Position numbers and translations under genes: made by a program
The notes under the pieces: generated by a model
Database searches by the model: none
Told to the model about the DNA's origin: nothing
The model's input: only the letters and a program-made list of their open reading frames with translations
Shown here: piece by piece, positions 1 through 64,000 of the stretch
How positions within the stretch are numbered: position 1 is the first letter of the stretch
Layout: the number at the start of each line of letters is the position of its first letter
Origin: Trypanosoma brucei
Lineage: Eukaryota
NCBI GenBank assembly: GCA_000002445.1
Contig: CH464491.1
Span: forward strand, 2,944,001-3,008,000
Direction: 5' to 3'
Length of the DNA: 64,000 nt

Positions 1-3000
1 CACCGGTGGATTGTTTTTGACGGACCTGTCGATACACTTTGGGTGGAGTCATTAAACTCCGTTTTGGATGACTCCAAGCTTCTTTGTCTTGACAGTGGTG
101 AGCGCATTAAACTTCCTGATACCATTCATATGTTGTTCGAGGTTGCCGATCTGGCAGTGGCGTCTCCCGCTACCGTGTCAAGGTGCGGTATGGTTTACCT
201 TGACACCACAGATCTTCATTGGAGTGCCGTGGTGCGTCACTGGTCCGAATCCAAACTGGCTGAGGCTGGTGGGGAACCACAGTGCCGTGAGTTCATAGTT
301 TCCCTGTTCGATGCCCATGTGCAGAAAGGGCTTGATTGGCTCGCAATGCAGAAGGTTCTGATTTCGGGTGGCATGGTGAATGTGGTGCAGTCAATGTGCG
401 ATCTCTTTACAGCCTTAATTAAATGCAATAACGTTCAGCTTATGCCCGACCCACGATGTGAGGCAAAGCTCCAACATGACTCCAAAGTTTTCAAAGAGCG
501 CAACGAACTTTGTGGCATCCTGTTTGCCTTCTCTTTTGTATGGTCAATTGGTGGGAACGTGGATGTGGCTTCAATGGACCTGTTTGACACATTTGTTCGT
601 AATTTATTGGAGTCAGTGGTTCGCTTCCCTAATAGTGGTTCTGTATACGATTACACTATTGACTACGGCACGCGACTCTTTGTGCCTTGGGAAAGTCGTA
701 TGGTGGAGTTTAAGTACGACCCGAAGATTCCCTTCTTTGATATACTCGTTCCCACTGTGGACACCATGCGGTACAGCGCGATCGCAAACACATTGATTCA
801 ATATGGCAAGCCGCTACTCTTCAACGGCCAGACAGGTGTCGGCAAAACCGTGATCCTTATGGATCACCTCAGCCGCCATAAGGAAGAGCTGATGTTGTCA
901 GTTATCGTTTTCCAGTTCTCCGCCCAGACATCGTCTGAACGAACGCAGGAACTGATTGAGTCGAAGTTGAAACAGAAGCGCAAGAACATCCTTGGTGCTC
1001 CTCCTGGACGGAAAGTAGTACTTTTCATTGATGACCTCAACATGCCAGCACTCGAGACGTTTGGCGCCTCGCCACCCATTGAACTGCTGCGACAGGTAAT
1101 GGGTAATGGAGGTTTTTATGACCGTAAGATAGCCGGTTTCTGGAAACACGTGCAGGATGTGACTGTTGTAGCCGCATGTGGCCCTCCGGAGGGCGGTCGG
1201 AATCCCATCACGGCGCGGCTGACGCGTCTCTTCCATCTACTGCATATACCTACCCTGAGCGATGAGTCCATGAAACGTGTCTTCCACTCAATTTTGCATG
1301 GGTGCTTCCAGGCGAGGAACTTCAGTATGGAAGTACGGGAGATGGCTAAACCACTTGTCGCGGCTAGTGTTGATATATTCAATAAGGTACGTGATGCAAT
1401 GAGGCCCAAGCCAGCTACACCTCACTACACGTTCAACCTGCGTGATCTGGCCAAGGTATTTCAGGGTGTCACGCAGGTGACTCAACGTGTCTGCAAAACA
1501 CGGTTGTCTATCACACGGCTTTGGATTCATGAGATGTTGCGCTGTTTTTTCGATCGCTTGGCAACGAAGGAAGATCGTCAATGTTTTACGGAGGAGCTCA
1601 TGATGGAGACGATGACGCGTCTCGTCCCTGGAAATCACGTGTATGCTGATTACTTCGAGAACAAGCCACTCGTCTGGGGTGATTTTCTGCGCATTGGTGC
1701 ATCAGAGAGAGTATACGAGGAGTTACCGGATGTTAGCAAACTTCCCAGTCTTTTTGAGGAGTATCAGGATGACTATAACACGTTTTTGACTGGAAGTGGT
1801 ATTGGGGCTTCGTCTGGGGGTGGTGGTGAAGAGGACGAAGGCGGCTCGGGAGGAGGGGCGTCGTCGTTGAATCTAGTTTTCTTCAAGGATCACTGTGAGC
1901 ATTTAGTGCGCATCATCAGGATCCTGCGGCAGCCCCGTGGTAACGCGCTGTTGGTGGGTGTTGGTGGCTCTGGCAAGCGGTCGCTAACACGACTTGCTGC
2001 GTATATTGCTGGACGGCAAACAGTTGAGATTTCCGTTGGAAAGGGTTACTCTATGAATGAATTTCATGAGTTCCTTCTTGAGCTGTATACTACCACCGGT
2101 GTGAATTGCAAGCCTACGGTGTTTCTGCTCTCCGACAACCAAATCGTACACGAGGGAATGCTGGAGGACGTGAACAGTATGCTAAACTCGGGCGAGGTTC
2201 CGTCACTTTTCACGGCTGAAGAGCGCGAGAAACGTGTCAATGCATGTCTGGAAGCTGCGCAACAGCGCGGTTTCGTAGATCGGGACGACGTCTACAACTT
2301 TTTCATTTCACGTGTCCGGGACAACACGCACATCGTCCTTTGCATGAGCCCCGTTGGAGACACATTCCGTGCCCGTTGCCGCCAGTTCCCATCTCTCACT
2401 AATTGCTGCGCCATAGATTGGTTTGATGAATGGCCGCACGAGGCGCTTCTTGGTGTGGCACAACAACTGTTTGACGACGAAGAAGATGGCATCTCGAACG
2501 AACTTCTACCCGTATTGGCCCCACTCTGTGTAGATATTCATACGGCAGTGATTGAGGTGGCGCACGAGTACTGGGAGGAATTGCGACGGCGCTACTACAT
2601 TACTCCCACCTCATATTTGGAGTTCATTGATTTTTACAAGGATCTGTACACCACACAACGCAAGTTATTGGAGGAACAGCTTTCTCGTGTTATCAACGGA
2701 AAGGAGAAGATGAAGGAGACCGACGAGACAATTGCCAAAATGCGCGTCGAGATTGAGACAAAAAGACCGCTGCTGGAGAAGGCGTCAAAGGAGACTGAAG
2801 AGGTCGTTGCTGATCTATCTGTGAGGCAGGCGCGGGCAAGTGAGGTGCAGGTTCAAGTGCGCGCCCAGCAGGACAGTGCTGCTGACCAGCAGAGGCATGC
2901 CTCGAAAATCGCTAACGAAGCTAATGCTCGTCTTGCCGAGGCCAAGCCTATCATTGACAGGGCTAAGGCTGCGCTAGACACCATTCAGGCCAGCGACTTA

Positions 3001-6000
3001 AATGAGCTGCGCTCCTTTGCGAACCCACCTTCAGCAGTTCTGAAGACGGCACAGGCTTGCATGGTGATGTTTGATCCGAAAGACTTCGGTGGTGCATGGT
3101 CGGGAAACACCGACTGGAAAGGCGCACGCGAATTTTTGTCGTACCGTCAGCTCCTCGATATGATTCGCAGCTATCCCACAGACAACGTGAAACCAGCTAT
3201 CTTGCAGAAAATGCAGAAGTACGTAAACGATGAGGAATTCACAGCAGAGATATGCTCCCAGAAGGGTTCTCAGACTTGCGGAAATCTTTGTTTGTGGGTG
3301 CATGCTGTAAATGAGTACTCCAAGGTTGTGAAGGAGGTGGCGCCCATGCGTGAAGCCGCGGCGGAAGCGGAGAGGCATCTTTCCGAAACGAACGCGAAAC
3401 TTCTATCTGCTCAGGAGACGCTTCGGGGCGTTGAACAAGAACTCGTGGAGCTGCAAAAGAACTACGAGAAGTCCCTCAAGCGGAAAAATGATCTGGAAGA
3501 AGGTTTGAAGGTGTGCATCAGGCGACTTGAGAATGCGGAGAGCCTGTCTAATTCTCTGAAGAGTGAGGGCGCCCGGTGGGAAGAGAACATTAATCAACTG
3601 AAGAAGCGCTTGGAAGCCTTACCGTTACAGATGTTTATGGCGAGCGCATGTGCCGCCTACTTTGGTGTTTTTACTCCACGTTTCCGTAAGCGTCTGGTTC
3701 GCATTTGGGTGGAAAAACTGGCACAGCGCGGCTTCGATGCTGCGGACTTTAGCTTGCCCAACACTTTGGGTGATCCCATGGATATTCTAACTTGGCAAAT
3801 TAATGGTCTTCCCACAGACGAGAGCTCAACGGAGAATGCTATAATTGCGTCTCTCTCAACGGCACCACGGCGCTGGCCGCTTTTCATTGATCCACAAGAA
3901 CAGGGTGTGAAGTGGCTACTGCAGCAGTACGCCACACCGGGGACTGGAGGAGGGGGAGGAGGAACAAGTCCTAGCGGTGTGCTGGGTAGTGGTGGTGCAA
4001 AGGGTTTGGCAAAACCCGTGCCCTCTGTCAAGGTAATCAAACTAACCGAACCAACCTGGATGCGTACTTTAGAAACACAAATTCGCCTTGGTGGCATCGT
4101 TATTTTGGATGATGTTGGAGAGACGCTTGACCCCGCATTGGACCCACTGCTTTCGCGGCGTATTTTCGCGTCAGAGGGTGGCGTCCCACAGATTCGACTG
4201 ACACCCAACACTGGCCCCATTGACTACAATCCAAATTTCCGATTCTTTATTTGCACAAAGTTTCCGAACCCGCATTACTTGCCAGATATCAGCACTCGCG
4301 TCGCGCTACTCAATTTCACCGTTACCATTGACGGCTTGGAGGACCAGTTGCTTGGAGAGGTGGTTGCTATAGAGAAGCGTGAGTTGGAGGAGGAGAAGAA
4401 TCACATCATTCAAAGCATTTCACTTGGGCAAAAGAAGCTGAAGATTATTGAAGAGACTATCCTTGGGAAATTGAAGTCTACTCAGGGTAATATTCTTGAC
4501 GACAGTGATCTTATAGCAGAGCTTAAATCTGCCCAGTCCAATGCGAAGGTCCTCAGTGAAAATCAGAAGGAGGCCAACGAAAAAATGACAATCATCACAT
4601 CGACGCGTGACCGTTACCGCGACGTCGCTGCCCGTGCCTCAGTGCTGTTCTTCGTGCTGGCAGATATTTCCCGCATTGATCCTATGTACCAATATTCGTT
4701 GCAGTTCTTTGTGAAACTTGTGCAAAATGAGGTGCGTGTTACAGGGAAACCGGATGACTTTTCGGAGGAGGACCCAGTGGTACTGCAAGCACACCTTGAA
4801 AAAATTGTTTCGAGGTTAACTGTAGCCACGTACGAGCAGGTGTGCCGTGGTCTTTTCAACAAGGACAAGATCATTTTGTCGCTTCTCATATGTACTGCTA
4901 TTGAGCGGCACGGCAGGAGACTACCAGATGACGAGTGGCAGTATTTGGTTCGTGCGTCTGCCTTTGTACCCAATGAACTGCCACCATTACCCGAGGAATT
5001 GTCATATCTCACCAGGCAACAATGGGAACTTGCCAACGCTCTCTTCGTCCATGTCCATTGCTTCAGTGAACTTGGCAAAGACCTCCTTGAAAATGGTGAG
5101 TTATGGAAAAATTTTATTTTGTCCGAGTCACCGCAAGGGGCAGAACTCCCTGGAAAATGGGGGCAGACGCTTAATCCTTTCCGCCGCATCTTGCTTATCC
5201 GTTGCTTCCGTGAAGAGAAGCTTTTCTTCTCCGTGATAGATTACGTGAGCAAGGCAATGGGCCAAAGATTTGTAGAGCCTCCACCGTTCAACCTGGAGGT
5301 GGCACTTGCTGATAGTTCCCCGACAGTACCGATAGTGTTTATCTTATCTCAGGGAGCCGACCCCATGGGTGCCCTTCAGGCGTTTGCACAAAGCCAGGAG
5401 CAGAAACTGCAGTATGTTTCGTTAGGTCAGGGTCAAGGGGAGAACGCAAAGAGGCTAATTGCGTCGTGCAAAAAGGAAGGTGATTGGGCCCTTCTGCAAA
5501 ACTGTCACTTGTCCAAAACGTTCATGCCCGAGTTGGAGCAGCAGGTGGCTCTTCTACTCCAATCAGGAGATACACTCCACCCCAACTTCCGTCTGTGGTT
5601 GACTTCGATGCCGACGGATTTCTTCCCTGTGTTTGTGCTTCAAAACAGCGTTAAGCTGACAAATGAACCCCCAACCGGCCTCAAAGCGAATATGGTTCGG
5701 TGCTTTGGTGAAATTACGGAGGAGGAGTTCAACGTTTTCAGCGAAGGCCAAACAATGGGTGAGTTCTCCAAAGATTTTGCCTTCAAAAAGTTGTTGTATG
5801 GTCTTTGTTTCTTCCACTCGGTTGTGTTGGAGCGCCGCAAGTTCGGTCCACTCGGGTGGAACGTGAAGTATGAATGGAACGACACCGATTTCCATGTGTC
5901 GAAGCAATGGCTGCGGCTCTTCTTTGAAGAACAGGACGTTATCCCGTGGGAGTCACTCGAGTATATTATTGGGCAGATCAATTACGGGGGTCGTGTGACT

Positions 6001-7179
6001 GATCCTCTTGACCGCGGTACGTTGCAGACCATTCTTCGACGATACATTTGCCCTGGCATCATGCAGGCCGATTTCAAGTTTAGCCCAAGCGGTCTGTATT
6101 ACGCTCCTGATGCGGTTAGACTTGAGGGTTTCATGGATCACATCCAAAAAATGTCCTTGGTAGACGAGCCGGAGGTGTTCGGCATGCACACGAATGCGAA
6201 CCTACGTTATCAGCTGCAGGTCTCGCAGTATTTACTGAACACCGTCACCTCCATCCAACCGCGGTTGGTAGGTGGGGGTGGTGCACATAAGGGTGATGGC
6301 GATGGGGGTAATGCTTTAACACCTGAAGAGGAAGTGAAGCGGAAATGTGAAGAATTTGAGGCCACATTACCGGAAATTCTCACACGTGAGGAGGCTGGCC
6401 CACGGAGCTTTACGACACTAGAAAGTGGACTGCCTAACTCCATGTCCACTGTTCTGACGCACGAGCTAGTGAAGTACAACAAGTTAATTCAAACGATGCG
6501 GAAGTCGCTGCACGATCTTCAGAAGGCACTGCAGGGTCTAACCGTTCTTTCAACGGATCTGGACGCTATGCATGAATCGTTCCTCACGGACCGAGTTCCA
6601 CAACTGTGGAGCGCTGTGGGTTACGTCTCCCTGAAACCTTTAGGTGCTTGGTACCGTGACTTTTTAGCGCGCGTCGATTTTATCCGTACGTGGTTGCGGA
6701 AGGGTGAACCCAATAGCTTCTGGATTGGTGGCCTCTTTAACCCAAGTGCGTTCATGACCGGTGTCTTTCAAGCCTTTTCTCGCGCCGAAGGGGTATCAGT
6801 CGACAAGTTGGGATTTCGGTTCGAAGTTATTAGCAGGGAACCCTCTGAAATTGATGAGGGACCTCTACGTGGTTGCTATGTTCACGGCATTCACACCGAC
6901 TCCTGGAGGTGGGATGCGGCAAGCGGCGTCATGACGGACTCATTGCCTGGGGAGCCGTACGCAACACTGCCAGTTGTTCACTTCTTGCCGGAACCTCACC
7001 ACCGCACGGGGGAGGGATGGCAGCGTATACCACTTTATCGAACGGTGATTCGCGCGGGTGTCATATCGTCTCTCGGTGCAAGCTCAAACTATGTCCTTTC
7101 AATTGAAGTGCCTACTGACAAGGAAACGGACTACTGGCAACTTATGGGGGCAGCTTGTGTGTGCGCTCTCGCTGTTTAG
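1..7179 (+). CDS. Dynein heavy chain, C-terminal ~2390 aa (5' end truncated by the window edge; the frame is open from nt 1)
   Basis: The frame-1 translation from nt 1 reads WIVFDGPVDTLWVESLNSVLDDSKLLCLDSGERIKL, the canonical dynein AAA-module motif. An AAA4-type P-loop LVGVGGSGKRSLTRLAAYIAG is present at about nt 1945-2010. A long coiled-coil stalk lies at about nt 2640-3600, followed by the AAA5/AAA6 and C-terminal regions. The stop codon TAG is at 7177-7179. The track's start at 43 is a GTG artefact; the gene continues upstream of the window. Confidence 0.9.
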   Translation, partial: HRWIVFDGPVDTLWVESLNSVLDDSKLLCLDSGERIKLPDTIHMLFEVADLAVASPATVSRCGMVYLDTTDLHWSAVVRHWSESKLAEAGGEPQCREFIVSLFDAHVQKGLDWLAMQKVLISGGMVNVVQSMCDLFTALIKCNNVQLMPDPRCEAKLQHDSKVFKERNELCGILFAFSFVWSIGGNVDVASMDLFDTFVRNLLESVVRFPNSGSVYDYTIDYGTRLFVPWESRMVEFKYDPKIPFFDILVPTVDTMRYSAIANTLIQYGKPLLFNGQTGVGKTVILMDHLSRHKEELMLSVIVFQFSAQTSSERTQELIESKLKQKRKNILGAPPGRKVVLFIDDLNMPALETFGASPPIELLRQVMGNGGFYDRKIAGFWKHVQDVTVVAACGPPEGGRNPITARLTRLFHLLHIPTLSDESMKRVFHSILHGCFQARNFSMEVREMAKPLVAASVDIFNKVRDAMRPKPATPHYTFNLRDLAKVFQGVTQVTQRVCKTRLSITRLWIHEMLRCFFDRLATKEDRQCFTEELMMETMTRLVPGNHVYADYFENKPLVWGDFLRIGASERVYEELPDVSKLPSLFEEYQDDYNTFLTGSGIGASSGGGGEEDEGGSGGGASSLNLVFFKDHCEHLVRIIRILRQPRGNALLVGVGGSGKRSLTRLAAYIAGRQTVEISVGKGYSMNEFHEFLLELYTTTGVNCKPTVFLLSDNQIVHEGMLEDVNSMLNSGEVPSLFTAEEREKRVNACLEAAQQRGFVDRDDVYNFFISRVRDNTHIVLCMSPVGDTFRARCRQFPSLTNCCAIDWFDEWPHEALLGVAQQLFDDEEDGISNELLPVLAPLCVDIHTAVIEVAHEYWEELRRRYYITPTSYLEFIDFYKDLYTTQRKLLEEQLSRVINGKEKMKETDETIAKMRVEIETKRPLLEKASKETEEVVADLSVRQARASEVQVQVRAQQDSAADQQRHASKIANEANARLAEAKPIIDRAKAALDTIQASDLNELRSFANPPSAVLKTAQACMVMFDPKDFGGAWSGNTDWKGAREFLSYRQLLDMIRSYPTDNVKPAILQKMQKYVNDEEFTAEICSQKGSQTCGNLCLWVHAVNEYSKVVKEVAPMREAAAEAERHLSETNAKLLSAQETLRGVEQELVELQKNYEKSLKRKNDLEEGLKVCIRRLENAESLSNSLKSEGARWEENINQLKKRLEALPLQMFMASACAAYFGVFTPRFRKRLVRIWVEKLAQRGFDAADFSLPNTLGDPMDILTWQINGLPTDESSTENAIIASLSTAPRRWPLFIDPQEQGVKWLLQQYATPGTGGGGGGTSPSGVLGSGGAKGLAKPVPSVKVIKLTEPTWMRTLETQIRLGGIVILDDVGETLDPALDPLLSRRIFASEGGVPQIRLTPNTGPIDYNPNFRFFICTKFPNPHYLPDISTRVALLNFTVTIDGLEDQLLGEVVAIEKRELEEEKNHIIQSISLGQKKLKIIEETILGKLKSTQGNILDDSDLIAELKSAQSNAKVLSENQKEANEKMTIITSTRDRYRDVAARASVLFFVLADISRIDPMYQYSLQFFVKLVQNEVRVTGKPDDFSEEDPVVLQAHLEKIVSRLTVATYEQVCRGLFNKDKIILSLLICTAIERHGRRLPDDEWQYLVRASAFVPNELPPLPEELSYLTRQQWELANALFVHVHCFSELGKDLLENGELWKNFILSESPQGAELPGKWGQTLNPFRRILLIRCFREEKLFFSVIDYVSKAMGQRFVEPPPFNLEVALADSSPTVPIVFILSQGADPMGALQAFAQSQEQKLQYVSLGQGQGENAKRLIASCKKEGDWALLQNCHLSKTFMPELEQQVALLLQSGDTLHPNFRLWLTSMPTDFFPVFVLQNSVKLTNEPPTGLKANMVRCFGEITEEEFNVFSEGQTMGEFSKDFAFKKLLYGLCFFHSVVLERRKFGPLGWNVKYEWNDTDFHVSKQWLRLFFEEQDVIPWESLEYIIGQINYGGRVTDPLDRGTLQTILRRYICPGIMQADFKFSPSGLYYAPDAVRLEGFMDHIQKMSLVDEPEVFGMHTNANLRYQLQVSQYLLNTVTSIQPRLVGGGGAHKGDGDGGNALTPEEEVKRKCEEFEATLPEILTREEAGPRSFTTLESGLPNSMSTVLTHELVKYNKLIQTMRKSLHDLQKALQGLTVLSTDLDAMHESFLTDRVPQLWSAVGYVSLKPLGAWYRDFLARVDFIRTWLRKGEPNSFWIGGLFNPSAFMTGVFQAFSRAEGVSVDKLGFRFEVISREPSEIDEGPLRGCYVHGIHTDSWRWDAASGVMTDSLPGEPYATLPVVHFLPEPHHRTGEGWQRIPLYRTVIRAGVISSLGASSNYVLSIEVPTDKETDYWQLMGAACVCALAV

Positions 7180-7184
7180 TTGTG

Positions 7185-7330
7185 CGGGGTGCGCTGCTTT
7201 ATGTCGTGTTTTTTTTTATTTTTTCTGGGTTTTGGCAAAGATAAAGTGCGGCTCAGAATGTTTTTTCTTTTTCGCCGTTATACGTTTAGATTTTTGTGTA
7301 GAATGTATCATTTAAGAGGCACCACTTCAA
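7185..7330 (+). promoter_or_regulatory. T-rich polypyrimidine tract region downstream of the dynein stop; likely kinetoplastid polyadenylation/trans-splicing signal region
   Basis: The sequence shows runs such as tttttttttatttttctgggttttgg and ttttttctttttcgcc. In kinetoplastids, polyY tracts followed by an AG direct splice-leader addition for the downstream gene and polyadenylation of the upstream gene. No experimental evidence is available here. Confidence 0.35.
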
Positions 7331-8036
7331 TTTCCCCTTTTGTGAATGTGTGTGGGGTTTGTAATTGACTTCCTCCGGAAGGACTCTTCCCACTCTATAC
7401 AAACTTGAAAAAAGAATAAAACGAAGTAAAGAAACTGTGGAAACCAGATATTACGGGAGTTTGTTCTCCCCCCCTCGCTTCCCCACGAAAATGGCAGCAG
7501 ATTTATCTGATATCTTTATAAGTTATGGAGCACTCTGCATGTAGTTGCTTGCAAATGTATGCGTGGGATGATAATAGCACGCGACGGCGCAAATTAGATG
7601 TACACACTCGTGACTGGAGGCGCCACAGAACCTATGGAGTGAGGCGGTATACCTGTGATTGAGTTTGTATCCCTTTCCTCTCACATTTATTTCCCTTCCT
7701 TTTCATACAGTTCCCTCCCCCAATGCATATGTATCAGTATAGAGGGTTGATGTTTTTACATGTCTTGTTACACGGTGCGCACTGGAACGAAATAGAAAAC
7801 GAACCCGGACACACAAAGAAGGTGACTCTGTGTATCGCTGTTGGGGCAATACCTTTTTGTCTTTCTGTTTCCGAAGTTGCACCCCTCCTAGGAGCATCGG
7901 GGGGAAGTTTTCATGTGTACTGATGAGGAGGAGTTTGAGTGGTTAAATATGGACAGTGATTGCCGTCACAACATTTACTTTCATTTTGTTTCTCACTTTT
8001 GACTATTTTTAGGTCGTCAGTAAGTGAAGGGCAACA

Positions 8037-8606
8037 ATGGTAAAGGCAAACTACATCCGTGCTGGCCGCCTTGTGCGCATCCTTCGTGGTCCCAGGCAGA
8101 ACCGTGTCGGCGTGATAGTCGACATCGTTGACGCCAACCGCGTCTTAGTGGAGAATCCTTGCGAGCAAAAGATGTGGCGTCATGTGCAAAACCTAAAGAA
8201 CGTCGAGCCTCTAAAGTTCTGTGTCTCCATCTCTCGCAACTGCAGCACCAAGGCACTAAAGGAGGCGCTCGAGTCAAAGAAGGTCCTTGAGAAATACGCC
8301 GCCACAAAGTCTGCCGTCCGCATCGCGGCGAAGAAGGCTTTTGCCGAATCAACTGATTTCGAGCGCTACCAGCTGCGTGTTGCCAAGCGGTCTCGCGCCT
8401 ACTGGGCACGCAAGATCTTCGACGATAACGACAAAAAGAACCCCGTCTCGTGGCACAAGGTTGCACTTAAGAAGCTTCTCAAGAACGCTAAGAAAGTGGA
8501 CAGCACGCCGGCTGCCAAAAAGCGCGTTGAAAAGGCCCGTGCAGCCCGCAAGGCCAGACTTGCTGCCGGTAAGTCCAAGACTAAGGTGGCTGCCAGTAAG
8601 AAATAG
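8037..8606 (+). CDS. RPL14: 60S ribosomal protein L14 (eL14)
   Basis: The 189-aa product begins MVKANYIRAGRLVRILRGPRQNRVGVIVDIVDANRVLVENP, which is the KOW-like N-terminus of eL14. The C-terminal tail is Lys/Ala-rich. The ATG at 8037 was verified and lies downstream of a polyY tract. Confidence 0.85.
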   Translation: MVKANYIRAGRLVRILRGPRQNRVGVIVDIVDANRVLVENPCEQKMWRHVQNLKNVEPLKFCVSISRNCSTKALKEALESKKVLEKYAATKSAVRIAAKKAFAESTDFERYQLRVAKRSRAYWARKIFDDNDKKNPVSWHKVALKKLLKNAKKVDSTPAAKKRVEKARAARKARLAAGKSKTKVAASKK

Positions 8607-8927
8607 TTGGGCAAGCTTCTTCACTGACGAAAAATGTTTTGATTTGAGTTGTTCTTTTCTTATTTATTTGACGAATGTGGTTATCCGCCCATCGTTAACA
8701 CTAAGGCCATTCGATAGCCTGTGTTTTTGGAACTACAGGGTGCACTGGCAACAGGGCCGTACGGTGATGGGTGGCACCTCTTATTGCCGTGTATGAATAT
8801 ATGCACATATGTGTGTACCTACGAGCTGTTTCCCTCCTTTCCATTCTTCATCTCCTTTGAGTATAGCCCCGTGTTTTCCCAACTTGTAGAGGAGCCTGTG
8901 GGTAAATAATATACCTACCTAAATTAG

Positions 8928-9566
8928 ATGTACAAGATAGATGGCGACGGCCTGCCTAACGCAGCGTGCGAAACGTTTGACGAGTTGGTGCTGAGGTGGA
9001 TGGACACAGTGCAGGGTCTTTGCAAAGAGGACCGCCTCCGTGTGTTGCGGCGCACACATGAATCCTTGGTGGGGCGGACCGATTCCGACAAAACACGAGC
9101 TGTGGTGAAAGCAGGCGCGGCACTAAGAGCTGCAGAGGCGCTTACGGACCCCCGCATGCTTCGGCAGATAGCCGTTTCTATTTCAAAAGGATGTACCGCT
9201 GCTGCGACGGAGGGGTATTTGGCACCTTGCTGTATGCTAACAATGCGAATTGGGTCTTGTGTGGTGCAGCGGCTCACCTCCGTGGGGGAAATTTCATCAG
9301 CACTTGCTGCGCAGAACATGGCCGCGAGCAAACAGTGGGGCATCGTTAGTGAATCCCAGGCATGGGTACTTGATTGTGGTGAAAGAACCTGTCTTTGCGT
9401 GTGGACAGTGTTTGCAACCGAAGGTGGGGTTGGGAGAGTTACATTTCACGACGAACACCTGTTTGATGCGTGTGCTCGTGTTACCCTCATTGAACGAACG
9501 CTGCTGGTCGATTGCATAGCCGCTGACGATGAGGTACAGACCGTACTGCCGTTGTGCACTTCGTAG
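8928..9566 (+). CDS. Hypothetical protein (212 aa), no recognisable domain
   Basis: ATG-initiated ORF on the same strand as the surrounding transcription unit. It overlaps a minus-strand ORF (8924-9343), which is judged the shadow because of the + strand polycistronic context. Coding status is uncertain. Confidence 0.35.
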   Translation: MYKIDGDGLPNAACETFDELVLRWMDTVQGLCKEDRLRVLRRTHESLVGRTDSDKTRAVVKAGAALRAAEALTDPRMLRQIAVSISKGCTAAATEGYLAPCCMLTMRIGSCVVQRLTSVGEISSALAAQNMAASKQWGIVSESQAWVLDCGERTCLCVWTVFATEGGVGRVTFHDEHLFDACARVTLIERTLLVDCIAADDEVQTVLPLCTS

Positions 9567-9747
9567 GCCTCTTTTTCGACTTTTGCTTCCTCCACCTCCC
9601 GCTTTTCCCACCACCACCTCCTTGCGCAGAACGCTTGCGTGGGGGTTCCACCTCCCTCAAGAGCCATTCGCTACGCCCCTCATTGTCTCAGCAATGCCGT
9701 GCGCGCCGTCCATGTACGTGATGTCACGATTACCACTTAGATATAAC

Positions 9748-9830
9748 CTGTTCTTTGTTGCTATTTTTCTTTTTTTTTTTTGCATACTTTTTTTTGTTAA
9801 TTTTCGTTTTATGATTGTTTTTGACCCTGT
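9748..9830 (+). promoter_or_regulatory. Polypyrimidine tract (ctatttttcttttttttttttgcatacttttttttg...) upstream of the MDH gene; candidate trans-splice acceptor region
   Basis: A long T/C run lies about 200-280 nt upstream of the ATG at 10034. Confidence 0.35.
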
Positions 9831-10033
9831 TATCATACCACACTTCCTCACGTTTCTGCCACTGCCACCGCTTGCGTGTGCTTTTGCGCACGTACCAATG
9901 CGTATAACATTTTTGATTAAATGCAACCACGAAAACTTTCCCCCTTTTTTAAATGTCCCACAGGAGAGGCCTGCCTGTGACTTGTCCGTAAAAGAATAAT
10001 CAAATACTGGCATCGTGAGATATATACGAAAAG

Positions 10034-11020
10034 ATGTCTAACACATGTAAGCGTGTGGCTGTTACGGGGGCAGCGGGACAAATTGGTTACTCGCTGCTAC
10101 CACTTATTGCAGCAGGGCGTATGCTCGGTTTCGACCAGCGCGTGCAGCTGCAGCTATTGGATATTAGCCCGGCTCTGAAGGCGCTTGAGGGGATTCGAGC
10201 TGAACTTATGGATTGTTCTTTCCCTCTACTGGACGGCGTCGTTATTACAGACGAACCAAAGGTTGCCTTTGACAAGGCTGACATTGCCATTCTCTGCGGC
10301 GCCTTCCCGCGCAAACCGGGTATGGAAAGGAGGGATCTACTGCAGACAAATGCAAAAATATTTTCCGAGCAGGGTCGCGTGCTGGGTGAAGTTGCATCGC
10401 CCAATTGTCGTGTCTGCGTCGTGGGCAATCCAGCGAATACAAACGCTCTCATTCTGCTCCGTGAATCAAAGGGCAAGCTTAATCCCCGATTCGTGACGGC
10501 GCTTACTCGACTGGACCACAACCGCGCTACCGCCCAAGTGGCTGAGCGCGCGCGTGCCCGTGTTGAGGAGGTTAAAAATTGCATTATTTGGGGTAACCAC
10601 AGCGGCACTCAGGTGCCAGATGTCAACAGCGCAACTGTTGGTGGGAAGCCCGCGCGCGCTGCCGTGGATAACGGCGCTTTTTTTGACAATGAATTCATCA
10701 CAATCGTTCAGGAACGGGGAGCTGAGATAATGAAGCTACGAGGACTCTCGTCAGCACTATCAGCTGCGAAAGCAATCGTGGATCATGTTCACGACTGGAT
10801 GCTGGGCACGCCTTCCGGGACCCACGTGTCGATGGCTGTGTACTCCGACGGCAATCCCTACGGAGTACCTGGTGGCCTCATCTTTTCTTTCCCCGTTACT
10901 TGCAGTGGTGGGGAGTGGCAAATTGTCAGTGGACTCAATGTGACGCCCGCGATCTCCGAGCGCATTAAAGCAACAACAACGGAGCTCGAGGAGGAACGTA
11001 GAGAGGTCTCCACAGCCTAG
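10034..11020 (+). CDS. cMDH: Cytosolic NAD-dependent malate dehydrogenase
   Basis: 328 aa. The N-terminal Rossmann motif is [21 protein letters not shown]. The IWGNHS and catalytic-region motifs are typical of cytosolic MDH/LDH-like enzymes. Confidence 0.9.
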
Positions 11021-11685
11021 TTTATTTTGCTATTTTGCGGTGCTATATGAAACTAATGAGTATGATGTAATGGGGGGGGGAAAAAGAGTGACGGTGACAG
11101 GATCAAACGAAAAGAAGGCATGTATGCGTATATATTGTAATCTGACTATCTATATTATGCAGGTACTCACCTCAGGGGGGAGAATATGGAAACCGGGATG
11201 ATGCGGTGCCGTTGGTTGAAATGGATGTGTCCGATTCCCGTTGATTCTTTCTTTTGTATGGGTGATTTTGTTCAACTTTTGTTGGCGGAAGATGGCCCCC
11301 TCTTAACTAAAGGTTTCACTTCTCTTCGTTCGCGTCCTATTTATGTGATGGTGCTGTTCGTGACCCATTTCAATGAGGAGGTTGAAGCAGTTTTAATGAA
11401 GCCATTTTCTCAGCGTTTCTGCATGGGTGGGGGCGTGTGGGTCCCAGTGTTACTCCTCCACACTTGTATGTTTTCTGCTTCGGGCTGTGTTTGCGGATTC
11501 ATCTCCTGTTACTTTTATCCCGTCTTTCTCTTCGCTGTTTCTACATGTGTGTGTGTGTGTTGATACTACCTCTGATATCCCATAACTGCTGGGAAGGTGT
11601 GGGAACCGCGCAAAGGGAGTTTTTTACTTTTGTGTCCGTTTGTAAGTTTACGTCATCTGATTCTTTACGGGGCCGTGTAGCGGGA

Positions 11686-13026
11686 ATGGCGCTTTCATTA
11701 GAGGACAGCAATGCTGCGCTGCGGTGTCAGCGTAACCGAGCCGTGGCAGCCGCAACACTTGCCGACTCAATGCTTACGAGGTCTGGTCTTGTTTGTGACG
11801 AGGCTCACAGTAAAACTTTTTTTTCAACCCATACGAGGCCGATTGTACGGTACGGTAGCTTTGAAGAGTTGTTGCAGACGCACCTGAAACCCGATCCAAA
11901 TGGTGAAGCGCGCGAATTATTGCGTGTCCTTCAGTCAGTGCCTGTTCTGCGCGATGAGCTCGCTCTCCTCGACGATGCGACGCTGAAGAATGTTTGTTCG
12001 TTTCTTGGTACCAACTCAAGGGATCTGGCCCGGCTTGGTTCCGTATGCCGCCGCCTGCATGGCATTGCCATCGCCTTTACCCCTCCTGAGGTCGTTGTAG
12101 TGCCGAGCATGGTATCGTCACACGGCCTCATGAGCGATGTTATCATGGACTCCCTTTGCTCCTTCTTCAGTTCGTACAAGCGCGGGCAGTTTGTACAGCG
12201 CCTCAGGCTTGTCGCTTCCAAGTACGCTTCCACGTTGGCGATAAATGATTCCCTTCCACTTTGTAGTCCTCATGCCTTCCCAGCGCTGGCTAAGGTTTTT
12301 CCTTCACTAACGTATCTAGACTTGCGTGGTGTTCGCTGGAACGCTCAGTGCTTCCCAGGACTTGAGCAGAGCTTTTTCAGCGACCTCTACGTTGCGACGC
12401 CACATCTGCAGACGTTGAAGGTTGGTGTTTCCCTACTTGTTTATTGGTCACCGGGTTGGTGGCAACGGCTACCGACGCTTTCGCATTTTGTCGTGGGTTC
12501 TCGCCGCGACGACCAAGCAGCAGCACTGCCTTCCGATGTGTTTGAAATGCTCCGTGCACCGCAAAGGTCGTGGAGTGTGAAGTTTTGGTGCGTAGTGAAA
12601 CGGGAGACTTTGCTTCTTTTCTTCTTGGCTACACAGCCACTACCGGGGGTGCGTGAGCTTGCGCTCAACATAGGTAACATCGATTTGGCAGAGGCCTTTT
12701 CTCGGCAGCCCACGAGAGCAGTGCGTGAGGAGAGCCGCGGGCGGAAATCTGCGAAGGGTTCTAGGATGAACACACCCCGGCGTGCAGCTGGAGGCAACTC
12801 TAACGAAGGGGATTTGTGTGTATCTTTTCCGTCAATGACCGCACTCACAGTAGCAAATTTAGATCGTGTTCCCCTGTTGGCCCACAAACTCCTTTCGTGG
12901 ATTTCACAGCGTGCGCCGGCTCTAAGGCATTTTAATATAGTGACTACTGCACGTATCCCACCACCACCAACTCGACTCAAAAGGCAAATGATGGCTGAAC
13001 AAGCACATCTCACTGCAACCAGCTAG
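11686..13026 (+). CDS. Hypothetical protein with F-box-like motif and LRR-like C-terminal region
   Basis: The track ORF 11437-13026 starts at GTG and first translates a CT-rich tract. The first ATG after the polyY/(TG)n tract is 11686 (MALSLEDS...). The segment LLRVLQSVPVLRDELALLDDATLKNVCSFLGTNSRDLARLGSVCRRL resembles an F-box. LTYLDLRGVRWN...LQTLKV looks like an LRR. Confidence 0.5.
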   Translation: MALSLEDSNAALRCQRNRAVAAATLADSMLTRSGLVCDEAHSKTFFSTHTRPIVRYGSFEELLQTHLKPDPNGEARELLRVLQSVPVLRDELALLDDATLKNVCSFLGTNSRDLARLGSVCRRLHGIAIAFTPPEVVVVPSMVSSHGLMSDVIMDSLCSFFSSYKRGQFVQRLRLVASKYASTLAINDSLPLCSPHAFPALAKVFPSLTYLDLRGVRWNAQCFPGLEQSFFSDLYVATPHLQTLKVGVSLLVYWSPGWWQRLPTLSHFVVGSRRDDQAAALPSDVFEMLRAPQRSWSVKFWCVVKRETLLLFFLATQPLPGVRELALNIGNIDLAEAFSRQPTRAVREESRGRKSAKGSRMNTPRRAAGGNSNEGDLCVSFPSMTALTVANLDRVPLLAHKLLSWISQRAPALRHFNIVTTARIPPPPTRLKRQMMAEQAHLTATS

Positions 13027-13541
13027 GCGAAGAGGGGGTGAATCCTAGGGTGGTGCATACAGCCTGAGCGGGGGGAAGTGTACGTCTGCTTGTGGTGGTG
13101 AGGAGTAGAAAAACAAATGTAAAAAAGATATTAATACTCATAGAGCGCTAATTCGCCGCACGGCGATACCGCGCACTGTGTATTTGCGGGGGTAACGCCC
13201 AGGCATCGGGGGTACGGCATCCCGAATAACCACCAATTATGTGCATGGACACCTACCGTCCTAATGTTTCTGTGTGCTTCCGTTTCCGCATATCTATCTT
13301 TATCAGTTTCCGGTGTTGCCGGATTCTTTGTGTCTGCCCTGTTTTCCCTCTCTTTCTTTACTGTTTTCAGCTTTCTCACTGTTATTATTATTGTTACAGT
13401 TATTGCTATTATCATTTTTATTTAACCCTGATCTGGACGTATTTGCTGCGGTTACGAAGTTTAGGGCGCAGTCGTACATCATTTCCTCTCTTTCGTTTTC
13501 AGCGTGCAGGGTATTTACTTCCATCCACGATAACTGTCTGT

Positions 13542-14948
13542 ATGATGTCCACTGAATCCCTTGAGTGCTGTGAGTGTTCATTGCCTGTGGGCAATGAAGG
13601 GAAAATGCGGGCCGTTTTGCTTGTTCCGTGTCAACATGTCCTCCATGCTGGTTGCAGCGAGTTCATACGCAAGCGCAGAAGGATACAACAACGCCTCAGT
13701 GCCTGCGGGGACGGCTTTGACGCTGAGCCTGAGGCATGCGCCCCGGTGGAACCCAGTGATGGTCGTCTAGTCGCTTGTCCGGCTTGCTTGTGCCCCATTC
13801 AACGACTCGTACCGCTGTTCCTTAACAGCAGTAATACCCCCGGGGTCGGCGACACCAGTGGATATGGAGGTGCCGGCAACATTCGGCATGATGGTGATGA
13901 GGGGGATGTTATCGGGCAAGACATAAGTCAACGGGTTGTGGGAGATGGAAGAAGTGGCGACACGATGTTGCAGTTTAAGCAGGTTTTCTACAGACAGCAG
14001 TCGTTCATTGAAAAGATGAGTGAGCTGTGTAAACAGCGGGAGAACGTGGCGCAGTTAACCAGGTCATGTGCAATGCTGCACGCACGCCGCACAGATTTGG
14101 AGAGCGAGATAGAGAGGCTCTCTAGCATAATTCCGAACGTAATGGCCTCTGCGAACACACCCCGGTTGAACGGTGACAAACCTCCAGTAGAGCACATGAC
14201 GGCGACAGAACTGGAGCTCTATATCACTCAGTCTTCAGCAGAGTTGAGCAACTTAGAACGCGAATTACGTGATCAGCGATCGGCCACGGAGAAAAAAATA
14301 AAAAAAGCAAAAGAACTTCAAACGAAGTACCGCAGAATGAGGGCAACTGTGCTTGCGGACGTAAAGAAGGATAGCTACGTCGGTATTCACTGTGAAGAGA
14401 GTGAGCGCAAAACTCCGGTGGAAGAGGGTTCTTTGCTCCTGACTTGTAGCAGTGATGTAGAGAACGAGGTCGTGCGCTATAGTGAACGCCCTCACGCTTT
14501 ATCTGCTCCGGCTTCGGACACCGAAGAAGCTGTCATGAGGAAACATGCGTTAATAATCTCTTCCGGAAGCAGTTGTTGCAGTACCTCTGATGTTGAGGAG
14601 GTGAAGCATGTGGAAAGGGGCGCTGAAGAGATTTCTCTGGATGATGGTGACGGTGATGATGATGTTATCATTATTGATGACTCGCCCCAGCCTCGATCAT
14701 CAAGGTTGACGAGAGGCTCGTGGGGTCGTGTTGGCAGCGAATACAATCGCGGTAGAGGCTCAGCTGGTCAGCAGGGCCTTGCGAATGATAGAGCTGAACT
14801 GTTAGATGAAGACGATGTGATGTGGCACCCACAGGCGCAGCGCACCCGGCCGATGTTCAGTCAAACGGTGTCCACACCGCGTGCTTCGCAGTTTCTGCCT
14901 CGTCGAGTCGACCGTCTTTTTCAGTCGTCGCTGGAGGGTTTTCGGTGA
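13542..14948 (+). CDS. RING-variant zinc-finger / coiled-coil protein
   Basis: The track ORF begins at 13239 but runs through a polypyrimidine tract. The likely start is the ATG at 13542 (MMSTESLECCECS...). The Cys/His pattern is CCECS-x14-PCQHVLHAGC ... ACPACLCPI. A predicted coiled-coil and an acidic C-terminus follow. Confidence 0.5.
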   Translation: MMSTESLECCECSLPVGNEGKMRAVLLVPCQHVLHAGCSEFIRKRRRIQQRLSACGDGFDAEPEACAPVEPSDGRLVACPACLCPIQRLVPLFLNSSNTPGVGDTSGYGGAGNIRHDGDEGDVIGQDISQRVVGDGRSGDTMLQFKQVFYRQQSFIEKMSELCKQRENVAQLTRSCAMLHARRTDLESEIERLSSIIPNVMASANTPRLNGDKPPVEHMTATELELYITQSSAELSNLERELRDQRSATEKKIKKAKELQTKYRRMRATVLADVKKDSYVGIHCEESERKTPVEEGSLLLTCSSDVENEVVRYSERPHALSAPASDTEEAVMRKHALIISSGSSCCSTSDVEEVKHVERGAEEISLDDGDGDDDVIIIDDSPQPRSSRLTRGSWGRVGSEYNRGRGSAGQQGLANDRAELLDEDDVMWHPQAQRTRPMFSQTVSTPRASQFLPRRVDRLFQSSLEGFR

Positions 14949-15340
14949 ATGGGAGATGGGTATAAATTGGGTTAAAACGACACTGATGATGTCGAGGTTG
15001 GGCACATGCAACATATATACGCAGACGTTTATATCGTCCGATCCAGTCGTTTATGTGAGCACAGCTTACCAACTTTTTTTTAGCGAAAGTGTACCTTTTC
15101 TACCCGCTTTTGTGGTTAGAGTTAGTCCCATATTGTTCTTGTGAGTGCATTTACTGTGTCGTTGTTGATCTGCTGGTTGTTCTCTTCCTCTCCCCACGAC
15201 CGTTGCCTCTTTGGGGATACCCCTGTCATTCCATTCCATGGTTCCCTTGTTTTTTCTCCCTCTCCAAAAACTTTATTTACCCTCAATCGATTTGGACGCC
15301 GACTTTTTTTTTTTACTTTTCAAATGCTGCAGCATGGTTG

Positions 15341-18300
15341 ATGAATCCGTTTATTTTACCGCCATTAGAGAGACCCGCTACTGGGGGGCCGTGGACTTCC
15401 CATGTGCGGCTGCCCCCGGAATCCGAAAAGATTTTGGAAACTATGCCCAAACGCCTTTTGCCAGCCATCGAAAAGAGTTACCTCTCGGCGAGTGTAAAAA
15501 AACTTAGTATATGGAAGCCGGAGCCTCGTTTTGAAGATATGATCGAGGCACTTGAGCGCCAGCAGCGCAAGTTGCGAGCGACGATTGGAGGCCGTGAGCA
15601 CGAATGCCGCTACCGTCTGCTCTGGCAGCACCAAGAAGAGAAGGTAATTATTGAGTGTCGAACTGAAGCGGCATCTGTATCCGAGCTGATGAGGCAGCGA
15701 GCGCGCTATTCCCAGAAGGTTCGGGATTTTGAGGCCCGCGGCCACGTTTTACACGTAGAGACGCTCACGCGTGGCCACATATATAAGTCGGAGGAGGATG
15801 CGCGAAAGCACATAGAATCACTTGAAGCCATGATGTCTCTAAAGGGGTTGCGACACAAGGCCTCACGGGATGTAGAATCAGCAGAGTCTATCCTGCATGG
15901 TTTATGTGACGTGCAGGAGTTCGAGAGATGTGTTGCCCAAGGTTCGTTTCACCCGTCAAAGATTTTCAAACCTGTAACATCGTTGATAATGACTCGCAAC
16001 ACCGGTACGGGTCATTATCAGGGTAGAACAGACCTTCTTATGGACTACACTGTTTGCGATGAGGAGTGTCGGGCAAGGGCCAGACTGCTGTTCGGCGAGA
16101 GGCTTGCACTAATGGACCTTTATTGCGAGCATAACGCGGTTGTGACGATAGCTGTGGAGGAGTCGTCCGCTCGTGCAGCAATGTGGCGCGCGTTTCGTTG
16201 GGGCAGGTGCCAGGCACGGCTGGAGGCTTTGCTTATAATACAGAGATGGTGGCGAATGTTACGTGTGAAACCGTGGTTAGTGCGACGTAAACAGGGTATC
16301 AGTGAGTGCTTTAGGAAGAAACGCTGGAAAATGACTGCATCTGACTACCATGCTTTGCTGTCACGCATGCGGCGGAGCCGCGCGCTGGTTGGTGGCCCGT
16401 CTTCTCTCACTGATATCAGGCAATCCATGGCTGCGGTAGAACGAGCGGCTGAATTGTCCCATCAATGGCTTTACGATTATTTTGTGTACACGTTGATGAA
16501 TCGAGCCGCACAACTGCATCGCCTGATTCAGCACGACCTGGGGATCCACTCTGTCGAAGAGTATGCTGAACGAAGCGCAGAAGAGGAAGATGAAGCCACC
16601 TCGTCGCTTCCCCTTTCATTGCTGCGGATGCCATACCGCGTTTTCGTTCGCATGCAGGCGAAGCAACCGTACCCTTCATGGCGTATCAATCGCTGGGTTG
16701 AGGGCTCTATCAGCCTCATGCGGCTTCAGGAGGGTCTTATGGCGGAAGAATCGCGGCTCCGTGATGTACTGCACGGAAGGGAAGCCCGTGAAACGGATGC
16801 GCTGAAGCTCTTTCAGTTTGTACTAAATAAAGGTGATTGGCCCTGGCGTTCGTTCTGTACAGCTATGCATTTCATTGTGCACGATGAGAGTATCGGGCGC
16901 GATCTTGTGGCAGAGAGTGAGCGGAATGCCAGGTCTACATTGTCCGTAGAAGAGGCCGCTGAGGCGTCACAGTATTTTACCCTGGAGAGTGAAAGGCTTT
17001 ACATTCTGCAGGAAGAGGCCCTGCGGCGAGAGGCCATTGAGAAGGAGGAGAGCACTGTGTTCGGTGATGCAACAGAAGGGGAGTGGCGTTGGGAGAATCT
17101 GTGCAAAACCCGGATGCGATTCGCAGCCTCTTGCGGCTGTGTCCTCCACTGGGAGCGGGAGCGGGACCGAGGTTTAGGGTCCAAACATGTTTCACTGGAT
17201 TCGGTTGCGCGTGTCATCACACGCTTCTTCCGCCGTGTTCAGCGACGCCGCAGGTTGGCCGCTGCCCGTTCCAAAGATGCCTCTGAGGAAACGCGTGTTC
17301 GGGAGATCGCGTCTGCCATGAAAAGGTTGTTGGAGGGCATTATTGAGGAGGACAAGCAGTTAATACCACATTACATAGCGCAGTTTGGGGCTGCCGCTAC
17401 CGCTGTTCTTTCCCCGGTTTCCACTAGTAGGGCCACTGAACTTTGTTCCCAGGCTATAGGAACCCAGGAAGACGCGTCCTATATTGACACTTCAGCCTCA
17501 CTGTTTAGCGAATGGTTTGATGCGCAGGCAAGTGAACCGATGGAGCGAAACTACAAGGAGATTGTTGCCCGGTTTATTGCCGCACACAAGGATCTATATA
17601 GGGACATGCAGCATCTTTTCTACATTGTGCGCCGGGTTAGGGAAGGTGTTGAGGAGTCTGAGTTGAGCGAGCGCATTGCATTGCAGCAAAGTGAGGCGTT
17701 TCTCCAAGTCGCCACCTACCAGGTAAGTGTTTGTGAGGAGAAAGGGCGATTGAAACTCGTTGAAGAGATTGAAAGTGCTCATTTGGACATGTGCGAGCAG
17801 TTGGAAATGCTGGGCGCTTTGGCTTGGTGCACAACTCCGAGTACTAGGCCTAAACCTTTCGTTTTCCCACTAACTAAGGCGAGGAAGGCGAAACCAGAGG
17901 TCACCAACGCGTTGCTACCACTTCCCATATACATGACAAATACCAATCGCCTCTTATGCCGGGAGGAAGTTACACGCGTCCGAATCGCTGTAGAGGAACT
18001 GAGGGAGTACAAGGCATATCTGGAGAACGCACACAACCTTCTGCATGACGATGTGGTGCGTGAAGAGGCTACTCAGCGCCTGTTGCTATGTGCTAAAGTG
18101 GACAACTATTACCCCAGTAATCCGCCTGTAGCCCAGCTTGCAGCGCTTGTAGAAGAAGAGACTCACACACGTATCCCGACAGAGGAGGAGGCTCTAGGCA
18201 CGTACAGTTCCCCTATGCTCCGATCTGTCTCTGAATACGCTGAGCACGTACTCTTCAAACGTTTCCTCCAGGGGTTCTTAAAGTTCTCGAGCGAGGCTCA

Positions 18301-18463
18301 GTACTTTGATCGCCATGTAACGGTGTTGCTCCTCCAGAGGGTTTCATTTCTTGGCAGTAAGCTTCGCGAGCTTTTGGCCATGGAGAGCTGTGCACGCGGG
18401 AGGTTGGAGTTTTATGAGGAACGATACCGTGACGCACTTCGCGAGGCATACTACGAGAAGTAA
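15341..18463 (+). CDS. Large hypothetical protein (~1040 aa) with IQ-like motifs
   Basis: The track ORF starts at GTG 15089. The first in-frame ATG after the T-run and AG (15301-15330) is 15341; the alternative ATG is 15443 (MPKRLL...). IQ-like basic motifs are IIQRWWRMLRVKPWLVRRK and ITRFFRRVQRRRRLAAAR. The long ORF is uninterrupted in only one frame. Confidence 0.55.
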   Translation: MNPFILPPLERPATGGPWTSHVRLPPESEKILETMPKRLLPAIEKSYLSASVKKLSIWKPEPRFEDMIEALERQQRKLRATIGGREHECRYRLLWQHQEEKVIIECRTEAASVSELMRQRARYSQKVRDFEARGHVLHVETLTRGHIYKSEEDARKHIESLEAMMSLKGLRHKASRDVESAESILHGLCDVQEFERCVAQGSFHPSKIFKPVTSLIMTRNTGTGHYQGRTDLLMDYTVCDEECRARARLLFGERLALMDLYCEHNAVVTIAVEESSARAAMWRAFRWGRCQARLEALLIIQRWWRMLRVKPWLVRRKQGISECFRKKRWKMTASDYHALLSRMRRSRALVGGPSSLTDIRQSMAAVERAAELSHQWLYDYFVYTLMNRAAQLHRLIQHDLGIHSVEEYAERSAEEEDEATSSLPLSLLRMPYRVFVRMQAKQPYPSWRINRWVEGSISLMRLQEGLMAEESRLRDVLHGREARETDALKLFQFVLNKGDWPWRSFCTAMHFIVHDESIGRDLVAESERNARSTLSVEEAAEASQYFTLESERLYILQEEALRREAIEKEESTVFGDATEGEWRWENLCKTRMRFAASCGCVLHWERERDRGLGSKHVSLDSVARVITRFFRRVQRRRRLAAARSKDASEETRVREIASAMKRLLEGIIEEDKQLIPHYIAQFGAAATAVLSPVSTSRATELCSQAIGTQEDASYIDTSASLFSEWFDAQASEPMERNYKEIVARFIAAHKDLYRDMQHLFYIVRRVREGVEESELSERIALQQSEAFLQVATYQVSVCEEKGRLKLVEEIESAHLDMCEQLEMLGALAWCTTPSTRPKPFVFPLTKARKAKPEVTNALLPLPIYMTNTNRLLCREEVTRVRIAVEELREYKAYLENAHNLLHDDVVREEATQRLLLCAKVDNYYPSNPPVAQLAALVEEETHTRIPTEEEALGTYSSPMLRSVSEYAEHVLFKRFLQGFLKFSSEAQYFDRHVTVLLLQRVSFLGSKLRELLAMESCARGRLEFYEERYRDALREAYYEK

Positions 18464-19243
18464 TGCCACCGTGTTTCTTAACCATGCTTTTTTTTAATTC
18501 TCCCCTTCCTGTCACTGTATCATTACGAACGAAGAAAAGGGGAAAGTGCCGCACATGTATTTTTATGAAATAAGAACCTATGTCATATAGCAGTAAGCCG
18601 TGGTAGCACCATGCCACGGAAATAAGTTTCACTATATGTAAGCGCTAACACACATATGCGCGCGAAAAGCAAAAAAAAAAAAAGAAAAAAAGTAGACGAG
18701 GAGAATTTTTAAAAAGGGTATATTTATTTAAGCATGTACCTAAGAGCGCACGGGCCAGACAAAGCATGAGTGCCAACACAGTTATCCGCACACACGCATC
18801 AGAAGGTACTGTTCTCCATTTTCTTCCATCAGGAAGCATGGTGTAATTATTTCTCACGAAAGTTGTACGACTAGTAGTACCCTTTTTCTCCCTTTTCTCT
18901 GTGGCTTTTTTAAAAGCTTCCTTTATTTTCTTTTTCCTTTTGAGCTAACTCTACCTCCGCAGCCGCCAGCGTTCTCAATGCAGTTTTGCGTGTAAGTCAC
19001 TTGCCTCTTGGCCAAGTAGACTCGATATGCAACACCAGGAGCGCCGCACGCATAACAATTTGCGTTTACGCGTCTACGTTAGTGTGCAGATGTTATGATA
19101 CTTTTGTTTTAACTTTGCTCCGCGTCCTTGGCGTTGGTATTGTTGCAATCTTTCATCGGCCAGTGCCTGTATATTTCAATATCCTCCTGCTTTTTATCCT
19201 TGCTACTGCCTCTGAAAACAAGGAATATCTGTCTCTTTGAAGG

Positions 19244-21274
19244 ATGACATACGAAGGCGCCATTGGTATCGACCTCGGTACGACGTACTCGTGCGTTGGT
19301 GTGTGGCAGAACGAACGTGTGGAAATCATTGCAAATGACCAGGGTAACCGTACGACGCCGTCCTACGTTGCTTTCGTCAATAATGAGGTTCTTGTTGGCG
19401 ATGCGGCGAAGAACCACGCCGCTCGTGGCTCGAATGGTGTTATATTCGACGCGAAACGGCTGATCGGACGGAAGTTCTCCGACTCTGTCGTGCAGTCCGA
19501 CATGAAGCACTGGCCCTTCAAGGTCGAGGAGGGCGAGAAAGGTGGTGCTGTGATGAGGGTAGAGCATCTTGGAGAGGGGATGTTACTGCAGCCCGAGCAA
19601 ATATCTGCCCGTGTCCTTGCGTACCTGAAGTCTTGTGCGGAGTCGTATCTTGGGAAGCAGGTGGCTAAGGCTGTCGTAACAGTGCCTGCATACTTCAACG
19701 ACTCGCAGCGCCAGGCAACGAAGGACGCGGGGACGATTGCTGGTCTGGAGGTGCTGCGCATCATCAACGAGCCAACGGCTGCTGCAATTGCCTATGGCCT
19801 GGACAAGGCTGATGAGGGGAAGGAACGCAACGTTTTGGTGTTTGACTTTGGAGGTGGAACGTTTGACGTCTCAATTATTTCAGTAAGCGGCGGTGTTTTC
19901 GAGGTGAAAGCCACAAATGGTGACACCCACCTTGGTGGAGAGGATGTGGACGCCGCACTGCTGGAGCACGCACTTGCTGATATAAGGAACCGTTATGGAA
20001 TAGAACAGGGCTCTCTGTCCCAAAAGATGCTATCCAAGCTGCGTTCACGGTGTGAGGAAGTGAAGCGAGTACTGTCACACTCGACAGTGGGGGAAATTGC
20101 ACTCGACGGGCTGCTTCCCGACGGCGAGGAATACGTGCTCAAGCTAACGCGAGCGAGGTTGGAAGAGCTATGCACGAAAATTTTTGCTCGCTGTTTGAGT
20201 GTGGTACAGAGGGCGTTGAAGGACGCTTCAATGAAGGTTGAGGATATTGAGGATGTTGTGCTTGTCGGGGGAAGTTCTCGGATTCCTGCTGTGCAGGCTC
20301 AGTTAAGGGAGCTATTCAGAGGTAAGCAACTCTGCAGCAGTGTGCACCCTGACGAGGCAGTGGCGTATGGGGCTGCAGTGCAGGCGCACGTACTTTCCGG
20401 TGGATATGGGGAGAGCTCTAGGACAGCAGGTATAGTGCTTCTGGATGTTGTGCCCCTTTCAATCGGCGTTGAAGTGGACGACGGTAAGTTTGATGTGATA
20501 ATTCGTCGGAACACAACCATTCCATACCTTGCGACCAAGGAGTACAGCACTGTGGATGACAATCAGAGTGAAGTGGAGATACAGGTTTTCGAAGGTGAGC
20601 GCCCCCTCACGCGTCACAACCACAGGCTAGGCTCCTTTGTTCTTGACGGTATTACCCCGGCAAAGCACGGTGAACCGACTATCACCGTTACTTTTAGTGT
20701 TGACGCCGACGGGATCCTGACCGTTACAGCCGCAGAAGAACTCGGGAGCGTAACAAAAACACTTGTTGTGGAGAACTCGGAGCGACTTACCAGTGAGGAA
20801 GTACAGAAGATGATTGAAGTTGCACAAAAGTTTGCCTTAACGGACGCCACCGCTCTGGCGAGGATGGAGGCCACCGAGAGGCTCACGCAGTGGTTTGACC
20901 GACTCGAAGCTGTAATGGAGACCGTCCCGCAACCATACTCAGAGAAGCTTCAAAAGCGTATTGCCTTTCTTCCGCACGGGAAAGAGTGGGTCGGCACACA
21001 GCTTCATACGTACACTGACGCGGCGTCGATAGAGGCGAAAGTAGCGAAGATTGAACGGCTTGCAAAGAGGGCCCTGAAATCGGCGCGTCGTGAAGGAAAG
21101 GATGGATGGGCACCGGGCAATGAGGACAATGGAAGCGGTGATGACAACGACGGTGACGATAACAGTGATGAGGACGACGAGCTCCAAAGGGGGAGGGGCG
21201 TGACAGAGGGATCGGGGAGGCCCCCGATAAGGAAACGCGACCGCATAGAGGCTATCAACGCAAACACAGAGTAA
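19244..21274 (+). CDS. Divergent HSP70-family chaperone (676 aa) lacking a C-terminal EEVD; acidic Asp-rich tail
   Basis: The N-terminus [44 protein letters not shown] is identical to canonical HSP70. The NBD motifs [12 protein letters not shown] and [10 protein letters not shown] are present. The substrate-binding domain and C-terminus are divergent. The gene shares blocks of 100% nucleotide identity with the canonical HSP70 gene at 27037. Confidence 0.85.
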
Positions 21275-21686
21275 GTCGTAGAGGTGTCTAACGACCCCTT
21301 TACAATAATTTTTTAGTCCAGAAGTTTCTGAAGGTACCTATGCTTTCATTAAGGCTGCTATCATTACCGCTCTGTTATTCCCCTGTTCATCCATTCGTTA
21401 TACAACTTACTTTGACGAAATGTGTGATTGTTGAGCACGTTCTCTCGTCTTTCGTGATAACATACACATAGATGCATGCACTTGTATTTGTGAATGTCGT
21501 TGTGTGTGGCCGCGGTGTGCACATCCCCGCTCTACCGCAACATAACCGTGTATGTTTTTTATAAAATGGTTGACTTGTTTACACGTCCTGCTGTGTCTTT
21601 CTCTTACCATCTGCTTCACCTCTCTTTTCTGTGTTTCCCCCTTCCTTTCATGGAAATCGCCGGTAGTTTTCATTTATTTCGTGTAA

Positions 21687-22256
21687 ATGGTGTGGAAAGG
21701 ATCACGTGAACGAGGTGTTCAGGAGTACCGAAAGAAGAGCAAGGGGAATAAGCCCACCAAGGGTGAAAAGGTGTCGAAGAAGGGAGTTTCCTCCTCACGG
21801 CAGCCGAAACAGCGGGAGTTGTTATCAGCGAAACAACAGCAGCAGCAAAACAGGAAGAACGAGGAACTACGTGCGGCACTCGCTGGTGCCTTTTCCACCG
21901 AGGTATCCAGCAGCAACGCGGGCCCAGCGTTCGATGGATATGGAAAGGGTAGTCCTACTGACCGACTGCAGTTCGGTTACGCACCTGCTGTAGCTGCGGA
22001 AGCTGTTGCATATCACAGCACTATCTCTACTGATGCGTGGATTGAGGCGCGAAGGACGCGCTACCGCACGGCAATTGTGGAGCAGAAGAAGCTACGGAGG
22101 CCGAATTGTGAACCCATAACCTCTATACTGAAACTTCAGGGGCACTGGCGGAGCACTGAACTCTTTGAGAGAGAGGTTCACGGGAGCCACGCAGTCGCGC
22201 AGGACAAGGTGGACGATATTCTTGACACATTTGTTTCACGCCAACGTGTCGCTTAG
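21687..22256 (+). CDS. Hypothetical small basic/Gln-rich protein (189 aa)
   Basis: ATG-initiated ORF following a polyY tract (21590-21650). There is no domain match and the N-terminus is low-complexity. Confidence 0.35.
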   Translation: MVWKGSRERGVQEYRKKSKGNKPTKGEKVSKKGVSSSRQPKQRELLSAKQQQQQNRKNEELRAALAGAFSTEVSSSNAGPAFDGYGKGSPTDRLQFGYAPAVAAEAVAYHSTISTDAWIEARRTRYRTAIVEQKKLRRPNCEPITSILKLQGHWRSTELFEREVHGSHAVAQDKVDDILDTFVSRQRVA

Positions 22257-22574
22257 TTTGGGTTCCTGTTTATCACCTGGATGTTCACACAGGATCAGTT
22301 AGGTGACGTATCCTTCCTCCCAATACAGGCTAAGAAAAGAAGTCTGAAGTCCGGTGAAACTGACGGTGGAAATTTCTTATTAACGCTTATTCGCGTGACT
22401 TTTGTATGCCGGTTGTGTTGAGGGACGTTGAGCCCTCCGTCGTCATTCACTCATTGATTCTACCCCAGACTGAATGTTTTCTTTCATGTTTTCACCGTTG
22501 TTTGTTGTCCGAAGTTGAGTCCAGGGAGGGGGAACACGCGGTGGTAGCGAGTCCATTAGCGAAGGCGGCAAGTT

Positions 22575-24071
22575 ATGAACTCTGAAGAATGCACGAAGCG
22601 TCGAATTGGCATGAATTTTCCCCCGGTGAAGGATCGCGACGACGTTCTCAAAGCACAGAAGGGGGCTGTCACGCAGGAGCAAATTCGTGACGGCATGCAG
22701 GATGACACCCCTCCTGTGGTCCGCAGTGTTTTGGAATTGGCGCATCTGATGATGAGTGGGCACAGTCAGAAGCTGCGTGCGGCGCCAGGGTACCAAGGAG
22801 GTCTATTTTATTCCGGAAGCCCTTTCTGTTTCGCCAGTGGTTACCGCGACGGAACTCGGCCGCGCGACATGGATGAAAAAGGTAATCACATGAAACTGAA
22901 GGATCCCCTCACGTATGGTGTTCTTTCACTGCCTATTACGGCGGCGTACCTCTGCGAGTTACACGGCACCGGTGTGTTTGACTTGCACCAGCCCCTACGA
23001 CACTATTTGCCTGAGCTTGAACACAAACTCGACGCTGAAGTAACGGCGAGGAGCATTCTCTCCTTTAGAACTGTTCTTAATGAGCAGCAAATAATGAAAG
23101 ACGCGGGAGTTGACAGGGTGCGGCCCCACGTTACACGGAACATCTGCGCTGCAACGCAGCGCTATGTGTACATGCCAATAAACTGCTTTTTTGCAGGGGG
23201 GTCATCTGCGGCGCTCAGCGGGCAGGAGCAACGTGAAAATTTTGTACAGTACTTGCGCTCGTCACCTGCCTGCACGTTTAAGAAGGTCACTACTCATCGA
23301 GCTTACCGTTGTGGCGTGTCCCATTTCTCTGTAGCCCTACTCGTGGCAGCCGTTGAGCGGCAACTGGGCGGGATCAGCTTTGAAGCCTCAATCCGGAAAG
23401 TAGTTTTCGAACCGGCTCAGAGCCACGGTGCGGGGTACGGGCCACCCAAGCTTTGGCGTGACCCCAATGAAATATTCTACCAGCCGAGTGGTCTTGCACT
23501 GCAGCATCAGGGCTTTGTCAAACCGCTCGCTGCGGGTTCACTCGACAACTGTGGGCCGCCACTTTTGAACTCATCACTGAACCTTCACGCCCCCGTAGAG
23601 GATTACGGTAAATTACTCCTCCTATCTCTTGATGCTATTAGGCACGCGCGAAAGGAATTGGGTGAATTCGACTCTAACTCGGGGGCTATACCTTCGTACC
23701 CACATTACGACTTTGGCGTTGAGTGGTTGGACACTGGACGCAGACTTCAACTCACCCGACGAGTTTTGGGTATTGATTATATACCAACTGCATCGTCGTT
23801 CCGCTACAACTGCGAACACGACTTGGGTTGTTTTGGTATATGTAACTGTGGCACACGCGATGCATGTCTTCTTGGAAACACCATCTCGCGCGTCATCCAG
23901 CATCTTTTTGTAAAACACATCATTGAAAAGGGTGTCAACCCGATGAAGGGACCAAACCTCGACAACCCCAACGAAGGGGAAAGTGAAACGGAGCTGAAGT
24001 TCCGGAAGGTAGTAGACGAGCAGAAGTACACAAGTGTCTTCAAGAAACACGATGCGCATACACGATTTTAA
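22575..24071 (+). CDS. Beta-lactamase/serine-hydrolase-like protein (PF00144-like fold) with degenerate S-x-x-K motif
   Basis: The region PGYQGGLFYSGSPFCFASGY...MKLKDPLTYGVLSLPITAAYLCELHGTGVFDLHQPLRHYLPEL matches the class-C beta-lactamase/EstB N-terminal pattern (...iaSvtKtfTaaa..L.e.G.l.Ld.pv..yLPe). At the motif position the sequence reads SLPI, so the catalytic Lys is absent. This rests on unaided pattern recognition. Confidence 0.45.
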   Translation: MNSEECTKRRIGMNFPPVKDRDDVLKAQKGAVTQEQIRDGMQDDTPPVVRSVLELAHLMMSGHSQKLRAAPGYQGGLFYSGSPFCFASGYRDGTRPRDMDEKGNHMKLKDPLTYGVLSLPITAAYLCELHGTGVFDLHQPLRHYLPELEHKLDAEVTARSILSFRTVLNEQQIMKDAGVDRVRPHVTRNICAATQRYVYMPINCFFAGGSSAALSGQEQRENFVQYLRSSPACTFKKVTTHRAYRCGVSHFSVALLVAAVERQLGGISFEASIRKVVFEPAQSHGAGYGPPKLWRDPNEIFYQPSGLALQHQGFVKPLAAGSLDNCGPPLLNSSLNLHAPVEDYGKLLLLSLDAIRHARKELGEFDSNSGAIPSYPHYDFGVEWLDTGRRLQLTRRVLGIDYIPTASSFRYNCEHDLGCFGICNCGTRDACLLGNTISRVIQHLFVKHIIEKGVNPMKGPNLDNPNEGESETELKFRKVVDEQKYTSVFKKHDAHTRF

Positions 24072-24872
24072 TATTGTTACCCTGATCAGTTATAGGGAGC
24101 AGCGACGAAAGCAGGGGTAACGAGCTCAATTTCATTTTCGTGAGGCCTCTTTCCTCGTATGCCCAAATGAGCAGACACTGAAGAATGGTGTCTATTCCTT
24201 AGTTATAGCGTATCTGGGGGCTATAGTTTACTTTTACTGCGGCTGTGGTGGAACTGACAGCAGCCACGCTTATCCACACTATGCCCTTTTTTTTTCAGCG
24301 TGTAAGATGGAAAGAGATGCAACGGTAACGGATATCTCCACTGCCCTTTATCGTTTCAACATTACGTTTTGTATCCTTTTCTTTGTGTCAACTCCCCCTC
24401 TTTTCTTCCCATCGTTTGTAGCCGCCTTCCCTTTCATCTGAAGCTCTTATTTGAATGTCTGCGCGGAGACGCTGTGTATGACACCGCTCATCTGCAAAGT
24501 GGCGCGTTGCCCCTGAGGTTGTGGTGAGGTGTGCGGAGGTTTCGGGGTACTTGTGTAAGTCTGTATGCAGGTGTTGATACTGTAATCGCAAGGAGCCTGT
24601 GCGGAGCCGGTGGTGGCGGTGTTGAACGCATCAGTGGATGTGTTTCGCTTCTTTAACAGCCATCACAAGAATGGCTCATTGTCCTCTTTGTTACGACGGA
24701 ATGGTTAACCTGGCTGTCACCCCGTAATAATGGAGGTGGGATGTTGTTAACCTTTTGTTTTCACGGTGTCAAATGCTTCACCGTGCTATCGTTCTCAACT
24801 GGTCGTATCTCCTACGAAATTCTTCGCCAAACCACTGTGGTTGTGGCAATCTTCCTTGCACCTCGCGGCGCA

Positions 24873-24899
24873 TGTGTGTGAGTGTGTGTGTGTGTGTGT
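24873..24899. repeat. (TG)n microsatellite
   Basis: tgtgtgtgagtgtgtgtgtgtgtgtg, read directly. Smaller (TG)n runs lie at 11546-11561 and 63471-63490. Confidence 0.8.
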
Positions 24900-25552
24900 T
24901 AGCACTCCACTGAGATGGCATTCGTGCCTGACTATCCGTCTGTTTGCACTGCCACTCGCGTGATTGTCAGCACAGCTTCGGGTTATCATGTGTTTTCTCG
25001 GTAGTGTGCAGTGTCCGAACTGGAGGCTGAAGAAAAAGATCAGCAAGGAACCAACTCTGTTCGGTGGGCGTCTAGTACTTTTTTCTCCTGTCTTAGTATT
25101 TGTTTCCGTTGTCATCACGTATGCTTGCACGTTTTAACCCCACCTTTTTGGTCGTCGTCGCCGTATGTCTGCAGGAAGTATCATTCTACAGCTTGCGGTA
25201 CGAAGAAACAGTTGGGGACACTGACCACTGGTTTAACGTGTAAGCTGGCCCTTTCTCTTTCATCAGTTGTGTTTCGTCAAAAACATTTATTACCCCCACT
25301 TCTTCACGCAACCGTCTTCGTTGCTGTATCTGCTAATATCGTTATTATTATTTTGCGTGAGGGAGTGGGACGTTTCGCTGCCCGTTCCCCCTTTTCCCTT
25401 TCCTACCACACGGAGCGAATGGTCTGTGGAGCGTGTGCACAGAACAATAATTTTAGCGGCGGTCACTTTTCACATAGAAAAATAGGCAACGGAAGAACAA
25501 AGTAAGGCGAAGCGACGGGAGAACGACGAAAAAAAACAAGAGGATAATAGAC

Positions 25553-26353
25553 ATGACGAGGAAAGTGGCCGGTGATATGTGGGACTCACGAGTAGAGGCA
25601 TCACTCCCTGCACTGAACTACCTCCGTACGGCACAACAATTGCAAAAGAAGGCGGACGAGTTAAGTCGCGCACAAGAGAGAGTACATAGGTTGCAAGAGG
25701 ACAACTCAGCACTACTGCTAGAGAATGAACTGCTTAAAAGAGAGCGTGACGCACTCCTTTGCAAAGTACAATTCTTAGAGTTAAACGAACACGGGCACTG
25801 CACAACAAATGATATAGTTGGACCCTGGGGAAATGTGAGATCCGTGCCCGCCGGCGGTCTTGGGAGCACCACAGGCGGTGATCTTTCGCCGGTGTTCAAA
25901 GATAATGTTAATAAAGCAAGTGAAACTCGTGTGAACATAAGTGAACAAGCCAGGACGCACACGAATAGCGAGCAGCAAGACCTTCATAATCCAAAGGAAG
26001 AAACAATATTGTGCCCTCTCTCAGCATCGTCAGAAACGTTAATTAACACCAACCGGCCAGATGCAAACATAGAAACATTCCATCGTAGCACAGAGTCTCA
26101 TGTGGAGTACTGCGCGAATGGTGAGTGTCGGTCACCTATCAGCATGACGAGAACCACACAGACCGTCGCTTACGAGCGTCGTGTTCCCTCTGTTGAGCGC
26201 GGCACCATGACAACAATGAACATTTACATTTGCTCGTACCAATCTTTGCCATCGAAAGCCGGTGCTTTTTTCGAGGTACCACTAAGCAACGTAGAAACGG
26301 CGATTCACCACGACCCCGAAAGTCTCACTAGCATCACAATCCCTCGCAGTTGA
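25553..26353 (+). CDS. Hypothetical protein (266 aa) with N-terminal coiled-coil
   Basis: ATG ORF on the unit strand. A leucine-heptad stretch is present (LQKKADELSRAQERVHRLQEDNSALLLENELLKRERDALL). No domain was recognised. Confidence 0.4.
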   Translation: MTRKVAGDMWDSRVEASLPALNYLRTAQQLQKKADELSRAQERVHRLQEDNSALLLENELLKRERDALLCKVQFLELNEHGHCTTNDIVGPWGNVRSVPAGGLGSTTGGDLSPVFKDNVNKASETRVNISEQARTHTNSEQQDLHNPKEETILCPLSASSETLINTNRPDANIETFHRSTESHVEYCANGECRSPISMTRTTQTVAYERRVPSVERGTMTTMNIYICSYQSLPSKAGAFFEVPLSNVETAIHHDPESLTSITIPRS

Positions 26354-27036
26354 TGAGAATGAGATGAAGAAAGACAAGACGCAAAAACCGTCTCCATATA
26401 ATAAACATAACAGTACCTTCTAGAACATGTGAAGAGAGGGACACGCTACTTCAAGGGGTGCTGCGTTATTGTTTAGCAGACCCAATACCATGACGATAGG
26501 ACATCACGATAACCTTGAAACAAAACTTAACCGACGACCTGTATAACAGCACACAATTAAAATGCAAAAAATAATCGGGACGACTGTCACTGCTGTACAG
26601 TGCGAAACATCACTTAAACAACACCTTTTGCAACCCATAAAGTAGGAACAGAGCAGTAAATGCGAAAGTACCATTAAAACATTACAAAAAACACTTTGGC
26701 AAGCAGATACTCGTTTACCTCGCAGGTTTAACGGGGAAATTTCAAAAGAAAAAAATTCCAGCGGTAAAAAAGGAAAAATAAATAAACACTGAAATCATAA
26801 TAAACCAAAAAAACTGAAAAAATAAAATTATCTCAACGAACAAAAAAGGATTAATTAATAAACACAAATTTTCCTTCGAATTGCAATACCTCCCCAGAAA
26901 GGATTGCGTACTCCCATACTTGCACTCCTGCTCTTCCTTCCTATTTGCATTTGCCCACGTGCCCCACGCGTGCATCACATAAGCATCAAGGAACAAGCAA
27001 CAGCTATAAAACAAGGAATATCTGCCTCTTTGAAGG

Positions 27037-29021
27037 ATGACATACGAAGGCGCCATTGGTATCGACCTCGGTACGACGTACTCGTGCGTTGGTGTGTGGC
27101 AGAACGAACGTGTGGAAATCATTGCAAATGACCAGGGTAACCGTACGACGCCGTCCTACGTTGCCTTCACGGACTCTGAGCGCCTGATCGGCGATGCGGC
27201 GAAGAACCAGGTGGCGATGAACCCTACGAACACGGTGTTCGACGCGAAACGGCTGATCGGACGGAAGTTCTCCGACTCTGTCGTGCAGTCCGACATGAAG
27301 CACTGGCCCTTCAAGGTCGTCACCAAGGGCGACGACAAGCCAGTGATCCAGGTACAGTTCCGCGGTGAGACGAAAACCTTCAATCCTGAGGAGATCAGTT
27401 CCATGGTACTATTGAAGATGAAGGAGGTTGCGGAGTCGTATCTTGGGAAGCAGGTGGCTAAGGCTGTCGTAACAGTGCCTGCATACTTCAACGACTCGCA
27501 GCGCCAGGCAACGAAGGACGCGGGGACGATTGCTGGTCTGGAGGTGCTGCGCATCATCAACGAGCCAACGGCTGCTGCAATTGCCTATGGCCTGGACAAG
27601 GCTGATGAGGGGAAGGAACGCAACGTGCTCATCTTCGATCTTGGTGGTGGCACCTTCGATGTGACATTGCTGACGATTGACGGCGGCATCTTCGAGGTGA
27701 AAGCCACAAATGGTGACACCCACCTTGGTGGAGAAGACTTCGACAATCGCCTTGTGGCTCACTTTACCGAGGAATTCAAGCGCAAGAACAAGGGCAAGGA
27801 TCTCTCATCGAACTTGCGCGCCCTTCGCCGCCTTCGTACGGCTTGTGAGCGCGCCAAGCGCACACTTTCTTCCGCTGCGCAGGCAACCATCGAGATCGAT
27901 GCACTCTTCGAAAACATTGACTTCCAGGCGACCATTACCCGTGCTCGTTTCGAGGAACTGTGCGGTGACCTGTTCCGTGGTACATTGCAACCCGTAGAGC
28001 GTGTGCTGCAGGATGCCAAGATGGACAAACGCGCCGTGCACGATGTGGTCCTGGTTGGTGGTTCCACCCGTATCCCCAAGGTGATGCAGCTTGTGTCTGA
28101 CTTTTTCGGTGGCAAGGAGCTTAACAAGAGCATCAACCCCGACGAGGCAGTGGCCTACGGCGCTGCTGTACAAGCTTTCATCTTGACCGGTGGTAAGAGC
28201 AAGCAAACGGAAGGTCTCCTCCTTCTGGATGTCGCCCCGCTTACGCTCGGCATCGAGACGGCAGGTGGCGTGATGACGGCACTGATCAAGCGCAACACGA
28301 CGATCCCCACCAAAAAGAGCCAAATCTTCTCCACATACTCAGACAATCAGCCCGGTGTGCACATTCAGGTCTTTGAGGGTGAGCGTACCATGACGAAGGA
28401 CTGCCATCTCTTGGGCACCTTCGATCTCTCTGGAATCCCCCCGGCACCCCGCGGCGTGCCACAGATAGAAGTGACCTTCGACCTAGACGCTAATGGTATT
28501 CTTAGCGTTTCTGCGGAGGAGAAGGGCACTGGCAAGCGCAACCAGATTGTCATCACAAACGACAAGGGTCGCCTGAGCAAGGCTGATATCGAACGCATGG
28601 TGTCTGATGCTGCGAAGTATGAGGCTGAGGATAAGGCGCAGCGTGAGCGCATTGATGCTAAGAACGGTCTTGAGAACTACGCCTTCTCGATGAAGAACAC
28701 TATCAATGACCCCAACGTTGCTGGCAAGCTTGACGACGCCGACAAGAACGCTGTCACCACTGCCGTGGAGGAGGCACTGCGATGGCTGAACGACAACCAG
28801 GAGGCCAGTTTGGATGAATACAACCACCGCCAGAAGGAGCTCGAAGGCGTGTGTGCTCCCATCTTATCAAAGATGTACCAGGGCATGGGCGGTGGCGACG
28901 CGGCTGGCGGTATGCCCGGAGGTATGCCCGGGGTATGCCCGGTGGTATGCCCGGAGGAATGGGTGGTGGGATGGGAGGCGCTGCGGCATCGTCCGGGCCT
29001 AAAGTCGAGGAGGTTGACTAA
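27037..29021 (+). CDS. HSP70: Canonical cytosolic HSP70 (ends ...[22 protein letters not shown]) with an apparent -1 frameshift inside the GGMP repeat at ~28933
   Basis: Full HSP70 motifs are present ([26 protein letters not shown]). In the annotated frame the GGMP repeat reads ggtatgcccgga ggtatgcccggg gtatgcccggt, so one G is missing. The track ORF therefore reads through to 29109 (...[15 protein letters not shown]...). The +1 frame instead gives [26 protein letters not shown], with the stop at 29019-29021. Confidence 0.85.
28909..28965 (+). repeat. 12-nt GGMP-coding tandem repeat (ggtatgcccgga)n at the HSP70 C-terminus
   Basis: About 4.5 units can be read directly; one unit has lost a G. 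Confidence 0.8.
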
Positions 29022-29140
29022 GTTCCCAGGTGTATTTCGGACCGGTGCTGCAGTCGTCTCATTGTCTACGGTGATGGTCCGCCGCCACATTTTCTCTTCG
29101 TCTCTGTAGCATTTAGGAACCCTCGTTACGGGAAAGATGC

Positions 29141-29275
29141 GTGACACATTGATGCTACTACTATTATTAATACTCTACTACTATTATTATTATTTTTATT
29201 TTAGTTCCCCACCACCGTCATTATTATTACCATTATTATTATCAATATTACCATTATTGTTTTTAATGTAATCAT
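29141..29275 (+). repeat. AT-rich triplet microsatellite block (tactattatt / cattattatt units)
   Basis: ctactattattaatactctactactattattattatttttattttag...cattattattaccattattattatcaatattaccattattg, read directly upstream of the GCP gene. Confidence 0.7.
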
Positions 29276-29328
29276 ATATGTATATATTCTTTAGTTGTTT
29301 TATTTTTTTATTCTTTATTTTTTTTAGT

Positions 29329-31677
29329 ATGTCTGACGGGGTGCAGTATTCAAAAGACGTTTTTCCTGCTCCTAAGTGGCACAGGGCGGAGGGTGATAGC
29401 GCTGCTAATAGGGAATGTGTGCAGCGTGTTGTTCCTTTTAAAGCTGTTTCTGCGGGGGAGAACGTTGATTCACTGACATGTGTTGGTGGTAGGCTTCCCT
29501 CTGTGGATTCTCTTTCCTCTCCTTTGGAGGGTGGGGAAATTGTGGGTAATGTTGATGATAAGTTAAAGCACTCTCATGTTTCTGTCGTTGATGATCGTCA
29601 ACCAGTGAGTTCTGTGACCGGAAGGAGAGGGAATAGTTTCGAACTTCCTGGCAGATTAATTGGTCGCAGGGATGGTAGTGGTGGTGTCGTTGGCAGTGGG
29701 AGGTTTGAAATTACTCCGTTGAAGCCATCGTCAACGATATCTGGAATCACACCTCGTCATTTTGACGTGCTGCATCCTTTGGAAGATAGCGCTGACCGTG
29801 GTAAGCATGATTTTGTAGGTGGTGTGTTGAATGCGGCGAATGATGCCGGAGGTGCGAAGGCCATTGAGGAGTTGGAGTTTATATCGGATATGTTGTTTAT
29901 GTGGATGGGTGTTGATAAAACGAAATATTTTGCGTATGATAACGCATGTTGTCGTTATGAAATGAACTCTGGATATGGTACCGTTCGTCAGAGGCAGGCT
30001 TTTTCTGCTTTTCAAGAGTGTGGTTGTCTGGCACATCAAATAGATGACGCTTTGAGGGGCGGTACGTCGGAAAGGTCGTTCTTGCAGCAAAGCCTTCGTG
30101 GAGCTGTTCGTCGGCACCTCTCACAGTACCACACTCTTGTAGCGTCTTTTCGCGGGCGGCAGACGCCGCCAATGGCATTTGGTGATTTGGTGGTTGCGTT
30201 CAAAAGAGTACAACCGAAACTTCGGGTTTTGCACACAATGCTGAAGGAAACAGAAAACGTGAAGGGTGGCGAACTGGCGTCTAAACTTCAACGTCTGGTA
30301 CAGCAGGGGTCAAGAAGACTATGCGCACTGCTGTCTGATGTGTATATGGAGGCTGTGAGTCCTCTCCTTCATATGACGGTGTCAAGCATTATAAAAGGTG
30401 ATGTCTCAGATCCATTTAACGAGTTCTTTGTGAAGTCCGATCCCAGAGTTGAAGATACGTCAGACACGTTTTGGTCTTCTAAGTTTTCCCTTCTGCCAGA
30501 TATGTTACCAACGACGGTGTCGTATTCGCTGGCGGAGCGGATCAGGCTTGTGGCTAAGAACGTCAGTTTCATTCGAAACTGTTGCAGGTGCAAGCAATGG
30601 CACATGGACCCCTCCATTGTTGCAGCCGCTCAAAGTGCAACATTTGATACGCTGGACAGTGTGGTTCGTGATGCCATGAGGTTCACCAATACTGCAGTGC
30701 TCCGACTGATTAGGGAGGAGTTCCACCTTGACAATGTTCTGCGTATGGTAAATGCCTTTCTTCTAGTCGGAAACGGAGACTTTTACGAGGTCCTTATACA
30801 CAAATTGGATCCCGTGCTTGGTAGGATGAGTCACATGGTGCAAACTTCACTGGTGCGCGACCACATGCAAAGCGCCTTGCTTGACATAACTCCGCACACG
30901 AAAAATTTGGATACGGATCTTTTCACGATGCTCCACTGCGAGATAGTTAAGGACGATAAAATCATTGGTTGGGATGCATTTGTTGTCACAATGTCGGTGC
31001 CCTCGCCACTCAACAATATCTTCGATGCCAGTGCCATGAAGGTTTACCGGCGCCTGTTTCGCATGATGTTCAAGGTGAAGCGGGCAGAAGTTGCTCTAAA
31101 AAACTCATGGAGGCAGAGCGTTGTTTTAGATAGGATCATAGGAGGGCTGCACAACGCGAAGCGGGAGACAACTGCGTGGCGGGAAGTGGCTGCTGATGCG
31201 CACCTGCTTGGTCTGCAGCTAAACCACTTTGTGAACAACTTATGGTCTTACCTTGTCGCAGAGGTTTCAACCGTTTCATGGGATCTGCTTATGCGAGCTC
31301 TTCGCCAGTGCAACTCCATGGATGACATCCGCGCAGCGCACATATCCTATCTGCAGTACCTCACCCTTCACTCCCTTTTGCACGGAGACTGTACTTCCAT
31401 TCGGCAAAATATCGAAAGCGTTCTCAGCGTAGTCCGACAATTCGTTGGAGCCCAGGCAGTACTGACTTCACTGCTGGAGCGCGGTCACGGTGACGTGTTT
31501 TCCATTAAGAACGAATACCAGAGGCTGGCTGACGACTTCCAACGTGAGATTTCCTCTCTATTAACCACGCTGGAAGAGCAGCATTTGCAGTTCGACTTTC
31601 TTAACTTCCTTCTTCTGCGTCTCAACTTCAACCACTTCTATCACGATAATGCATTCGGCGACAACACAGAGTTTTGA
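29329..31677 (+). CDS. Gamma-tubulin complex component (GCP/Spc97-Spc98 family)
   Basis: The start was moved to the ATG at 29329 (MSDGVQYS...), after a T-rich tract. The upstream track ATG at 29278 translates poly-T. Grip-motif-like segments are FLLVGNGDFYEVLIHKLDPVL, LFRMMFKVKRAEVALKNSW, HFVNNLWSYLVAEVSTVSWDLL and MDDIRAAHISYLQYLTLHSLLHGD. Confidence 0.65.
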   Translation: MSDGVQYSKDVFPAPKWHRAEGDSAANRECVQRVVPFKAVSAGENVDSLTCVGGRLPSVDSLSSPLEGGEIVGNVDDKLKHSHVSVVDDRQPVSSVTGRRGNSFELPGRLIGRRDGSGGVVGSGRFEITPLKPSSTISGITPRHFDVLHPLEDSADRGKHDFVGGVLNAANDAGGAKAIEELEFISDMLFMWMGVDKTKYFAYDNACCRYEMNSGYGTVRQRQAFSAFQECGCLAHQIDDALRGGTSERSFLQQSLRGAVRRHLSQYHTLVASFRGRQTPPMAFGDLVVAFKRVQPKLRVLHTMLKETENVKGGELASKLQRLVQQGSRRLCALLSDVYMEAVSPLLHMTVSSIIKGDVSDPFNEFFVKSDPRVEDTSDTFWSSKFSLLPDMLPTTVSYSLAERIRLVAKNVSFIRNCCRCKQWHMDPSIVAAAQSATFDTLDSVVRDAMRFTNTAVLRLIREEFHLDNVLRMVNAFLLVGNGDFYEVLIHKLDPVLGRMSHMVQTSLVRDHMQSALLDITPHTKNLDTDLFTMLHCEIVKDDKIIGWDAFVVTMSVPSPLNNIFDASAMKVYRRLFRMMFKVKRAEVALKNSWRQSVVLDRIIGGLHNAKRETTAWREVAADAHLLGLQLNHFVNNLWSYLVAEVSTVSWDLLMRALRQCNSMDDIRAAHISYLQYLTLHSLLHGDCTSIRQNIESVLSVVRQFVGAQAVLTSLLERGHGDVFSIKNEYQRLADDFQREISSLLTTLEEQHLQFDFLNFLLLRLNFNHFYHDNAFGDNTEF

Positions 31678-32429
31678 GAGTGAGGAGTATGCATACCTTT
31701 ATGCATGCATGAAGTAGGCTGAGCTTTTTCATCTCTATTTCTACCCTTGACCTGGTTCTCCAGTTCCAGAGTGATAACAGTCGTAACGAGGCTGGTAGAG
31801 GTGGAACACGAACCGACGTATAGATGTTTACCCGTTCCCACATAACGGGGGCGTTCGGTTGCTCAAGTTTAACATATTTCCTTTTTGCTGTCGTTTTATT
31901 TCCTTTCTTGGTAAGGAACTTTCGAGAGTGTGATGTCGGGAAAAGAGGGATAGAAAGGAAGTTTTTCTTGGGTGACACGCGCATGCTGTGTACGCGTAAC
32001 TGCGCGTGTTGTGAAGCAAATTCTGTTGAACGTTCCGGTACGTACTACTGAAGGAGTGGTTGGGAGCGGTGTGTTTGTTCGTCTGTGCGTTGTTGCCGCT
32101 GACCGCTGTTTTACACCGGCATAGAAGGTATGCATACATATTTCATAAAAGCAGATTAAACGCGATCACCTTCGTATGCGGGTGGCAAGAGTGTGTAGGT
32201 GCAATCCAAGGGGGAGTAGAGATGACGACAGCTGATAAGGAAAACTGCGTGTGTGCTGTTGTGGACCGAAGCGCTTCGGTCTGCATCATGGATGAATGCG
32301 TTGCCTCCTCTTTTTCTCCTAGATCTGTCGCGCACTACAGGAAGCGTAGGAAGAGGAAGCAATAGTTTTTTTTTTTTTTTGCATATTTGCGTAGGTAACA
32401 GCAACCCAGAAAGTGATTTAGGGTTATGA

Positions 32430-34121
32430 ATGCAATCAACGTCTGCAGGTAGCGACTTCGCACTTGGCACATCGGTTCCGCCGTTCTTGGAGCTCTTGCC
32501 ACTACTTGTCATCTTGCTGATATTCGCGTTTGGTATCCAGGCTGTTGTTCTTCTTTCAAAGTCGCGGTGGGAGGATCAGCAGGGAAACGGTGAGGGTGAG
32601 GTGGTGCGCACCATCACAGGGACGTTTTACCGCAGTAGCTTTTACCATCGTTTCTATGAAAACTCGAAGTGCGAGCACACAGGTATTCTCTTGAGCTCTA
32701 CCTTGCTTAATATCGCAAGACATGTGCAGAACGGCTCGAAACAGCTGGTGTGCACAACGGTTTACCCACGCGATGCTCGACACGGACCCGACAAGCAGTC
32801 CGTGCTATTCCTTTTTGACCCACTGAAAAGTGATTCGGAGTTGGTACTGGGACCCTCTTCCTTTGAGTCTACCGGCTTCTTTTACGCAGGTGTTGCGCTC
32901 CGGGGGTTTAATTTACGTGATCAGCTCCCCCGTTACGCTGTGGCAAGCCTCCCAACGTGTGGCATGTGGATTACGGTGGATGACGGCATTGAGGTCACGT
33001 ACCAGCGATGCCGGAAAGATGAAGACTTTGCACAGAGGGTGGATCATGTATTGTATCTGAAAGCGCGTGGGCCCGGCGCCGCGCAAAAACTCGAACGATT
33101 TGTTGATCAGTCGCTGAAGGAGTACATATCAAACCTTCCCCGCACGGCCGGTGGCCAGCAGTATCACTTCCAGTTGACCGGCGGGGAGAAGACATTACAA
33201 TTTACGAAGCAACTACTCTCCACATCAAAGACATTCGACACGTTGTTTTTCTCACAAAAAGATGAATTGCTGTCGCGCCTCGAGCAGTTTGTCGAAAAAA
33301 AGGGGCGCTTCGCTATCGAGGGGTTTCCTTACAAATTGGGTTTCCTTGTGTACGGGGAGTCAGGTGTGGGTAAAACCGCTCTGGTCTCCGCCATCGCTGC
33401 TTACACGGGTCGACATGTTATTTCGCTACATCTTCCTATCATTTCAACGGACCAGCAGCTTTCCGACATCTTTCTTACCCGAACGCTGCGTTGCACTAAA
33501 GATTTTCAACCTTTTGTATACGAACTTGATGATGTTATTTTTCTGTTTGAGGACGTCGACGCAAGCGATGACCTTGTTCGCTGCCGGCAGGCGTCAACGG
33601 GACAAGGACCAGAGGGGGGAAACCAGTGTGGATATGGTTTGGGAGGCGTTGCCTCACAACAGGCGCGATGTGATGGTAGGTACAAAGTCCCGGGTCTCTC
33701 GGGGTTTCTTAACGTTCTTGATGGCGTGGTTGACATGCACTCCCTAATTGTAGTAATGACAACGCGAGACCCCAATGACATTGATTCAGCCCTCCTTCGA
33801 CCTGGGCGTTTTGGATACAAGATTCACATGGAGAATATGCGAACGGACGAGCTAGTGGGGCTGGTAGGACTACACTTTGGAACTGAACAACGACACACGG
33901 CAGAGGTGGAGGGGAAAACAGAAGGGGAACGCAGTGTGAATGCGGGAAGAAACTTATACCGCCTCAGCAGGGCCGACGAGAAGACGGTTCGTGAGTATAT
34001 TGTGTCTCGGTGTGGAGAGGAATTTTCAATTAATGGTAGAGTTGCAGAGGCTATGTGTATGGGTAGTGACACCTTGGATGAATTCTTGGCGCGACTTGCT
34101 AAATGGTACGGTGAAAAGTAA
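32430..34121 (+). CDS. BCS1-like mitochondrial AAA ATPase
   Basis: An N-terminal transmembrane segment (LLPLLVILLIFAFGIQAVVLL) is present. The Walker A motif is FLVYGESGVGKTALVSAIAAYTG and the Walker B motif is VIFLFEDVD. The second region of homology/arginine finger is VVMTTRDPNDIDSALLRPGRFGYKIHM. The architecture is BCS1_N + AAA. Confidence 0.75.
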   Translation: MQSTSAGSDFALGTSVPPFLELLPLLVILLIFAFGIQAVVLLSKSRWEDQQGNGEGEVVRTITGTFYRSSFYHRFYENSKCEHTGILLSSTLLNIARHVQNGSKQLVCTTVYPRDARHGPDKQSVLFLFDPLKSDSELVLGPSSFESTGFFYAGVALRGFNLRDQLPRYAVASLPTCGMWITVDDGIEVTYQRCRKDEDFAQRVDHVLYLKARGPGAAQKLERFVDQSLKEYISNLPRTAGGQQYHFQLTGGEKTLQFTKQLLSTSKTFDTLFFSQKDELLSRLEQFVEKKGRFAIEGFPYKLGFLVYGESGVGKTALVSAIAAYTGRHVISLHLPIISTDQQLSDIFLTRTLRCTKDFQPFVYELDDVIFLFEDVDASDDLVRCRQASTGQGPEGGNQCGYGLGGVASQQARCDGRYKVPGLSGFLNVLDGVVDMHSLIVVMTTRDPNDIDSALLRPGRFGYKIHMENMRTDELVGLVGLHFGTEQRHTAEVEGKTEGERSVNAGRNLYRLSRADEKTVREYIVSRCGEEFSINGRVAEAMCMGSDTLDEFLARLAKWYGEK

Positions 34122-34364
34122 CGCTATTCGTTGTTATGCAGAACAACTGTGTTTTCGTTTCATTTAAGGTCGATGTTAAAGCACGGGTTTTAACCACGTA
34201 CATTTGGAGGGCTGCATCACTTGCACATCAGATGCAACTTTTTGTCGTGCGGGGCCCCCCCTTACGCGATATTTGGGTCCCTCTACCTGCTTCTTCTTCA
34301 TTTGGTTTTTGGCGTAGCAAGCTGAGTAGCGCAAGGCTAACCGCTCTATTTTCTGCCCACAATC

Positions 34365-35321
34365 ATGGCTGTCGCTTACGAAGGACAACTGACGGGTCAC
34401 CGTGGCTGGGTTACATCCCTCGCCTGCCCACAAACGCCTGAAACCGCAACGAAGGTGGTATCCACATCCCGGGACAAGACCCTTCTTTCATGGGGCCCTA
34501 ACCCCGACCGGCACAGCAGTGAGTGCAGCTATGGCCTTCCCGACAGGCGTCTGGAGGGGCACAGCGCATTTGTGTCTGACGTTGCCCTTTCCAACAACGG
34601 GAATTTCGCTGTGTCTGCGTCATGGGACCATTCCCTGCGCTTGTGGAACCTGCAGAACGGACAATGCCAATACAAGTTTCTTGGCCACACAAAGGACGTA
34701 CTCTCCGTGGCCTTCTCTCCCGACAACCGACAGATTGTCTCCGGTGGTCGTGACAACGCTCTGCGCGTATGGAATGTCAAGGGCGAATGCATGCACACTC
34801 TGAGCCGCGGTGCTCACACCGACTGGGTGAGTTGTGTCCGCTTCTCCCCGTCTTTGGATGCCCCTGTCATCGTCTCTGGTGGTTGGGACAACCTGGTGAA
34901 GGTCTGGGACCTCGCTACCGGGCGACTTGTCACGGACCTTAAGGGACATACAAACTATGTCACATCTGTGACCGTTTCCCCTGACGGTTCCCTCTGTGCA
35001 TCTTCCGACAAGGACGGCGTCGCTCGTCTGTGGGACCTGACTAAGGGTGAGGCCCTTTCTGAGATGGCCGCTGGTGCGCCTATCAACCAAATCTGCTTCT
35101 CCCCCAACCGTTATTGGATGTGTGCGGCTACCGAAAAGGGCATCCGCATCTTTGACCTGGAGAACAAGGACATCATCGTCGAGCTTGCGCCGGAGCATCA
35201 GGGCAGCAAAAAGATTGTCCCGGAGTGCGTTTCCATCGCGTGGTCTGCGGATGGTAGCACCCTGTACTCTGGGTACACGGACAATGTCATCCGTGTCTGG
35301 GGTGTATCGGAGAACGCGTGA
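34365..35321 (+). CDS. RACK1: RACK1 / activated protein kinase C receptor homologue (WD40; TRACK/LACK family), copy 1
   Basis: 318 aa beginning MAVAYEGQLTGHRGWVTSLACPQTPE..., with seven WD repeats (GH...WD). Confidence 0.92.
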   Translation: MAVAYEGQLTGHRGWVTSLACPQTPETATKVVSTSRDKTLLSWGPNPDRHSSECSYGLPDRRLEGHSAFVSDVALSNNGNFAVSASWDHSLRLWNLQNGQCQYKFLGHTKDVLSVAFSPDNRQIVSGGRDNALRVWNVKGECMHTLSRGAHTDWVSCVRFSPSLDAPVIVSGGWDNLVKVWDLATGRLVTDLKGHTNYVTSVTVSPDGSLCASSDKDGVARLWDLTKGEALSEMAAGAPINQICFSPNRYWMCAATEKGIRIFDLENKDIIVELAPEHQGSKKIVPECVSIAWSADGSTLYSGYTDNVIRVWGVSENA

Positions 35322-35669
35322 GGCAGCTAAAGGGCATGTGGTATAAGTGGTTTAATTTTGTGCTTTCTGCGCCTTTTCCCGGGCGTGCATACAGTTGCAC
35401 GTAACCTAGAAGGGTGTCGCTTGCAATTTTCATTTGGTCAGCAGTTGGAGCTGTCTTTATTTTTTCTTTTTCACCTAACATTTAATGGCCGCGCTTTTGG
35501 GTACGGAGGTGCGCAGCGTGTAACGTTGGATTTTGTATGCAACTTTTTATCGTGCGGGGCCCCCCCTTACGCGATATTTGGGTCCCTCTACCTGCTTCTT
35601 CTTCATTTGGTTTTTGGCGTAGCAAGCTGAGTAGCGCAAGGCTAACCGCTCTATTTTCTGCTCACAATC

Positions 35670-36626
35670 ATGGCTGTCGCTTACGAAGGACAACTGACGG
35701 GTCACCGTGGCTGGGTTACATCCCTCGCCTGCCCACAAACGCCTGAAACCGCAACGAAGGTGGTATCCACATCCCGGGACAAGACCCTTCTTTCATGGGG
35801 CCCTAACCCCGACCGGCACAGCAGTGAGTGCAGCTATGGCCTTCCCGACAGGCGTCTGGAGGGGCACAGCGCATTTGTGTCTGACGTTGCCCTTTCCAAC
35901 AACGGGAATTTCGCTGTGTCTGCGTCATGGGACCATTCCCTGCGCTTGTGGAACCTGCAGAACGGACAATGCCAATACAAGTTTCTTGGCCACACAAAGG
36001 ACGTACTCTCCGTGGCCTTCTCTCCCGACAACCGACAGATTGTCTCCGGTGGTCGTGACAACGCTCTGCGCGTATGGAATGTCAAGGGCGAATGCATGCA
36101 CACTCTGAGCCGCGGTGCTCACACCGACTGGGTGAGTTGTGTCCGCTTCTCCCCGTCTTTGGATGCCCCTGTCATCGTCTCTGGTGGTTGGGACAACCTG
36201 GTGAAGGTCTGGGACCTCGCTACCGGGCGACTTGTCACGGACCTTAAGGGACATACAAACTATGTCACATCTGTGACCGTTTCCCCTGACGGTTCCCTCT
36301 GTGCATCTTCCGACAAGGACGGCGTCGCTCGTCTGTGGGACCTGACTAAGGGTGAGGCCCTTTCTGAGATGGCCGCTGGTGCGCCTATCAACCAAATCTG
36401 CTTCTCCCCCAACCGTTATTGGATGTGTGCGGCTACCGAAAAGGGCATCCGCATCTTTGACCTGGAGAACAAGGACATCATCGTCGAGCTTGCGCCGGAG
36501 CATCAGGGCAGCAAGAAGATTGTCCCGGAGTGCGTTTCCATCGCGTGGTCTGCGGATGGTAGCACCCTGTACTCTGGGTACACGGACAATGTCATCCGTG
36601 TCTGGGGTGTATCGGAGAACGCGTGA
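35670..36626 (+). CDS. RACK1: RACK1 homologue, copy 2 (protein identical to copy 1)
   Basis: Identical 318-aa translation; one synonymous difference was seen. Confidence 0.92.
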   Translation: MAVAYEGQLTGHRGWVTSLACPQTPETATKVVSTSRDKTLLSWGPNPDRHSSECSYGLPDRRLEGHSAFVSDVALSNNGNFAVSASWDHSLRLWNLQNGQCQYKFLGHTKDVLSVAFSPDNRQIVSGGRDNALRVWNVKGECMHTLSRGAHTDWVSCVRFSPSLDAPVIVSGGWDNLVKVWDLATGRLVTDLKGHTNYVTSVTVSPDGSLCASSDKDGVARLWDLTKGEALSEMAAGAPINQICFSPNRYWMCAATEKGIRIFDLENKDIIVELAPEHQGSKKIVPECVSIAWSADGSTLYSGYTDNVIRVWGVSENA

Positions 36627-36997
36627 GGCAGCTAAAGGGCATGTGGTATAAGTGGTTTAATTTTGTGCTTTCTGCGCCTTTTCCCGGGCGTGCATACAGT
36701 TGCACGTAACCTAGAAGGGTGTCGCTTGCAATTTTCATTTGATCAGCAGTTGGAGCTGTCTTTTTTTTTTCTTTTTCACCTAACATTTAATGGCCACGTG
36801 TGTAACTTCCATTTTCAGGTGTGCCGCGGTGGGGTAGTGCTACTCTGCACGTGGCCTGTCCCGGTGTTTGTCTTTCGCCGTGCGATATATATATATATTT
36901 TTGGGCGTATGTATATGTACATTTGTTCCTGCTTTTGTTTTGTGTGCTGGGCGGAGGTTAGTAGGACAAGAGTGCTGTACGAATTAGATTCGCTAAA

Positions 36998-38650
36998 ATG
37001 CTGCGCCGCGGTGCGACCCTGTTGACAAGTGCCGCGGCTGGTGGATCGTCTGTGGGCAACCCGCCTGCCGTGGCTCCCGGTGTCGTTCGTTCCCTTTATC
37101 GCATGCTTCTCAGGGAAGTTAGGAAAATTGACGAATCACCCCTGTCCAAGACACTTTTCCCGCTTACAGTAGATCTCCAACACTTGACTAAGAGCCACGG
37201 ACCGCTGTATTTTCCCAATGGTCAAAAGTATATGGATATCTTGCGTGAAGTCTTTCATGACGCGGCAACACCACAAAAAGTAAATCTGGCCTTCGAGACA
37301 CTGACACGGCTTAGGTCTCATAACGAGCGAGTAACTTCAAGACTTTCCGTCTTTGAGAAAGACCGAATGCATCTCATCAACACGATGGAAGCGTCACAAC
37401 CCGACAAGGGCTTATACCGTGTTGAGCGCGCCCCATACAATGTTAACGCTACTTCGTACAGACTGCCTGTGGGAGGTGGTCCCTCCTCGTTACACTCAAA
37501 ACTGAAAATTCGGCAAGGTTATGCGGTCGAACTCGAGGAAGGCGTGGCTTTAGTTGCTCATCCGCTCTCTTCGACACACATGGACCGACGTGTGATACTA
37601 ATTTATGAAAAGGGTCCTCATTTCACCACGGGTGTCGTTCTCGACATGTTGTTTACGTACCCGCTTTCGCACGGCAACCCCATGTTTCCAGAGGTGTTTT
37701 GGGGGCACAAGGTTTATGACGGTGGCGTGTCGCAGATCAACTTCACGATGCCTCCCACCGCGCACATCAGCATCTTGCACACACTGGAACCGCCAACAGA
37801 GCCAGAGTCACCTCAGTATCTTGCCTGGCTCAAATGGAAGGATGTTAAGTCAAAATCTAGGAACACAGAGACGACAGCGGAGCATCCTCGGCTCCTATGT
37901 AAGCCCTTGATTCGGGGCGGTGTATTGGATGACGGGACGGTCGAGCCTACGCTGTACCTTTCTAAGGTGGAGGCGCTGCCTTACTTGGCCCAGCTCGTGC
38001 CGGGAAAGCCGCGCTCTTCCGCTAGGGTGTACTGGGGTAATATGCGATGGCCAACCCGCCAACTGGAGGCGGAGGTGGCGAATGGACACTGGATTCCAGT
38101 CAAGCTTTCGCCAACGTTTTTTGGACCATTTCCGTTGATGGCGGAGTCGGGGAGGGCGGACATGTTTCCAACGGTCGCGGAACTGAAGGGCATGAAGGAA
38201 ACCCGTGAGCGACGGTACGGCGTGGATGTTTCGTTGCCGCAGGTTTTCCCTCCGGATCGAATCCTTCGCCGCCGCGAGTGTCTGTGGGACCAAATTATGT
38301 ACTGTCTTGGCGGTGAATACCGTTCCTTGGTTGGTTGTTTCAACCCATTTCTAGAAAGCACGCAGGGCGTGCTACCGTACGACTTGCCGTCCCCACCGTC
38401 CGTCGTTGGTTGTGGGTTGAGTGATACCGAAGAAAGTGTTATGATGATGGAGGACTTAATTGATGACGCGGTTGAAAGGGGTGCTGGGGAAGAGGCGGAG
38501 AGTGGAAATTACGAGGAGGATCTTCCTTTCAGTGCGCAGATGCTCGGGGTGACCGAGGTGCAAGGCGAAGAACAGCTCGCCAAGGGTGAGAGGCCTCCCG
38601 GATCTGAAAAGGAATCAGACAATGAAGACGACGATAAAAAAAAGAGCTAA
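36998..38650 (+). CDS. DUF179 (YqgE/AlgH-like) domain protein with mitochondrial-type presequence and LYR-like motif
   Basis: The N-terminus is MLRRGATLLTSAAAGG... and an LYR-like motif SLYRMLLREVRKI follows. The central region GYAVELEEGVALVAHPLSSTHMDRRVILIYEKGPHFTTGVVLDMLF...KVYDGGVSQ matches the COG1678/DUF179 signature (G..LiA.P.l.d..F.rsVIll.eH...G..G.vlNrp...GGPv). The C-terminal tail is acidic. Confidence 0.5.
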   Translation: MLRRGATLLTSAAAGGSSVGNPPAVAPGVVRSLYRMLLREVRKIDESPLSKTLFPLTVDLQHLTKSHGPLYFPNGQKYMDILREVFHDAATPQKVNLAFETLTRLRSHNERVTSRLSVFEKDRMHLINTMEASQPDKGLYRVERAPYNVNATSYRLPVGGGPSSLHSKLKIRQGYAVELEEGVALVAHPLSSTHMDRRVILIYEKGPHFTTGVVLDMLFTYPLSHGNPMFPEVFWGHKVYDGGVSQINFTMPPTAHISILHTLEPPTEPESPQYLAWLKWKDVKSKSRNTETTAEHPRLLCKPLIRGGVLDDGTVEPTLYLSKVEALPYLAQLVPGKPRSSARVYWGNMRWPTRQLEAEVANGHWIPVKLSPTFFGPFPLMAESGRADMFPTVAELKGMKETRERRYGVDVSLPQVFPPDRILRRRECLWDQIMYCLGGEYRSLVGCFNPFLESTQGVLPYDLPSPPSVVGCGLSDTEESVMMMEDLIDDAVERGAGEEAESGNYEEDLPFSAQMLGVTEVQGEEQLAKGERPPGSEKESDNEDDDKKKS

Positions 38651-39221
38651 TGTCAGGCTTTGTGTGGACACGTCTAGTGACGGCAGCGCCGCGTGTCGTG
38701 CACGCCTCAATATTCACGTCAATATATGCGGAAAACGGTGATATGTTGGAGGAGGTTTTTTGTTTCAAGTGAATAAAGTTTCGTTTAAGTAGCAGTTTGA
38801 TAGGGTGAAGACTGAGGATTGTATACGGAGGAGCCCTTGGGTTCGGTATATATATTCGGGCATATGCTAATGGTATTCAACTGTTTGTTCATAAGCATGA
38901 TATGGACCTGTTTCACTGGGTATAAAACAACCCGATTCCGCTTGCTAATTTAAACATCATTTGCCGTTGTTATTGTTGGCATTTCTTGATACCAACGTGG
39001 CACGGTGTGGCGTCAAACGAACCTAATGCGCGCATTTTTTATCTTCTTAGCTCTTCTCGCGGCTACCATTGCCCCGCTAGCTCTTTTACCATTATTATTA
39101 TTATTGGGGCCCTTTCCTTTCCACCTGAGCGTCCTTCACACGACCCTGTGGCTGAAACGGAAAAGCAGTTATTGGAGTGGTCTATTGTGTCCCCCCCTTT
39201 CCCTCCTGGCCTGTCAGTGCG

Positions 39222-39515
39222 ATGGCTGAAAAAATAGCAAGCGACAAAATCACCCTACATCTCGCGGCAAAGACTGGCATAACAGAGGCCCTGGGGAACA
39301 TGGAATGTGATCCAGCGGAGACACTCGGCAAAGTATTATCCCGCATAAAGAAGAAGCTGAAGCGTCCAGCGCTGTATTTGTTTCTTATGCGCGGTTCTGA
39401 GGGATTCATTCCAACCCCGGACCAGACAATAGGGTCACTGCTACACGCCTACGCGGAATCAAGTGATCAGCGCCACCTGTCTTTCGCTGTGTCGACGGCG
39501 ATATTTCACGGATAA
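39222..39515 (+). CDS. ATG12: ATG12-like ubiquitin-fold protein (97 aa) ending in Gly immediately before the stop
   Basis: The track ORF starts at 39177; the likely start is ATG 39222 (MAEKIASDKITLHLAAKTG...). The C-terminal half LYLFLMRGSEGFIPTPDQTIGSLLHAYAESSDQRHLSFAVSTAIFHG* parallels ATG12 (LFiYvnqsFaPsPDqevgtLyecF...L.l.Yc...AwG*). The terminal glycine is exposed. Confidence 0.6.
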   Translation: MAEKIASDKITLHLAAKTGITEALGNMECDPAETLGKVLSRIKKKLKRPALYLFLMRGSEGFIPTPDQTIGSLLHAYAESSDQRHLSFAVSTAIFHG

Positions 39516-39801
39516 TGTCATCGTTTTTCTGCCGTCGTTATCAATTGCTTGTTTTGCGTTGGCTGACAACGCTTGGCCACTCCCTCTTTCACGCCCCGTT
39601 GTTAGCTTAGACTCTTTGTGCGAAAGCGTTTCTCCCTGACACTTGTCGTTCGTGCTGTTGGGCCCGCCTGTTGGCCATAACAATTTGTGTCGACTCAAAG
39701 AATCAACAAAAAGTAAACCGGGCGAAACAACACAATAGGGCCTAAGCAGACGGTTTCGGAAAAATTCAAAGTAGCAACCGTTAGCCAAGGGGAGCGAAAC
39801 G

Positions 39802-40620
39802 ATGCAAACGTCGCCGGTCCGTCTGGGGGCGCTCATCCGGTACGTATCGTTTCGGCACGCCCCTAAGTTCCGACAGCCACGCCCCGAGGAAGTTATCGGC
39901 CTACCGGTCAAGGAAACGCCGCCTCACTGCGTTCCTGCCTTTGTCCTTCCCGACTTTATCAACGAGGCGGAGGAGCGCGCACTCTTGGCGCTTACGGAGC
40001 CGTGGTTCTCGCGACTTCCGTGCAACGAGGGGCATATGGACGCACTGATACACCATTACAAGGAATTTTATCGATCCTACAAGGGGCTGATGGAGGGTGA
40101 GGGGGCGTGTGGGAGTTGTGAAGACGGATGCCGACATGTGCGTAGGGCTCTCGAGAGGTGTTGGAGCGCGGCAAGTGGATATGTTCCCGCCACGCCATTG
40201 GATGACAGAGTGCATTTCCTGCGGTTGAGCGAATGTGGGTTCATAAGGGCCCATGCCGATGACACCCGCAACTCAAGCGGCATCATTGCCGGGCTGTGCC
40301 TTGGCTCCGCAAGGGTGATGACGCTAACGCACCCCGACCACGCGGGGCAGCGAGTGGAACTCATGCTTGCTCCCCGTGCGTTTTACGTGCTTATGGGGGC
40401 GGCGAGATACAAATGGGAGCACAGCGTTGACTGGATAAGGGATGACGATGAGCACATCGAACGAGTTCGTGGCAGGGTGCCACCGGGCGAGAGATCACTA
40501 GTATTTGACGGAAAGGAAACGGAGTTTAGGCGAGGAGAGCGAACAGCTATTATTTTTCGAGGAGTTTCGCCCCTGGAGTTACTCAAACACAAGACGTTGG
40601 AAAGAAAGGGCCACACATGA
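39802..40620 (+). CDS. AlkB-like 2-oxoglutarate/Fe(II)-dependent dioxygenase
   Basis: The HxD motif is present in RAHADD. Other matching segments are IIAGLCLGSARVM, the second His in YKWEHSV, and the terminal RTAIIFRGV (the R-x-S-x-T-F-R-like 2OG-binding motif). Confidence 0.6.
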   Translation: MQTSPVRLGALIRYVSFRHAPKFRQPRPEEVIGLPVKETPPHCVPAFVLPDFINEAEERALLALTEPWFSRLPCNEGHMDALIHHYKEFYRSYKGLMEGEGACGSCEDGCRHVRRALERCWSAASGYVPATPLDDRVHFLRLSECGFIRAHADDTRNSSGIIAGLCLGSARVMTLTHPDHAGQRVELMLAPRAFYVLMGAARYKWEHSVDWIRDDDEHIERVRGRVPPGERSLVFDGKETEFRRGERTAIIFRGVSPLELLKHKTLERKGHT

Positions 40621-41039
40621 AGGGCATGATCCATCTGCACGTAAGCCGCGGCGTTTACCCAAATTGAGCTGTCATTCGCTTTCTCGGTTGGCGTGAATCA
40701 CGCGATAAATGTGTGAAGGGGGCTGAAGGATATTTTAGCAGCCCCCTGGGCGCGGTTGAGTGCGTATCGATAAAAGGGAGGGGGGCTGGGGGGCGGTCCA
40801 CGGCATGGGTGAGTGGAAGGGGACGTTTTGCCTCAGCTGCAGAGTGATACAATGTGCGTGGCCGCCACGTTACCCCCGCCTTTTTTTGGGGGGGAGCTTG
40901 CGAAAGGAATGGTCGATCTTTTCATATTTTTTATCGTATCAATGTTATTTTTTATCATTCTTCGTCTAGTCCTACTTCTCATGTGGTTAGACAAGTTATC
41001 GTTAGTAATTTGTTGGAAAAGGTGTAAGGTTTTTAAGTG

Positions 41040-43500
41040 TTATGACAGAATATGAGGAGAAAGAGCGGAAAACTAGTCTAGCAGCGCTTAGGAGGTTTGT
41101 GAAACATTGTGGTCCCACGCGATTTACATTCATTACCCGCATACCGTTGAGTAGAAATACAAATCAGGTAAACGGAACTTTACTACTGGAAAATGGAGAT
41201 CTGACTGTATGCGCTCAAGATATGAAAGCAAATATCGCGGATATAAGAGAGGATATAGCGTCTTTTAGTGTCCCTCAGCATCAAGATTTTATAAGAGCTT
41301 TTGAAGAAGCAAAAAATATGCTCAAAAATGAATTGGCAGCATTACAAGAACATAAATCAATATTAATGGTGCAATACGAAATGGCTCGTCCATAGTTGGA
41401 AGACGAACATTTAAGGATTTAACAAGCGGCAGTGAACCACTCAGCAGAAATGCAAGATGTTATACAAAATATGAAAAATCAAATGAACCGGATGCAGGTT
41501 GAAAACAATCAAATACTCAACTAATACGGTATGTTGCAAGGGATGTTAAACCAAAAGGAAACTGAAATACAGTATTGGAAATCTATGGTAAACTCACACG
41601 GGTCAACGAACAAAAAGGAGGAAGTGGACAGCTCATCTATGAAAAAGAAAGTCTATGATTGGAAAAGAGAAGAAAATGAAAAAAAAAAATTGTCACCATG
41701 TAATTCCTTGGATGATATTTTACGAAAGAACAGATGAATACACAACTCCAGGATAGGTTGGGTATTTTTCGGCAGTGCCGACGAAGAGTTGCAGGCGGAG
41801 AGGATAAAAACGAGGAGAGAAAATACACCTTCGAAGGATTCGTGGATTACGTGATGGAGACGTCTCCAGTACACATGTCGGCAGCATTTGAGGAAGTGTG
41901 CCCAATGAAAGTAAGACATGAAAGTTACTACTATAAGACTTGGAATATGTTCGTCAAACGGGTTCATACCATACCAGACGTGGGCCTTGCGGAGGCTTTA
42001 TTCCAACTGAGAAAAAAAAAAAATATATATATATATATACGGAACTGCGTATCCTACAAACGGCATCGATGTTTCCTCGAGTCAAAATCCAAGATATTCG
42101 TAACGGCCCAGAGTCATCACAAAATTCAAAAGACCAATTCTGGCAACTGGGGGAGAAACTAAATAAGGTAAGAGCTCCTTCCCCGGAAAAAGCCAAATGC
42201 TATGTGGCCGCATTGGACATTACAGTACGACATGTTATGTGAAGGAAACAGCGGTATGTAAATCAAAAAACGGGGTTCAACCCTCAGAGCAATAAATTGA
42301 GGGATCGTTAATGCCTTGGGGTCCAACCACATAAGAAAAAATTGAGTGGAAACATACCAAGAGAGAAGAAAGGAAAGAACACAAACACGCTTTACATCAA
42401 GGCGAAGAAATAAGGGCAGAAAGTTTGAAAAGGGTGAAAATAAAAGGATACTGGCTCAGATGGTCCGATCTCATCAGAAAAGAACTTCCTCCGTTAAAAA
42501 CCTCGGTAAACGGGGTAACGGTGATCCCGGCACCATCTCACGATCCGATCGTGGTGGCATTGGAAACAGAGGCCAACAGGATCGCCTTAAGTGCATGGAC
42601 AAAAACAACATGGGAGCAAAGGGTGTCCATACTACGGAGACTTTGCGAGTTTGCGGAAAAGAACAACATAGATTCGAGAAGGGAACGTCCCTTTATTCGT
42701 CCTAAGTTTACAATTGGCAAAAAGCAGCGCCGTCCAGTATAAAAGGACGTTATTAAGTTTATTGGCCGCTGTAAGAACACCGGCGCAGATGTTTCTGGCA
42801 TGCCTACAAAAATCAGCGACCAAGGTGCTGATAAAGCAGGCTAGCCCCATGGAGAGATGGGAACTCGACTAGATAAGCGATATGATGACTACGAATCGGG
42901 ATCGAGTGGCGTTGCGCCTGGCGCGGATTACGGCAAGTTGATGGGTAGAAATTGCCCTCCATCAAAAAGAAAATTTTATACCGCGTCCCACCGACAGAGA
43001 GGCTTCTCATACTAGATTGGGGAGCCCTTCCGAAAACGTTCAAGATCAACCTAAACATGGCGGCACGATACGTAGTAATAGGAGGAACAGACGCAAAAAT
43101 GGTTCGGGAACTAACGACAACATTGGAGGAAAACGAAAAAATTACCAACCTGTCCACAAAAGATTTGGAAAAAATACTCCGTCCCTATGGAATGACAGCA
43201 CACTCCATAAAAAGAGGGGCACTAGCCCATGCACCGACAGTGGTCTTCGAGCACGACCTCGACCCGCGTTTTTTAACCCAACTGGGAAAAACAGCGGATC
43301 CTTTGGAATTTCCACGCAGCACGGCAAGATATCTCGGGCATTGTGTAGCACTAATAAACAAATCAGAGCAATTGACTCAGCACGTGCAGAGGAGTTATAG
43401 AGATGGACTTCGGCCCGATGGGCGCTACCAACTGCATGTGGAGAAAGAGATCAAACGCTATTTCAGGGACATAGCATTCTGAGACGCACCCATCACACGA
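41040..43500 (+). other. Purine/A-rich degenerate region with fragmented coding-like ORFs; candidate decayed retroelement (DIRE/ingi-like remnant) or old pseudogene
   Basis: Several 100-180 aa ORFs lie in different + frames (41042, 41734, 42425, 42952) with protein-like but unrecognised composition. The + strand has strong A bias, with A12 and (AT)8 at 42012-42039. No intact RT or endonuclease motif was found. Confidence 0.25.
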
Positions 43501-46500
43501 GGGTGGCTACGGTGGAAGAAAACAAAATACCACTACGAAAAATATGCGTCAACACATTATCCTTGCACCGAATCAAAAACCGAATGAATAGCAAGGCGAA
43601 ACATCGTTTCGAGGAGGCGCGGGAGATCATGAGACAACCCACAAACCTGCAGGAAAGTGAAAGAGGATCTCAGCTAACAGTTTCTACCAAGGATGCCAGA
43701 ATCATGAAGAACGCAGGCATCGTACAAACGGTATCGGCAGCAACCCCCTTGGTTTGAGGTCTGGGAAGAGCTGTCCTCTACAAAGTGCCTTTCCACCTCG
43801 TTTACTTCCCCAACTTTTGCGACATCGGGAATTTAAACAGCCAACTGCGACCCCCGATATTCCGATTTCGACCGAATGCGGGTATCCTTTGATTCCTAAA
43901 CCCTGTAGCTGGCGAGGCCAACCTCCTTGACGTAGTGCTTGGGTTATGACGAATGGTTGCTGCACTCCTTTGTCACGTTCAACTTCTCCGACTCTCCACA
44001 TGGAAACTTTCTAACAACCCCGCCACTGACAGGATGATTCCGCCTGCCGCATCCGTGTCAGCCGCTTCGCCCTATAGGGTTAACCTTGTCCACTGCGCTT
44101 TGCGGGGCTTGCTGGGAGGGTGTCTGGGAGTGTCATCGCTGACTCTCCATTTTGTAACCACTTCGGTTGTTTTTTTCCCCTCTCCTTGTATCCGCACTTG
44201 CTGCGCGGATGGTCAGCCACACGTTTGTTCACGCTGTGTGGCACAGGGACCGCGCCTCTCATTAGATGCTCCTCGAAGTTTCCAGTTGGCAAGCGTCCCG
44301 CAACAAGTCCCCTCCCGCGTGTCAGATTCGCCATCCTTGCAACGGCAATACTTCCTATCTGACAGACTTTTCTCGCGTCTGCCTGTTTTGTGTCTTCCTA
44401 TTCCTCCACGGGCTCCCTCCTTAACTTTCTTCGCCAGTTTTCAACCCTATTCCCCCTTTTCAAATGGGCACGGGGTAAGTCCTCTCTCGAAAATGCGCGG
44501 TTGCAAGCAAAGCGCCTTCGAGCCTCACCACCACAGGTTATGGGTTCGCTTTGCCCTCTCCTTTTCTCTGTCTAGGAGTTTGTGGCCTTCGATCCCACCC
44601 ATTGCCTCGAGGCGATGCGAGTAACTATTTTTCATATCCTCATCACCATCTGGGGTCCCGAACAGGGTAATTGAATATTGCCGCAGGGTGCTGACTTCCC
44701 ACTTTTAGCCAAATGCACACCCCCATTTCGCAATGTTCGCGCGGCGAACCTACAAAATTTTCCCTTTCTCTTAGTCGCGATCTACGCTTTAGCGCCGTTG
44801 TCAACCCCCCTTCCCCGAAGAAACCGTGGGCTCAGGTATGCACACGCTAAGATTGTTGTCTTTTGTCCTGTTTTCCATTCCCCGCAGCAAGGAGTTCACG
44901 TTTTCCAGCGTTTCGTCCGCCACTGCCCCAGGGGAAGATGCGGTTGGGCACCGTACAAACCACCAGATTGCAGTGTCCTAGCCCCAGTTTCAGTAAGTGG
45001 AAACGGTGTGCCTAATCCGCTGGTTGGCGCCACTAAGCTTTGCTTTTGCCGTTTCTGCCTTCGAAAGCACTCCTATTTACACTCATTCCCGCATTTGTTT
45101 GTTTGGGGGGGGGGGAGGGAAGGGAAGTGCCACGCAGTGTCACCAAGAGTTTTTCAAGGTTTTGGCATAGACATGAACAAAGATGGCATCCCTCACCCGT
45201 GGTGGGCGGTTCTTCTTTGCAACGAACCGAATACCGACGGGAAGGTCACTCGTGCGTGTATCTGCCTAGCCTTGAGCAAACCCCCATACACAGCACATTC
45301 CTCGTCACACCCCCGCTCAGTGGGACCGGCGCGCTAGCAGCGTCAGTCTCTTACGTGCTGCGCTGTCGAATTCTAACTCCCCCGCCCGCCTCCACACGAG
45401 TGTATCAGCCTGCAATGCGATATGCGTTGCCGCTGGCTTCGTACACGGTGAAAATAACTTCTCTGTGTGGGCATACGCGGCTTTCCCTATGAGCCGCCGA
45501 TGCAATTCAGCGGTGATGATGTGTGGGCGGCACGGTCTGCGCATGCTCATTTTCGTTGGAAAACACAGTCGCACGCCACGTGCTTCGTTTGGCGTCACTT
45601 ATTGGACGTGCCCGCCCAGCCACCGTCACTCTAAACTGCCCACAAACGGCGAAGATGTATTAGGTTGCCACGATTGCCGCTGCTTTCGCATCGTTTGAGA
45701 AAACGAACGCGCGTCCTGCGTCGCCGTCGAGGAACCAACCCCATCCTTTCCACCTACCGGCAAAAAGAGGCACGCCAGTAAAACGGAAAATGAGATGCCA
45801 AATTACAGAGGTGCGCTGCCTGGCGCGACGGAGTCGCTGGCATCAGTGCATGATAATCGTTTCTGACCGGCACGTGGGGTGCTTAGTAGACCCGCTCCGT
45901 CACTGCGGAAGCACCTCGAGAAAGATTTTGTAGCCACCTGGGGCTGCAAGTCCCCGTACTGACACACGTGAACAAAATCAGAGACCGCGGTTTGGCATCG
46001 CCGTGGCAAATCACGTTGTGCACATAGCATGACCTGTTACCTACGCCTCCATAGCGCTCGGGCCTGGCACCTTGGCTCGCGGAACTGCGACAAGCCCGGT
46101 CCCTCTGGAATCAAATTTCATTCAAGGATGACACCGCCGCTGGAGTGTGTGTAGAAACAAGCGTCCACATGCGGCCCGCGTGCACCCAACTTTACCCTCG
46201 ACACCTAGGAGATCGGAAACGCCAACGAGAACTAAATTAACGTTATTGGGGGAAAAAAAAACACAACCGATGTCGCGTCCTACGGTCCTGATGTGGGGAA
46301 GGAAAAGGGTGACCCCCTGACCGCGGAAAAAATCGTTGGTGAGTGTGCGGTGCATACTTAGGCGTAGCGTATCCCGTACACCTGCGGATGTTTCTCCATC
46401 ACTCGACGTTTGACGCGTTAAAAGTAAAGACAAAACAGTCATACCTTTGGGACGAAAGTTAGGTGCGCTTAAGAAAAAAAAGGGGGGAGGGGCGACCGTG

Positions 46501-46657
46501 AACCCTTATCGTTGAAAGAACGAAAGACGCATGAATCGGCTGGGCAAAGATTTGTAGGAGTGTGCCACTGTTATCAATGCCCCTCAGGGGTTCGAGCATC
46601 ACTTGTCAAATCGGTCTGAACAGCGCGAGGCCGGCAAAATTTTGGTTGCCGCCACGC

Positions 46658-47016
46658 GTCGGAGAGGGGTGGGGAGTATGTGGCGCTAGTACCCGCCGTC
46701 AGCATCGCGTGGGCTTATTTTCTTCTGGGTCTTCTTCTGAGCACTTACCCTGTATGAAAGGCTGGAGTGGCAGAAAAGACGTGTCCTTGATTTATGCGTA
46801 CCACACCTGCCTCTTACATTTTCTGTTGTTGCATACGTGTGTGCGGGAAGACGTGGTGACTACTCCGGTCTTCTCGCCGAGCACCTCATGTGCCTTGCTC
46901 GAGTGCTGAGTCTACGCGGCGCGACGGGTGGGCAGTAGGGGGGGGGGCTTGTACATAGAAAAAAAAAACTAGAGCCACCGGATGCTCTTTGTGCGACCCT
47001 GGTGAAAGTGAGAAAG
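46658..47016 (+). repeat. Direct repeat copy A (~358 bp), 150 bp beyond the 3' end of the minus-strand sialidase-family gene
   Basis: Near-identical to 52250-52607. It contains G10 and A10 homopolymers (gggcagtaggggggggggcttgtacatagaaaaaaaaaactagagccacc). Confidence 0.9.
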
Positions 47017-47165
47017 AGATAAAGTAAAACCAGTAACCGGAATTATCCGGTGAAGCAGTCGGCCGTGTGTCACCGTCATTCCTAACATGTGACCCCTTAG
47101 AGAGACTGACTCGAGAACCAGAGCGATTTCTATTTGCATTCTGAGTCCGTACTGTCCTGCAGTTT

Positions 47166-49211
47166 TCAAAAAGTGACAACAAAGATCATAGCAGCAAGCG
47201 CCACATATACGTGCGTTGCGTTATCAATTTGCCCGTTGCTGTGACCCTCCTGTGGTTCATCAACAGCAACTAGAGGTGCCTTTGACGGGCATCTAGGCCA
47301 GTACGTTCGCATGAACATCACTTGGACTTCGGCAAGGGTCAACTCCCTTTTGAAAAGAACAGCACTCTTCACCAGTAGTTTTCCATTGGGAGTAGCTTTC
47401 TTCTCTCCATATCCTCCAATATAGAAATGCATAACATCTCGCACTCGCCTAACAGTCTTGATACCGCTTCCCGTCCTCGAGAAGGCGGCACCATCGATAT
47501 TAACAGTGAACAAACCATTGTACATGGTTATCGTAACTTGGTGAGTCTCGTTGTGGATGGAGGATCCAAATGTAGGCACATGCCGGCCCCCAAACGTTAC
47601 GTACCATTTGTCATCCGATGTGTACGACACTTCAAGACACTCGTCGACACTTCCCTCGCTGATGACAACGCCCACAACCGGGATTTTTTCACTCACTCGG
47701 TCAGGCACCTCCACAGTCACCCCAAGTGTAAATTCATAATTTGCAAAGTTGTAAAGCTGAGCCCCCGTGTGGTTGCTCACAGTCCATGTGGCACCCCGAT
47801 TAGGGCCACTAAATAATATACCATTCAATGTTTTCTTAGCCCCAACAGCTTTGATGCTCACGCTGTTATATGTGTCCTTCCACTGATCACCATCTAAATC
47901 ATTCAAAAAAAGCCCAGCGGGTGCATCATCAACACAGTTTACGCGGTCGGTGGCTCCTCTGGTTCCGGAACGGAGCACACTCTCGGTCCTCCATTTTTCC
48001 ACAACCGCTTTTATCTTTTCGAGTTCATGATCTAAATGCGCAACCTTGCCTATGTCATAGGGTACCGCGTTGCTTACCTCATCATGAAAGGTGCCAGTTT
48101 TTTTGTAGAAGTAAAGCAGTTTGCCGTTGCTGTACAGCAGTGTCCCTTCACCATCTATTCCACCTTCAAGAGTGACGTGACCAATATCAAAAAAATGTTC
48201 GCCATCAGATAGCCAAATATTGAGCCCATCCCCATATGAGTCAGTCGACGGTGCGCGCCGGGTGAAAATCAACAACCTTTTCCCTTCAATTGTGACAACA
48301 AGCAAGTTGTGTGATCCACCTTCGGCTGCACCACTGGCCCACACACGCGAGAACGTCCTCTTGGCTTCCGTCCATTCCCTTCCCATATTGATGGATTCAT
48401 AAACAGCCAAGTGACCGGTATACGAGCCGTTGCTCAACATAAGCCTCCCTCCCCATTCAAAGATGTTGCAATTCTCCTTGCATACATGAGCTTCTAGGGG
48501 TGTCGACTTCCAGTGGATACCGTCGTCCACGGAATAAATTATTGTGGGTACGTCTTCGCTATTCTCGTTCTTTAAACAAACGAGAAATACAAGTAAACCC
48601 CCTTCAGTGACGATTGCATCCCTTCTTCCTCGGAAAAACTTGTTCACTGGCCCCGCTTGAAGTCCAGTGGGGAAGACCCCCTTCAACGGCACCTGTTTGT
48701 TCCACTCTACACCAGCTGATTGCGAAAAAAAACCTCTCGACCTTACAACTTTCCCAGAAATTAGAAGGAGACTATCTTTGCACTCACTTATCGTTACCTT
48801 GCCTAAGCCATCGCCTTGCACATCATACCCGCTTGCAAGCACATACACATTGCTCCCTTTGGCAACTACTTCAAGTGGTATTGGATAGGAAGAATACTCC
48901 ATCTCCTTTCTTCCTTCAATTATGTTGTCCTTTTTCCATGTCCTCCCCCCATCTATGCTCGAAAGTGAAAACGTTCTTAGCCTTACTTCACCAGCCAGGT
49001 GATATCTGAATTCTCCGATTGCAACCAACACACCTTCAGCCTCGACGACGGAATGAATATGTACGGCATCAACGACGGAGAGCAAGAAACTGCCCTTTTC
49101 TTCCCCGTCGAAAAGATCAAATTCATAAACATCCGGTGTCTTAGCAATACTACGTGTCCAGCCGATGTTGCACAGGACAAGTAACAGTAAAATGAGTATT
49201 TGCATTCTCAT
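47166..49211 (-). CDS. Trans-sialidase/sialidase-family surface protein (681 aa), probably catalytically inactive
   Basis: The N-terminus has a signal peptide (MRMQILILLLLVLCNIGW). Asp-box motifs S-x-D-x-G-x-T/E-W occur at SIDGGRTW, SVDDGIHW and SINMGREW. The stretch VYESINMGREWTEAKRTFSRVWASG...TIEGKRL...NIWLSDGEHFFDIGHV...GTLLYSNGKLLY aligns with the T. cruzi TS catalytic domain, including the conserved Tyr. The C-terminal lectin-like domain carries a degenerate VTVxNVxLYNR motif (LLVKSAVLFKRELTLAEVQVMF). The hydrophobic C-terminus (ALAAMIFVVTF) suggests GPI anchoring. ATG and stop codons were verified on the minus strand. Confidence 0.8.
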   Translation of the reverse strand: MRMQILILLLLVLCNIGWTRSIAKTPDVYEFDLFDGEEKGSFLLSVVDAVHIHSVVEAEGVLVAIGEFRYHLAGEVRLRTFSLSSIDGGRTWKKDNIIEGRKEMEYSSYPIPLEVVAKGSNVYVLASGYDVQGDGLGKVTISECKDSLLLISGKVVRSRGFFSQSAGVEWNKQVPLKGVFPTGLQAGPVNKFFRGRRDAIVTEGGLLVFLVCLKNENSEDVPTIIYSVDDGIHWKSTPLEAHVCKENCNIFEWGGRLMLSNGSYTGHLAVYESINMGREWTEAKRTFSRVWASGAAEGGSHNLLVVTIEGKRLLIFTRRAPSTDSYGDGLNIWLSDGEHFFDIGHVTLEGGIDGEGTLLYSNGKLLYFYKKTGTFHDEVSNAVPYDIGKVAHLDHELEKIKAVVEKWRTESVLRSGTRGATDRVNCVDDAPAGLFLNDLDGDQWKDTYNSVSIKAVGAKKTLNGILFSGPNRGATWTVSNHTGAQLYNFANYEFTLGVTVEVPDRVSEKIPVVGVVISEGSVDECLEVSYTSDDKWYVTFGGRHVPTFGSSIHNETHQVTITMYNGLFTVNIDGAAFSRTGSGIKTVRRVRDVMHFYIGGYGEKKATPNGKLLVKSAVLFKRELTLAEVQVMFMRTYWPRCPSKAPLVAVDEPQEGHSNGQIDNATHVYVALAAMIFVVTF

Positions 49212-52200
49212 TGCGAAAAACTCTTAGGGTACGGAAATAGTCTCCCTGCAGATGTGCGCGGTGTGTGCTTGATCGTTGTGAGGGCACCCTGAGTACTTTG
49301 GCGGTGGTACTCTTCAACTGGCTGCGTGCGGGTAGTGTTTTACAGAAAGGGGACAAATTACCTAACTTATGTATATAGCCGAAAAAAAGGGGTGACAACA
49401 CAGCACTTACAAACGGTGACATCATAAATATTAGGTACGAATGCTTATGTAATATGTAGCGGTGCCCTCAAATACTGAAGCGATCAAGGAACCAAAGTTG
49501 GTTTTGCACCACATCGGTGAGAGGTCCCCGATACGTCATGCGAGCCCCTAGAAGACTGCATTAACAGTGACAGGTCAATGCACTAAGATATCCTGAATCA
49601 CCGGCGGTGTATAGCTTGGCAAAAACTTCTCGCTTCCACTATTAGTTGCTGCAAAATTTTGCACGGCACTTGAAAAATATGTGGTATAAAAGCAAAGAAA
49701 AAGTGTTCGAGCCAAAACGCATTGCACCGAAACACTGTCTTCTCCCTCACCCCAACCCTGCTACGTTAACAGGTCACCAAAGTTCGTCACCGAACAAGGA
49801 CAAGATGTTCATTATTAGGAAGCAACTAATCCTTATGCACCTCGAGTTGCAGAAACTATTTCTTTTTTTGGCACCCGAATAACCCAGTGTATTACAACTC
49901 TTTTTTTTAAAAAAATGAAGTAGTAATAGCCTTTTCTCCATTAGTTTTATTCGTCCATATGGCGAAATTGAACCTGTCACTTGCATATAGCCAATCTTTC
50001 TTCACCCATCGTCGGCGTGCGTTTTCACATTTACTGCCCACTTGTGTGTAAAGACGGACGCACGAAACAATGGTTTGCAGGACAACGAGGGAAATCAAGC
50101 CATACCATAGCCGCCTACTTTCTAAACCATCTCGTATCTGTTTGCACATTCAAGGGGAATGGTTATTTCCCACTGGCTGCTACAGTCAGTGAATCGTAAT
50201 AAAGACGCTACACGGGTATTGAAAGCACAGGCGAAAATACGTAGGACAACATCTAATCGACACAATCTTCGCGGCAATTATAGTCTTTTCCCTACAATGG
50301 GAAACGCACTCCGCATGGTGACCCGCGTACAAACGCATGGATCTGCGTTTGTGCATGTTTGTTAAAAAAAAAACAACAAACAAACTATGTTAGCCCATCA
50401 TTTCAAAGCATCCATTTGCCGTAAGAAAGGTAAGCCCAGACCGCGGTTTCCCCACAACTTACCGCCAACACGAAGCAGCCGCTCGCAGCCGCGCCCCAAC
50501 GCAAACGCATGGGACCTCTCGCCCGTTGGGGCGTGAGAGGTCCCCGTGAGTTTCGGTGGGCAGGCGGGGGTAACAACGTGAAAGCTCCCTCCGCCCATTT
50601 CTGGGCTATGATGAAATATTAGCTCCGCCACCCCTCCTGAAGCTTCCCTTCCGCATACCGGGCGTCGCTTGCTGCCACCGCGAGGAAATACGAATCACCG
50701 ACGACATATCGGCGGGTGTGGTGGGGGAAGCCAGGGGGTGGACAACTAAACAGAGTGGTATCCCAACAAAGCGCAGCTGGCCCCCCGCCGTCCGACGCCG
50801 TAGCTTGCGAGCAAGGGGGGACCGTTACGGAGATGAGGAATGCTGGTGGTTCTTTAGTTATCCCATACATACGGGACAGCGGGCCCAGCGTCATGAAAAC
50901 CCCTTTAAAACGCCTAAAGGGACGGAAGCAGCGACTGTTGGCCCCGAAGCACGCCCACAAGAGCATGGAGGTGCCTTGGAGGGCGCTCCGCAGACTGGCA
51001 TGCAATTTCTTTGTCCTTTTAGTCGTGTTAACCCCTCACCTTTTCCTGTGGAAGGCGTGTCGGCTGCTGATCTGAACGAAGCGGTGAATGACCACTGCCA
51101 CTCCCGGCGCTTGGACGAGCGGCCAATTAAGGGCATGACCTTCGCAAAGAAAGTTGGAGGGCCGGGGCGCTATATGGGAAAACCCCCCTCGACGACGTGA
51201 GGAAGCTGTCGCACACGATTGAATCTAGTTCCGTGAGTTTCCCATGAAGGTCCTTAATATGTTTTGATTTCGCTCCAGAAGCTTACTTCGCAACCTTTGA
51301 GTGATTGATGCGCTTTCGCAAAGATTGCTCCACTTTCACCTGTTAACATCCTCGCTCTTTGAATTTCAAGGGTCACAATCATTAGGTTTCGAGGAATCAC
51401 TCAAAAAAACCTCTACCAAGCCCGGAAAATTCCCCTTCCAGGTGCTGTCAGAGGAAGTGCTGCTTCCGAGATGCGTGGTCCTTTGTTCGACCCCCTCCCG
51501 TCCCTCGAGAGGGTGTCGTCCACTCCATCTTTGGAGGAATCGGATAACGGCGCCCCCGTCCTTTACAGCGGAAGAGTTCCTCCTCCCAACGAAAGTTCTG
51601 CCCTAGCACCCAATTTACTGGCTAACGACTGGGAATTTGCCGTTCCGTGTTGGTATTGAGTACTCCCTCCACTTTAACCCTTCTTGATCGCCATGGCTGT
51701 GCGTCAGCTTTGTTTCGACCGCTTTGCAAAAAAAGAAAAAAAAATGCCATCCCCTCCCGAGCCGTCCTCCGTGCTCCTTCGCCGAGGAAAAGCGTATTTT
51801 ATCTGCCGGGGCCGGGAGCGCCTCTAGGGGAAGGAAAATAGCGTAAACCCCCTCGCCAGCGCGGTGGTAGTTGGTGGTGGCACTAGCTCAAACAGGTGCG
51901 GAGCTCGCACAAAACTTGTTGTAGGTTTTTTTTTCGCGAGGATGGGCATCGTCTGGCAAAACCGAGAGGTGGCGAGCGCCGTTGCTATTGCCCCCAAAAC
52001 TGGGAGACTTCAGTCAGCGGTGTAGCGATTAAGGATGCGACGCGTACGGTTGTCGCCGCCGCTCCTCCGGTTCCCAGGTTCCCTCTTTCCGAAAAAAAAT
52101 TTGTTCAGTAAGGCAATCCCACTGGCAATTCAGACCTGCCGTCTCTTTGTTTCCTACAGTGAACCTTCGTTATTATTATTATTATTATCACAATAGTTGT

Positions 52201-52249
52201 ATGTGTGAGGTTATCCGGAGTGCGCGTGACTCAGCCGAGCGTATGGGCT

Positions 52250-52607
52250 TCGGAGAGGGGTGGGGAGTATGTGGCGCTAGTACCCGCCGTCAGCATCGCG
52301 TGGGCTTATTTTCTTCTGGGTCTTCTTCTGAGCACTTACCCTGTATGAAAGGCTGGAGTGGCAGAAAAGACGTGTCCTTGATTTATGCGTACCACACCTG
52401 CCTCTTACATTTTCTGTTGTTGCATACGTGTGTGCGGGAAGACGTGGTGACTACTCCGGTCTTCTCGCCGAGCACCTCATGTGCCTTGCTCGAGTGCTGA
52501 GTCTACGCGGCGCGACGGGTGGGCAGTAGGGGGGGGGGCTTGTACATAGAAAAAAAAAACTAGAGCCACCGGATGCTCTTTGTGCGACCCTGGTGAAAGT
52601 GAGAAAG
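52250..52607 (+). repeat. Direct repeat copy B (~358 bp), ~3 kb upstream of the sialidase-family gene start
   Basis: Essentially identical to 46658-47016, as also shown by the identical ORF translations 46562/52147 in the track. Confidence 0.9.
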
Positions 52608-55085
52608 TTTCCAACGGTCTATTCTCGGGTTACCTCTTCTGGATTTTTACCGAAGTAGTCCCGCTGTCTTTACATGTGCGTAGCGACGCTGGTTGCCGCT
52701 GCATGTTTTGTCTTCCGTCTTAAGGTTGCGGTGGCCCAAAAGTCTACAAGCTGTTTGGAGGCTACTGTGGCGCACGGCGTCTGTTTTGTGGCCCTGTCGA
52801 ATGTTGCTTTTTGTCATTTGTGTTGCGTGCATGTCGTGAGCGGTGGATAAAGATATGCGACATTTACAGTATATGCTGGTTTCAACAGGTAATGCTGGTG
52901 CCTACTAGGTCGTAAAATGTCGTTACGGGACCTTGCAAATTTTGGACGGCGTCGAATAAGAGGAGTGCCGAATGCAAAGGTGTTGTTGCACTAACCTTAG
53001 GAATGCGAAAATTTCGTGTTGAAGTACCTGCTGCATTCGCATACAGGTAGAGAATTGGTTGATAATACTTTCCGGCCTCCGAGTTACGTCACTCTGTTAG
53101 AGAGCAGAGTTGATTTTTTATTAATGTGGCAATCGGGACGTATATGGTACATGTCAACCCCTTGTTGCCACGGTGAGGTCTGTGACAGGTGTGCGTGCTG
53201 TTTTCACGTTAGAATCGTGTAATAAGTGTTTACAAGGTTGGGAAATCTGACATTTCTTCCACCCAAATTCTCAAACGCGTTTCCTCGTATGGAATCTGCG
53301 TTGGTTTTTGGTTGATTTGTATACACAGGACTAATGTTTTTTGTACTCGACGGTGAGGGTTGCCGGAAATATCAGGATGGTGTTAATAACCCTCCCCCCA
53401 TCAAGGATAATAAGCAAAAGGAGGGAGGCGGGAGCGGGGGGCCATTTGCTGACTGTTTGGCCTTTGGCGCGGAGAGGGGCTTGACGAGGTACAATGTGTA
53501 GAAATTTGAAACTTTTGTTTTCTATCATTGGAATTATATATATTTCTCCGTGTAGTGAAATGATCCTTTGACGGAACTTGAAAGTTTTTTTAATGATCTC
53601 TCTCTCTGTTTTTGTGGAGTAGCAGCCGCTTTTCTTTCATTTACTTTGAATGTATTAATGTGCTTAGGGGAAAAGACGCTTACTCGTGTTTCCCTGCTGG
53701 TACACTCACCGACATTTTATTAGGACAAACACACCCGCGTATATAAACAAAACAATTTTGATGTTGCGGCGGTTGCTACTGAAACAATGGTGCCAGCCAA
53801 ACGGTGGATGACTGGGATAAAACTTCGATACCATTGTGGAACGAGTAGAGGGGAAATAAAGTTGGTGCTGCCCTAGCCGTCCCAGAACTCTTTAGATCCA
53901 CCCCGCTGGGACGACCCCATCTGTATACCATGGGATGTGATACCCAATTGGCACTCTTTTTGCATTTCCCCCCCTCCAGGATAGGAGCCGGGGGCGTTTA
54001 TCATGCTCTTTTAAAATTTCTGTTGATAGGTCTTCACCATTTTCAGAAAAGAAACAAAACAGTTCGTGCAGGCAGGGTTCCGTTCTAAGTCGCTTGGACT
54101 GGGAGCGGACTTGCTAAACGTGTCTGATTTCTGACACACTTGGTGTGATCGTCACCGTAAACACAGACGTCTTGGCGATGCTCCCCCCGTAACTGGCTGA
54201 TTGTAGGTTGCACACATTTTGCACGGCTTGTTACCACGGCGTGTGAGGGAGGTGCGATACTAACGACCATAGAAAAACAATCGAAAAAAAGGTCCGCCCC
54301 TTCGTTTGCCATGAGTGAGATTATGTGAGCTACCTCAGCGATCTTTCCTGGATTCAGTGAGAATGCGTATTGAATCCTATTGAGACCCTAGGGATGCACG
54401 GCGGTGTAATTGTCCATAGATGTCTATAACCCGTGGTACATTTCCAAGTAAGGTATGTTGAACGCATTCGTTTATCGGTCGTCCGTTTAGCAATGGCCAA
54501 GAAGGGTTAAAAACTCAAGACATTGGAGCCTTCGCGATTGTGGTGTGGGGAATAATGACGTATACATGTACGTAATGTTCGACGGCATTTGGCCCATCTC
54601 AAAATGGAGTTCGTTTTGGTGGGTTCGGACTAAACATGGACTTAATTTATTAAAGACGGTGAGCAGATGATTTGTTGCAATACGTAAATAAGTTTCCCCA
54701 AGGAGAAACCTGGCGAATATTTTTGGCATGTGATAGCATATTAACCGTCAAATGTAACACCCCATTCAGCGGCAAAACCTCTTTCTGAAACCTTGCTCGT
54801 TCGTTTTACTACCATCACGCTCATATCCGGCCCTTAAGGGGCTGAAAGGTTTGCAAGCGGCTCCGTCGATAATTTCCTATCGACGTGGTCTATTCGCATA
54901 GCATGTGTTGTATCATACTGTGTTCATTTTTGTCGATGGGTGCATGTGTGTGGGCGCTTCGTATTTTTTCCAATTTTACTTCATCCGAGCAACGAAGTCA
55001 AATAACACCATTCGAAGCAAACTATGGAACCCCTGCGTTGTCATCGCAATTTAAGAAGTAGACTATGCACGTGTAGACGCTAACA

Positions 55086-55110
55086 CCCCCTTTTTTTTTT
55101 GGGGGGGGGG
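55086..55110. repeat. Homopolymer triad C5-T10-G10 (cccccttttttttttgggggggggg)
   Basis: Read directly in the long intergenic region. It is self-complementary at its ends and could form a hairpin. Confidence 0.8.
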
Positions 55111-56279
55111 TGATTGATTGAAAATATTGTTGTTGACATTCCGATCATTACTTTGGTTACCGGAGTGGCAATCCCGCCTGAAAGCGTCGCGCAGGTAAGC
55201 CTTTTTATCATTATGTATGCGTTTCGGTATATATATATATTAGGCTCAGTACTTGCCGTCTCTGTTTTACTCGGGTTATGGCTGCTGCTACCCTACTGTT
55301 ACCTTGTTATTTGTCAGCGGTTGGGGTCTCTTCATTTTTACAGTGGAGGTGCTTGTGGATAAGAGGCACCTACGAACTAACGTAGGTTTGTACCAATCAC
55401 TCACTCATGCCATCTGCCATGAGGCGGGTGCTAGCGGAGATAGGCACGTCTTTCCCGTAGAGTAACCTGCGCTTTTTTGACTGCTGCGGTGTTTGGTTAG
55501 TGCAATCTACAAGTTTACGTGATTATTTGTGGTAGTTCCTTTTTTTTTTTTGAGGAAAGAAAAGTGTCTTTGCACCATAACGCTGTATCCAAGCTATTGC
55601 CGGCGCCATGGAAAGATATTTTCATATGTATATTACATACAACTTAATTTCCAGGGAATGCGCTCAGTGTATGAATGCTGTACACATTCTTTTTTTTTTT
55701 TGCATTCTTTGCCTGGAAACAGCGGTAAATGTGAACTGCCTGAAAGTGTGTCTAAGTTATTTTTTCCATTCACTTCACCGCCCAACTCGGTGTGGTTGAG
55801 TTTCCCATGGCCCAGTCGGTGTGATATCTGTTATTACATATTTTTTGCGACCATTTTGTTTCGCGTTTTCTACTTGAGCATGTTATGACCATGACCACCA
55901 AAAGGATCAGAATTACCATTTCCCACTGTGTTTTTCTCTACTAACGCCTCAACGCCAGTGCCGCGCCAGCAAACATCTTATATCATAGGGGAAGAATTGT
56001 TTGCAGTCTGAATCAATTGTGTTTGGGTAGTACTGGATCGTGCTCCTGTTTTCACATTTTGAGATGTTGCGAGTGAAAAGGATACCAAGGGACCGCTTAC
56101 CGGCTTCTACTTACTCGGCCGCGGCTGTACGCCTCTTGTAAGCATATTCTTAAGTTGCTCCCTTTTCATGTCTCGGGTGGGTGTTTAATGAAATCGGTTT
56201 ACAAACTACTAGATTGCACTTCAGATGATAGGAGGGAGCTGGAACTCAAGACAGTTGGAGTGCCCGTTTCTGGGTAGCA

Positions 56280-56292
56280 AGGGGGGGGGGGG
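56280..56292. repeat. Poly-G tract (13 G)
   Basis: Read directly. Similar G-runs occur at 11075, 45104, 46931 and 52531. Confidence 0.8.
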
Positions 56293-58742
56293 AAATTGAT
56301 GTTCTTTGTTCTAAGAAGTTGCTTTTGTATGCGGGATGGAGGTTCGACAAGGCTTCTGCTTTGCGGTAGAGGTTGCTGTTAGCACTGATTTCACTCGTAC
56401 TTGGGGGGAACCCTGCCATTAATAAGCAGTATGTTTGAGGGAGCAGCTCATCTTTCTTATTATTGTGCAGTGCCCCGTTCCACCTTTCTGCTGGGTCCGC
56501 GCAGTTCTCTCAGCAACGTGTGCGCGGATCTAATCCATAGATTCAAGGAACGAAGTCTTTTTCGACGGTCATAGCTGTTGAACTTCCGGCTCGGTTGGGT
56601 CATGAGCAGTGAATCGTGGTAGCGGTGCACCAGAGGTGTGGGTCTCTGTTACAATTTTAAAGGTTGCTATTGGTTTGCACGATCACATCAGAGTTGACAC
56701 AGCACTTGCACTCCTGCTGGGGTCCAGGGTGTATTGAGTGACTTGCACCTTCCTGGTGCCGTCGGTTACCGGTTCCTGCGAAAAACTTTTTGGCACGTGT
56801 TGACGAACCCCGCTGCTGGTGTGTGGTGTTCTGTGCAAACTTTTTTTTTTTGAGCAGCACTAATTTCCAGCCAGCTGAGGATCTTTTCTACAGCAAAGTG
56901 GGGAGGGCAGGGAGACCTCGTGCTGGGACTGATGAAAACGCGCTTTCTTAAAAACATGGTTAGTGTACCGCTCTCCTTGTTGTTCCGAAAGCGAGTATGT
57001 TTCGGAGTTGTCTTGCCTCCAGCAACATGATTTGCAGTGAATTTCAACTGCTAAAAACAATGTGAATGCCCAAGGCGTAACATGCTTGCTGTTCCGCCAA
57101 ATAAACTAGTGTGTGATTGTGCTAAAAGGAAATGCAAAAGGATTTGAAACCTTACGTTCAGATCTTAAAGAACTGTGAGACCCCTTTTTTTCTGGATGGC
57201 ACTCAATTACTTCCCTGGTTGGAGGAGTCACAGTTACAACCTGGCCAACTTACATGTCGTAGTACAAGCCCCCCTTTCAAGAAGGTAGCTCTGGGTTAAG
57301 CAGAAGCTGTTATGTGATGCCTGCTATTTATACCGCGGTTCTGACTCACTTCTTTTCGTGCTATCAACAGCGGTTTCTTTGCACTGGTCGACGACTAGTG
57401 TGATTTAACGGGAATTTGTTGTGGTAGGTAGCCGAAATTGGCTTCAGGTGCATCACGTAAAATTCCTCACCAGTTGTATTTTCGTCGGCACATCCTCGTC
57501 ATCGGAATCTGTTGTCGCACTACCTTGAGTGGATCCGTGACAGAGTGGGTAATTTCCGGGGCGTTGTTCTGGTGCTTACTAGAGTGGGCTCGTTGTTTTC
57601 AAGTCAAACATATCTTCAGGATAAGGGGCGCCAATAGGCACGTGGCTACCCCCTCCCCTAGTGAGAGGATTTGTCGCGCTTTTGGCGGGTGTATCCAGCC
57701 GTTTTTTTTTTGCTGAACCGCTACGGCTCGTGGGGCTTGGCATTATGCTGGTGCCGAGTGCCTATGCTTAACAGAAGAGTCGGCAATCGTTAAGTGTCCC
57801 CTGTGTTGCTGAAGGAGGGGTCTTCTGGTGAACCGGCTCCGTTTCGCTAAAGTTCCCTTAGTTTTCGGCGGCGGCGTTACGTGGTCAGAAATTGTTGTGA
57901 TTACTGCCAAGGCACTGCGGTAGTTGCTGTGTTAACACGCTCAGGGACTACTTAATCTTTTACTGAGCTGTGCGCTCTCGTGTTTGCACCGTTCTCCATG
58001 GGTTGCCTAACGGAACAGCACTGTGTGCGGCAAGTCGAAGGAAGTAATTAGCCATGCAGGTGAGAAGATGCCACCCACACCAAGTGGTGATGTTACTGGT
58101 TCCGTGGGTGGTTATATCGACTGAAGCAAACAAAAACATATGGTTATAGTATTGGTTTTCGCAACTGTCGCTTCAGCTGCGGCGGCTGACGAGGCCCACA
58201 GGCTGTGAAGCACTCGTCGGTGTCGACCCTTTTTATCTTTCTTGAGACCGCACTTGTCAAACATTTCATCTTGATACCCCTACTTGTAGGCAGCGCGGCG
58301 CCTTTGTGGTTTGACATTTGGCACCACTAAACATGTGTGTTGTTGTCTCAGGGTTCGGTCCTCCGGCTACGTTTAACGGGGGTTATGTGAGAATGATAGG
58401 GGAGGGTTTCCGTTTTTTCGCCACCATCTGGGTGATGTGGGTGGTGGCGTTATCAACTGAAATACAGTTGCTGTTTGCGCGCGCTGGCGTCAGCAAGGGG
58501 GGATATCGTTATGGTCTTAGTACTTTTATTATTTTACTCGCACAAGTGTTTCTTGGTACGGAATGGAGTCGTACTCTTCGTATCAAGTTTCTTACGCTTT
58601 ACCATTGCTGCTTAAGTAAAGAAAAAAATAATCACCATTATGATCTGTATCTGTTTGTACCACGCTTCAGTGAAGGCTCAAGGTTATCTACGTAGTAATA
58701 CACGTGTATATTGCGCGTGGGAGGAGAGGCGCTGGTAAACGG

Positions 58743-61160
58743 ATGGAGCAGACCAACCATGACGATGTCAGCTCTGCTGAAGTTGCGAGGGCTTACTCAG
58801 GATCTTTGGGTGCATCATCGTTTCAGTTTACTCCCCTTTGGGAAAGCGTTGACTACGTTTGTAGTATTATACTAAGTTGGTATGACTTCCCTGATTTCAA
58901 AGGTGGAGAGGCGCTGCAACAGCTTGTGCGTGCGTACACAATCGTCTGCCGGTTAGTTTCTTCCCCTTGTGCTGGGTGCCCACCACTCGCTAGACCCTCA
59001 GTGGAGGGAGATATTGTTACTGCTGCTGAGGTTACGCAGTCTTTGGTGGTTTATAGCCGTATCTGCGATATGATACGCAAGAGACTGGATACCGTAGTTG
59101 GAATGCGCTTCAGGGATGCTGCGGAACAGCCACCCCCACGTCTTCTGGAGGACTACATTGTCGAATGGAAGAGGTTCATTACTTCCGTCAATATGCTGAA
59201 ATTCGTATTTTCTTATCTCCACGGACCATGGCAGAAATATGGCGTACCACCTGGTCTCATGCAGTCCACTGAGGTAATTGCCCTCAACAAGTGGAGCGAA
59301 ATGTTAATGAACACTAATTTTCAAGAGGCCCTTACCAACCAGATTTTTGAGCTTGTTGCCATGGATCGACATCACCATCCAAACATGGAAAGGGCTCAAA
59401 TTCTTCGGGAAGTGGGCCATGCTTTGGGTGTGGTAAGTGACGCAAGGAGTAACTGGTATGTTACCCTTGTGGAAGAGCGCTACCTCCGACAATTAACCGA
59501 TTTCTGTAAGCTTAAGACTGAAGAGATGAAACTGGGTGATGTTGAGCACTATATTGAAGAAGCCCTCACCATTTTCAGGGATGAGACGGAGCGCGCCATT
59601 CGCTTGCTGGCGCAGAGCTCGATACAGCCGGTGGTCCAACGAATAGCTGAGGTGCTCATCAATGACGAACTTTCATTCTTGGATGAGTTCATTTCCAGTG
59701 AAATAGTTAAAAATAGGGTGACTCAGCTGCGCCAGTTATACTCGTTGCTTTCACAAAGTCAAGTTGGACTGAGACATTTGAGGGATGAATTTAAAAAGTG
59801 TGTCATTGAAAAGGGGCGTCGTGAAATCAATGAGGCGTGCGAAAGGGCTAAGAACTCGAATACTGGCGTTTACCAAGTTGCCCTTGAAAAAGTTATTTCA
59901 GTGTACAGGGATTTTCAGTTACCAATGAAGGCCTTCGGGGATAAGGGGGATTTTGAGAAGGAGCTCATTGATGGGCTTCATAATGTCTTAACAGCTTGTT
60001 CCTATCTTGACCCCCAAAACATGTTGGGACGTGAGGTGGCGCGATTTGCTCACAACGAACTGATTTCCAGAAAATTGGGGGTCCGCTGCGAAGAAGACGA
60101 AGGAAATATGAATAACATTGTTATATTATTTCGCGTTCTTCCCACAAAGAACCTGTTTGTGGAAACATACCCTATGTACCTCTGCTCACGGCTCCTGTCT
60201 ACTGAGTATGTTGTTGAAAACGAGCGGTTGCTTATACAGGAAATAACACAGACGGGAGAATGCACGAGAGATTTTATGAACAAGTGCGCAACGATGTTGA
60301 ATGACGTGGGGGAAGTCAGTGAGAGGCTGTCAGAACAGTTTCGAGAGAAGGCGGGACTGACGGATTTGAACTTCCACCCAACTGTCCTGAATAGCTATTT
60401 CTGGCCAAATTTCTTACCTGAACCCGAGATGGCTATTCCTGGTTACTTGCAGATGAAGTTGTTGGAATTCGGGAAGTTTTTTCAGGATGTGTGTCCGAGA
60501 CGCCACATCAGCTACGTCAACAGGTTATCACAGGGTGTATTGAGGTTTAACCTTTCTGATGCTTCTCCAGTGCAAGGCTTGGACATCTGTGTGGGCGTCC
60601 GGCACCTACCGGTTGCTGAGTTATTCAACTGCTGTGCCGAATGGGAGCTTCAGGAGCTGATACAAAGTGTAGGAAATGATAACTCTAACAGCTGTTTAAG
60701 TGCTATAAATGATTTTGCGAAGCACGGTATACTCGATATTCACGAGGAGGGAGGTGTGACGTTGAAAAGCCACTTGCGGGAAGTTCTTCCAGGCTGCCGT
60801 GTTTCCATCGGACGCACGCCCGACATCAGGAACAGAAAGATAGTTTTGCATGAAACGAAGCTCGATCGAGAGACCAAAGTGGATGGAGCAGGTTCTTCTG
60901 ATTTCTCACCAGAACGCTACGATGTTAATACCACCACAGAGCAGATGGTAGCATTGTCCACACAGGCCACGCTTATTCGTGCGTTTAAAAGTGAAGGGAC
61001 TGCTTCTTTTTCGCAGTTGTTCGAAAGAGTCGAGAATGAGTCACCGGCGCACTTAAAGCCATCGATCCAACAGATGAAAGTAGCCTTGGAGTTTCTCATC
61101 AGCCGTGAATTCGTCCGAAGAAATGAAGACGGTACAGACACGTTTTCGTACGTTACATAA
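58743..61160 (+). CDS. Cullin-family protein (scaffold of cullin-RING ubiquitin ligases)
   Basis: The track start at 58704 is GTG; the first ATG in frame is 58743 (MEQTNHDD...). The product is about 805 aa, with cullin-repeat-like helical regions and a C-terminal winged-helix/neddylation-like end (...QATLIRAFKSEG...LISREFVRRNEDGTDTFSYVT). The assignment rests on length, architecture and motif resemblance. Confidence 0.6.
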   Translation: MEQTNHDDVSSAEVARAYSGSLGASSFQFTPLWESVDYVCSIILSWYDFPDFKGGEALQQLVRAYTIVCRLVSSPCAGCPPLARPSVEGDIVTAAEVTQSLVVYSRICDMIRKRLDTVVGMRFRDAAEQPPPRLLEDYIVEWKRFITSVNMLKFVFSYLHGPWQKYGVPPGLMQSTEVIALNKWSEMLMNTNFQEALTNQIFELVAMDRHHHPNMERAQILREVGHALGVVSDARSNWYVTLVEERYLRQLTDFCKLKTEEMKLGDVEHYIEEALTIFRDETERAIRLLAQSSIQPVVQRIAEVLINDELSFLDEFISSEIVKNRVTQLRQLYSLLSQSQVGLRHLRDEFKKCVIEKGRREINEACERAKNSNTGVYQVALEKVISVYRDFQLPMKAFGDKGDFEKELIDGLHNVLTACSYLDPQNMLGREVARFAHNELISRKLGVRCEEDEGNMNNIVILFRVLPTKNLFVETYPMYLCSRLLSTEYVVENERLLIQEITQTGECTRDFMNKCATMLNDVGEVSERLSEQFREKAGLTDLNFHPTVLNSYFWPNFLPEPEMAIPGYLQMKLLEFGKFFQDVCPRRHISYVNRLSQGVLRFNLSDASPVQGLDICVGVRHLPVAELFNCCAEWELQELIQSVGNDNSNSCLSAINDFAKHGILDIHEEGGVTLKSHLREVLPGCRVSIGRTPDIRNRKIVLHETKLDRETKVDGAGSSDFSPERYDVNTTTEQMVALSTQATLIRAFKSEGTASFSQLFERVENESPAHLKPSIQQMKVALEFLISREFVRRNEDGTDTFSYVT

Positions 61161-62438
61161 AAATTTTACTTTTGCGCATTGTTAGAGCTTCAGCTTGATG
61201 TTGTTACTGTTCGGCAGAGAGCTAGGACTTTTGACAGAGAGGTGGGAGTTGTGAATACGTTTGAGCGGATCAGGGTCTAGCAGGAAGAGAGAAGACCCCT
61301 TCTGTGTTTTTCGTTTCTACTCGTCGACAATTTCGTCTCTACTGTGTTTCACATATCGTAAGAAAAGAGTGAGTCTGATCTAAACTGATTGCGTGAATGG
61401 AAGCAATTGTGCCGCGCCGAGTTACCTTTGAAAGGAGAGCGGGGAAAGGGATGAGAACGAGTTTTTGACTGCACTACTGCTTTTCATCATTTTCCTCACC
61501 GGAGGAATTAAGCCCCTTCGCCGCTGTCGCATTAACCCTAACTTCGAAGTAAGATCGCTAGTACACGGGTGCGCCTGCATACGTAACTGCCGTCTCTGTG
61601 TGTATTCGTGCTGTTGTGCACCCCATTTTGAAAAGGGGCGTTACTTGGAATCCAGCCGGGGGCTTGCTGCCTTTGAGATGCATAGGGAGAAGCAAGGCAA
61701 GGGAAATGTTTTTTAATAGTGGTAGATCTTTGTTTTTTTTTGCCTTTGCCAGCACCTGCTCTTTTTTAACGCCGTTTCATGACGTGGTACGATTCGTGAA
61801 GACAACCTTTTGACTGTTACTTCATCCGCGTTGGGTCGCTGGGGAAGTGGAATTGCGCAAACGGCCTTCCATTGGTTGTGGGTGTCGTCGAATTTTGTGT
61901 ATGCAACCTTTACTTCTCTGTATGTACCAGGCCTCCGATGTTGGTTGTGTTTGACCGTGTTCGTGTATGCGGTTGGTGGGATTGTTAGGGGCCAATCGAC
62001 ATGGGGGAGAGTGATGAAGGAAACCTCATGTGCGTGGTGTCAACATTCTAATGTTTGTAAGGAGAAGGAGTTGTGGATATGTTTTTCAAAGTATTGTCGT
62101 GGAGAAGCGAAGCAACAAGGCCCGTAATTGTGCTTGTTAACTGGTGTGCGTCTACGGGCACATTCTTTTGCCTTCAGTCCATGTTCATTTTTTTGTGGCC
62201 TCTCAGCAAGGGGGAGCGATGATCTTTCAAGAAAACTGCTTATCTTTACCCTCCTTTCCTGTATACTTACTTTTCCCTCCTATTTTTACACGTTGTAAGT
62301 CCTGTAAACGATTCGTTGCCCTACACCGGCATTGGGAGGCAAAGCGTCAACGCAAAGCAAGAGGAGGGAGTAAGTCTTCACAAAGTACTGGAAGGACACC
62401 CCGAGTTGTACTGCCAAGCTCGCAGGACTAGGCACACA

Positions 62439-62711
62439 ATGACGCAGCTCCCCTCAGCAACCATTAAGCTCATAGAGATGCCGAAACATATGGAGAATTA
62501 TGCCGTTAACTGTGCGCAAGATGGTTTTACGAAGTACTACACCGAGAAGGACGTAGCCTCTCATATCAAGAAGGAGTTTGATAAAAAGTACGGACCAACG
62601 TGGAACTGCTTCGTTGGACGTAACTTTGCCAGCTATGTTACCCACGAAACGAAACACTACATATATTTCTACATGGGGCAGATGGGTGTGCTTCTTTTCA
62701 AGTCGTCATGA
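62439..62711 (+). CDS. LC8: Dynein light chain LC8 (DYNLL)
   Basis: The track ORF starts at 62316. The ATG at 62439 gives [90 protein letters not shown]. The segment [37 protein letters not shown] is nearly invariant in LC8. Confidence 0.9.
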
Positions 62712-64000
62712 GGACCTGTTATTGTTCCGCACATTCTACGTCAGTGCCTTCACTACCCTTTGATGCCCAATGGACCAAAGGGTGGCATCACTGATGATTT
62801 TTGTTCCCCTTTCCCTTCGCTCCCGTTTAGTGTGTGTTTCGTTTCTTCATAGACCTAGAGTTGTGAGGAGTGTAGGACGTGCATTTGTCTCGGTTTCAGT
62901 GCTTCACCTTTCAGTTAAGACTGCTCTTGAAAGTTACCCTACCCTTAAAGCCCCGTTTGTCGTCGTGTGATTAAGGAAACAAGAATGAAATGAAGCAAAC
63001 TTTTAAAAAAAGGGTGCTAAGAGGAAAAGGAAAACGTGAAAATGTATATGTTGGCCAGAACCGGAGGGGTGGCGACTCTTGCGACTTCTTCCCAAGTGGT
63101 CTTCCCCCTTCTGTGGCTTCGATTTGTTCTGTACATGTCGTTATTCGTAAATATTGTATATAGAATAATTCATTGGCTGCAAATTCTCTTGCGAGGAACT
63201 CATCTTCGTTCCTTTGGTTTGATAAGTGTTACATCCTGAAATTTTAACGGTTCTATTTGACACCCCCCCTTTTTTTTTTCCTGTGACTCTTTTGGGGATG
63301 GCCTATAAGGTTTAGATGGCGGCACGGAAACGAGGAAAAGCTGTTCAATTACTTGCACATGGCTGATGGTAGACACTGTTTTCCCAAATAAAAAAAAATT
63401 TAATTCACATGCAAGGCCTTGTGCGGAATGATGGCCGTTGCTGTGCAGTGAGGGAAACCAGCTGTAGTTGTGTGTTTGTGTGTGTGTGTTGCTCTCTTTC
63501 TGTACAACTTTCCGTAATGCTTTGGGAATGCCCGCGATTTTTGCTGTTGGGTCGGTGCTCCGGGAGAGACGTGGGGTGGGCTCCGTTGGTTGGCAAGGAT
63601 AACCTTCATGTTAGCCCGCGGGGCGAGACATGGGTGTTCACTCCCGATGGATCGAGAGGTCAGTTTCTCTCGATGGTGTGGCAACTGCGTAATTTTGGCG
63701 TTCGCAGTTAACTCTTGTTTGGAGGTGAAGTCACATGTGCCCCAGTCTTGTTTCACTTCCCCCCGCGCGGCCTCGCTCTGTCATTGACCACAAATATCCC
63801 TCATGAACTTTCCCCTTCAATTTTCACTGAACACACCCCTCCCTAGTGCTCAATCGCGCGTGATCGTGACGAGAAACGGTTATGGCAGGCCAGCTGTGTG
63901 CTATCTGGTGGTTTTCTTGAAAAGTTCATACGAACTGTTATTAAAGGTTGCGCTGCCCGTCGGGGAGTCCATGCCAGCGATGAAAAATAATTGTGCCGAC

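Follow-up and report, generated by a model that had tools for sequence, protein, structure and literature searches.

How can two neighbouring paralogues that differ over most of their length be identical, down to the synonymous sites, in a few short blocks? The question is raised by two HSP70 genes on chromosome 11 of the sleeping-sickness parasite Trypanosoma brucei (T. brucei brucei TREU927), both located in the 64,000-nt stretch of DNA analysed here (the window, to which all positions refer). An initial annotation of the window, made from the sequence alone, had proposed patchwork gene conversion, and we evaluated this proposal by comparing the two genes with each other and with their counterparts in other strains and species.

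The two HSP70 paralogues and their surroundings

The following features were delimited around the two genes.

19244..21274, + strand: HSP70.c ('cognate hsp70', Tb11.01.3080), 676 aa, acceptor in the proposed conversion; open reading frame with a Pfam HSP70 match (E = 2.6e-227)
21687..26353, + strand: three unrelated genes (189 aa; a 498-aa beta-lactamase-like protein; 266 aa) between the HSP70 paralogues
27037..29109, + strand: canonical cytosolic HSP70 (Tb927.11.11330), donor; open reading frame matching XP_829198.1 of TREU927

HSP70.c is a single-copy divergent chaperone gene that precedes the tandem array of canonical HSP70 by 5.8 kb, an upstream location conserved across trypanosomatids. 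Its old gene id, Tb11.01.3080, is taken from PMC3953656, where the features of the kinetoplastid HSP70.c family are described. The predicted protein ends in ...EAINANTE, without an EEVD motif, and differs at 4 of its 676 residues from the SwissProt entry HSP7C_TRYBB ('Heat shock cognate HSP70 protein'); when its C-terminal half was used as a protein query, HSP70.c orthologues were the first matches. By orthology, by conserved gene order and by the lack of a C-terminal EEVD, the gene at 19244-21274 is therefore a kinetoplastid HSP70.c. Its flanking genes recur in T. cruzi, T. theileri, T. melophagium and L. infantum, and the order of the three intervening genes is also kept in other species. 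No repeat common to these three genes (21687-26353) and either HSP70 paralogue was found. A GCP gene is located downstream of HSP70.

The window HSP70 (Pfam match E = 3.7e-260) is a single collapsed representative of the tandem array, which is known to be collapsed in the Tb927 assembly (PMC11858757). The initial annotation placed its end at 29021, but the open reading frame actually runs to 29109 because of a 1-nt deletion, which a comparison with the copies of T. b. equiperdum IVM-t1 locates between 28931 and 28932, and which shifts the frame and removes the EEVD. The combination of C-terminal GGMP repeats and EEVD is thus not found in the window copy, which is otherwise a canonical HSP70. 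The frameshift is probably an error, or else a variant of a single copy in the collapsed array.

Identical blocks in diverged sequence

HSP70.c and HSP70 were compared without gaps, with one copy shifted by a constant 7,793 nt, which revealed four blocks and one shorter run, all on the + strand.

Block 1: HSP70.c 19215..19371, HSP70 27008..27164; 157 nt with 1 mismatch, 29 nt upstream of the ATG plus codons 1-43
20-nt identical run (GDAAKN): HSP70.c 19397..19416, HSP70 27190-27209; 16 nt in other strains
Block 2: HSP70.c 19445..19526, HSP70 27238..27319; 82 nt, codons 68-94, holding polymorphic site +216
Block 3: HSP70.c 19636..19833, HSP70 27429..27626; 198 nt, codons 132-197
Block 4: HSP70.c 19898..19941, HSP70 27691..27734; 44 nt, codons 219-233

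The presence of perfectly identical blocks within diverged sequence was thereby confirmed, and the block sizes and sequences given earlier proved right to within a few nucleotides. Together, the four blocks span positions -29 to +698, about 730 nt, in one fixed register. Block 1 consists of two exact runs, 19215-19231 (17 nt) and 19233-19371 (139 nt), separated by a sole T/C mismatch at 19232 (position -11), which is confined to TREU927 and T. equiperdum OVI, neither T. b. gambiense nor IVM-t1 having it. The 20-nt run at 19397-19416 may be due to chance or may be a remnant.

The 5′ non-coding stretch that had been included in block 1 is indeed part of it: identity begins 29 nt before the start codon, and farther upstream the two sequences are unrelated. 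That the conversion also took in the splice site, as the initial annotation had it, is at most a possibility. The shared upstream segment contains an AG (19221-19222 in HSP70.c, 27014-27015 in HSP70), which in HSP70.c is the first AG after a pyrimidine-rich tract; in HSP70, the tract is followed by four other AGs before the shared one.

Synonymous divergence

Block-by-block Nei-Gojobori estimates bear out the earlier reading that synonymous sites are identical within the blocks and saturated outside them. The four blocks show no synonymous difference over 29.3, 17.7, 48.7 and 10.0 synonymous sites, respectively (about 106 in total), as opposed to a pS of 0.65-0.87 between the blocks and of 0.78-0.80 downstream. 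The clustering of identical sites exceeds that expected by chance: the four longest identical runs add up to 452 nt, whereas 20,000 codon shuffles gave totals of at most 190, and when only codons for the same amino acid are considered, the runs total 151 codons against a shuffle maximum of 122.

Purifying selection alone had been judged insufficient to produce such a pattern, and an internal control agrees. Segment 197-218, between blocks 3 and 4, holds the conserved phosphate-2 motif and has a low dN (0.33), but its third positions are only 23% identical, so that conservation of the protein does not by itself give nucleotide identity in these genes.

Direction of the probable transfer

In regards to the origin of the shared sequence, the relationships given by the blocks conflict with those given by the segments in between, the blocks grouping by species and the flanks by gene. 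Within the blocks, T. brucei HSP70.c matches T. brucei HSP70 completely (100% identity) and shares 82% and 85% identity with the HSP70 of T. cruzi and L. infantum, respectively, but only 63% and 67% with the HSP70.c of these two species. In the segments between blocks, the figures are 64% and 56% for the HSP70.c of T. cruzi and L. infantum, respectively, and about 47% for any HSP70. Diagnostic residues are distributed accordingly, with HSP70-type and HSP70.c-type residues numbering 30 and 0 in the blocks, 3 and 25 between the blocks, and 18 and 140 in the rest of the protein. The HSP70.c blocks are also devoid of the lineage-specific residues and of the 4-5-aa insertion present in all other HSP70.c orthologues. 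Since the patches resemble HSP70 and the sequence that separates them resembles HSP70.c, HSP70 is shown to be the donor and HSP70.c the acceptor.

Distribution among species and strains

The comparison with related genomes that had been proposed as a check separates T. brucei and, at the protein level, T. congolense from T. cruzi and L. infantum. In the syntenic paralogue pair of T. cruzi the blocks are absent, the longest exact runs being only 19-23 nt, and none is found in the pair of L. infantum, where identity in the block regions is 67-82%; the pattern is thus lineage-specific. All non-salivarian HSP70.c proteins retain the HSP70.c-type N-terminus MEEFDG.... In the T. theileri assembly, HSP70.c and the GCP gene have no HSP70 lying between them, so that this species gave no paralogue comparison, and the comparison with T. 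melophagium is weak, with only a partial HSP70 within the locus compared. The T. congolense HSP70.c protein, compared at the protein level only, has the same four patches with all four boundaries; a canonical T. congolense HSP70 was not found in the protein search matches or cluster listings.

Within Trypanozoon, T. b. gambiense DAL972 and IVM-t1, the latter with two array copies available, have the same set of blocks. OVI HSP70.c equals that of the window at every variable site compared, the OVI contig being without an HSP70 copy. In gambiense, blocks 1, 3 and 4 are perfect and block 2 has two mismatches. Site +216, which is synonymous, reads (HSP70.c/HSP70) G/G in TREU927, A/A in IVM-t1 and G/A in gambiense, the HSP70 of TREU927 and gambiense being in each case a collapsed consensus of several array copies, interrupted by a stretch of Ns in gambiense. 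The presence of this polymorphism in both paralogues suggests that conversion may be continuing, although with one site in three strains parallel mutation, or with lower probability an artefact of polishing, could also account for it.

Gene conversion and its alternatives

The alternation of dS, the conflicting relationships, the absence of the blocks in the outgroups, the identity of non-coding DNA and the agreement of four assemblies all support short-tract patchwork gene conversion. The blocks very probably result from interlocus conversion of HSP70.c by HSP70, in the form of an old mosaic that would have been recently re-homogenised, a process that is probably continuing. Non-reciprocal homologous recombination would have copied four tracts (157, 82, 198 and 44 nt) from HSP70 into HSP70.c, and the segments between the tracts would still be ancestral HSP70.c sequence. 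The mosaic is likely old because T. congolense HSP70.c shares it at the protein level, the T. brucei patches appear to have been re-homogenised recently (dS = 0), and conversion is probably continuing because a synonymous polymorphism is found in both paralogues.

A single conversion event, whether ancient or recent, in which one long heteroduplex from -29 to +698 underwent patchy mismatch repair and gave rise to all four patches at once, is the best of the alternatives but in our view rather unlikely. It would fit the confinement of the patches to about 730 nt at one fixed register, and the four boundaries of the T. congolense protein are consistent with one founding event. However, a single event predating the split of T. 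brucei and T. congolense cannot leave 0 differences at about 106 synonymous sites, so that at least one later round is needed, and the strain differences are block-specific (the mismatches in gambiense block 2, and that at -11 in TREU927 and OVI).

An assembly or polishing artefact, in which reads of the HSP70 array would have been recruited to HSP70.c and overwritten its homologous segments, is very improbable. It could draw on the collapse of the array in TREU927 and gambiense and on the probable 1-nt error in the TREU927 HSP70 copy. However, four independent assemblies (TREU927, DAL972, OVI and IVM-t1, the last with separate array copies resolved) have the identical mosaic, which is also found in SwissProt HSP7C_TRYBB, which was entered apart from the genome assemblies, and in the T. 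congolense protein. Moreover, every block is surrounded by flanks of about 50% identity, hence reads of at least 100 nt would not mis-map. The assembly chimera that the initial annotation had named as the finding that would overturn its reading is thus effectively refuted, the pattern not being confined to one assembly.

Selection at the nucleotide level (through codon usage, mRNA structure or a regulatory element) that keeps the blocks identical without any exchange of DNA has a practically negligible probability. The blocks do coincide with conserved ATPase motifs, and codon bias is plausible since HSP70 is highly expressed. It is refuted by the orthologue comparisons, as the HSP70 orthologues of T. 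brucei and T. cruzi agree at only 51% of third positions in the blocks; nor does it fit with the third positions of the conserved segment between blocks 3 and 4, with the loss of lineage-specific residues and of the insertion from the HSP70.c blocks, or with the SNPs that do arise inside the blocks. A single unequal crossover was also rejected, since it would give one junction, and eight are seen.

Returning to patchwork conversion, we propose, giving the idea about even weight, that the mosaic predates the split between T. brucei and T. congolense and is maintained by continuing conversion in four self-sustaining 'homology islands', the HSP70.c-specific segments being guarded by divergence and selection. 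A patch, once identical, would be a preferred substrate for further conversion, the segments of about 50% identity between patches would stop heteroduplex extension, and selection would keep the HSP70.c-specific segments.

Implications

Subdomain IA of Hsp70 is the surface that faces the J-protein and the interdomain linker. If the proposed islands exist, the phosphate-1, catalytic-lysine and subdomain-IA surfaces of the salivarian HSP70.c ATPase domain would be tied to those of HSP70, and island maintenance may explain why the co-chaperone Tbj2 is common to HSP70.c and HSP70. In practical terms, about 480 nt of the 5′ end are identical to HSP70, which concerns TbHsp70.c primers, RNAi fragments, tagging constructs, peptides and antibodies, and the HSP70-derived patches confound phylogenies and conservation arguments built on the TbHsp70.c ATPase domain. 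The pair HSP70 / HSP70.c also illustrates with textbook clarity how short-tract interlocus conversion acts between paralogues of distinct function.

Comparison with known systems

Going by the SwissProt name, this HSP70.c is probably the gene studied by Lee, Polvere and Van der Ploeg in 1990. The title of that paper on T. brucei hsp70 genes already states the gene conversion conclusion (Lee, Polvere & Van der Ploeg 1990), and, judged by this title, the species, the gene family and the phenomenon are the same as here, with nothing essential different. The conversion inferred in the initial annotation therefore stands, but not as a fresh inference: the interpretation is not new, and because it was reported, by title, in 1990, little is added as discovery. 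In the literature searched, no paper joining 'Hsp70.c' with 'gene conversion' was found. Our additions, namely the mosaic of T. congolense HSP70.c at the protein level and the +216 polymorphism in both paralogues, are modest.

A related case is PGK-B of T. brucei, a chimeric phosphoglycerate kinase gene that arose through gene conversion (Le Blancq et al. 1988, summary in PMC1855330), which like HSP70.c involves conversion between neighbouring, functionally distinct paralogues. However, the PGK genes form a contiguous three-gene array, in which, according to the same summary (PMC1855330), the chimera combines the first copy with the third, whereas the HSP70 paralogues are separated by three unrelated genes and show eight alternating junctions within 730 nt. 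Tandem arrays of T. brucei are known to evolve in concert (Jackson 2007, PMC1855330), and Hsp70 genes of mammals and nematodes to undergo gene conversion (Kudla 2004; Nikolaidis & Nei 2004, as cited in PMC1855330). As in HSP70.c, sequences are homogenised there whatever the codon position while species still diverge (PMC1855330), but whole repeat units are concerned, compared with only four islands in a non-array paralogue. Finally, the mosaic VSG genes of T. brucei (PMC3708902) also arise by short-tract segmental conversion between diverged paralogues. VSG mosaics are formed somatically in the course of an infection, under selection by host immunity, in contrast to the HSP70.c mosaic, which is a fixed germline state common to Trypanozoon strains and T. 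congolense.

Genomic context of the two HSP70 genes

The window lies on chromosome 11 of Trypanosoma brucei brucei TREU927, and the single HSP70.c gene stands 5.8 kb upstream of the HSP70 array, as follows:

19244-21274, forward strand: HSP70.c, 676 aa, identical to the Trypanozoon protein P0002
27037-29109, forward strand: HSP70, 690 aa, matching RefSeq XP_829198.1 ('heat shock protein 70 [T. b. brucei TREU927]')

Three unrelated genes (189 aa; 498 aa, weakly beta-lactamase-like; 266 aa) separate them, in an order that is the same in T. b. gambiense, T. equiperdum, T. cruzi, T. theileri, T. melophagium and L. infantum. The SwissProt entry HSP7C_TRYBB ('Heat shock cognate HSP70 protein') differs from ORF 19244-21274 at 4 residues, and the cognate hsp70 gene is now named HSP70.c, Tb11.01.3080 (PMC3953656). 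Canonical HSP70 forms a tandem array of about 8 genes, collapsed to one in the Tb927 assembly (PMC11858757), and the T. b. equiperdum IVM-t1 assembly has at least two separate copies. The sole HSP70 gene model of T. b. gambiense DAL972 (locus L002, 18518 onward; annotated 572 aa) runs into Ns from codon 242, a further sign that reference assemblies collapse the array or leave gaps in it.

Interval 24072-26353 was compared with its counterparts in T. cruzi (L004, 15099-18573), T. theileri (L005, 15445-19130) and T. melophagium (L006, 15379-16635). In these three species the beta-lactamase-like gene is followed by a DUF2804 gene before the next one, whereas tblastn with DUF2804 found no match in the entire window. 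The similarity of the 266-aa ORF (25553-26353) to the syntenic 597-aa T. cruzi protein is limited to that protein's first 51 residues. Together these differences suggest that T. brucei has lost one gene and shortened another.

Identical blocks in diverged paralogues

The initial annotation had described blocks of identity amid strongly diverged sequence, and the comparison of HSP70.c with HSP70 at a constant 7,793-nt offset bore this out as a series of exact runs (HSP70.c coordinates, forward strand):

19215-19371: block 1, exact runs of 17 and 139 nt with a single mismatch at 19232
19397-19416: additional exact run, 20 nt
19445-19526: block 2, 82 nt exact
19636-19833: block 3, 198 nt exact
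19898-19941: block 4, 44 nt exact

The two genes are unrelated 5′ of 19215, and past codon 233 they share no exact run of at least 15 nt. The mismatch at position -11 relative to the ATG is limited to TREU927 and OVI, block 1 being a perfect 157 nt in the other strains. The initial annotation counted the splice site as part of the shared sequence; the candidate, an AG common to both genes (19221/27014), is the first past the pyrimidine-rich tract in HSP70.c and the fifth in HSP70. The block-by-block synonymous comparison (Nei-Gojobori) gave 0 differences over approximately 106 synonymous sites within the four blocks, against pS values of 0.65, 0.67 and 0.87 between them and about 0.8 farther downstream, and shuffles never approached this clustering of identity. 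Amino-acid constraint does not account for the identity, since the sequence separating blocks 3 and 4 codes for a highly conserved motif with only 23% third-position matches. Nor does an assembly chimera, the refuting case raised at the outset: the blocks recur with identical boundaries in T. b. gambiense DAL972 and in both resolved HSP70 array copies of T. b. equiperdum IVM-t1, the T. equiperdum OVI contig (HSP70.c only) agrees with the window gene at every variable site compared, and the SwissProt HSP7C_TRYBB protein has the same N-terminal mosaic.

Donor, acceptor and lineage

In a codon alignment that included the syntenic HSP70.c and HSP70 genes of both T. cruzi and L. infantum, the T. 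brucei HSP70.c blocks showed higher identity to the HSP70 of these species (82 and 85%, respectively) than to their HSP70.c (63 and 67%, respectively). Between the blocks the relationship is reversed: identity is 64 and 56% with their HSP70.c, as against approximately 47% with every HSP70. Residues separating canonical HSP70 from HSP70.c, defined with T. brucei omitted from the reference set, were 30 HSP70-type and 0 HSP70.c-type within the T. brucei HSP70.c blocks, 3 and 25 between them, and 18 and 140 in the remaining protein. On these sequence comparisons, sequence passed from HSP70, as donor, to HSP70.c. A 4-5-residue insertion after 'YGLG', present in every other HSP70.c, was lost from T. 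brucei HSP70.c through the conversions as well. Exact runs in the T. cruzi pair reach at most 23 nt, the L. infantum pair is 67-82% identical in the block regions, and all non-salivarian HSP70.c proteins begin with the HSP70.c-type MEEFDG..., not the canonical MTYEGAIG...

Small HSP70-type diagnostic clusters also occur outside the four blocks, at HSP70.c residues 259-260, 350-351 and 386-387 (approximately 20018-20404). They are common to T. brucei and T. congolense HSP70.c, and either chance or the decay of earlier conversion tracts could account for them.

Age of the mosaic and possible continuing exchange

All four HSP70-type patches recur, with matching protein-level boundaries, in the T. 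congolense HSP70.c protein (P0005; 30 HSP70-type residues, 0 HSP70.c-type), which has HSP70.c-type sequence between them, so the mosaic is most likely older than the divergence of T. brucei from T. congolense. Given such an age, the zero synonymous divergence in T. brucei would require later re-homogenisation. Between-strain differences are block-specific. Ongoing exchange predicts polymorphism present in both paralogues, as at synonymous site +216 in block 2 (HSP70.c/HSP70), which is G/G in TREU927, A/A in IVM-t1 (both array copies) and G/A in gambiense, the latter also having a private HSP70 change at +231. A single site, with collapsed consensus sequences standing for two of the three strains, is only suggestive of continuing exchange. 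In T. congolense, patch 2 (P0005 residues 68-94) shows R75H and S79E when aligned with canonical HSP70 from T. brucei and from T. cruzi, which hints that block 2 is not now being homogenised in that species.

Mechanism

Interlocus gene conversion in short tracts, from the multi-copy HSP70 array to the single HSP70.c gene, is the best-supported explanation; the patchwork conversion originally proposed gains support from the absence of synonymous divergence in the blocks, the conflicting relationships and the outgroups without blocks. Converted patches may become preferred substrates for more conversion, the approximately 50%-identical interblock segments may halt heteroduplex extension, and selection may retain those HSP70.c-specific segments that are well conserved among HSP70.c orthologues. 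We take blocks 1 to 4 to cover, respectively, the phosphate-1 loop, the catalytic Lys71 region, the subdomain-IA core (TVPAYFND...) facing the J-domain and interdomain linker, and the IIA/IIB junction.

The HSP70 3′ end

(ATT)n repeats occupy 29175-29261 of the HSP70 3′ UTR and resemble the AUU-repeat elements described for the stabilisation of heat-shock mRNAs. The whole window has 12 copies of ATTATTATT, where 0.3 would be expected, and 4 of them fall in this interval. No such repeats occur in the 3′ region of HSP70.c (21275-21686), indicating that conversion stops short of 3′ regulatory sequence.

Compared with both 661-aa IVM-t1 copies, the GGMP repeat of the HSP70 CDS is one T short, the gap falling between 28931 and 28932. 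The resulting frameshift (28931-29109) swaps the C-terminus, whose stop would end at 29021, for some 56 residues unrelated to it. RefSeq lists this 690-aa product as the TREU927 protein, and one T. evansi entry has the same length; either an error was carried through the collapsed array or this is a real variant copy without EEVD.

Relation to previous work

Among the papers searched, none has both 'Hsp70.c' and 'gene conversion' in its text, and the functional TbHsp70.c studies examined do not mention conversion. Gene conversion between HSP70 and HSP70.c is already known: Lee, Polvere & Van der Ploeg (1990), cited in PMC1855330 and PMC11858757, names conversion in T. brucei hsp70 genes in its title, and we tie its gene to HSP70.c by the SwissProt entry name, 'Heat shock cognate HSP70 protein'. 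For T. brucei, PMC1855330 gives two related precedents, the hexose transporters and the chimeric PGK gene. Our additions, the T. congolense mosaic and the polymorphism in both paralogues, are small and would merit one sentence in comparative work.

What the first reader, a model, noticed from the sequence alone, without database searches (positions are those of the whole stretch)
39222..39515. Short ATG12-like ubiquitin-fold gene whose product ends in Gly with no C-terminal extension
The product is only 97 aa and is easily missed by gene finders. The C-terminal half closely parallels ATG12, and the ORF ends ...AIFHG-stop, so the conjugating glycine is already exposed. That contrasts with ATG12 forms that need proteolytic processing beyond the Gly. 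The track's longer ORF (from 39177) would add an N-terminal extension that is unlikely to be used.
Basis: inference. Interest (0 to 1): 0.5.

Follow-up and report, generated by a model that had tools for sequence, protein, structure and literature searches.

The report
Trypanosome ATG12 ubiquitin-like autophagy gene
This is a real, conserved 97-codon trypanosome gene for a minimal ATG12-type ubiquitin-like autophagy modifier; public genome records already name it Apg12, its exposed C-terminal glycine is normal for ATG12, and the interest is that the trypanosome autophagy papers I could search call ATG12 missing or undemonstrated.

Summary
Window 39222..39515 (+) is an ATG-initiated ORF of 97 codons ending ...AIFHG-TAA.

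It is a genuine gene:
- 97-aa orthologues with the same start and end exist in T. cruzi, T. grayi and T. melophagium.
- Against T. cruzi, synonymous sites are saturated (pS 0.80) while pN is 0.16, and the flanks do not align.
- Gene order is conserved as far as Leishmania.

It belongs to the ATG12 family:
- Pfam APG12 scores above the gathering threshold.
- A family profile hits human, yeast and plant ATG12 in the PDB but not ATG8.
- The AF2 model (pLDDT 81) is closest to human and yeast ATG12.
- The F-x-P-x-P-D-Q motif is conserved, and 47 of 48 homologues end exactly in Gly.

Ending in Gly without processing is the canonical ATG12 state. It contrasts only with the ATG8-like Leishmania "ATG12" (LmjF22.1300).

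The identical protein is already deposited as "Ubiquitin-like autophagy protein Apg12, putative" (T. equiperdum), so the gene is already known at the annotation level. However, reviews from 2018 to 2024 say ATG12 is lost or undemonstrated in T. brucei and T. cruzi, and they propose ATG8.3 as its stand-in. Leishmania also keeps an uncharacterised orthologue of this gene, separate from its published ATG12. Conjugation to ATG5 is inferred, not shown.

The parts
39222..39515 (+). Coding sequence of the ATG12-family ubiquitin-like protein (97 codons plus TAA).
   Evidence: ORF. Pfam APG12 above threshold. Orthologues of 97 aa. Purifying selection and unalignable flanks. The identical protein is deposited as Apg12, putative, in T. 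equiperdum.
39405..39425 (+). Codons 62-68, F-I-P-T-P-D-Q: the ATG12 signature F-x-P-x-P-[DEQ]-[QE]. F62 aligns with yeast Atg12 F154 and human F108.
   Evidence: F62, P64 and P66 are invariant across the kinetoplastid family plus human, yeast and Arabidopsis ATG12. The motif is present in 47 of 48 homologues. Yeast F154 is needed for Atg8 lipidation (PMC9455075, PMC13277686).
39381..39383 (+). Codon 54 (Phe). It aligns with yeast Atg12 Y149, the residue reported as needed for Atg10-dependent conjugate formation.
   Evidence: Pairwise HMMER alignment to 3w1s_C. Invariant in alignments A2 and A3. The role of Y149 is taken from the review PMC9455075.
39504..39515 (+). C-terminal tail F95-H96-G97 followed directly by TAA. 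Gly97 is the predicted conjugation residue, exposed without processing.
   Evidence: Sequence read directly. 47 of 48 homologues end in [F/Y/I]-x-G with nothing after the Gly.
39110..39129 (+). Candidate trans-splicing signal 1: polypyrimidine tract 39110-39122, then the first AG at 39128-39129. Inferred only.
   Evidence: Sequence scan. No RNA data were available.
39190..39217 (+). Candidate trans-splicing signal 2: polypyrimidine tract 39190-39207, then AG at 39216-39217, 4 nt before the ATG. Inferred only.
   Evidence: Sequence scan. With either acceptor, 39222 is the first AUG of the mRNA.
39153..39155 (+). In-frame TGA upstream of the start. It bounds the reading frame, and there is no in-frame ATG between it and 39222.
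   Evidence: Upstream translation.

Best explanation
The ORF is the T. brucei-group orthologue of ATG12, the ubiquitin-like modifier of the autophagy conjugation system. It is a minimal form: the ubiquitin-fold core only, about 9 residues before strand 1, and none of the long disordered N-terminal region found in yeast and human ATG12. By inference from the family, the free carboxylate of Gly97 is adenylated and thioesterified by the E1-like ATG7. It is then passed to the E2-like ATG10 and joined by an isopeptide bond to a lysine of ATG5. The ATG12-ATG5 (and ATG16) complex then acts as the E3 that promotes ATG8-phosphatidylethanolamine formation on the growing autophagosome membrane. Shown here: a real, selected gene; ATG12-family membership by profile, motif and fold; a terminal Gly conserved across trypanosomatids and related protists; orthology with an uncharacterised Leishmania gene that is distinct from the published LmATG12. 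Inferred, not shown: activation by ATG7/ATG10, ATG5 as the target, and E3 function.
For: - Pfam APG12 (PF04110) scores 25.1 bits against a gathering score of 22.8, with no ATG8 hit even at E<=1. 11 of 15 diverse family members hit APG12 individually.
- The family profile hits PDB human ATG12 at 6e-5, yeast Atg12 at 1.5e-4 and Arabidopsis ATG12b at 1.3e-3. The best ATG8 (LGG-1) reaches only 0.66.
- F62, P64, P66, L73, L86 and G97 are invariant with canonical ATG12. F54 and F62 align with yeast Y149 and F154.
- 47 of 48 homologues end exactly in Gly.
- Against T. cruzi, pN is 0.16 and pS 0.80, and the flanks are unalignable.
- The gene order GCP - AAA - WD40 - DUF179-like - this gene - 2OG oxygenase is shared by the T. 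brucei group and T. cruzi; L. mexicana shares it except that no AAA gene was called there.
- Partner genes are reported in T. brucei: ATG7 Tb927.10.11180, ATG5 Tb927.6.2430 and ATG3 Tb927.2.1890. ATG5 knockdown blocks autophagosome formation (PMC5349162, PMC8161075).
Against: - No biochemical evidence exists for this protein in any species that I could find.
- In Leishmania a different, ATG8-like protein (LmjF22.1300) has been shown to conjugate to ATG5 in vitro, to form a higher-mass species in lysates and to complement yeast atg12 mutants (PMC3355087, PMC3901119). Its syntenic T. brucei counterpart ATG8.3 has been proposed as the functional ATG12 (PMC5349162).
- The tail is aromatic-x-Gly (F-H-G) rather than the canonical aromatic-Gly (W-G or F-G).
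- Human W73 and K72, which I recall from memory as the ATG3-binding surface, align with M27 and N26. The ATG12-binding motif of ATG3 is reported as not conserved in kinetoplastids (PMC10903960).
- Fold scores alone barely separate ATG12 from ATG8.
Confidence: 0.8

Rival explanations
1. It is an ATG12-derived ubiquitin-like modifier that is conjugated through Gly97 but is not the working ATG12 of trypanosomatids. The ATG8-like LmATG12/TbATG8.3 lineage would modify ATG5, and this protein would be redundant or would modify another target.
For: LmjF22.1300 conjugates to LmATG5 in vitro with ATG7, ATG10 and ATP, and complements yeast atg12 mutants (PMC3355087, PMC3901119). Leishmania keeps both genes: L. 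major Q4Q7Z0 (this family) and Q4QBL7 (published ATG12, PMC10903960). The tail (F-x-G) and the residues aligned with the ATG3-binding surface differ from canonical ATG12.
Against: The published 'kinetoplastid ATG12' groups with ATG8A/B/C. It needs an unidentified protease, lacks an AIM12-compatible surface, and its role is called unclear (PMC10903960). YFP-ATG8.3 gave no definitive function (PMC5349162). The protein here carries the canonical ATG12 signature residues, including the equivalents of yeast Y149 and F154, and it is under strong purifying selection across the whole family.
Confidence: 0.25
2. It acts as a non-covalent ATG12, binding ATG5 without conjugation, as in Apicomplexa.
For: Covalent-to-non-covalent transitions are documented in Plasmodium and Toxoplasma (PMC8161075, PMC7600729). 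One distant family member, P0016, lacks the terminal Gly.
Against: Apicomplexan ATG12 has lost the terminal Gly and ATG10. Here Gly is the last residue in 47 of 48 homologues at down to about 30% identity. ATG10 candidates are reported in trypanosomatids (PMC10104450, PMC3355087).
Confidence: 0.05
3. It is an ATG8 paralogue that is conjugated to lipid, not an ATG12.
For: ATG8 and ATG12 share a fold, and GABARAP/ATG8 structures score almost as high as ATG12. Trypanosomatids have expanded ATG8-like families (PMC8161075).
Against: There is no Pfam ATG8 hit at E<=1. Profile E-values to ATG8 chains are 0.66-0.78, against 6e-5 for ATG12. The model has no N-terminal helices before strand 1. Identity to T. 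brucei ATG8.2 is 10%. The F-x-P-x-P-D-Q motif is the ATG12 one.
Confidence: 0.03
4. It is a chance ORF, or the real gene is on the other strand.
For: The ORF is short. Mechanical antisense ORFs overlap it at 39182..39409 and 39459..39911.
Against: The codon-position pattern is 21/12/61. Length, start and stop are conserved in four Trypanosoma species, and there are about 48 homologues in all. The antisense ORFs have no Pfam hit.
Confidence: 0.01

Closest known systems
Canonical ATG12 (yeast Atg12 PDB 3w1s_C; human ATG12 PDB 4gdk_A; Arabidopsis ATG12b PDB 1wz3/7eu4; Pfam PF04110)
   Same: - Beta-grasp core.
- The F-x-P-x-P-[DQ]-Q motif, with equivalents of yeast Y149 and F154.
- Conserved Leu in helix 2 and in strand 5.
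- Gly as the last translated residue, so no processing is needed.
- Best sequence-profile and structural match.
   Different: - No disordered N-terminal extension: 97 aa in total against 186 (yeast) and 140 (human).
- Three extra residues (R-G-S) between strands 3 and 4.
- The tail is F-H-G, so the aromatic residue sits at -2 instead of -1.
- The position of human W73 is Met, and that of human Y120 / yeast W166 is Leu.
- Only 20-24% identity.
- Conjugation has not been demonstrated.
Leishmania major 'ATG12' LmjF22.1300 (UniProt Q4QBL7) and its syntenic T. brucei and T. cruzi counterparts ATG8.3 (Tb927.7.3320) and TcATG8.2
   Same: Both are trypanosomatid ubiquitin-like proteins proposed to serve the ATG12 role with ATG5, ATG7 and ATG10.
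   Different: - It is a different gene at a different locus. Leishmania has its own orthologue of the window gene (L. major Q4Q7Z0; L. mexicana on FR799581.1, in the same gene order as the window) in addition to LmjF22.1300 (accessions in PMC10903960).
- LmATG12 clusters with ATG8A/B/C, carries a 58-residue insertion and a 10-residue extension after the Gly, and needs an unidentified protease (PMC3901119, PMC8161075, PMC10903960).
- The window protein matches the ATG12 profile and ends in Gly.
- LmATG12 has biochemical support. This protein has none.
Apicomplexan ATG12 (P. falciparum PF3D7_1470000, T. gondii TGGT1_321300)
   Same: A divergent protist ATG12 working with ATG5.
   Different: The apicomplexan proteins lack the terminal Gly and ATG10, and they bind ATG5 non-covalently (PMC8161075). 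Here the Gly is conserved almost without exception.
ATG8/GABARAP/LC3 family (including T. brucei ATG8.2, PDB 3w1y)
   Different: No ATG8 profile match. No N-terminal helical pair. 10% identity to TbATG8.2. A different signature motif.

Membership tests
ATG12 (Pfam PF04110, APG12) | Significant match to the curated family profile, at or above the gathering score. | tested here: met
   25.1 bits against a cut-off of 22.8, E 2.4e-5, covering profile positions 15-85 of 87. 11 of 15 diverse homologues also match, best E 9.3e-7. A family profile hits three solved ATG12 sequences at E 6e-5 to 1.3e-3.
ATG12 (Pfam PF04110, APG12) | Ubiquitin-like beta-grasp fold closest to solved ATG12 structures. | tested here: met
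ATG12 (Pfam PF04110, APG12) | Gly as the last translated residue, with no processing required. | tested here: met
   GGA-TAA at 39510-39515. 47 of 48 homologues end in Gly. This is the same as yeast, human and Arabidopsis ATG12 (PMC7600729).
ATG12 (Pfam PF04110, APG12) | Conserved hydrophobic residues of the ubiquitin fold needed for conjugation and E3 activity (yeast Y149, F154) within the F-x-P-x-P motif region. | tested here: met
   F54 aligns with Y149 and F62 with F154 / human F108. Both are invariant in the family. The roles are taken from PMC9455075 and PMC13277686.
ATG12 (Pfam PF04110, APG12) | Covalent attachment of the C-terminal Gly to a Lys of ATG5 through ATG7 (E1) and ATG10 (E2). 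| not testable with these tools
   This needs a western blot or mass spectrometry of tagged protein, or an in vitro reconstitution.
ATG12 (Pfam PF04110, APG12) | ATG5, ATG7 and ATG10 present in the same genome. | not tested
   None lies in the 64-kb window, judging from the ORFs and Pfam scans. The literature reports T. brucei ATG5 Tb927.6.2430 and ATG7 Tb927.10.11180 (PMC5349162), and ATG10 candidates in L. major and T. cruzi (PMC3355087, PMC10104450).
ATG8/LC3/GABARAP (Pfam PF02991) | Match to the ATG8 family profile. | tested here: not met
   No ATG8 hit at E<=1. Profile E-values of 0.66-0.78 to LGG-1 chains.
ATG8/LC3/GABARAP (Pfam PF02991) | Two N-terminal alpha-helices preceding the ubiquitin core. 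| tested here: not met
   The model has only 9 low-confidence residues before strand 1 (residues 10-16), and no helix before residue 35.
Kinetoplastid 'ATG12' of the literature (LmjF22.1300 / TbATG8.3 lineage) | [quoted passage not shown] | tested here: not met
   Leishmania orthologues of the window gene are separate proteins from the published ATG12s: L. major Q4Q7Z0 against Q4QBL7, L. braziliensis A4HGX5 against A4HCG9, Leptomonas A0A0M9G8Q4 against A0A0N0DZX5 (PMC10903960). They lie in the window's gene order. They have no extension after the Gly. I could not obtain the LmjF22.1300 or ATG8.3 sequences for a direct alignment.

The most novel reading that the evidence does not exclude
Trypanosomatids, and related protists whose sequences turn up in metagenomes and transcriptomes, retain a genuine minimal ATG12. 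The trypanosome autophagy literature I could search has overlooked it. If this 97-aa protein is the modifier conjugated to ATG5 in vivo in Trypanosoma, or one of two parallel modifiers in Leishmania, the 'missing ATG12' of T. brucei and T. cruzi is found. ATG8.3/TcATG8.2 would then need a different role, and the ATG8-derived LmATG12 would be a lineage-specific second ATG5 modifier rather than the orthologue of ATG12.
Probability: 0.45. Interest if true: 0.55.

Novelty: already known. Interest (0 to 1): 0.33.

Why it matters
Autophagy drives differentiation and starvation survival in trypanosomatid parasites, and its conjugation machinery is discussed as a drug target. Reviews state that ATG12 is lost or undemonstrated in T. 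brucei and T. cruzi (PMC6550534, PMC8161075, PMC10104450). They also state that the role of the published 'kinetoplastid ATG12' is unclear (PMC10903960). A conserved, canonical-looking ATG12 sitting in the genome, auto-annotated in some records and 'hypothetical' in all Leishmania records seen, makes that question directly testable with simple tagging, Gly-mutant and RNAi experiments. As a sequence feature it is an ordinary member of a well-known family.

Tried and rejected
- Spurious ORF or antisense gene: rejected on the codon-position pattern, conserved length and lack of any Pfam hit for the antisense ORFs.
- The GTG-initiated 112-aa version: rejected. There is no upstream in-frame ATG, a stop lies at -69, orthologues start at the same Met, and the upstream translation is not conserved in T. 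cruzi or L. mexicana.
- ATG8 membership: rejected.
- Identity with the published LmATG12/TbATG8.3 lineage: rejected on accessions and synteny (PMC10903960).
- Literature searches for 'TbATG12', 'TcATG12' and 'autophagy protein Apg12' with Trypanosoma returned nothing.
- Two key papers are not held: Williams et al. 2009 (PMC2642932) and Zhang et al. 2022 (PMC9673942). I therefore cannot exclude that Zhang et al. already listed this protein in their survey of ATG conjugation genes across eukaryotes.
- The afdb50 fold library was unavailable.
- P0008 and P0017, two long multi-repeat proteins from the representative search, matched only profile positions 16-47. I set them aside as unrelated.
- tRNA and Rfam scans of the window found nothing.
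No direct alignment or tree against them was made.

Full report
**1. The observation**

Window 39222..39515 on the + strand is an ATG-initiated ORF of 97 codons. It ends ...GCG ATA TTT CAC GGA TAA, that is A-I-F-H-G-stop. The 112-aa ORF from 39177 exists only because the ORF lister accepts GTG starts. In that frame a TGA lies at 39153-39155 and there is no ATG before 39222. The only ATG in the 300 nt upstream is out of frame.

Two polypyrimidine tracts followed by AG are plausible trans-splicing acceptors: 39110-39122 with AG at 39128/9, and 39190-39207 with AG at 39216/7. With either one, 39222 is the first AUG of the mRNA. This is inference, as no RNA data were available.

**2. It is a real gene**

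A search of about 5.8 billion proteins found 97-aa orthologues in T. b. equiperdum (99% identity), T. grayi, T. melophagium and T. cruzi (74-76%). All have the same start and the same ...IFHG end.

Against the T. cruzi locus the coding sequence shows the following:
- 21, 12 and 61 differences at codon positions 1, 2 and 3;
- pN 0.16 against a saturated pS of 0.80;
- upstream and downstream intergenic DNA with no significant similarity.

The antisense ORFs that overlap the region have no family match.

The gene order is gamma-tubulin-complex protein, AAA ATPase, WD40 (RACK1-like), DUF179/AlgH-like, this gene, 2OG-Fe(II) oxygenase. It is shared by the window, a T. equiperdum contig and T. cruzi. 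L. mexicana shares it too, except that no AAA gene was called there. The window is 99.3-99.8% identical to T. equiperdum OVI contig CZPT02000771.1, so it comes from a T. brucei-group genome.

**3. What it is**

*Sequence profiles.* Pfam APG12 (PF04110) matches at 25.1 bits, above the gathering score of 22.8, at E 2.4e-5. No ATG8 match appears even at E<=1.

An exhaustive HMMER search of 1.84 billion cluster representatives with the Trypanosoma alignment found 14 hits. Twelve were proteins of about 90-180 aa. Further searches brought the family to 48 members. They include Leptomonas, Porcisia, Novymonas and many Leishmania species, plus unnamed metagenome and transcriptome sequences.

Eleven of 15 diverse members hit APG12 individually. 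A profile of the family hits PDB human ATG12 (6e-5), yeast Atg12 (1.5e-4) and Arabidopsis ATG12b (1.3e-3). The best ATG8 reaches only 0.66.

*Conserved residues.* In an alignment with the three solved ATG12 sequences, F62, P64, P66, L73, L86 and G97 are invariant. F62 is the equivalent of yeast F154 and human F108. F54 aligns with yeast Y149. These two yeast residues are reported as needed for Atg8 lipidation and for Atg10-dependent conjugate formation respectively (PMC9455075, PMC13277686). Of the 48 family members, 47 have F-x-P-x-P-x-[QE], and 47 end exactly in Gly.

**4. How it most likely works**

The mechanism is inferred from family membership:
1. ATG7 activates the carboxylate of Gly97.
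2. ATG10 receives the protein as a thioester.
3. It is joined to a lysine of ATG5.
4. The conjugate, with ATG16, acts as the E3 for ATG8-PE formation.

The near-invariance of a terminal Gly over sequences as little as about 30% identical argues strongly for covalent use of that residue. It argues against an apicomplexan-style non-covalent ATG12. Partner genes are reported in T. brucei (ATG7 Tb927.10.11180, ATG5 Tb927.6.2430, ATG3 Tb927.2.1890), and ATG5 knockdown blocks autophagosome formation (PMC5349162, PMC8161075). None of the conjugation steps has been shown for this protein.

**5. Comparison with what is known**

Ending in Gly is in fact the canonical state: yeast ends ...AFG, human ...AWG and Arabidopsis ...AWG. 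ATG12 mRNAs yield mature forms without processing (PMC7600729). The processed form is the Leishmania 'ATG12' LmjF22.1300. That protein clusters with ATG8A/B/C, carries an insertion and a 10-residue extension after the Gly, and needs an unidentified protease (PMC3901119, PMC8161075, PMC10903960).

*A separate gene from the published kinetoplastid ATG12.* Leishmania genomes carry their own orthologue of the window gene in the same gene order. It is 115-125 aa, ends EVFSG, and has an Ala/Gly/Ser-rich insertion of about 20-30 residues between helix 1 and strand 3. It is annotated 'conserved hypothetical'. The accessions differ from those of the published ATG12s (PMC10903960):

| Species | This family | Published ATG12 |
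|---|---|---|
| L. major | Q4Q7Z0 | Q4QBL7 |
| L. braziliensis | A4HGX5 | A4HCG9 |
| Leptomonas pyrrhocoris | A0A0M9G8Q4 | A0A0N0DZX5 |

*Real differences from canonical ATG12:*
- There is no disordered N-terminal region.
- Three extra residues sit between strands 3 and 4.
- The tail is aromatic-x-Gly rather than aromatic-Gly.
- The positions of human W73 and Y120 hold non-aromatic residues.

**6. Novelty**

The identical protein is already deposited as 'Ubiquitin-like autophagy protein Apg12, putative' (T. equiperdum SCU67577.1 / XP_067078874.1). Similar names are used in T. b. equiperdum, T. melophagium and one T. cruzi assembly. As a sequence feature it is therefore already known and an ordinary family member.

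The residual interest lies in the literature:
- T. cruzi is said to lack the Atg5-Atg12 complex (PMC6550534).
- ATG12 conservation is said to be undemonstrated in T. brucei (PMC8161075).
- ATG12 is said to appear lost in T. cruzi and T. brucei (PMC10104450).
- ATG8.3 is proposed as the stand-in (PMC5349162, PMC3901119).
- A 2024 analysis of kinetoplastid ATG8/ATG12 proteins considers only the LmjF22.1300 lineage (PMC10903960).
- No searchable paper uses 'TbATG12', 'TcATG12' or the Apg12 product name with Trypanosoma.

I could not read Zhang et al. 2022 or Williams et al. 2009, so prior recognition in those papers cannot be excluded. The LmATG12-ATG5 biochemistry in Leishmania (PMC3355087) keeps open a rival view: this protein may be redundant, or it may have another target.

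**7. Verdict**

The feature is a canonical, minimal ATG12-family gene that is already annotated. Interest is modest. It rises only if experiments show that this protein is the true ATG5 modifier of trypanosomes.

Noticed in passing
window 34365..35321 and 35670..36626 (+): Two tandem genes encode 100% identical 318-aa WD40 proteins. They look like RACK1/TRACK/LACK, but that name comes from memory. The T. equiperdum contig L001 holds only one copy, probably a collapsed assembly. The T. cruzi locus L002 shows a second, uncalled copy at about 913-1874.
   Followed up: partly
window 47166..49211 (-): This is the only large minus-strand ORF in the window. It is a trans-sialidase-like protein (BNR_3 plus TS_C domains). 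That implies a change of transcription direction between about 44.6 and 47 kb. The stretch from about 49 to 58.7 kb has no ORF of 220 aa or more.
   Followed up: no
L003 6001..6369 (L. mexicana) and proteins P0012, P0035-P0048: Leishmaniinae orthologues of the ATG12-like gene carry an Ala/Gly/Ser-rich insertion of about 20-30 residues between helix 1 and strand 3. They end EVFSG. All are annotated 'hypothetical'.
   Followed up: partly
protein P0016 (119 aa, metagenome/transcriptome source not identified): This is the only family member without a terminal Gly (it ends ...TEAFP), and its motif is degenerate (F-M-P-L-P-D-R). It may be a non-conjugatable variant or a truncated gene model.
   Followed up: no
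proteins P0008 (1532 aa) and P0017 (919 aa): These long proteins matched only profile positions 16-47 of the Trypanosoma ATG12 alignment, 8 and 4 times over respectively. The nature of the repeats is unknown.
   Followed up: no
window 36998..38650 (+) and 39802..40620 (+): Both flanking genes fall just under their Pfam gathering scores. The 550-aa protein matches DUF179/AlgH-like at 26.5 against 27. The 272-aa protein matches 2OG-Fe(II) oxygenase (AlkB-like) at 31.1 against 31.2. Both are syntenic with the ATG12-like gene from Trypanosoma to Leishmania.
   Followed up: partly
cluster look-up for window 39222..39512: The 90%-identity cluster of this protein contains only T. equiperdum and T. 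b. equiperdum accessions, and no T. b. brucei or T. b. gambiense protein record. I could not verify this.
   Followed up: no
window 1..64000: No tRNA gene (ARAGORN) and no Rfam family at the gathering threshold was found anywhere in the window.
   Followed up: yes

What the first reader, a model, noticed from the sequence alone, without database searches (positions are those of the whole stretch)
46658..52607. A lone minus-strand sialidase-family gene lies in a 5.9-kb segment bracketed by ~358-bp direct repeats inside an otherwise +-strand region
All other genes in the window are on the + strand. The only minus-strand gene (47166-49211) and about 3 kb of its upstream sequence lie between two essentially identical direct repeats (46658-47016 and 52250-52607). 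Each repeat carries G10 and A10 homopolymers. This geometry is what one would expect from insertion of a surface-protein gene cassette by recombination between repeats. It could also reflect a partially deleted tandem array in which the repeat is a conserved 3'-flank element. Either way, a variable surface-protein gene appears to have been embedded between two housekeeping units, creating a local convergent plus divergent strand-switch pair.
Basis: partly seen in the sequence, partly recalled or inferred. Interest (0 to 1): 0.6.

Follow-up and report, generated by a model that had tools for sequence, protein, structure and literature searches.

The report
Repeat-flanked reversed trans-sialidase-like gene
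In Trypanosoma brucei chromosome 11, one old, enzymatically degenerate trans-sialidase-like gene sits backwards in an 18-kb gene-poor junction between two gene clusters, and the two 358-bp repeats around it match because they copy-correct each other, not because the gene arrived recently.

Summary
Two direct repeats (46659-47016 and 52250-52607; 358/358 identical) bracket the only minus-strand gene in the window. Each repeat carries a G10 and an A10 run.

The window is T. brucei TREU927 chromosome 11. The gene is Tb927.11.11410, already noted in print as lying in reverse orientation within a transcription unit.

The layout recurs, with the same repeat boundaries where both ends are covered, in T. 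b. gambiense DAL972 and in a PacBio assembly of T. b. equiperdum. A T. equiperdum OVI contig is consistent with it. It is therefore not an assembly artefact or a collapsed array.

Two haplotype groups differ at 7 sites. At all 7, both copies within a genome agree. This shows gene conversion between the copies, so their identity says nothing about how recent the arrangement is.

The gene is not a recent or variable cassette. T. congolense has a fragment that looks like a positional orthologue, and the coding sequence is conserved.

In Leishmania, T. cruzi and T. melophagium, the upstream gene cluster ends in a convergent strand switch after the 2OG-oxygenase gene. No trans-sialidase gene is there. 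The T. brucei segment 40.6-58.7 kb is therefore a lineage-specific rearrangement junction.

I found no support for a decayed tandem array, and none for a structured RNA. How the repeat first arose is unresolved. This is an ordinary locus with modest interest.

The parts
46659..47016 (+). Left copy of the 358-bp direct repeat (R). It begins 150 bp beyond the stop codon of the minus-strand trans-sialidase-like gene, so it lies in or just past that gene's 3' UTR.
   Evidence: A published qRT-PCR primer maps to about 47072-47093, so the mRNA reaches to within about 55 nt of R (together with the sequence).
52250..52607 (+). Right copy of R, about 3.0 kb upstream of the trans-sialidase-like gene's ATG. 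It sits where GC skew changes from negative to positive.
47017..52249 (-). Unique segment U between the repeats. It holds the trans-sialidase-like gene and 3.04 kb of upstream DNA with no supported gene.
   Evidence: Pfam found nothing for ORFs 50718-51200 (+) and 50622-51035 (-).
47166..49211 (-). Tb927.11.11410, a trans-sialidase-like protein of 681 aa. It has an N-terminal signal-like segment and a C-terminal hydrophobic tail. The catalytic Arg and Tyr positions are substituted.
46938..46968 (+). G10 run, 11 bases, then A10 run inside left R. Together with the preceding GGGTGGG it forms a canonical G-quadruplex motif (46926-46947).
52529..52559 (+). The same G10 run, 11 bases and A10 run inside right R (G-quadruplex motif 52517-52538).
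40621..58703 (.). 18-kb gene-poor junction between the last conserved gene of the upstream cluster (2OG-Fe(II) oxygenase, 39802-40620) and the first conserved gene of the downstream cluster (cullin, most likely TbCUL1). It is lineage-specific relative to Leishmania, T. cruzi and T. melophagium.
41009..43479 (+). A-rich stretch of frame-shifted, protein-like ORF pieces, read as a degenerate element or pseudogene. This is the most diverged part of the locus between T. b. brucei and T. b. gambiense.
   Evidence: No Pfam, PHROG or PDB match.
43953..44624 (+). 223-aa ORF annotated as a hypothetical protein (possibly Tb927.11.11400; I did not confirm the ID). It lies in pyrimidine-rich DNA, has no homologue in other species and is probably not a real protein gene.
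58704..61160 (+). Cullin gene, most likely TbCUL1 (Tb927.11.11430). It is the first conserved gene of the downstream plus-strand cluster and is followed by dynein light chain LC8 at 62439-62711.

Best explanation
The window is T. brucei TREU927 chromosome 11, around Tb927.11.11410.

Shown: Leishmania, T. cruzi and T. melophagium all keep the order RACK1, UPF0301/DUF179, a small ORF, then 2OG-oxygenase. In each, that cluster ends in a convergent strand switch against a cluster containing COX15 and a metallophosphatase.

Shown: in T. brucei that boundary is replaced by an 18-kb gene-poor junction, followed head-to-tail by the cullin/LC8 cluster. In T. melophagium the cullin cluster lies about 185 kb away on the same contig, in the opposite orientation.

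Inferred: an inversion or rearrangement in the African-trypanosome lineage created this junction.

The junction contains degenerate element debris and several long plus-strand G runs. Its only bona fide gene is a very divergent, catalytically degenerate trans-sialidase-like gene on the opposite strand. That gene has its own polypyrimidine/AG signals about 110 nt upstream of its ATG.

Inferred from gene numbering and 43% identity: the gene has been at this place since before the T. brucei / T. congolense split.

The 358-bp repeats are a local duplication of non-coding junction DNA. They are GT-rich and carry a G10 run, like the DNA to the right of the right-hand copy.

Shown: the two copies are kept identical by gene conversion between them.

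Inferred: the repeats have no dedicated function. They are a by-product of the event that placed or re-flanked the segment. Their practical effect is to make the 5.6-kb unit a substrate for homologous recombination. Conversion is demonstrated; pop-out deletion or tandem duplication is possible. All three assemblies that span the unit show exactly one copy.
For: Identity of the locus: the protein is 100% identical to XP_829206 / Q383D7. The gene ID and its reverse orientation are in PMC10064699.

Repeat and layout in independent assemblies.

Concerted evolution: at alignment columns 89, 98, 204, 210, 283, 287 and 304, both TREU927 copies read C,T,A,C,G,G,A. Both copies in DAL972 and in IVM-t1 read G,G,G,T,-,A,-. 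The OVI contig carries the TREU927 type.

Neutral-looking divergence: the repeat differs by about 1.8% between subspecies, against 1-2.6% for surrounding non-coding DNA and 0.2-0.8% for coding DNA.

No structured RNA: z-scores of -0.04 and +0.82. No Rfam or tRNA hit.

Sharp repeat ends, no residual flank homology and no second trans-sialidase remnant. No other R-like copy in the 64 kb.

Synteny: T. cruzi L006, T. melophagium L005 and L004, T. theileri L003, L. infantum L010.

Age of the gene: T. congolense TCIL3000_11_12070 is 43% identical over residues 512-679, including the C-terminal tail. The T. congolense UPF0301 orthologue is TCIL3000_11_12040. The closest T. brucei paralogue is only 29% identical, and the nearest non-Trypanozoon representative is 32%.

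Constraint: 7 synonymous against 5 non-synonymous differences.

Composition: the repeat has G 116, T 92, C 82, A 71. GC skew changes sign at the right-hand copy.
Against: How the duplication arose is not shown. I could not search the rest of the T. brucei genome, so R could belong to a dispersed family or also flank other loci.

T. congolense positional orthology rests on gene numbering and a 220-aa fragment. Neither its DNA nor its orientation was available.

R carries one of only five G runs of 10 or more bases in the window. All five are on the plus strand and all lie within 45.1-56.3 kb. From memory (Siegel et al. 2009, not held in the library), long G runs were reported at probable Pol II start sites in T. 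brucei, so a role in transcription initiation or chromatin cannot be excluded.

Only two haplotype groups were sampled: TREU927/OVI and DAL972/IVM-t1.
Confidence: 0.55

Rival explanations
1. Cassette insertion. On this reading, segment U (the trans-sialidase-like gene plus its upstream DNA) entered an ancestral A-R-B site. The route would be single-crossover integration of a circular molecule carrying one R, or insertion at a long staggered break that duplicated 358 bp of target. R-U-R would then be the scar of that event.
For: The homology ends sharply on both sides and the flanks share nothing. That is what one integration event predicts. The gene is absent from the equivalent position in T. 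cruzi, T. melophagium, T. theileri and Leishmania. The unit sits in a rearranged junction next to debris of a degenerate element.
Against: The identity of the repeats is explained by gene conversion and carries no information about age. The gene probably occupied this place before the T. brucei / T. congolense split. No donor locus, no close paralogue (29% or less) and no recombinase or transposase is associated with it. This reading also does not exclude the best explanation; it differs only on how the duplication began.
Confidence: 0.2
2. R is a functional element present twice. It could be a piece of the Pol II start region or a chromatin boundary, given its G10 run and G-quadruplex motif and its GT-rich plus strand. 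It could also be an mRNA-processing or regulatory module on the minus strand, where it reads polypyrimidine tract, AG, T10, C10. On this reading the pair brackets and insulates the opposite-strand gene.
For: All five G runs of 10 or more bases lie on the plus strand within 45.1-56.3 kb, two of them in R, and the window has no C run of 8 or more. All five canonical G-quadruplex motifs in the window are on the plus strand within 44.1-56.3 kb, and the motif survives in both haplotypes. The right-hand copy lies at the GC-skew sign change. On the minus strand, R begins with a polypyrimidine tract followed by AG. The gene is strongly derepressed (logFC 4.4) when ZC3H41 is depleted, which suggests it normally sits in a poorly expressed context.
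Against: Divergence in R between haplotypes is about 2%, as high as in neighbouring non-coding DNA. There is no excess RNA structure. The G10 run itself is interrupted and shortened in the gambiense-type haplotype (GGGAGGGGG). No transcription or chromatin data could be examined. The link between G runs and start sites is recalled from the literature and not verified here.
Confidence: 0.15
3. R-U-R is the remnant of a tandem gene array, or a collapsed representation of one. On this reading R is a conserved 3'-flank or intergenic element.
For: The TREU927 reference is known to collapse tandem arrays such as HSP70 in this same window (PMC8459984). RACK1 has 2 copies here but 3 in IVM-t1. The T. 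equiperdum OVI contig equals exactly one period.
Against: The PacBio IVM-t1 assembly is continuous across the locus with exactly one unit. A TBLASTN of the trans-sialidase-like protein against the rest of the window finds nothing better than E = 0.77. Sensitive BLASTN of 2.5-kb flanks finds no decayed homology. The OVI contig ends fall inside the G10 run of both copies, which is a simple assembly break.
Confidence: 0.05
4. Assembly artefact: the repeat or its perfect identity was created by mis-assembly or consensus polishing.
For: The identity is perfect, the repeat contains homopolymers, and one short-read assembly breaks there.
Against: Three independent assemblies made with different technologies show the same boundaries and spacing: the TREU927 reference, DAL972 and PacBio IVM-t1 (technologies stated from my own knowledge). 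DAL972 and IVM-t1 keep copy-specific differences (columns 20, 177, 259), so the two copies were resolved separately.
Confidence: 0.02

Closest known systems
Tb927.11.11410, putative trans-sialidase of T. brucei (UniProt Q383D7; noted in PMC10064699)
   Same: It is this gene: the protein is 100% identical. [quoted passage not shown]
   Different: The only paper I found that discusses the gene does not mention the flanking 358-bp direct repeats, in the passages and supplements I read. I also did not find their concerted evolution or the ancestral convergent boundary at this site discussed.
Repeated sequences flanking genes in Leishmania that mediate circular and linear amplicons (Ubeda et al. 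2014, PMC4028189)
   Same: Direct repeats of a few hundred bp bracket a gene-bearing segment. The copies recombine, as the gene conversion here shows. In principle the geometry allows RAD51-dependent pop-out as a circle or tandem duplication.
   Different: No amplicon, deletion or copy-number variant was seen in any assembly that spans the unit. Membership of a dispersed, SIDER-like family could not be tested. T. brucei is not known, to my knowledge, to use this route routinely.
Strand-switch regions and head-to-tail boundaries between polycistronic transcription units in trypanosomatids
   Same: The segment lies between the end of one conserved gene cluster and the start of another. It is gene-poor, shows a skew reversal, carries long G runs and contains debris of a degenerate element. 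Those features are typical of such boundaries (partly from my own knowledge).
   Different: It holds a functional-looking opposite-strand gene bracketed by a perfect direct repeat. Start and termination marks were not examined.
Catalytically inactive 'TS-like' members of the African-trypanosome trans-sialidase family (TconTS-Like1-3 and TbTS-like genes; Gbem et al. 2013, PMC3855035)
   Same: Same two-domain architecture (BNR_3 plus TS_C). The positions of the arginine triad and the nucleophile tyrosine are substituted. Identity to active enzymes is 20-30%.
   Different: Which named TS-like gene it corresponds to was not established. Its only near relative found outside Trypanozoon is the 220-aa T. 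congolense fragment TCIL3000_11_12070.

Membership tests
Trans-sialidase / sialidase family (fold) | N-terminal beta-propeller sialidase domain (BNR/Asp-box) plus a C-terminal lectin-like trans-sialidase domain | tested here: met
   Pfam BNR_3 at 4e-31 (residues 54-364) and TS_C at 2.4e-36 (residues 433-625), both above the curated cut-offs. An Asp-box, SSIDGGRTW, is visible in the translation.
Trans-sialidase / sialidase family (active enzyme) | Conserved catalytic residues of T. cruzi trans-sialidase: the arginine triad, the acid/base Asp and the nucleophile Tyr (residue list from my own knowledge of the T. cruzi enzyme) | tested here: not met
   In the BLASTP alignment to T. cruzi sialidase TCNA, VAIADARY aligns with VAIGEFRY (Asp to Glu). 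NTRVDW aligns with SNGSYT (Arg lost). VRDRLNLW aligns with YGDGLNIW (Arg lost). SAYSS aligns with DGEGT (nucleophile Tyr lost). The FRIP-like motif reads VHIHSVV. The protein is TS-like and is not expected to be an enzyme.
Mobile gene cassette, transposon or LTR-type element | Terminal repeats together with an encoded recombinase, transposase or reverse transcriptase, and multiple copies | tested here: not met
   Segment U has no Pfam-detectable enzyme ORF. The window holds no further copy of R or U. Copy number across the whole genome could not be tested.
Tandem gene array | Two or more head-to-tail units that share the gene, or decayed remnants of a second unit | tested here: not met
   No second trans-sialidase remnant (best TBLASTN E = 0.77) and no flank homology. 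Tandem Repeats Finder reports nothing in 40-59 kb. The PacBio assembly shows one unit.
Concerted evolution (gene conversion) between duplicated sequences | Paralogous copies within a genome share substitutions that distinguish genomes or haplotypes | tested here: met
   There are 7 diagnostic sites (5 substitutions and 2 homopolymer-length changes). Left equals right in TREU927, DAL972 and IVM-t1, and the two haplotype groups differ at all 7.
Boundary between polycistronic transcription units (strand-switch or head-to-tail region) | Lies between the last gene of one conserved directional cluster and the first gene of another | tested here: met
   In L. infantum, T. cruzi and T. melophagium the cluster ends after the 2OG-oxygenase gene and meets a convergent cluster. 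In T. theileri and T. melophagium the cullin gene is preceded by 10 kb or more without conserved genes.
Boundary between polycistronic transcription units (strand-switch or head-to-tail region) | Chromatin marks of initiation (H2A.Z, H2B.V, H4K10ac) or termination (H3.V, H4.V, base J) | not testable with these tools
   No ChIP or nascent-RNA data were accessible. The only indirect hints are the plus-strand G runs and the skew profile.
Leishmania-type amplification repeats | Direct repeats that flank a segment and generate extrachromosomal or tandem amplicons | tested here: inconclusive
   The flanking direct repeats and recombination between them are shown. No amplicon or deletion was seen in the assemblies that span the unit. 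Population read-depth data were not available.

The most novel reading that the evidence does not exclude
The R pair might be more than a scar. One possibility is that it works as a recombination switch, allowing T. brucei to excise, lose or amplify the 5.6-kb trans-sialidase-like unit, as Leishmania does with its repeat-flanked genes. Another is that it forms a matched pair of G-run / G-quadruplex boundary elements that insulate a single opposite-strand gene inside the start region of the downstream transcription unit. In either case gene conversion would be preserving the pair.
Probability: 0.1. Interest if true: 0.6.

Novelty: new member of a known kind. Interest (0 to 1): 0.25.

Why it matters
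The main value is as a caution and a small case study. Perfect identity between flanking repeats was read as a sign of recent cassette insertion. Comparison with other assemblies shows instead that the copies homogenise each other, so identity carries no dating information.

The locus also shows how a lineage-specific, opposite-strand surface-protein-like gene can sit at a rearranged boundary between transcription units in T. brucei. This may help explain its low and unusual expression: it is derepressed about 20-fold (logFC 4.4) after ZC3H41 knock-down.

If the repeats proved to act as boundary elements or to drive excision and amplification, the locus would be a convenient natural model. It would allow study of single-gene transcription and repeat-mediated copy-number change in African trypanosomes. 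Nothing here shows that yet.

Tried and rejected
- **Structured RNA or RNA gene in R.** Rfam at gathering thresholds and ARAGORN found nothing in the whole window. Folding either strand gave z-scores near 0. Rejected.
- **More R copies in the window or in other trypanosomatid loci.** Sensitive BLASTN and nhmmer found none.
- **Tandem array remnant.** TBLASTN of the trans-sialidase-like protein against the masked window, sensitive flank-against-flank BLASTN and Tandem Repeats Finder were all negative.
- **Pfam on six-frame translations of the gene-poor stretch.** The tool refuses sequences containing stop codons. I then scanned ten stop-free pieces of 40.8-43.9 kb and four pieces against PHROGs, with no significant hit.
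- **Possible tyrosine recombinase at 42949-43479.** The piece contains HSIKRGA...RYLGH, which reminded me of tyrosine-recombinase boxes as in VIPER/DIRS-type elements. The PDB sequence search was negative. The single-sequence AlphaFold model had pLDDT 41 and is unusable, so I ran no fold search. The idea remains an untested lead.
- **Older gene IDs and T. congolense IDs in the literature.** No hits.
- **siRNA-producing convergent units (PMC3447711 supplement).** The table lists only v4 coordinates, which I could not map to this window.
- **Literature support for G runs at start sites.** Siegel et al. 2009 is not held, and the phrase was not found in the library. That link therefore rests on my memory.
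- **T. congolense DNA.** The cullin orthologue has no contig on record, so neither orientation nor the presence of R in T. congolense could be checked.
- **The word-index protein search.** It found almost no trans-sialidase relatives. The exhaustive HMMER search was needed.


Full report
**Observation.** A self-comparison of the window finds three repeat families. One is the pair 46656-47016 and 52247-52607. Alignment shows a core of 358 bp that is 100% identical (46659-47016 = 52250-52607), with homology ending abruptly on both sides. The start-to-start spacing is 5591 bp. Each copy contains a G10 run and an A10 run. Between the copies lies ORF 47166-49211 on the minus strand. It is the only minus-strand ORF of 150 aa or more that is not merely antisense to a larger plus-strand ORF. 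It has the two Pfam domains of the trans-sialidase family, BNR_3 and TS_C.

**Identity of the locus.** The protein is 100% identical to T. brucei brucei TREU927 XP_829206 / Q383D7 and to the T. equiperdum OVI protein. A 2023 paper names the gene Tb927.11.11410. [quoted passage not shown]

The downstream cullin is most likely TbCUL1, Tb927.11.11430. The window also carries:
- a dynein heavy chain;
- two HSP70 paralogues;
- a gamma-tubulin-complex protein;
- two RACK1 copies;
- a UPF0301/DUF179 protein;
- a 2OG-Fe(II) oxygenase;
- dynein light chain LC8.

The lone reversed gene is therefore already known. I did not find the repeats discussed in the papers I could search.

**Is it real?** The T. 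b. gambiense DAL972 locus (L002) is collinear with window 37189-59213 at 98.6% identity and has both repeat copies with the same boundaries. Two abutting loci from the PacBio assembly of T. b. equiperdum IVM-t1 (L007 and L009, separated by 97 bp) give continuous sequence across the region. They show one unit and a repeat spacing of 5581 bp. A 5598-bp contig of T. equiperdum OVI (L001) equals window 46945-52538 and breaks inside the G10 run of both copies, which is an ordinary assembly break. Assembly artefact and collapsed tandem array are thus excluded for these genomes.

**Why the copies are identical.** Aligning all available copies shows 7 diagnostic sites, 5 substitutions and 2 homopolymer-length changes. 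At every one, both TREU927 copies carry one state. Both DAL972 copies and both IVM-t1 copies carry the other state, and the OVI fragments carry the TREU927 type.

The OVI coding sequence is identical to TREU927. Effectively, two haplotype groups were sampled. Independent evolution of the two copies cannot produce the same 7 changes twice, so the copies have exchanged sequence by gene conversion since the haplotypes diverged.

A few copy-specific differences remain in the gambiense-type haplotype (columns 20, 177, 259). They show that the assemblers resolved the two copies separately. Divergence in the repeat between haplotypes is about 1.8-2%. That matches neighbouring non-coding DNA (1-2.6%) and exceeds coding DNA (0.2-0.8%). 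The sequence is not under visible constraint, and its perfect identity within TREU927 says nothing about the age of the arrangement.

**What the repeat is not.**
- There is no Rfam family and no tRNA.
- Neither strand folds better than shuffled sequence.
- No other similar sequence exists in the 64 kb or in the fetched loci of other species.
- There is no decayed homology beyond its ends and no remnant of a second trans-sialidase gene.
- No tandem repeats occur in 40-59 kb.

The 'partially deleted tandem array' idea therefore has no support.

**The gene.** An exhaustive HMMER search of 1.84 billion representatives finds nothing closer than 32% identity outside Trypanozoon. The closest T. brucei paralogue is 29% identical. 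One short hit stands out. TCIL3000_11_12070 of T. congolense (220 aa) is 43% identical over residues 512-679, including the C-terminal hydrophobic tail. The T. congolense orthologue of the UPF0301 gene is TCIL3000_11_12040, three gene numbers away. That matches the T. brucei order: UPF0301, a small ORF, 2OG oxygenase, then the trans-sialidase-like gene.

I infer that a trans-sialidase-like gene already lay here before T. brucei and T. congolense split. Between TREU927 and DAL972 the coding sequence differs at 12 codons, 7 synonymous and 5 non-synonymous, which is consistent with mild purifying selection.

Alignment to T. cruzi sialidase shows that the positions of the catalytic Asp, two arginines and the nucleophile Tyr are substituted (the residue list is from my own knowledge). 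This is a TS-like protein, not an enzyme, and not a 'variable' surface gene.

**The surroundings.** L. infantum, T. cruzi and T. melophagium all keep the order RACK1, UPF0301, a small ORF, then 2OG-oxygenase. In all three that cluster then meets a convergent cluster: a gene of about 315-373 aa, COX15 and a metallophosphatase. None has a trans-sialidase gene or a homologue of the 223-aa ORF at that position.

In T. theileri and T. melophagium the cullin gene is followed by LC8, as in T. brucei. It is preceded by at least 10 kb without conserved genes. In T. melophagium the two blocks lie on one contig, about 185 kb apart and in opposite orientation.

The head-to-tail arrangement in T. brucei is therefore derived, most simply by inversion of the cullin block. 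Window 40.6-58.7 kb is the resulting junction. It contains the following.
- An A-rich stretch of frame-shifted, protein-like ORF pieces (41.0-43.5 kb). One piece has a 32%-identical counterpart, with an in-frame stop, 9 kb upstream of the T. melophagium cullin. I read this stretch as debris of an old element. It is the most diverged part of the locus between subspecies.
- A 223-aa ORF in pyrimidine-rich DNA with no homologues, which is probably spurious.
- All five G runs of 10 or more bases in the window, all on the plus strand at 45.1-56.3 kb. There is no C run of 8 or more anywhere in the window.

**How it most likely works.** The trans-sialidase-like gene has a polypyrimidine tract and AG dinucleotides about 110 nt upstream of its ATG. 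A published qRT-PCR amplicon extends about 95 nt past its stop codon, to within about 55 nt of the left repeat. It therefore behaves as an ordinary trans-spliced gene, placed on the opposite strand in an inter-cluster region.

The repeat is GT-rich on the plus strand, like the DNA to the right of the right-hand copy. GC skew changes sign at that copy. My best reading, at confidence 0.55, has three parts:
- R is a locally duplicated piece of junction DNA.
- It was generated by whatever event placed or re-flanked the 5.2-kb segment.
- It has since been kept uniform by gene conversion and has no dedicated function.

The repeats do make the unit a potential substrate for pop-out deletion or duplication. 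That is the logic established for repeat-flanked genes in Leishmania (PMC4028189). All three assemblies that span the unit show one copy.

**Rivals.** Cassette insertion by single-crossover integration or a long target duplication (0.2) fits the sharp repeat ends and the absence of the gene in other lineages. It is not dated by the repeat identity and must be old if the T. congolense inference holds. A functional element, whether start-region or boundary element or a processing module (0.15), is suggested by the G-run and G-quadruplex content and by position. It is not supported by conservation or structure, and it cannot be tested without chromatin and nascent-RNA data. A tandem-array remnant (0.05) and an assembly artefact (0.02) are effectively excluded.

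**Verdict.** The gene and its reversed orientation are already known. The repeat pair, its concerted evolution and the ancestral convergent boundary are small additions. Interest is 0.25, and the kind is a new member of a known kind: a repeat-flanked segment at a boundary between transcription units, undergoing gene conversion.

Noticed in passing
window 34232-35490 and 35537-36795; L007 6052-9619: The RACK1 (TRACK) gene is a 99.6%-identical tandem duplication in this window. The PacBio assembly of T. b. equiperdum IVM-t1 has three copies, so copy number varies or the reference is collapsed.
   Followed up: partly
window 19244-21274 and 27037-29109: There are two HSP70 genes (Pfam HSP70, E = 1e-227 and 1e-260). 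Their first 700 bp or so are 89-91% identical. A paper states that the HSP70 array Tb927.11.11330 (about 8 copies) was collapsed to one copy in the TREU927 reference.
   Followed up: partly
window 41009-43479 (+); L004 528-914 (-): This is an A-rich stretch of protein-like ORF pieces in alternating frames. Piece 41009-41392 is 32% identical over 129 aa (E = 2e-12) to a stretch with an in-frame stop, 9 kb upstream of the T. melophagium cullin. Piece 42949-43479 contains HSIKRGA...RYLGH, which is reminiscent of tyrosine-recombinase motifs as in VIPER/DIRS-type elements. Pfam, PHROG and PDB searches were negative, and the AlphaFold model was unusable at pLDDT 41.
   Followed up: partly
window 45105-45115, 46938-46947, 52529-52538, 55101-55110, 56281-56292: All five G runs of 10 or more bases in the 64 kb lie on the plus strand within 11 kb, around the reversed gene. 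The window has no C run of 8 or more. All five canonical G-quadruplex motifs are also on the plus strand, within 44.1-56.3 kb. From memory, long G runs were reported at probable Pol II start sites in T. brucei; I could not verify that here.
   Followed up: partly
L005 and L004 (T. melophagium contig JAJSEB010000011.1, 5684-27351 and 192399-214825): The UPF0301/2OG block and the cullin/LC8 block lie on the same contig, about 185 kb apart and in opposite orientation. This suggests that the T. brucei head-to-tail order arose by inversion of the whole cullin cluster.
   Followed up: partly
L001 (T. equiperdum OVI contig CZPT02001515.1, 5598 bp): The contig equals one repeat period and both its ends fall inside the G10 run of the repeat. 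The homopolymer inside a repeat fragmented that assembly.
   Followed up: yes
window 43953-44624 (+): The annotated 223-aa hypothetical protein is rich in Ser, Leu, Pro and Arg. It lies in pyrimidine-rich DNA (GC skew about -0.2, AT skew about -0.25) and has no homologue in T. cruzi, T. melophagium or T. theileri loci. It is probably not a real protein-coding gene.
   Followed up: partly
window 50400-51200: This is a GC-rich patch (55-59%) upstream of the trans-sialidase-like gene, with overlapping ORFs on both strands (160 aa on plus, 128 aa on minus). T. b. gambiense annotates a 115-aa hypothetical gene there. There is no Pfam match.
   Followed up: partly
window 41000-43500: Divergence between T. 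b. brucei and T. b. gambiense peaks here at 2-3.8% per 500 bp, several times the level in flanking genes. That is consistent with unconstrained element debris.
   Followed up: no

What the first reader, a model, noticed from the sequence alone, without database searches (positions are those of the whole stretch)
47166..49211. Trans-sialidase-family protein appears to lack the arginine triad and FRIP motif, so is probably a non-enzymatic (lectin-like) member
I aligned the protein by eye to the T. cruzi trans-sialidase catalytic domain, which I recalled from memory. Where TcTS has HSFRLPALVNVDGVMVAIADARY (FRIP, Arg35), this protein has HIHSVVEAEGVLVAIGEFRY. Where TcTS has DYRRRLVYESSDMG (Arg245 region), it has YTGHLAVYESINMG. 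Where TcTS has RDRLNLWLTD (Arg314), it has GDGLNIWLSD. The fold markers are retained: three Asp-boxes, the VYES..MG..W.EA..T.SRVW block, and the nucleophile-position Tyr in LLYSNGKLLY. Loss of all three carboxylate-binding arginines would abolish sialic-acid catalysis. That would make this a TS-like binding protein or pseudo-enzyme.
Basis: inference. Interest (0 to 1): 0.5.

Follow-up and report, generated by a model that had tools for sequence, protein, structure and literature searches.

The report
Known inactive trans-sialidase-like gene of T. brucei
This is the already catalogued Trypanosoma brucei gene TbTS-like D2 (Tb927.11.11410), a surface protein that keeps the trans-sialidase fold but has lost the residues needed to cut or transfer sialic acid, so the finding is correct but ordinary.

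Summary
The ORF at 47166-49211 (minus strand, 681 aa) is real. It is 100% identical to T. brucei brucei TREU927 XP_829206.1/Q383D7. The literature lists it as Tb11.01.3240 = Tb927.11.11410 = "TbTS-like D2".

Three formal alignments agree: phmmer against the TcTS crystal-structure sequences, an 82-sequence MAFFT alignment and a 6-sequence L-INS-i alignment. All three triad arginines are gone (Arg35->His51, Arg245->Gly262, Arg314->Gly327), and FRIP reads VHIH. Equal-length, ungapped spacing between conserved anchor blocks rules out a register error.

The nucleophile Tyr342 is not retained; it aligns to Glu355. The Tyr in "LLYS" aligns to TcTS Tyr347. Asp59 is Glu75. Asp96, Tyr119, Trp120, Gln195 and Trp312 are also lost.

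The gene is not decaying:
- The ORF is intact in three T. brucei-group genomes.
- The T. congolense orthologue TconTS-Like2 is colinear and 48% identical.
- dN/dS is about 0.2 between brucei and gambiense.
- One paper reports the protein in bloodstream forms.

Published work already calls these TS-like proteins degenerate and probably non-functional as enzymes. Verdict: correct, already known, low interest. A binding (lectin-like) role is only inferred.

The parts
47166..49211 (-). Complete CDS of the TS-like protein (681 aa plus stop) = T. brucei Tb927.11.11410 / Tb11.01.3240 / TbTS-like D2
   Evidence: The ORF is listed. It is 100% identical to XP_829206.1/EAN80094.1/Q383D7. Its first codons match 'Tb11_240FL' in the supplement of PMC3855035. 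PMC10064699 describes Tb927.11.11410 as a trans-sialidase gene in reverse orientation within a polycistron.
49149..49211 (-). Predicted N-terminal signal peptide (aa 1-21, MRMQILILLLLVLCNIGWTRS)
   Evidence: Assigned by sequence inspection. Mean Kyte-Doolittle hydropathy is 2.5 over aa 3-17. No dedicated predictor was run.
48120..49052 (-). Catalytic-type beta-propeller domain (Pfam BNR_3, aa 54-364), catalytically degenerate
   Evidence: E=4e-31. It aligns to the TcTS catalytic domain.
49053..49064 (-). FRIP-motif equivalent, reading VHIH (aa 50-53). His51 replaces Arg35.
   Evidence: The T. congolense orthologue also has VHIH.
48987..48989 (-). Glu75, at the position of the acid/base Asp59
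   Evidence: The 82-sequence MAFFT alignment places Gly74 here, one residue off. Glu is conserved in TconTS-Like2 as Glu85.
48936..48959 (-). Asp-box 1, SIDGGRTW (aa 85-92), canonical
48510..48533 (-). Asp-box 2, SVDDGIHW (aa 227-234)
48426..48428 (-). Gly262, at the position of triad Arg245
   Evidence: A 16-residue ungapped spacer lies between the EW and VYES blocks in both proteins.
48372..48395 (-). Asp-box 3, SINMGREW (aa 273-280), degenerate (Asp->Asn)
48231..48239 (-). Ser325-Tyr326-Gly327, at the positions of Trp312-Leu313-Arg314. The acceptor-site Trp and the third triad Arg are both lost.
48147..48149 (-). Glu355, at the position of the nucleophile Tyr342
   Evidence: The spacer from WLSD is 24 residues and ungapped. 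Glu is also present in TconTS-Like2 (Glu364), in my alignment and in the published DNA alignment.
48132..48134 (-). It aligns with TcTS Tyr347.
   Evidence: Most of the 82 aligned family representatives, enzymatically competent or not, have Tyr in this column.
47337..47915 (-). C-terminal lectin-like beta-sandwich domain (Pfam TS_C, aa 433-625)
   Evidence: E=2.4e-36. It aligns to the TcTS lectin-like domain.
47346..47378 (-). Degenerate equivalent of the TS-superfamily VTVxNVxLYNR motif, reading LLVKSAVLFKR (aa 612-622)
   Evidence: Alignment to TcTS 'VTVNNVLLYNR'.
47169..47210 (-). C-terminal hydrophobic tail VYVALAAMIFVVTF (aa 668-681), a probable GPI-addition signal
   Evidence: Assigned by sequence inspection. 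Mean hydropathy is 2.57. It is preceded by small residues (SNGQIDNATH). No dedicated predictor was run.
46656..47016 (.). Copy A of a 361-bp direct repeat, 150 bp downstream of the stop codon
52247..52607 (.). Copy B of the same 361-bp direct repeat, 3.0 kb upstream of the ATG
   Evidence: Both copies are also present in T. b. gambiense.

Best explanation
The ORF is the Trypanosoma brucei gene TbTS-like D2 (Tb927.11.11410, formerly Tb11.01.3240). It encodes a secreted, probably GPI-anchored, two-domain protein with the trypanosomal trans-sialidase architecture: a six-bladed beta-propeller of the BNR_3 type, a linker helix and a TS_C lectin-like beta-sandwich.

The sialic-acid machinery has been dismantled. 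The three arginines that clamp the sialic-acid carboxylate are His51, Gly262 and Gly327. The Tyr342 nucleophile is Glu355. Its partner Glu230 is Asn247, or Glu246 with a one-residue shift. Asp96 is Pro112. The acceptor-site residues Tyr119 and Trp312 are gone.

It therefore cannot hydrolyse or transfer sialic acid by the GH33 mechanism. That step is shown by alignment; no activity was measured.

The protein is nevertheless kept by selection, with the 'dead' propeller as conserved as the lectin-like domain. It most likely acts as a non-catalytic surface protein, either ligand-binding or structural. This function is an inference. The canonical sialic-acid pocket is unlikely to be the binding site.
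For: Identity:
- 100% match to XP_829206.1/Q383D7.
- The supplement of PMC3855035 lists Tb11.01.3240 as TbTS-like D2, and its sequence begins like this ORF.
- PMC10064699 describes Tb927.11.11410 as a reverse-oriented trans-sialidase gene next to what the window shows as a cullin.

Fold:
- Pfam BNR_3 and TS_C both match.
- phmmer gives E about 2e-71 over aa 37-634 against TcTS and T. rangeli sialidase crystal sequences.

Loss of catalytic residues: three independent alignments agree.

Maintenance of the gene:
- The ORF is intact in TREU927, T. b. gambiense and a third T. brucei-group read set. Against gambiense there are 7 synonymous and 5 non-synonymous differences, giving dN/dS of about 0.21.
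- T. congolense TconTS-Like2 is full-length, colinear and 48% identical. Identity is 54% in the propeller and 48% in the lectin domain. pN is 0.33 against a saturated pS of 0.77.

Literature:
- The transcript is low in procyclic forms, and the protein was detected by mass spectrometry in bloodstream forms (PMC10064699).
- TS-like proteins are called 'degenerated and probably not functional', and knock-out of an inactive T. congolense TS-Like2 halves endothelial-cell activation (PMC3795030).
Against: - No enzymatic or binding assay of this protein was found or run.
- Glu75 and Glu355 sit at the acid/base and nucleophile positions and are conserved in the T. congolense orthologue. A different chemistry is therefore not strictly excluded.
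- The within-species dN/dS rests on only 12 substitutions. Between species, synonymous sites are saturated, so constraint is shown only qualitatively.
- I could not confirm that 'TcoTS-Like2' in PMC3795030 is the same gene as 'TconTS-Like2' (TcIL3000.0.21990) in PMC3855035.
- The signal peptide and GPI signal were judged by hydropathy only.
- The AlphaFold model was too poor to use (mean pLDDT 46).
Confidence: 0.85

Rival explanations
1. It is a re-tooled enzyme. The propeller pocket has been rebuilt around two carboxylates, Glu75 at the Asp59 position and Glu355 at the Tyr342 position, plus His51. It acts on a substrate other than sialic acid, for example a neutral sugar handled by a classical two-carboxylate glycosidase mechanism.
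For: His51, Arg69, Glu75 and Glu355 are identical in the T. brucei protein and T. congolense TconTS-Like2. The propeller is at least as conserved as the lectin domain, 54% against 48% identity.
Against: Among the 26 pocket and neighbouring positions compared, 14 are identical between the two orthologues (54%). That is the same as the domain average, so the pocket is not specially conserved. The other key positions differ freely between orthologues: Pro112/Leu, Cys212/Glu, Asn247/Tyr, Gly262/Gln, Ser325/Lys and Gly327/Arg. No such activity is known in this family.
Confidence: 0.05
2. It is a sialic-acid-binding lectin that uses the canonical pocket, like the naturally inactive T. cruzi trans-sialidase (Tyr342His). 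That protein still binds sialic acid and beta-galactose.
For: The same fold and family. Arg53 (Arg69) is retained. PMC3795030 argues that inactive TS forms act through lectin properties involving alpha-2,3 sialic acid.
Against: The T. cruzi inactive TS keeps the whole arginine triad, Asp59, Glu230 and the acceptor site, and differs essentially at Tyr342. This is established knowledge; the 3PJQ sequence shows the single Tyr->His change. In the present protein all three carboxylate-clamping arginines, Asp96, Gln195, Tyr119 and Trp312 are replaced.
Confidence: 0.05
3. It is a functionless relic: an expressed or silent pseudogene-in-waiting left over from family expansion.
For: [quoted passage not shown] Most members of this family lack catalytic residues. 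Only 7 of the 82 aligned representatives keep both the triad and Tyr342.
Against: The 681-codon ORF is intact in three T. brucei-group genomes, with dN/dS of about 0.2-0.3. A full-length colinear orthologue exists in T. congolense despite saturated synonymous divergence. The protein was reported in bloodstream-form proteomes (PMC10064699).
Confidence: 0.08

Closest known systems
TbTS-like D2 (Tb11.01.3240 / Tb927.11.11410) of Trypanosoma brucei, as catalogued in PMC3855035 Table S2 and mentioned in PMC10064699
   Same: It is the same gene. The protein is 100% identical to the TREU927 entry. The 5' coding sequence is the same. The reverse orientation within the transcription unit is the same.
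   Different: Nothing differs. The window is simply this locus.
TconTS-Like2 (TcIL3000.0.21990) of Trypanosoma congolense
   Same: It is the orthologue: colinear over the full length and 48% identical. It shares VHIH in place of FRIP, Arg at the Arg53 position, Glu at the Asp59 position, GEGTLL with Glu at the Tyr342 position, and the VYESIN-GREW and IWLSDG blocks. It was named 'Like' because catalytic residues are missing (PMC3855035).
   Different: In my alignment TconTS-Like2 keeps an Arg at the Arg314 position (Arg336) and has Gln at 245 and Tyr at 230, whereas the T. brucei protein has Gly, Gly and Asn. Table 2 of PMC3855035 numbers the last two catalytic positions differently (L339, L375) from its own supplementary alignment.
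Trypanosoma cruzi trans-sialidase (TcTS, PDB 1MR5/1MS0/1S0I) and T. rangeli sialidase (1N1S), both active GH33 enzymes
   Same: The two-domain architecture and Asp-boxes are the same. The match is colinear over about 600 residues at about 28% identity with E about 2e-71.
   Different: This protein lacks Arg35, Arg245, Arg314, Tyr342, Asp96, Tyr119, Trp120, Gln195 and Trp312. Asp59 is Glu. It has no SAPA repeats.
Naturally inactive T. cruzi trans-sialidase (Tyr342His; PDB 3PJQ), a sialic-acid/galactose-binding lectin
   Same: It is a catalytically inactive member of the same family, and it is the best PDB hit.
   Different: That protein differs from the enzyme essentially at one residue and keeps the sialic-acid pocket. 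Here the whole pocket is replaced, so the lectin mechanism cannot simply be transferred.
TbTS-like D1 (Tb927.2.5280), the paralogue on chromosome 2
   Same: It is another T. brucei TS-like protein. It is about 31% identical over aa 160-634 and was detected in bloodstream-form membranes (PMC3795030).
   Different: In my alignment D1 still has Arg at the 35, 245 and 314 positions and Glu at 230, but it lacks Tyr342, Asp59 and Arg53. The pattern of degeneration is different.

Membership tests
Trypanosomal trans-sialidase/sialidase superfamily (structural membership) | N-terminal sialidase-type beta-propeller domain (Pfam BNR_3) | tested here: met
   PF13859 matches at E=4e-31 and 109 bits against a cut-off of 27, over aa 54-364.
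Trypanosomal trans-sialidase/sialidase superfamily (structural membership) | C-terminal lectin-like domain (Pfam TS_C) | tested here: met
   PF22925 matches at E=2.4e-36, over aa 433-625.
Trypanosomal trans-sialidase/sialidase superfamily (structural membership) | Colinear full-length similarity to solved TS and sialidase structures | tested here: met
   phmmer gives E=2e-71 to 5e-69 against 3PJQ, 1MR5, 1S0I, 2A75, 1N1S and 1MZ5, covering aa 37-634.
Trypanosomal trans-sialidase/sialidase superfamily (structural membership) | Asp-box (SxDxGxTW) repeats | tested here: met
   Three are present at the same places as in TcTS: SIDGGRTW, SVDDGIHW and the degenerate SINMGREW.
Trypanosomal trans-sialidase/sialidase superfamily (structural membership) | VTVxNVxLYNR signature motif near the C-terminus | tested here: not met
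   The aligned stretch reads LLVKSAVLFKR. Only 3 of the 9 specified positions are identical. The motif is degenerate, as it also is in TconTS-Like2 (LMVRNVALYKR).
Catalytically active GH33 sialidase / trans-sialidase | Arginine triad (TcTS Arg35, Arg245, Arg314) binding the sialic-acid carboxylate | tested here: not met
   The positions hold His51, Gly262 and Gly327 in three alignments.
Catalytically active GH33 sialidase / trans-sialidase | FRIP motif | tested here: not met
   It reads VHIH at aa 50-53.
Catalytically active GH33 sialidase / trans-sialidase | Tyr nucleophile (Tyr342) with its Glu230 partner | tested here: not met
   Tyr342 aligns to Glu355. Glu230 aligns to Asn247 in MAFFT or to Glu246 in phmmer, a one-residue ambiguity.
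Catalytically active GH33 sialidase / trans-sialidase | Asp acid/base catalyst (Asp59) | tested here: inconclusive
   Glu75 in two alignments and Gly74 in the third. This is a conservative replacement at best.
Catalytically active GH33 sialidase / trans-sialidase | Trans-sialidase acceptor site (Tyr119, Trp312) | tested here: not met
   Tyr119 aligns to Leu136 (Gly in the larger alignment). Trp312 aligns to Ser325.
Catalytically active GH33 sialidase / trans-sialidase | Measured sialidase or sialyl-transfer activity | not testable with these tools
   This needs recombinant protein. No published assay of this protein was found in the papers held. Nakatani 2011 and Montagna 2006 are not held.
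T. cruzi-type inactive TS lectin (Tyr342His) | Intact sialic-acid pocket (triad, Asp59, Glu230, Asp96) with only the nucleophile changed | tested here: not met
   Of the pocket positions, only Arg53 is identical, and Asp59 is conservatively replaced.
TbTS-like D2 / TconTS-Like2 orthogroup of African trypanosomes | Sequence identity with the catalogued T. brucei gene and orthology with the T. congolense gene | tested here: met
   100% identity to XP_829206.1. The 5' end matches 'Tb11_240FL'. It is 48% identical and colinear with TconTS-Like2 translated from the published alignment. A chromosome-11 T. congolense fragment, TCIL3000_11_12070, is 47% identical over the C-terminal part.
GPI-anchored surface protein | Cleavable N-terminal signal peptide and C-terminal hydrophobic GPI-addition signal | tested here: inconclusive
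   Both termini are strongly hydrophobic, with mean hydropathy of 2.5 and 2.57. No dedicated predictor or experiment was available.

The most novel reading that the evidence does not exclude
The dead sialidase pocket has been rebuilt rather than merely lost. His51, Arg69, Glu75 and Glu355 are conserved between the T. brucei and T. congolense orthologues. Glu75 sits at the acid/base position and Glu355 at the nucleophile position. Together they could form a new two-carboxylate site in the propeller that binds or cleaves a ligand other than sialic acid. That would make TS-like D2/Like2 a neofunctionalised member of the family specific to African trypanosomes.
Probability: 0.05. Interest if true: 0.6.

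Novelty: already known. Interest (0 to 1): 0.1.

Why it matters
It matters little as a discovery. The gene is annotated, it is named in the literature, and it has been recognised for more than a decade as a TS-like protein lacking catalytic residues. In this family catalytic degeneration is the rule: only 7 of the 82 aligned representatives keep the triad plus Tyr342.

The residual value lies in four points:
- A clean residue-by-residue map, which corrects the nucleophile assignment.
- Evidence that the 'dead' propeller is still under constraint in two species.
- The gene's odd placement as a lone reverse-oriented gene.
- The 361-bp repeats that bracket the gene and are being homogenised.

The function of this protein and its T. 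congolense orthologue remains unknown. That question could matter for host-parasite interaction if the reported endothelial-activation phenotype of a T. congolense TS-Like2 knock-out applies to this orthogroup.

Tried and rejected
- **Word-indexed homologue search.** It gave only 3 hits: the protein itself and two T. cruzi group I TS. The exhaustive HMMER search was needed to see the family. The nearest non-self cluster representative is only 32% identical (T. grayi).
- **AlphaFold2 on a 5-sequence alignment.** Only window-derived sequences and a few others were admissible. The model had mean pLDDT 46 and pTM 0.42, too poor to use, so no fold search was run. The fold assignment rests on sequence.
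- **First MAFFT L-INS-i run on 82 sequences.** It timed out and was replaced by the --auto mode.
- **Between-species dN/dS.** Synonymous sites are saturated (pS 0.77), so only pN/pS could be stated.
- **Guessed new-style gene IDs.** Tb927.11.11460/70/80 turned out to be other genes; Tb927.11.11480 is a quorum-sensing gene. The correct ID, Tb927.11.11410, was found by way of the neighbouring cullin TbCul-E, Tb927.11.11430.
- **Nakatani 2011 and Montagna 2006.** These papers named the TS-like genes but are not held.
- **Searches of the window that found nothing.** tRNA and Rfam scans were empty. No tandem repeats were found in 38-64 kb. No second TS-like copy or fragment is present (tblastn). 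No inverted repeats of 30 nt or more lie around the gene.
- **Register shift rejected.** The nearest arginines are Arg256 (6 residues before Gly262) and Arg318 (9 before Gly327). None lies within 15 residues of His51. The spacers between conserved blocks are ungapped, so a register shift cannot rescue the triad.
Full report
**What is there.** The window holds a single uninterrupted 681-codon ORF on the minus strand at 47166-49211. Its product matches Pfam BNR_3 (aa 54-364, E=4e-31) and TS_C (aa 433-625, E=2.4e-36). It aligns colinearly over aa 37-634 with the crystal-structure sequences of T. cruzi trans-sialidase and T. rangeli sialidase (E between 2e-71 and 5e-69).

**Which gene it is.**
- The protein is 100% identical to 'trans-sialidase, putative' of T. 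brucei brucei TREU927 (XP_829206.1, EAN80094.1, UniProt Q383D7) and of T. equiperdum. It differs at 5 residues from the T. b. gambiense DAL972 protein.
- Table S2 of Gbem et al. 2013 (PMC3855035) lists Tb11.01.3240 as 'TbTS-like D2'. The sequence 'Tb11_240FL' in their supplementary alignment begins ATGAGAATGCAAATACTC..., which is the start of this ORF.
- The neighbouring 818-aa cullin at 58704-61160 fits TbCul-E, Tb927.11.11430 (PMC12816148).
[quoted passage not shown] It is poorly expressed in procyclic forms, and the protein was seen by mass spectrometry in bloodstream forms.
- The window shows exactly this layout. All 19 other ORFs of 200 aa or more are on the plus strand.

**Catalytic residues.** I numbered TcTS as in the crystal structures. 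The offset was verified on a T. cruzi group I sequence, in which all 17 checked residues fell on the expected letters. Three alignments were used: pairwise phmmer, MAFFT on 82 full-length family representatives from an exhaustive HMMER search, and L-INS-i on six sequences that included the T. congolense orthologue.

| TcTS residue | Role | This protein |
|---|---|---|
| Arg35 (FRIP) | triad | His51 (motif reads VHIH) |
| Arg245 | triad | Gly262 |
| Arg314 | triad | Gly327 |
| Tyr342 | nucleophile | Glu355 |
| Tyr347 | not catalytic | Tyr360 |
| Arg53 | sialic-acid contact | Arg69 (retained) |
| Asp96 | pocket | Pro112 |
| Gln195 | pocket | Cys212 |
| Trp312 | acceptor site | Ser325 |
| Tyr119, Trp120 | acceptor site / pocket | lost |

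All three alignments agree on these assignments. Two positions move by one residue between alignments. Asp59 aligns to Glu75, or to Gly74 in the large alignment. Glu230 aligns to Asn247, or to Glu246 in phmmer.

**The register cannot be off.** There are exactly 16 residues between the conserved EW and VYES blocks in both proteins. There are exactly 24 between WL(S/T)D and (V/L)LY. Asp315 pairs with Asp328 immediately next to position 314. The nearest arginines (Arg256, Arg318) lie 6 and 9 residues away inside ungapped stretches.

The central observation, that the triad and FRIP are absent, is confirmed. The statement that the nucleophile Tyr is retained in 'LLYS' is wrong by five residues. That Tyr is the equivalent of Tyr347, a position where most of the 82 family representatives, including ones that lack the catalytic set, also have Tyr.

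**How ordinary this is.** Only 7 of the 82 aligned representatives keep the triad together with Tyr342. Catalytic degeneration is the normal state of this family.

**Is the gene alive?**
- I retrieved the DNA of the T. b. gambiense allele and of a third T. brucei-group allele from a public read set. Against gambiense there are 7 synonymous and 5 non-synonymous differences, giving Nei-Gojobori dN/dS of about 0.21. Against the third allele the counts are 8 and 9, giving about 0.33. The counts are small.
- I rebuilt T. congolense TconTS-Like2 from the published supplementary alignment. It translates without stops to 690 aa.
- It is colinear with the T. brucei protein and 48% identical overall: 54% in the propeller and 48% in the lectin-like domain.
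- Synonymous sites are saturated (pS 0.77) while pN is 0.33.
- It shares VHIH, Arg at the Arg53 position, Glu at the Asp59 position and the GEGTLL stretch with Glu at the Tyr342 position.
- My numbering reproduces H61, R79, E85, L122, T146, E222, Y257, C258, Q272 and G308 of Table 2 in PMC3855035. For the last two catalytic positions their table (L339, L375) disagrees with their own supplementary alignment and with mine (R336, E364).

So the lineage lost catalysis before T. brucei and T. congolense split, and both have kept a full-length protein since.

**The pocket as a whole is not specially conserved.** Of 26 pocket and neighbouring positions, 14 are identical between the orthologues, which equals the domain average. 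Several key positions differ freely. This argues against a maintained alternative active site. It does not exclude one, because Glu75 and Glu355 are both conserved.

**Mechanism.**
- Shown by alignment: the carboxylate clamp, the nucleophile and the acceptor site of the GH33 trans-sialidase mechanism are missing, so sialidase or trans-sialidase catalysis is not expected.
- Inferred from sequence features only: secretion and GPI anchoring, from hydrophobic N- and C-termini.
- Inferred: a non-catalytic binding or structural role.
- The T. cruzi Tyr342His 'lectin' model cannot simply be transferred. That protein keeps the sialic-acid pocket, and this one does not.
- The lectin-like domains of active T. 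congolense enzymes bind oligomannose and galactosyl glycans (PMC4608562).
- Knock-out of an inactive 'TcoTS-Like2' reduced endothelial activation to about 46% (PMC3795030). I could not verify that this gene is the orthologue studied here.

**Comparison and novelty.** This is not a new member or a new variant. It is the catalogued gene itself, and its non-enzymatic nature has already been stated for the TS-like group (PMC3855035, PMC3795030). Interest is therefore low.

**Side observations.**
- The gene is bracketed by a sharply bounded 361-bp direct repeat (46656-47016 and 52247-52607) with one difference between the copies. Both copies exist in T. b. gambiense. Seven positions differ between the subspecies but are shared by the two copies within each genome. 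This indicates gene conversion between the copies.
- The bracketed 5.2-kb segment contains the TS-like gene and, upstream of it on the same strand, a small ORF (window 50619-51005) that corresponds to a gene called in gambiense.
- A 318-aa WD40 gene is present as two tandem copies whose Pfam match tables are identical.

**Dead ends.** The AlphaFold run on the few admissible sequences was unusable (mean pLDDT 46), so no fold search was made. tRNA, Rfam and tandem-repeat scans were empty. The two papers that first named the TS-like genes are not in the held library.

Noticed in passing
window 46656-47016 and 52247-52607: A sharply bounded 361-bp direct repeat brackets the TS-like gene, with one difference between the copies. 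One copy lies 150 bp past the stop codon and the other 3.0 kb upstream of the ATG. Both copies are also present in T. b. gambiense (L003 12196-12554 and 6609-6964). Seven positions differ between the subspecies but are shared by both copies within each genome. This points to ongoing gene conversion between the copies. The repeats might mark the boundaries of an inserted or inverted cassette, or allow its loop-out.
   Followed up: partly
window 45338-58703: The TS-like gene is the only ORF of 200 aa or more on the minus strand in the 64-kb window. It sits between a 1.8-kb gap that would be a convergent strand switch and a 9.5-kb ORF-poor stretch that would be a divergent strand switch before the cullin gene. 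PMC10064699 already remarks on the reverse orientation. How this mini-unit is transcribed was not examined. A small minus-strand ORF (window 50619-51005; a 115-aa gene is called at the corresponding place in gambiense) lies upstream of it on the same strand.
   Followed up: partly
window 34365-35321 and 35670-36626: Two tandem 318-aa WD40 beta-propeller ORFs (RACK1-like) give Pfam match tables that are identical in every score.
   Followed up: no
window 47166-49211 (aa 75 and 355) compared with TconTS-Like2: Glu occupies both the acid/base (Asp59) and nucleophile (Tyr342) positions in the T. brucei protein and in the T. congolense orthologue. Table 2 of PMC3855035 lists L375 and L339 for the Tyr342 and Arg314 positions of TconTS-Like2. 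That paper's own supplementary alignment and my realignment give Glu364 and Arg336.
   Followed up: yes
window 41000-43500: This is a low-GC stretch (0.38-0.49) with strongly positive AT skew (up to 0.34) and only short ORFs, lying between the 2OG-Fe(II) oxygenase-like gene and the 223-aa ORF. It is probably a long UTR or intergenic region.
   Followed up: no
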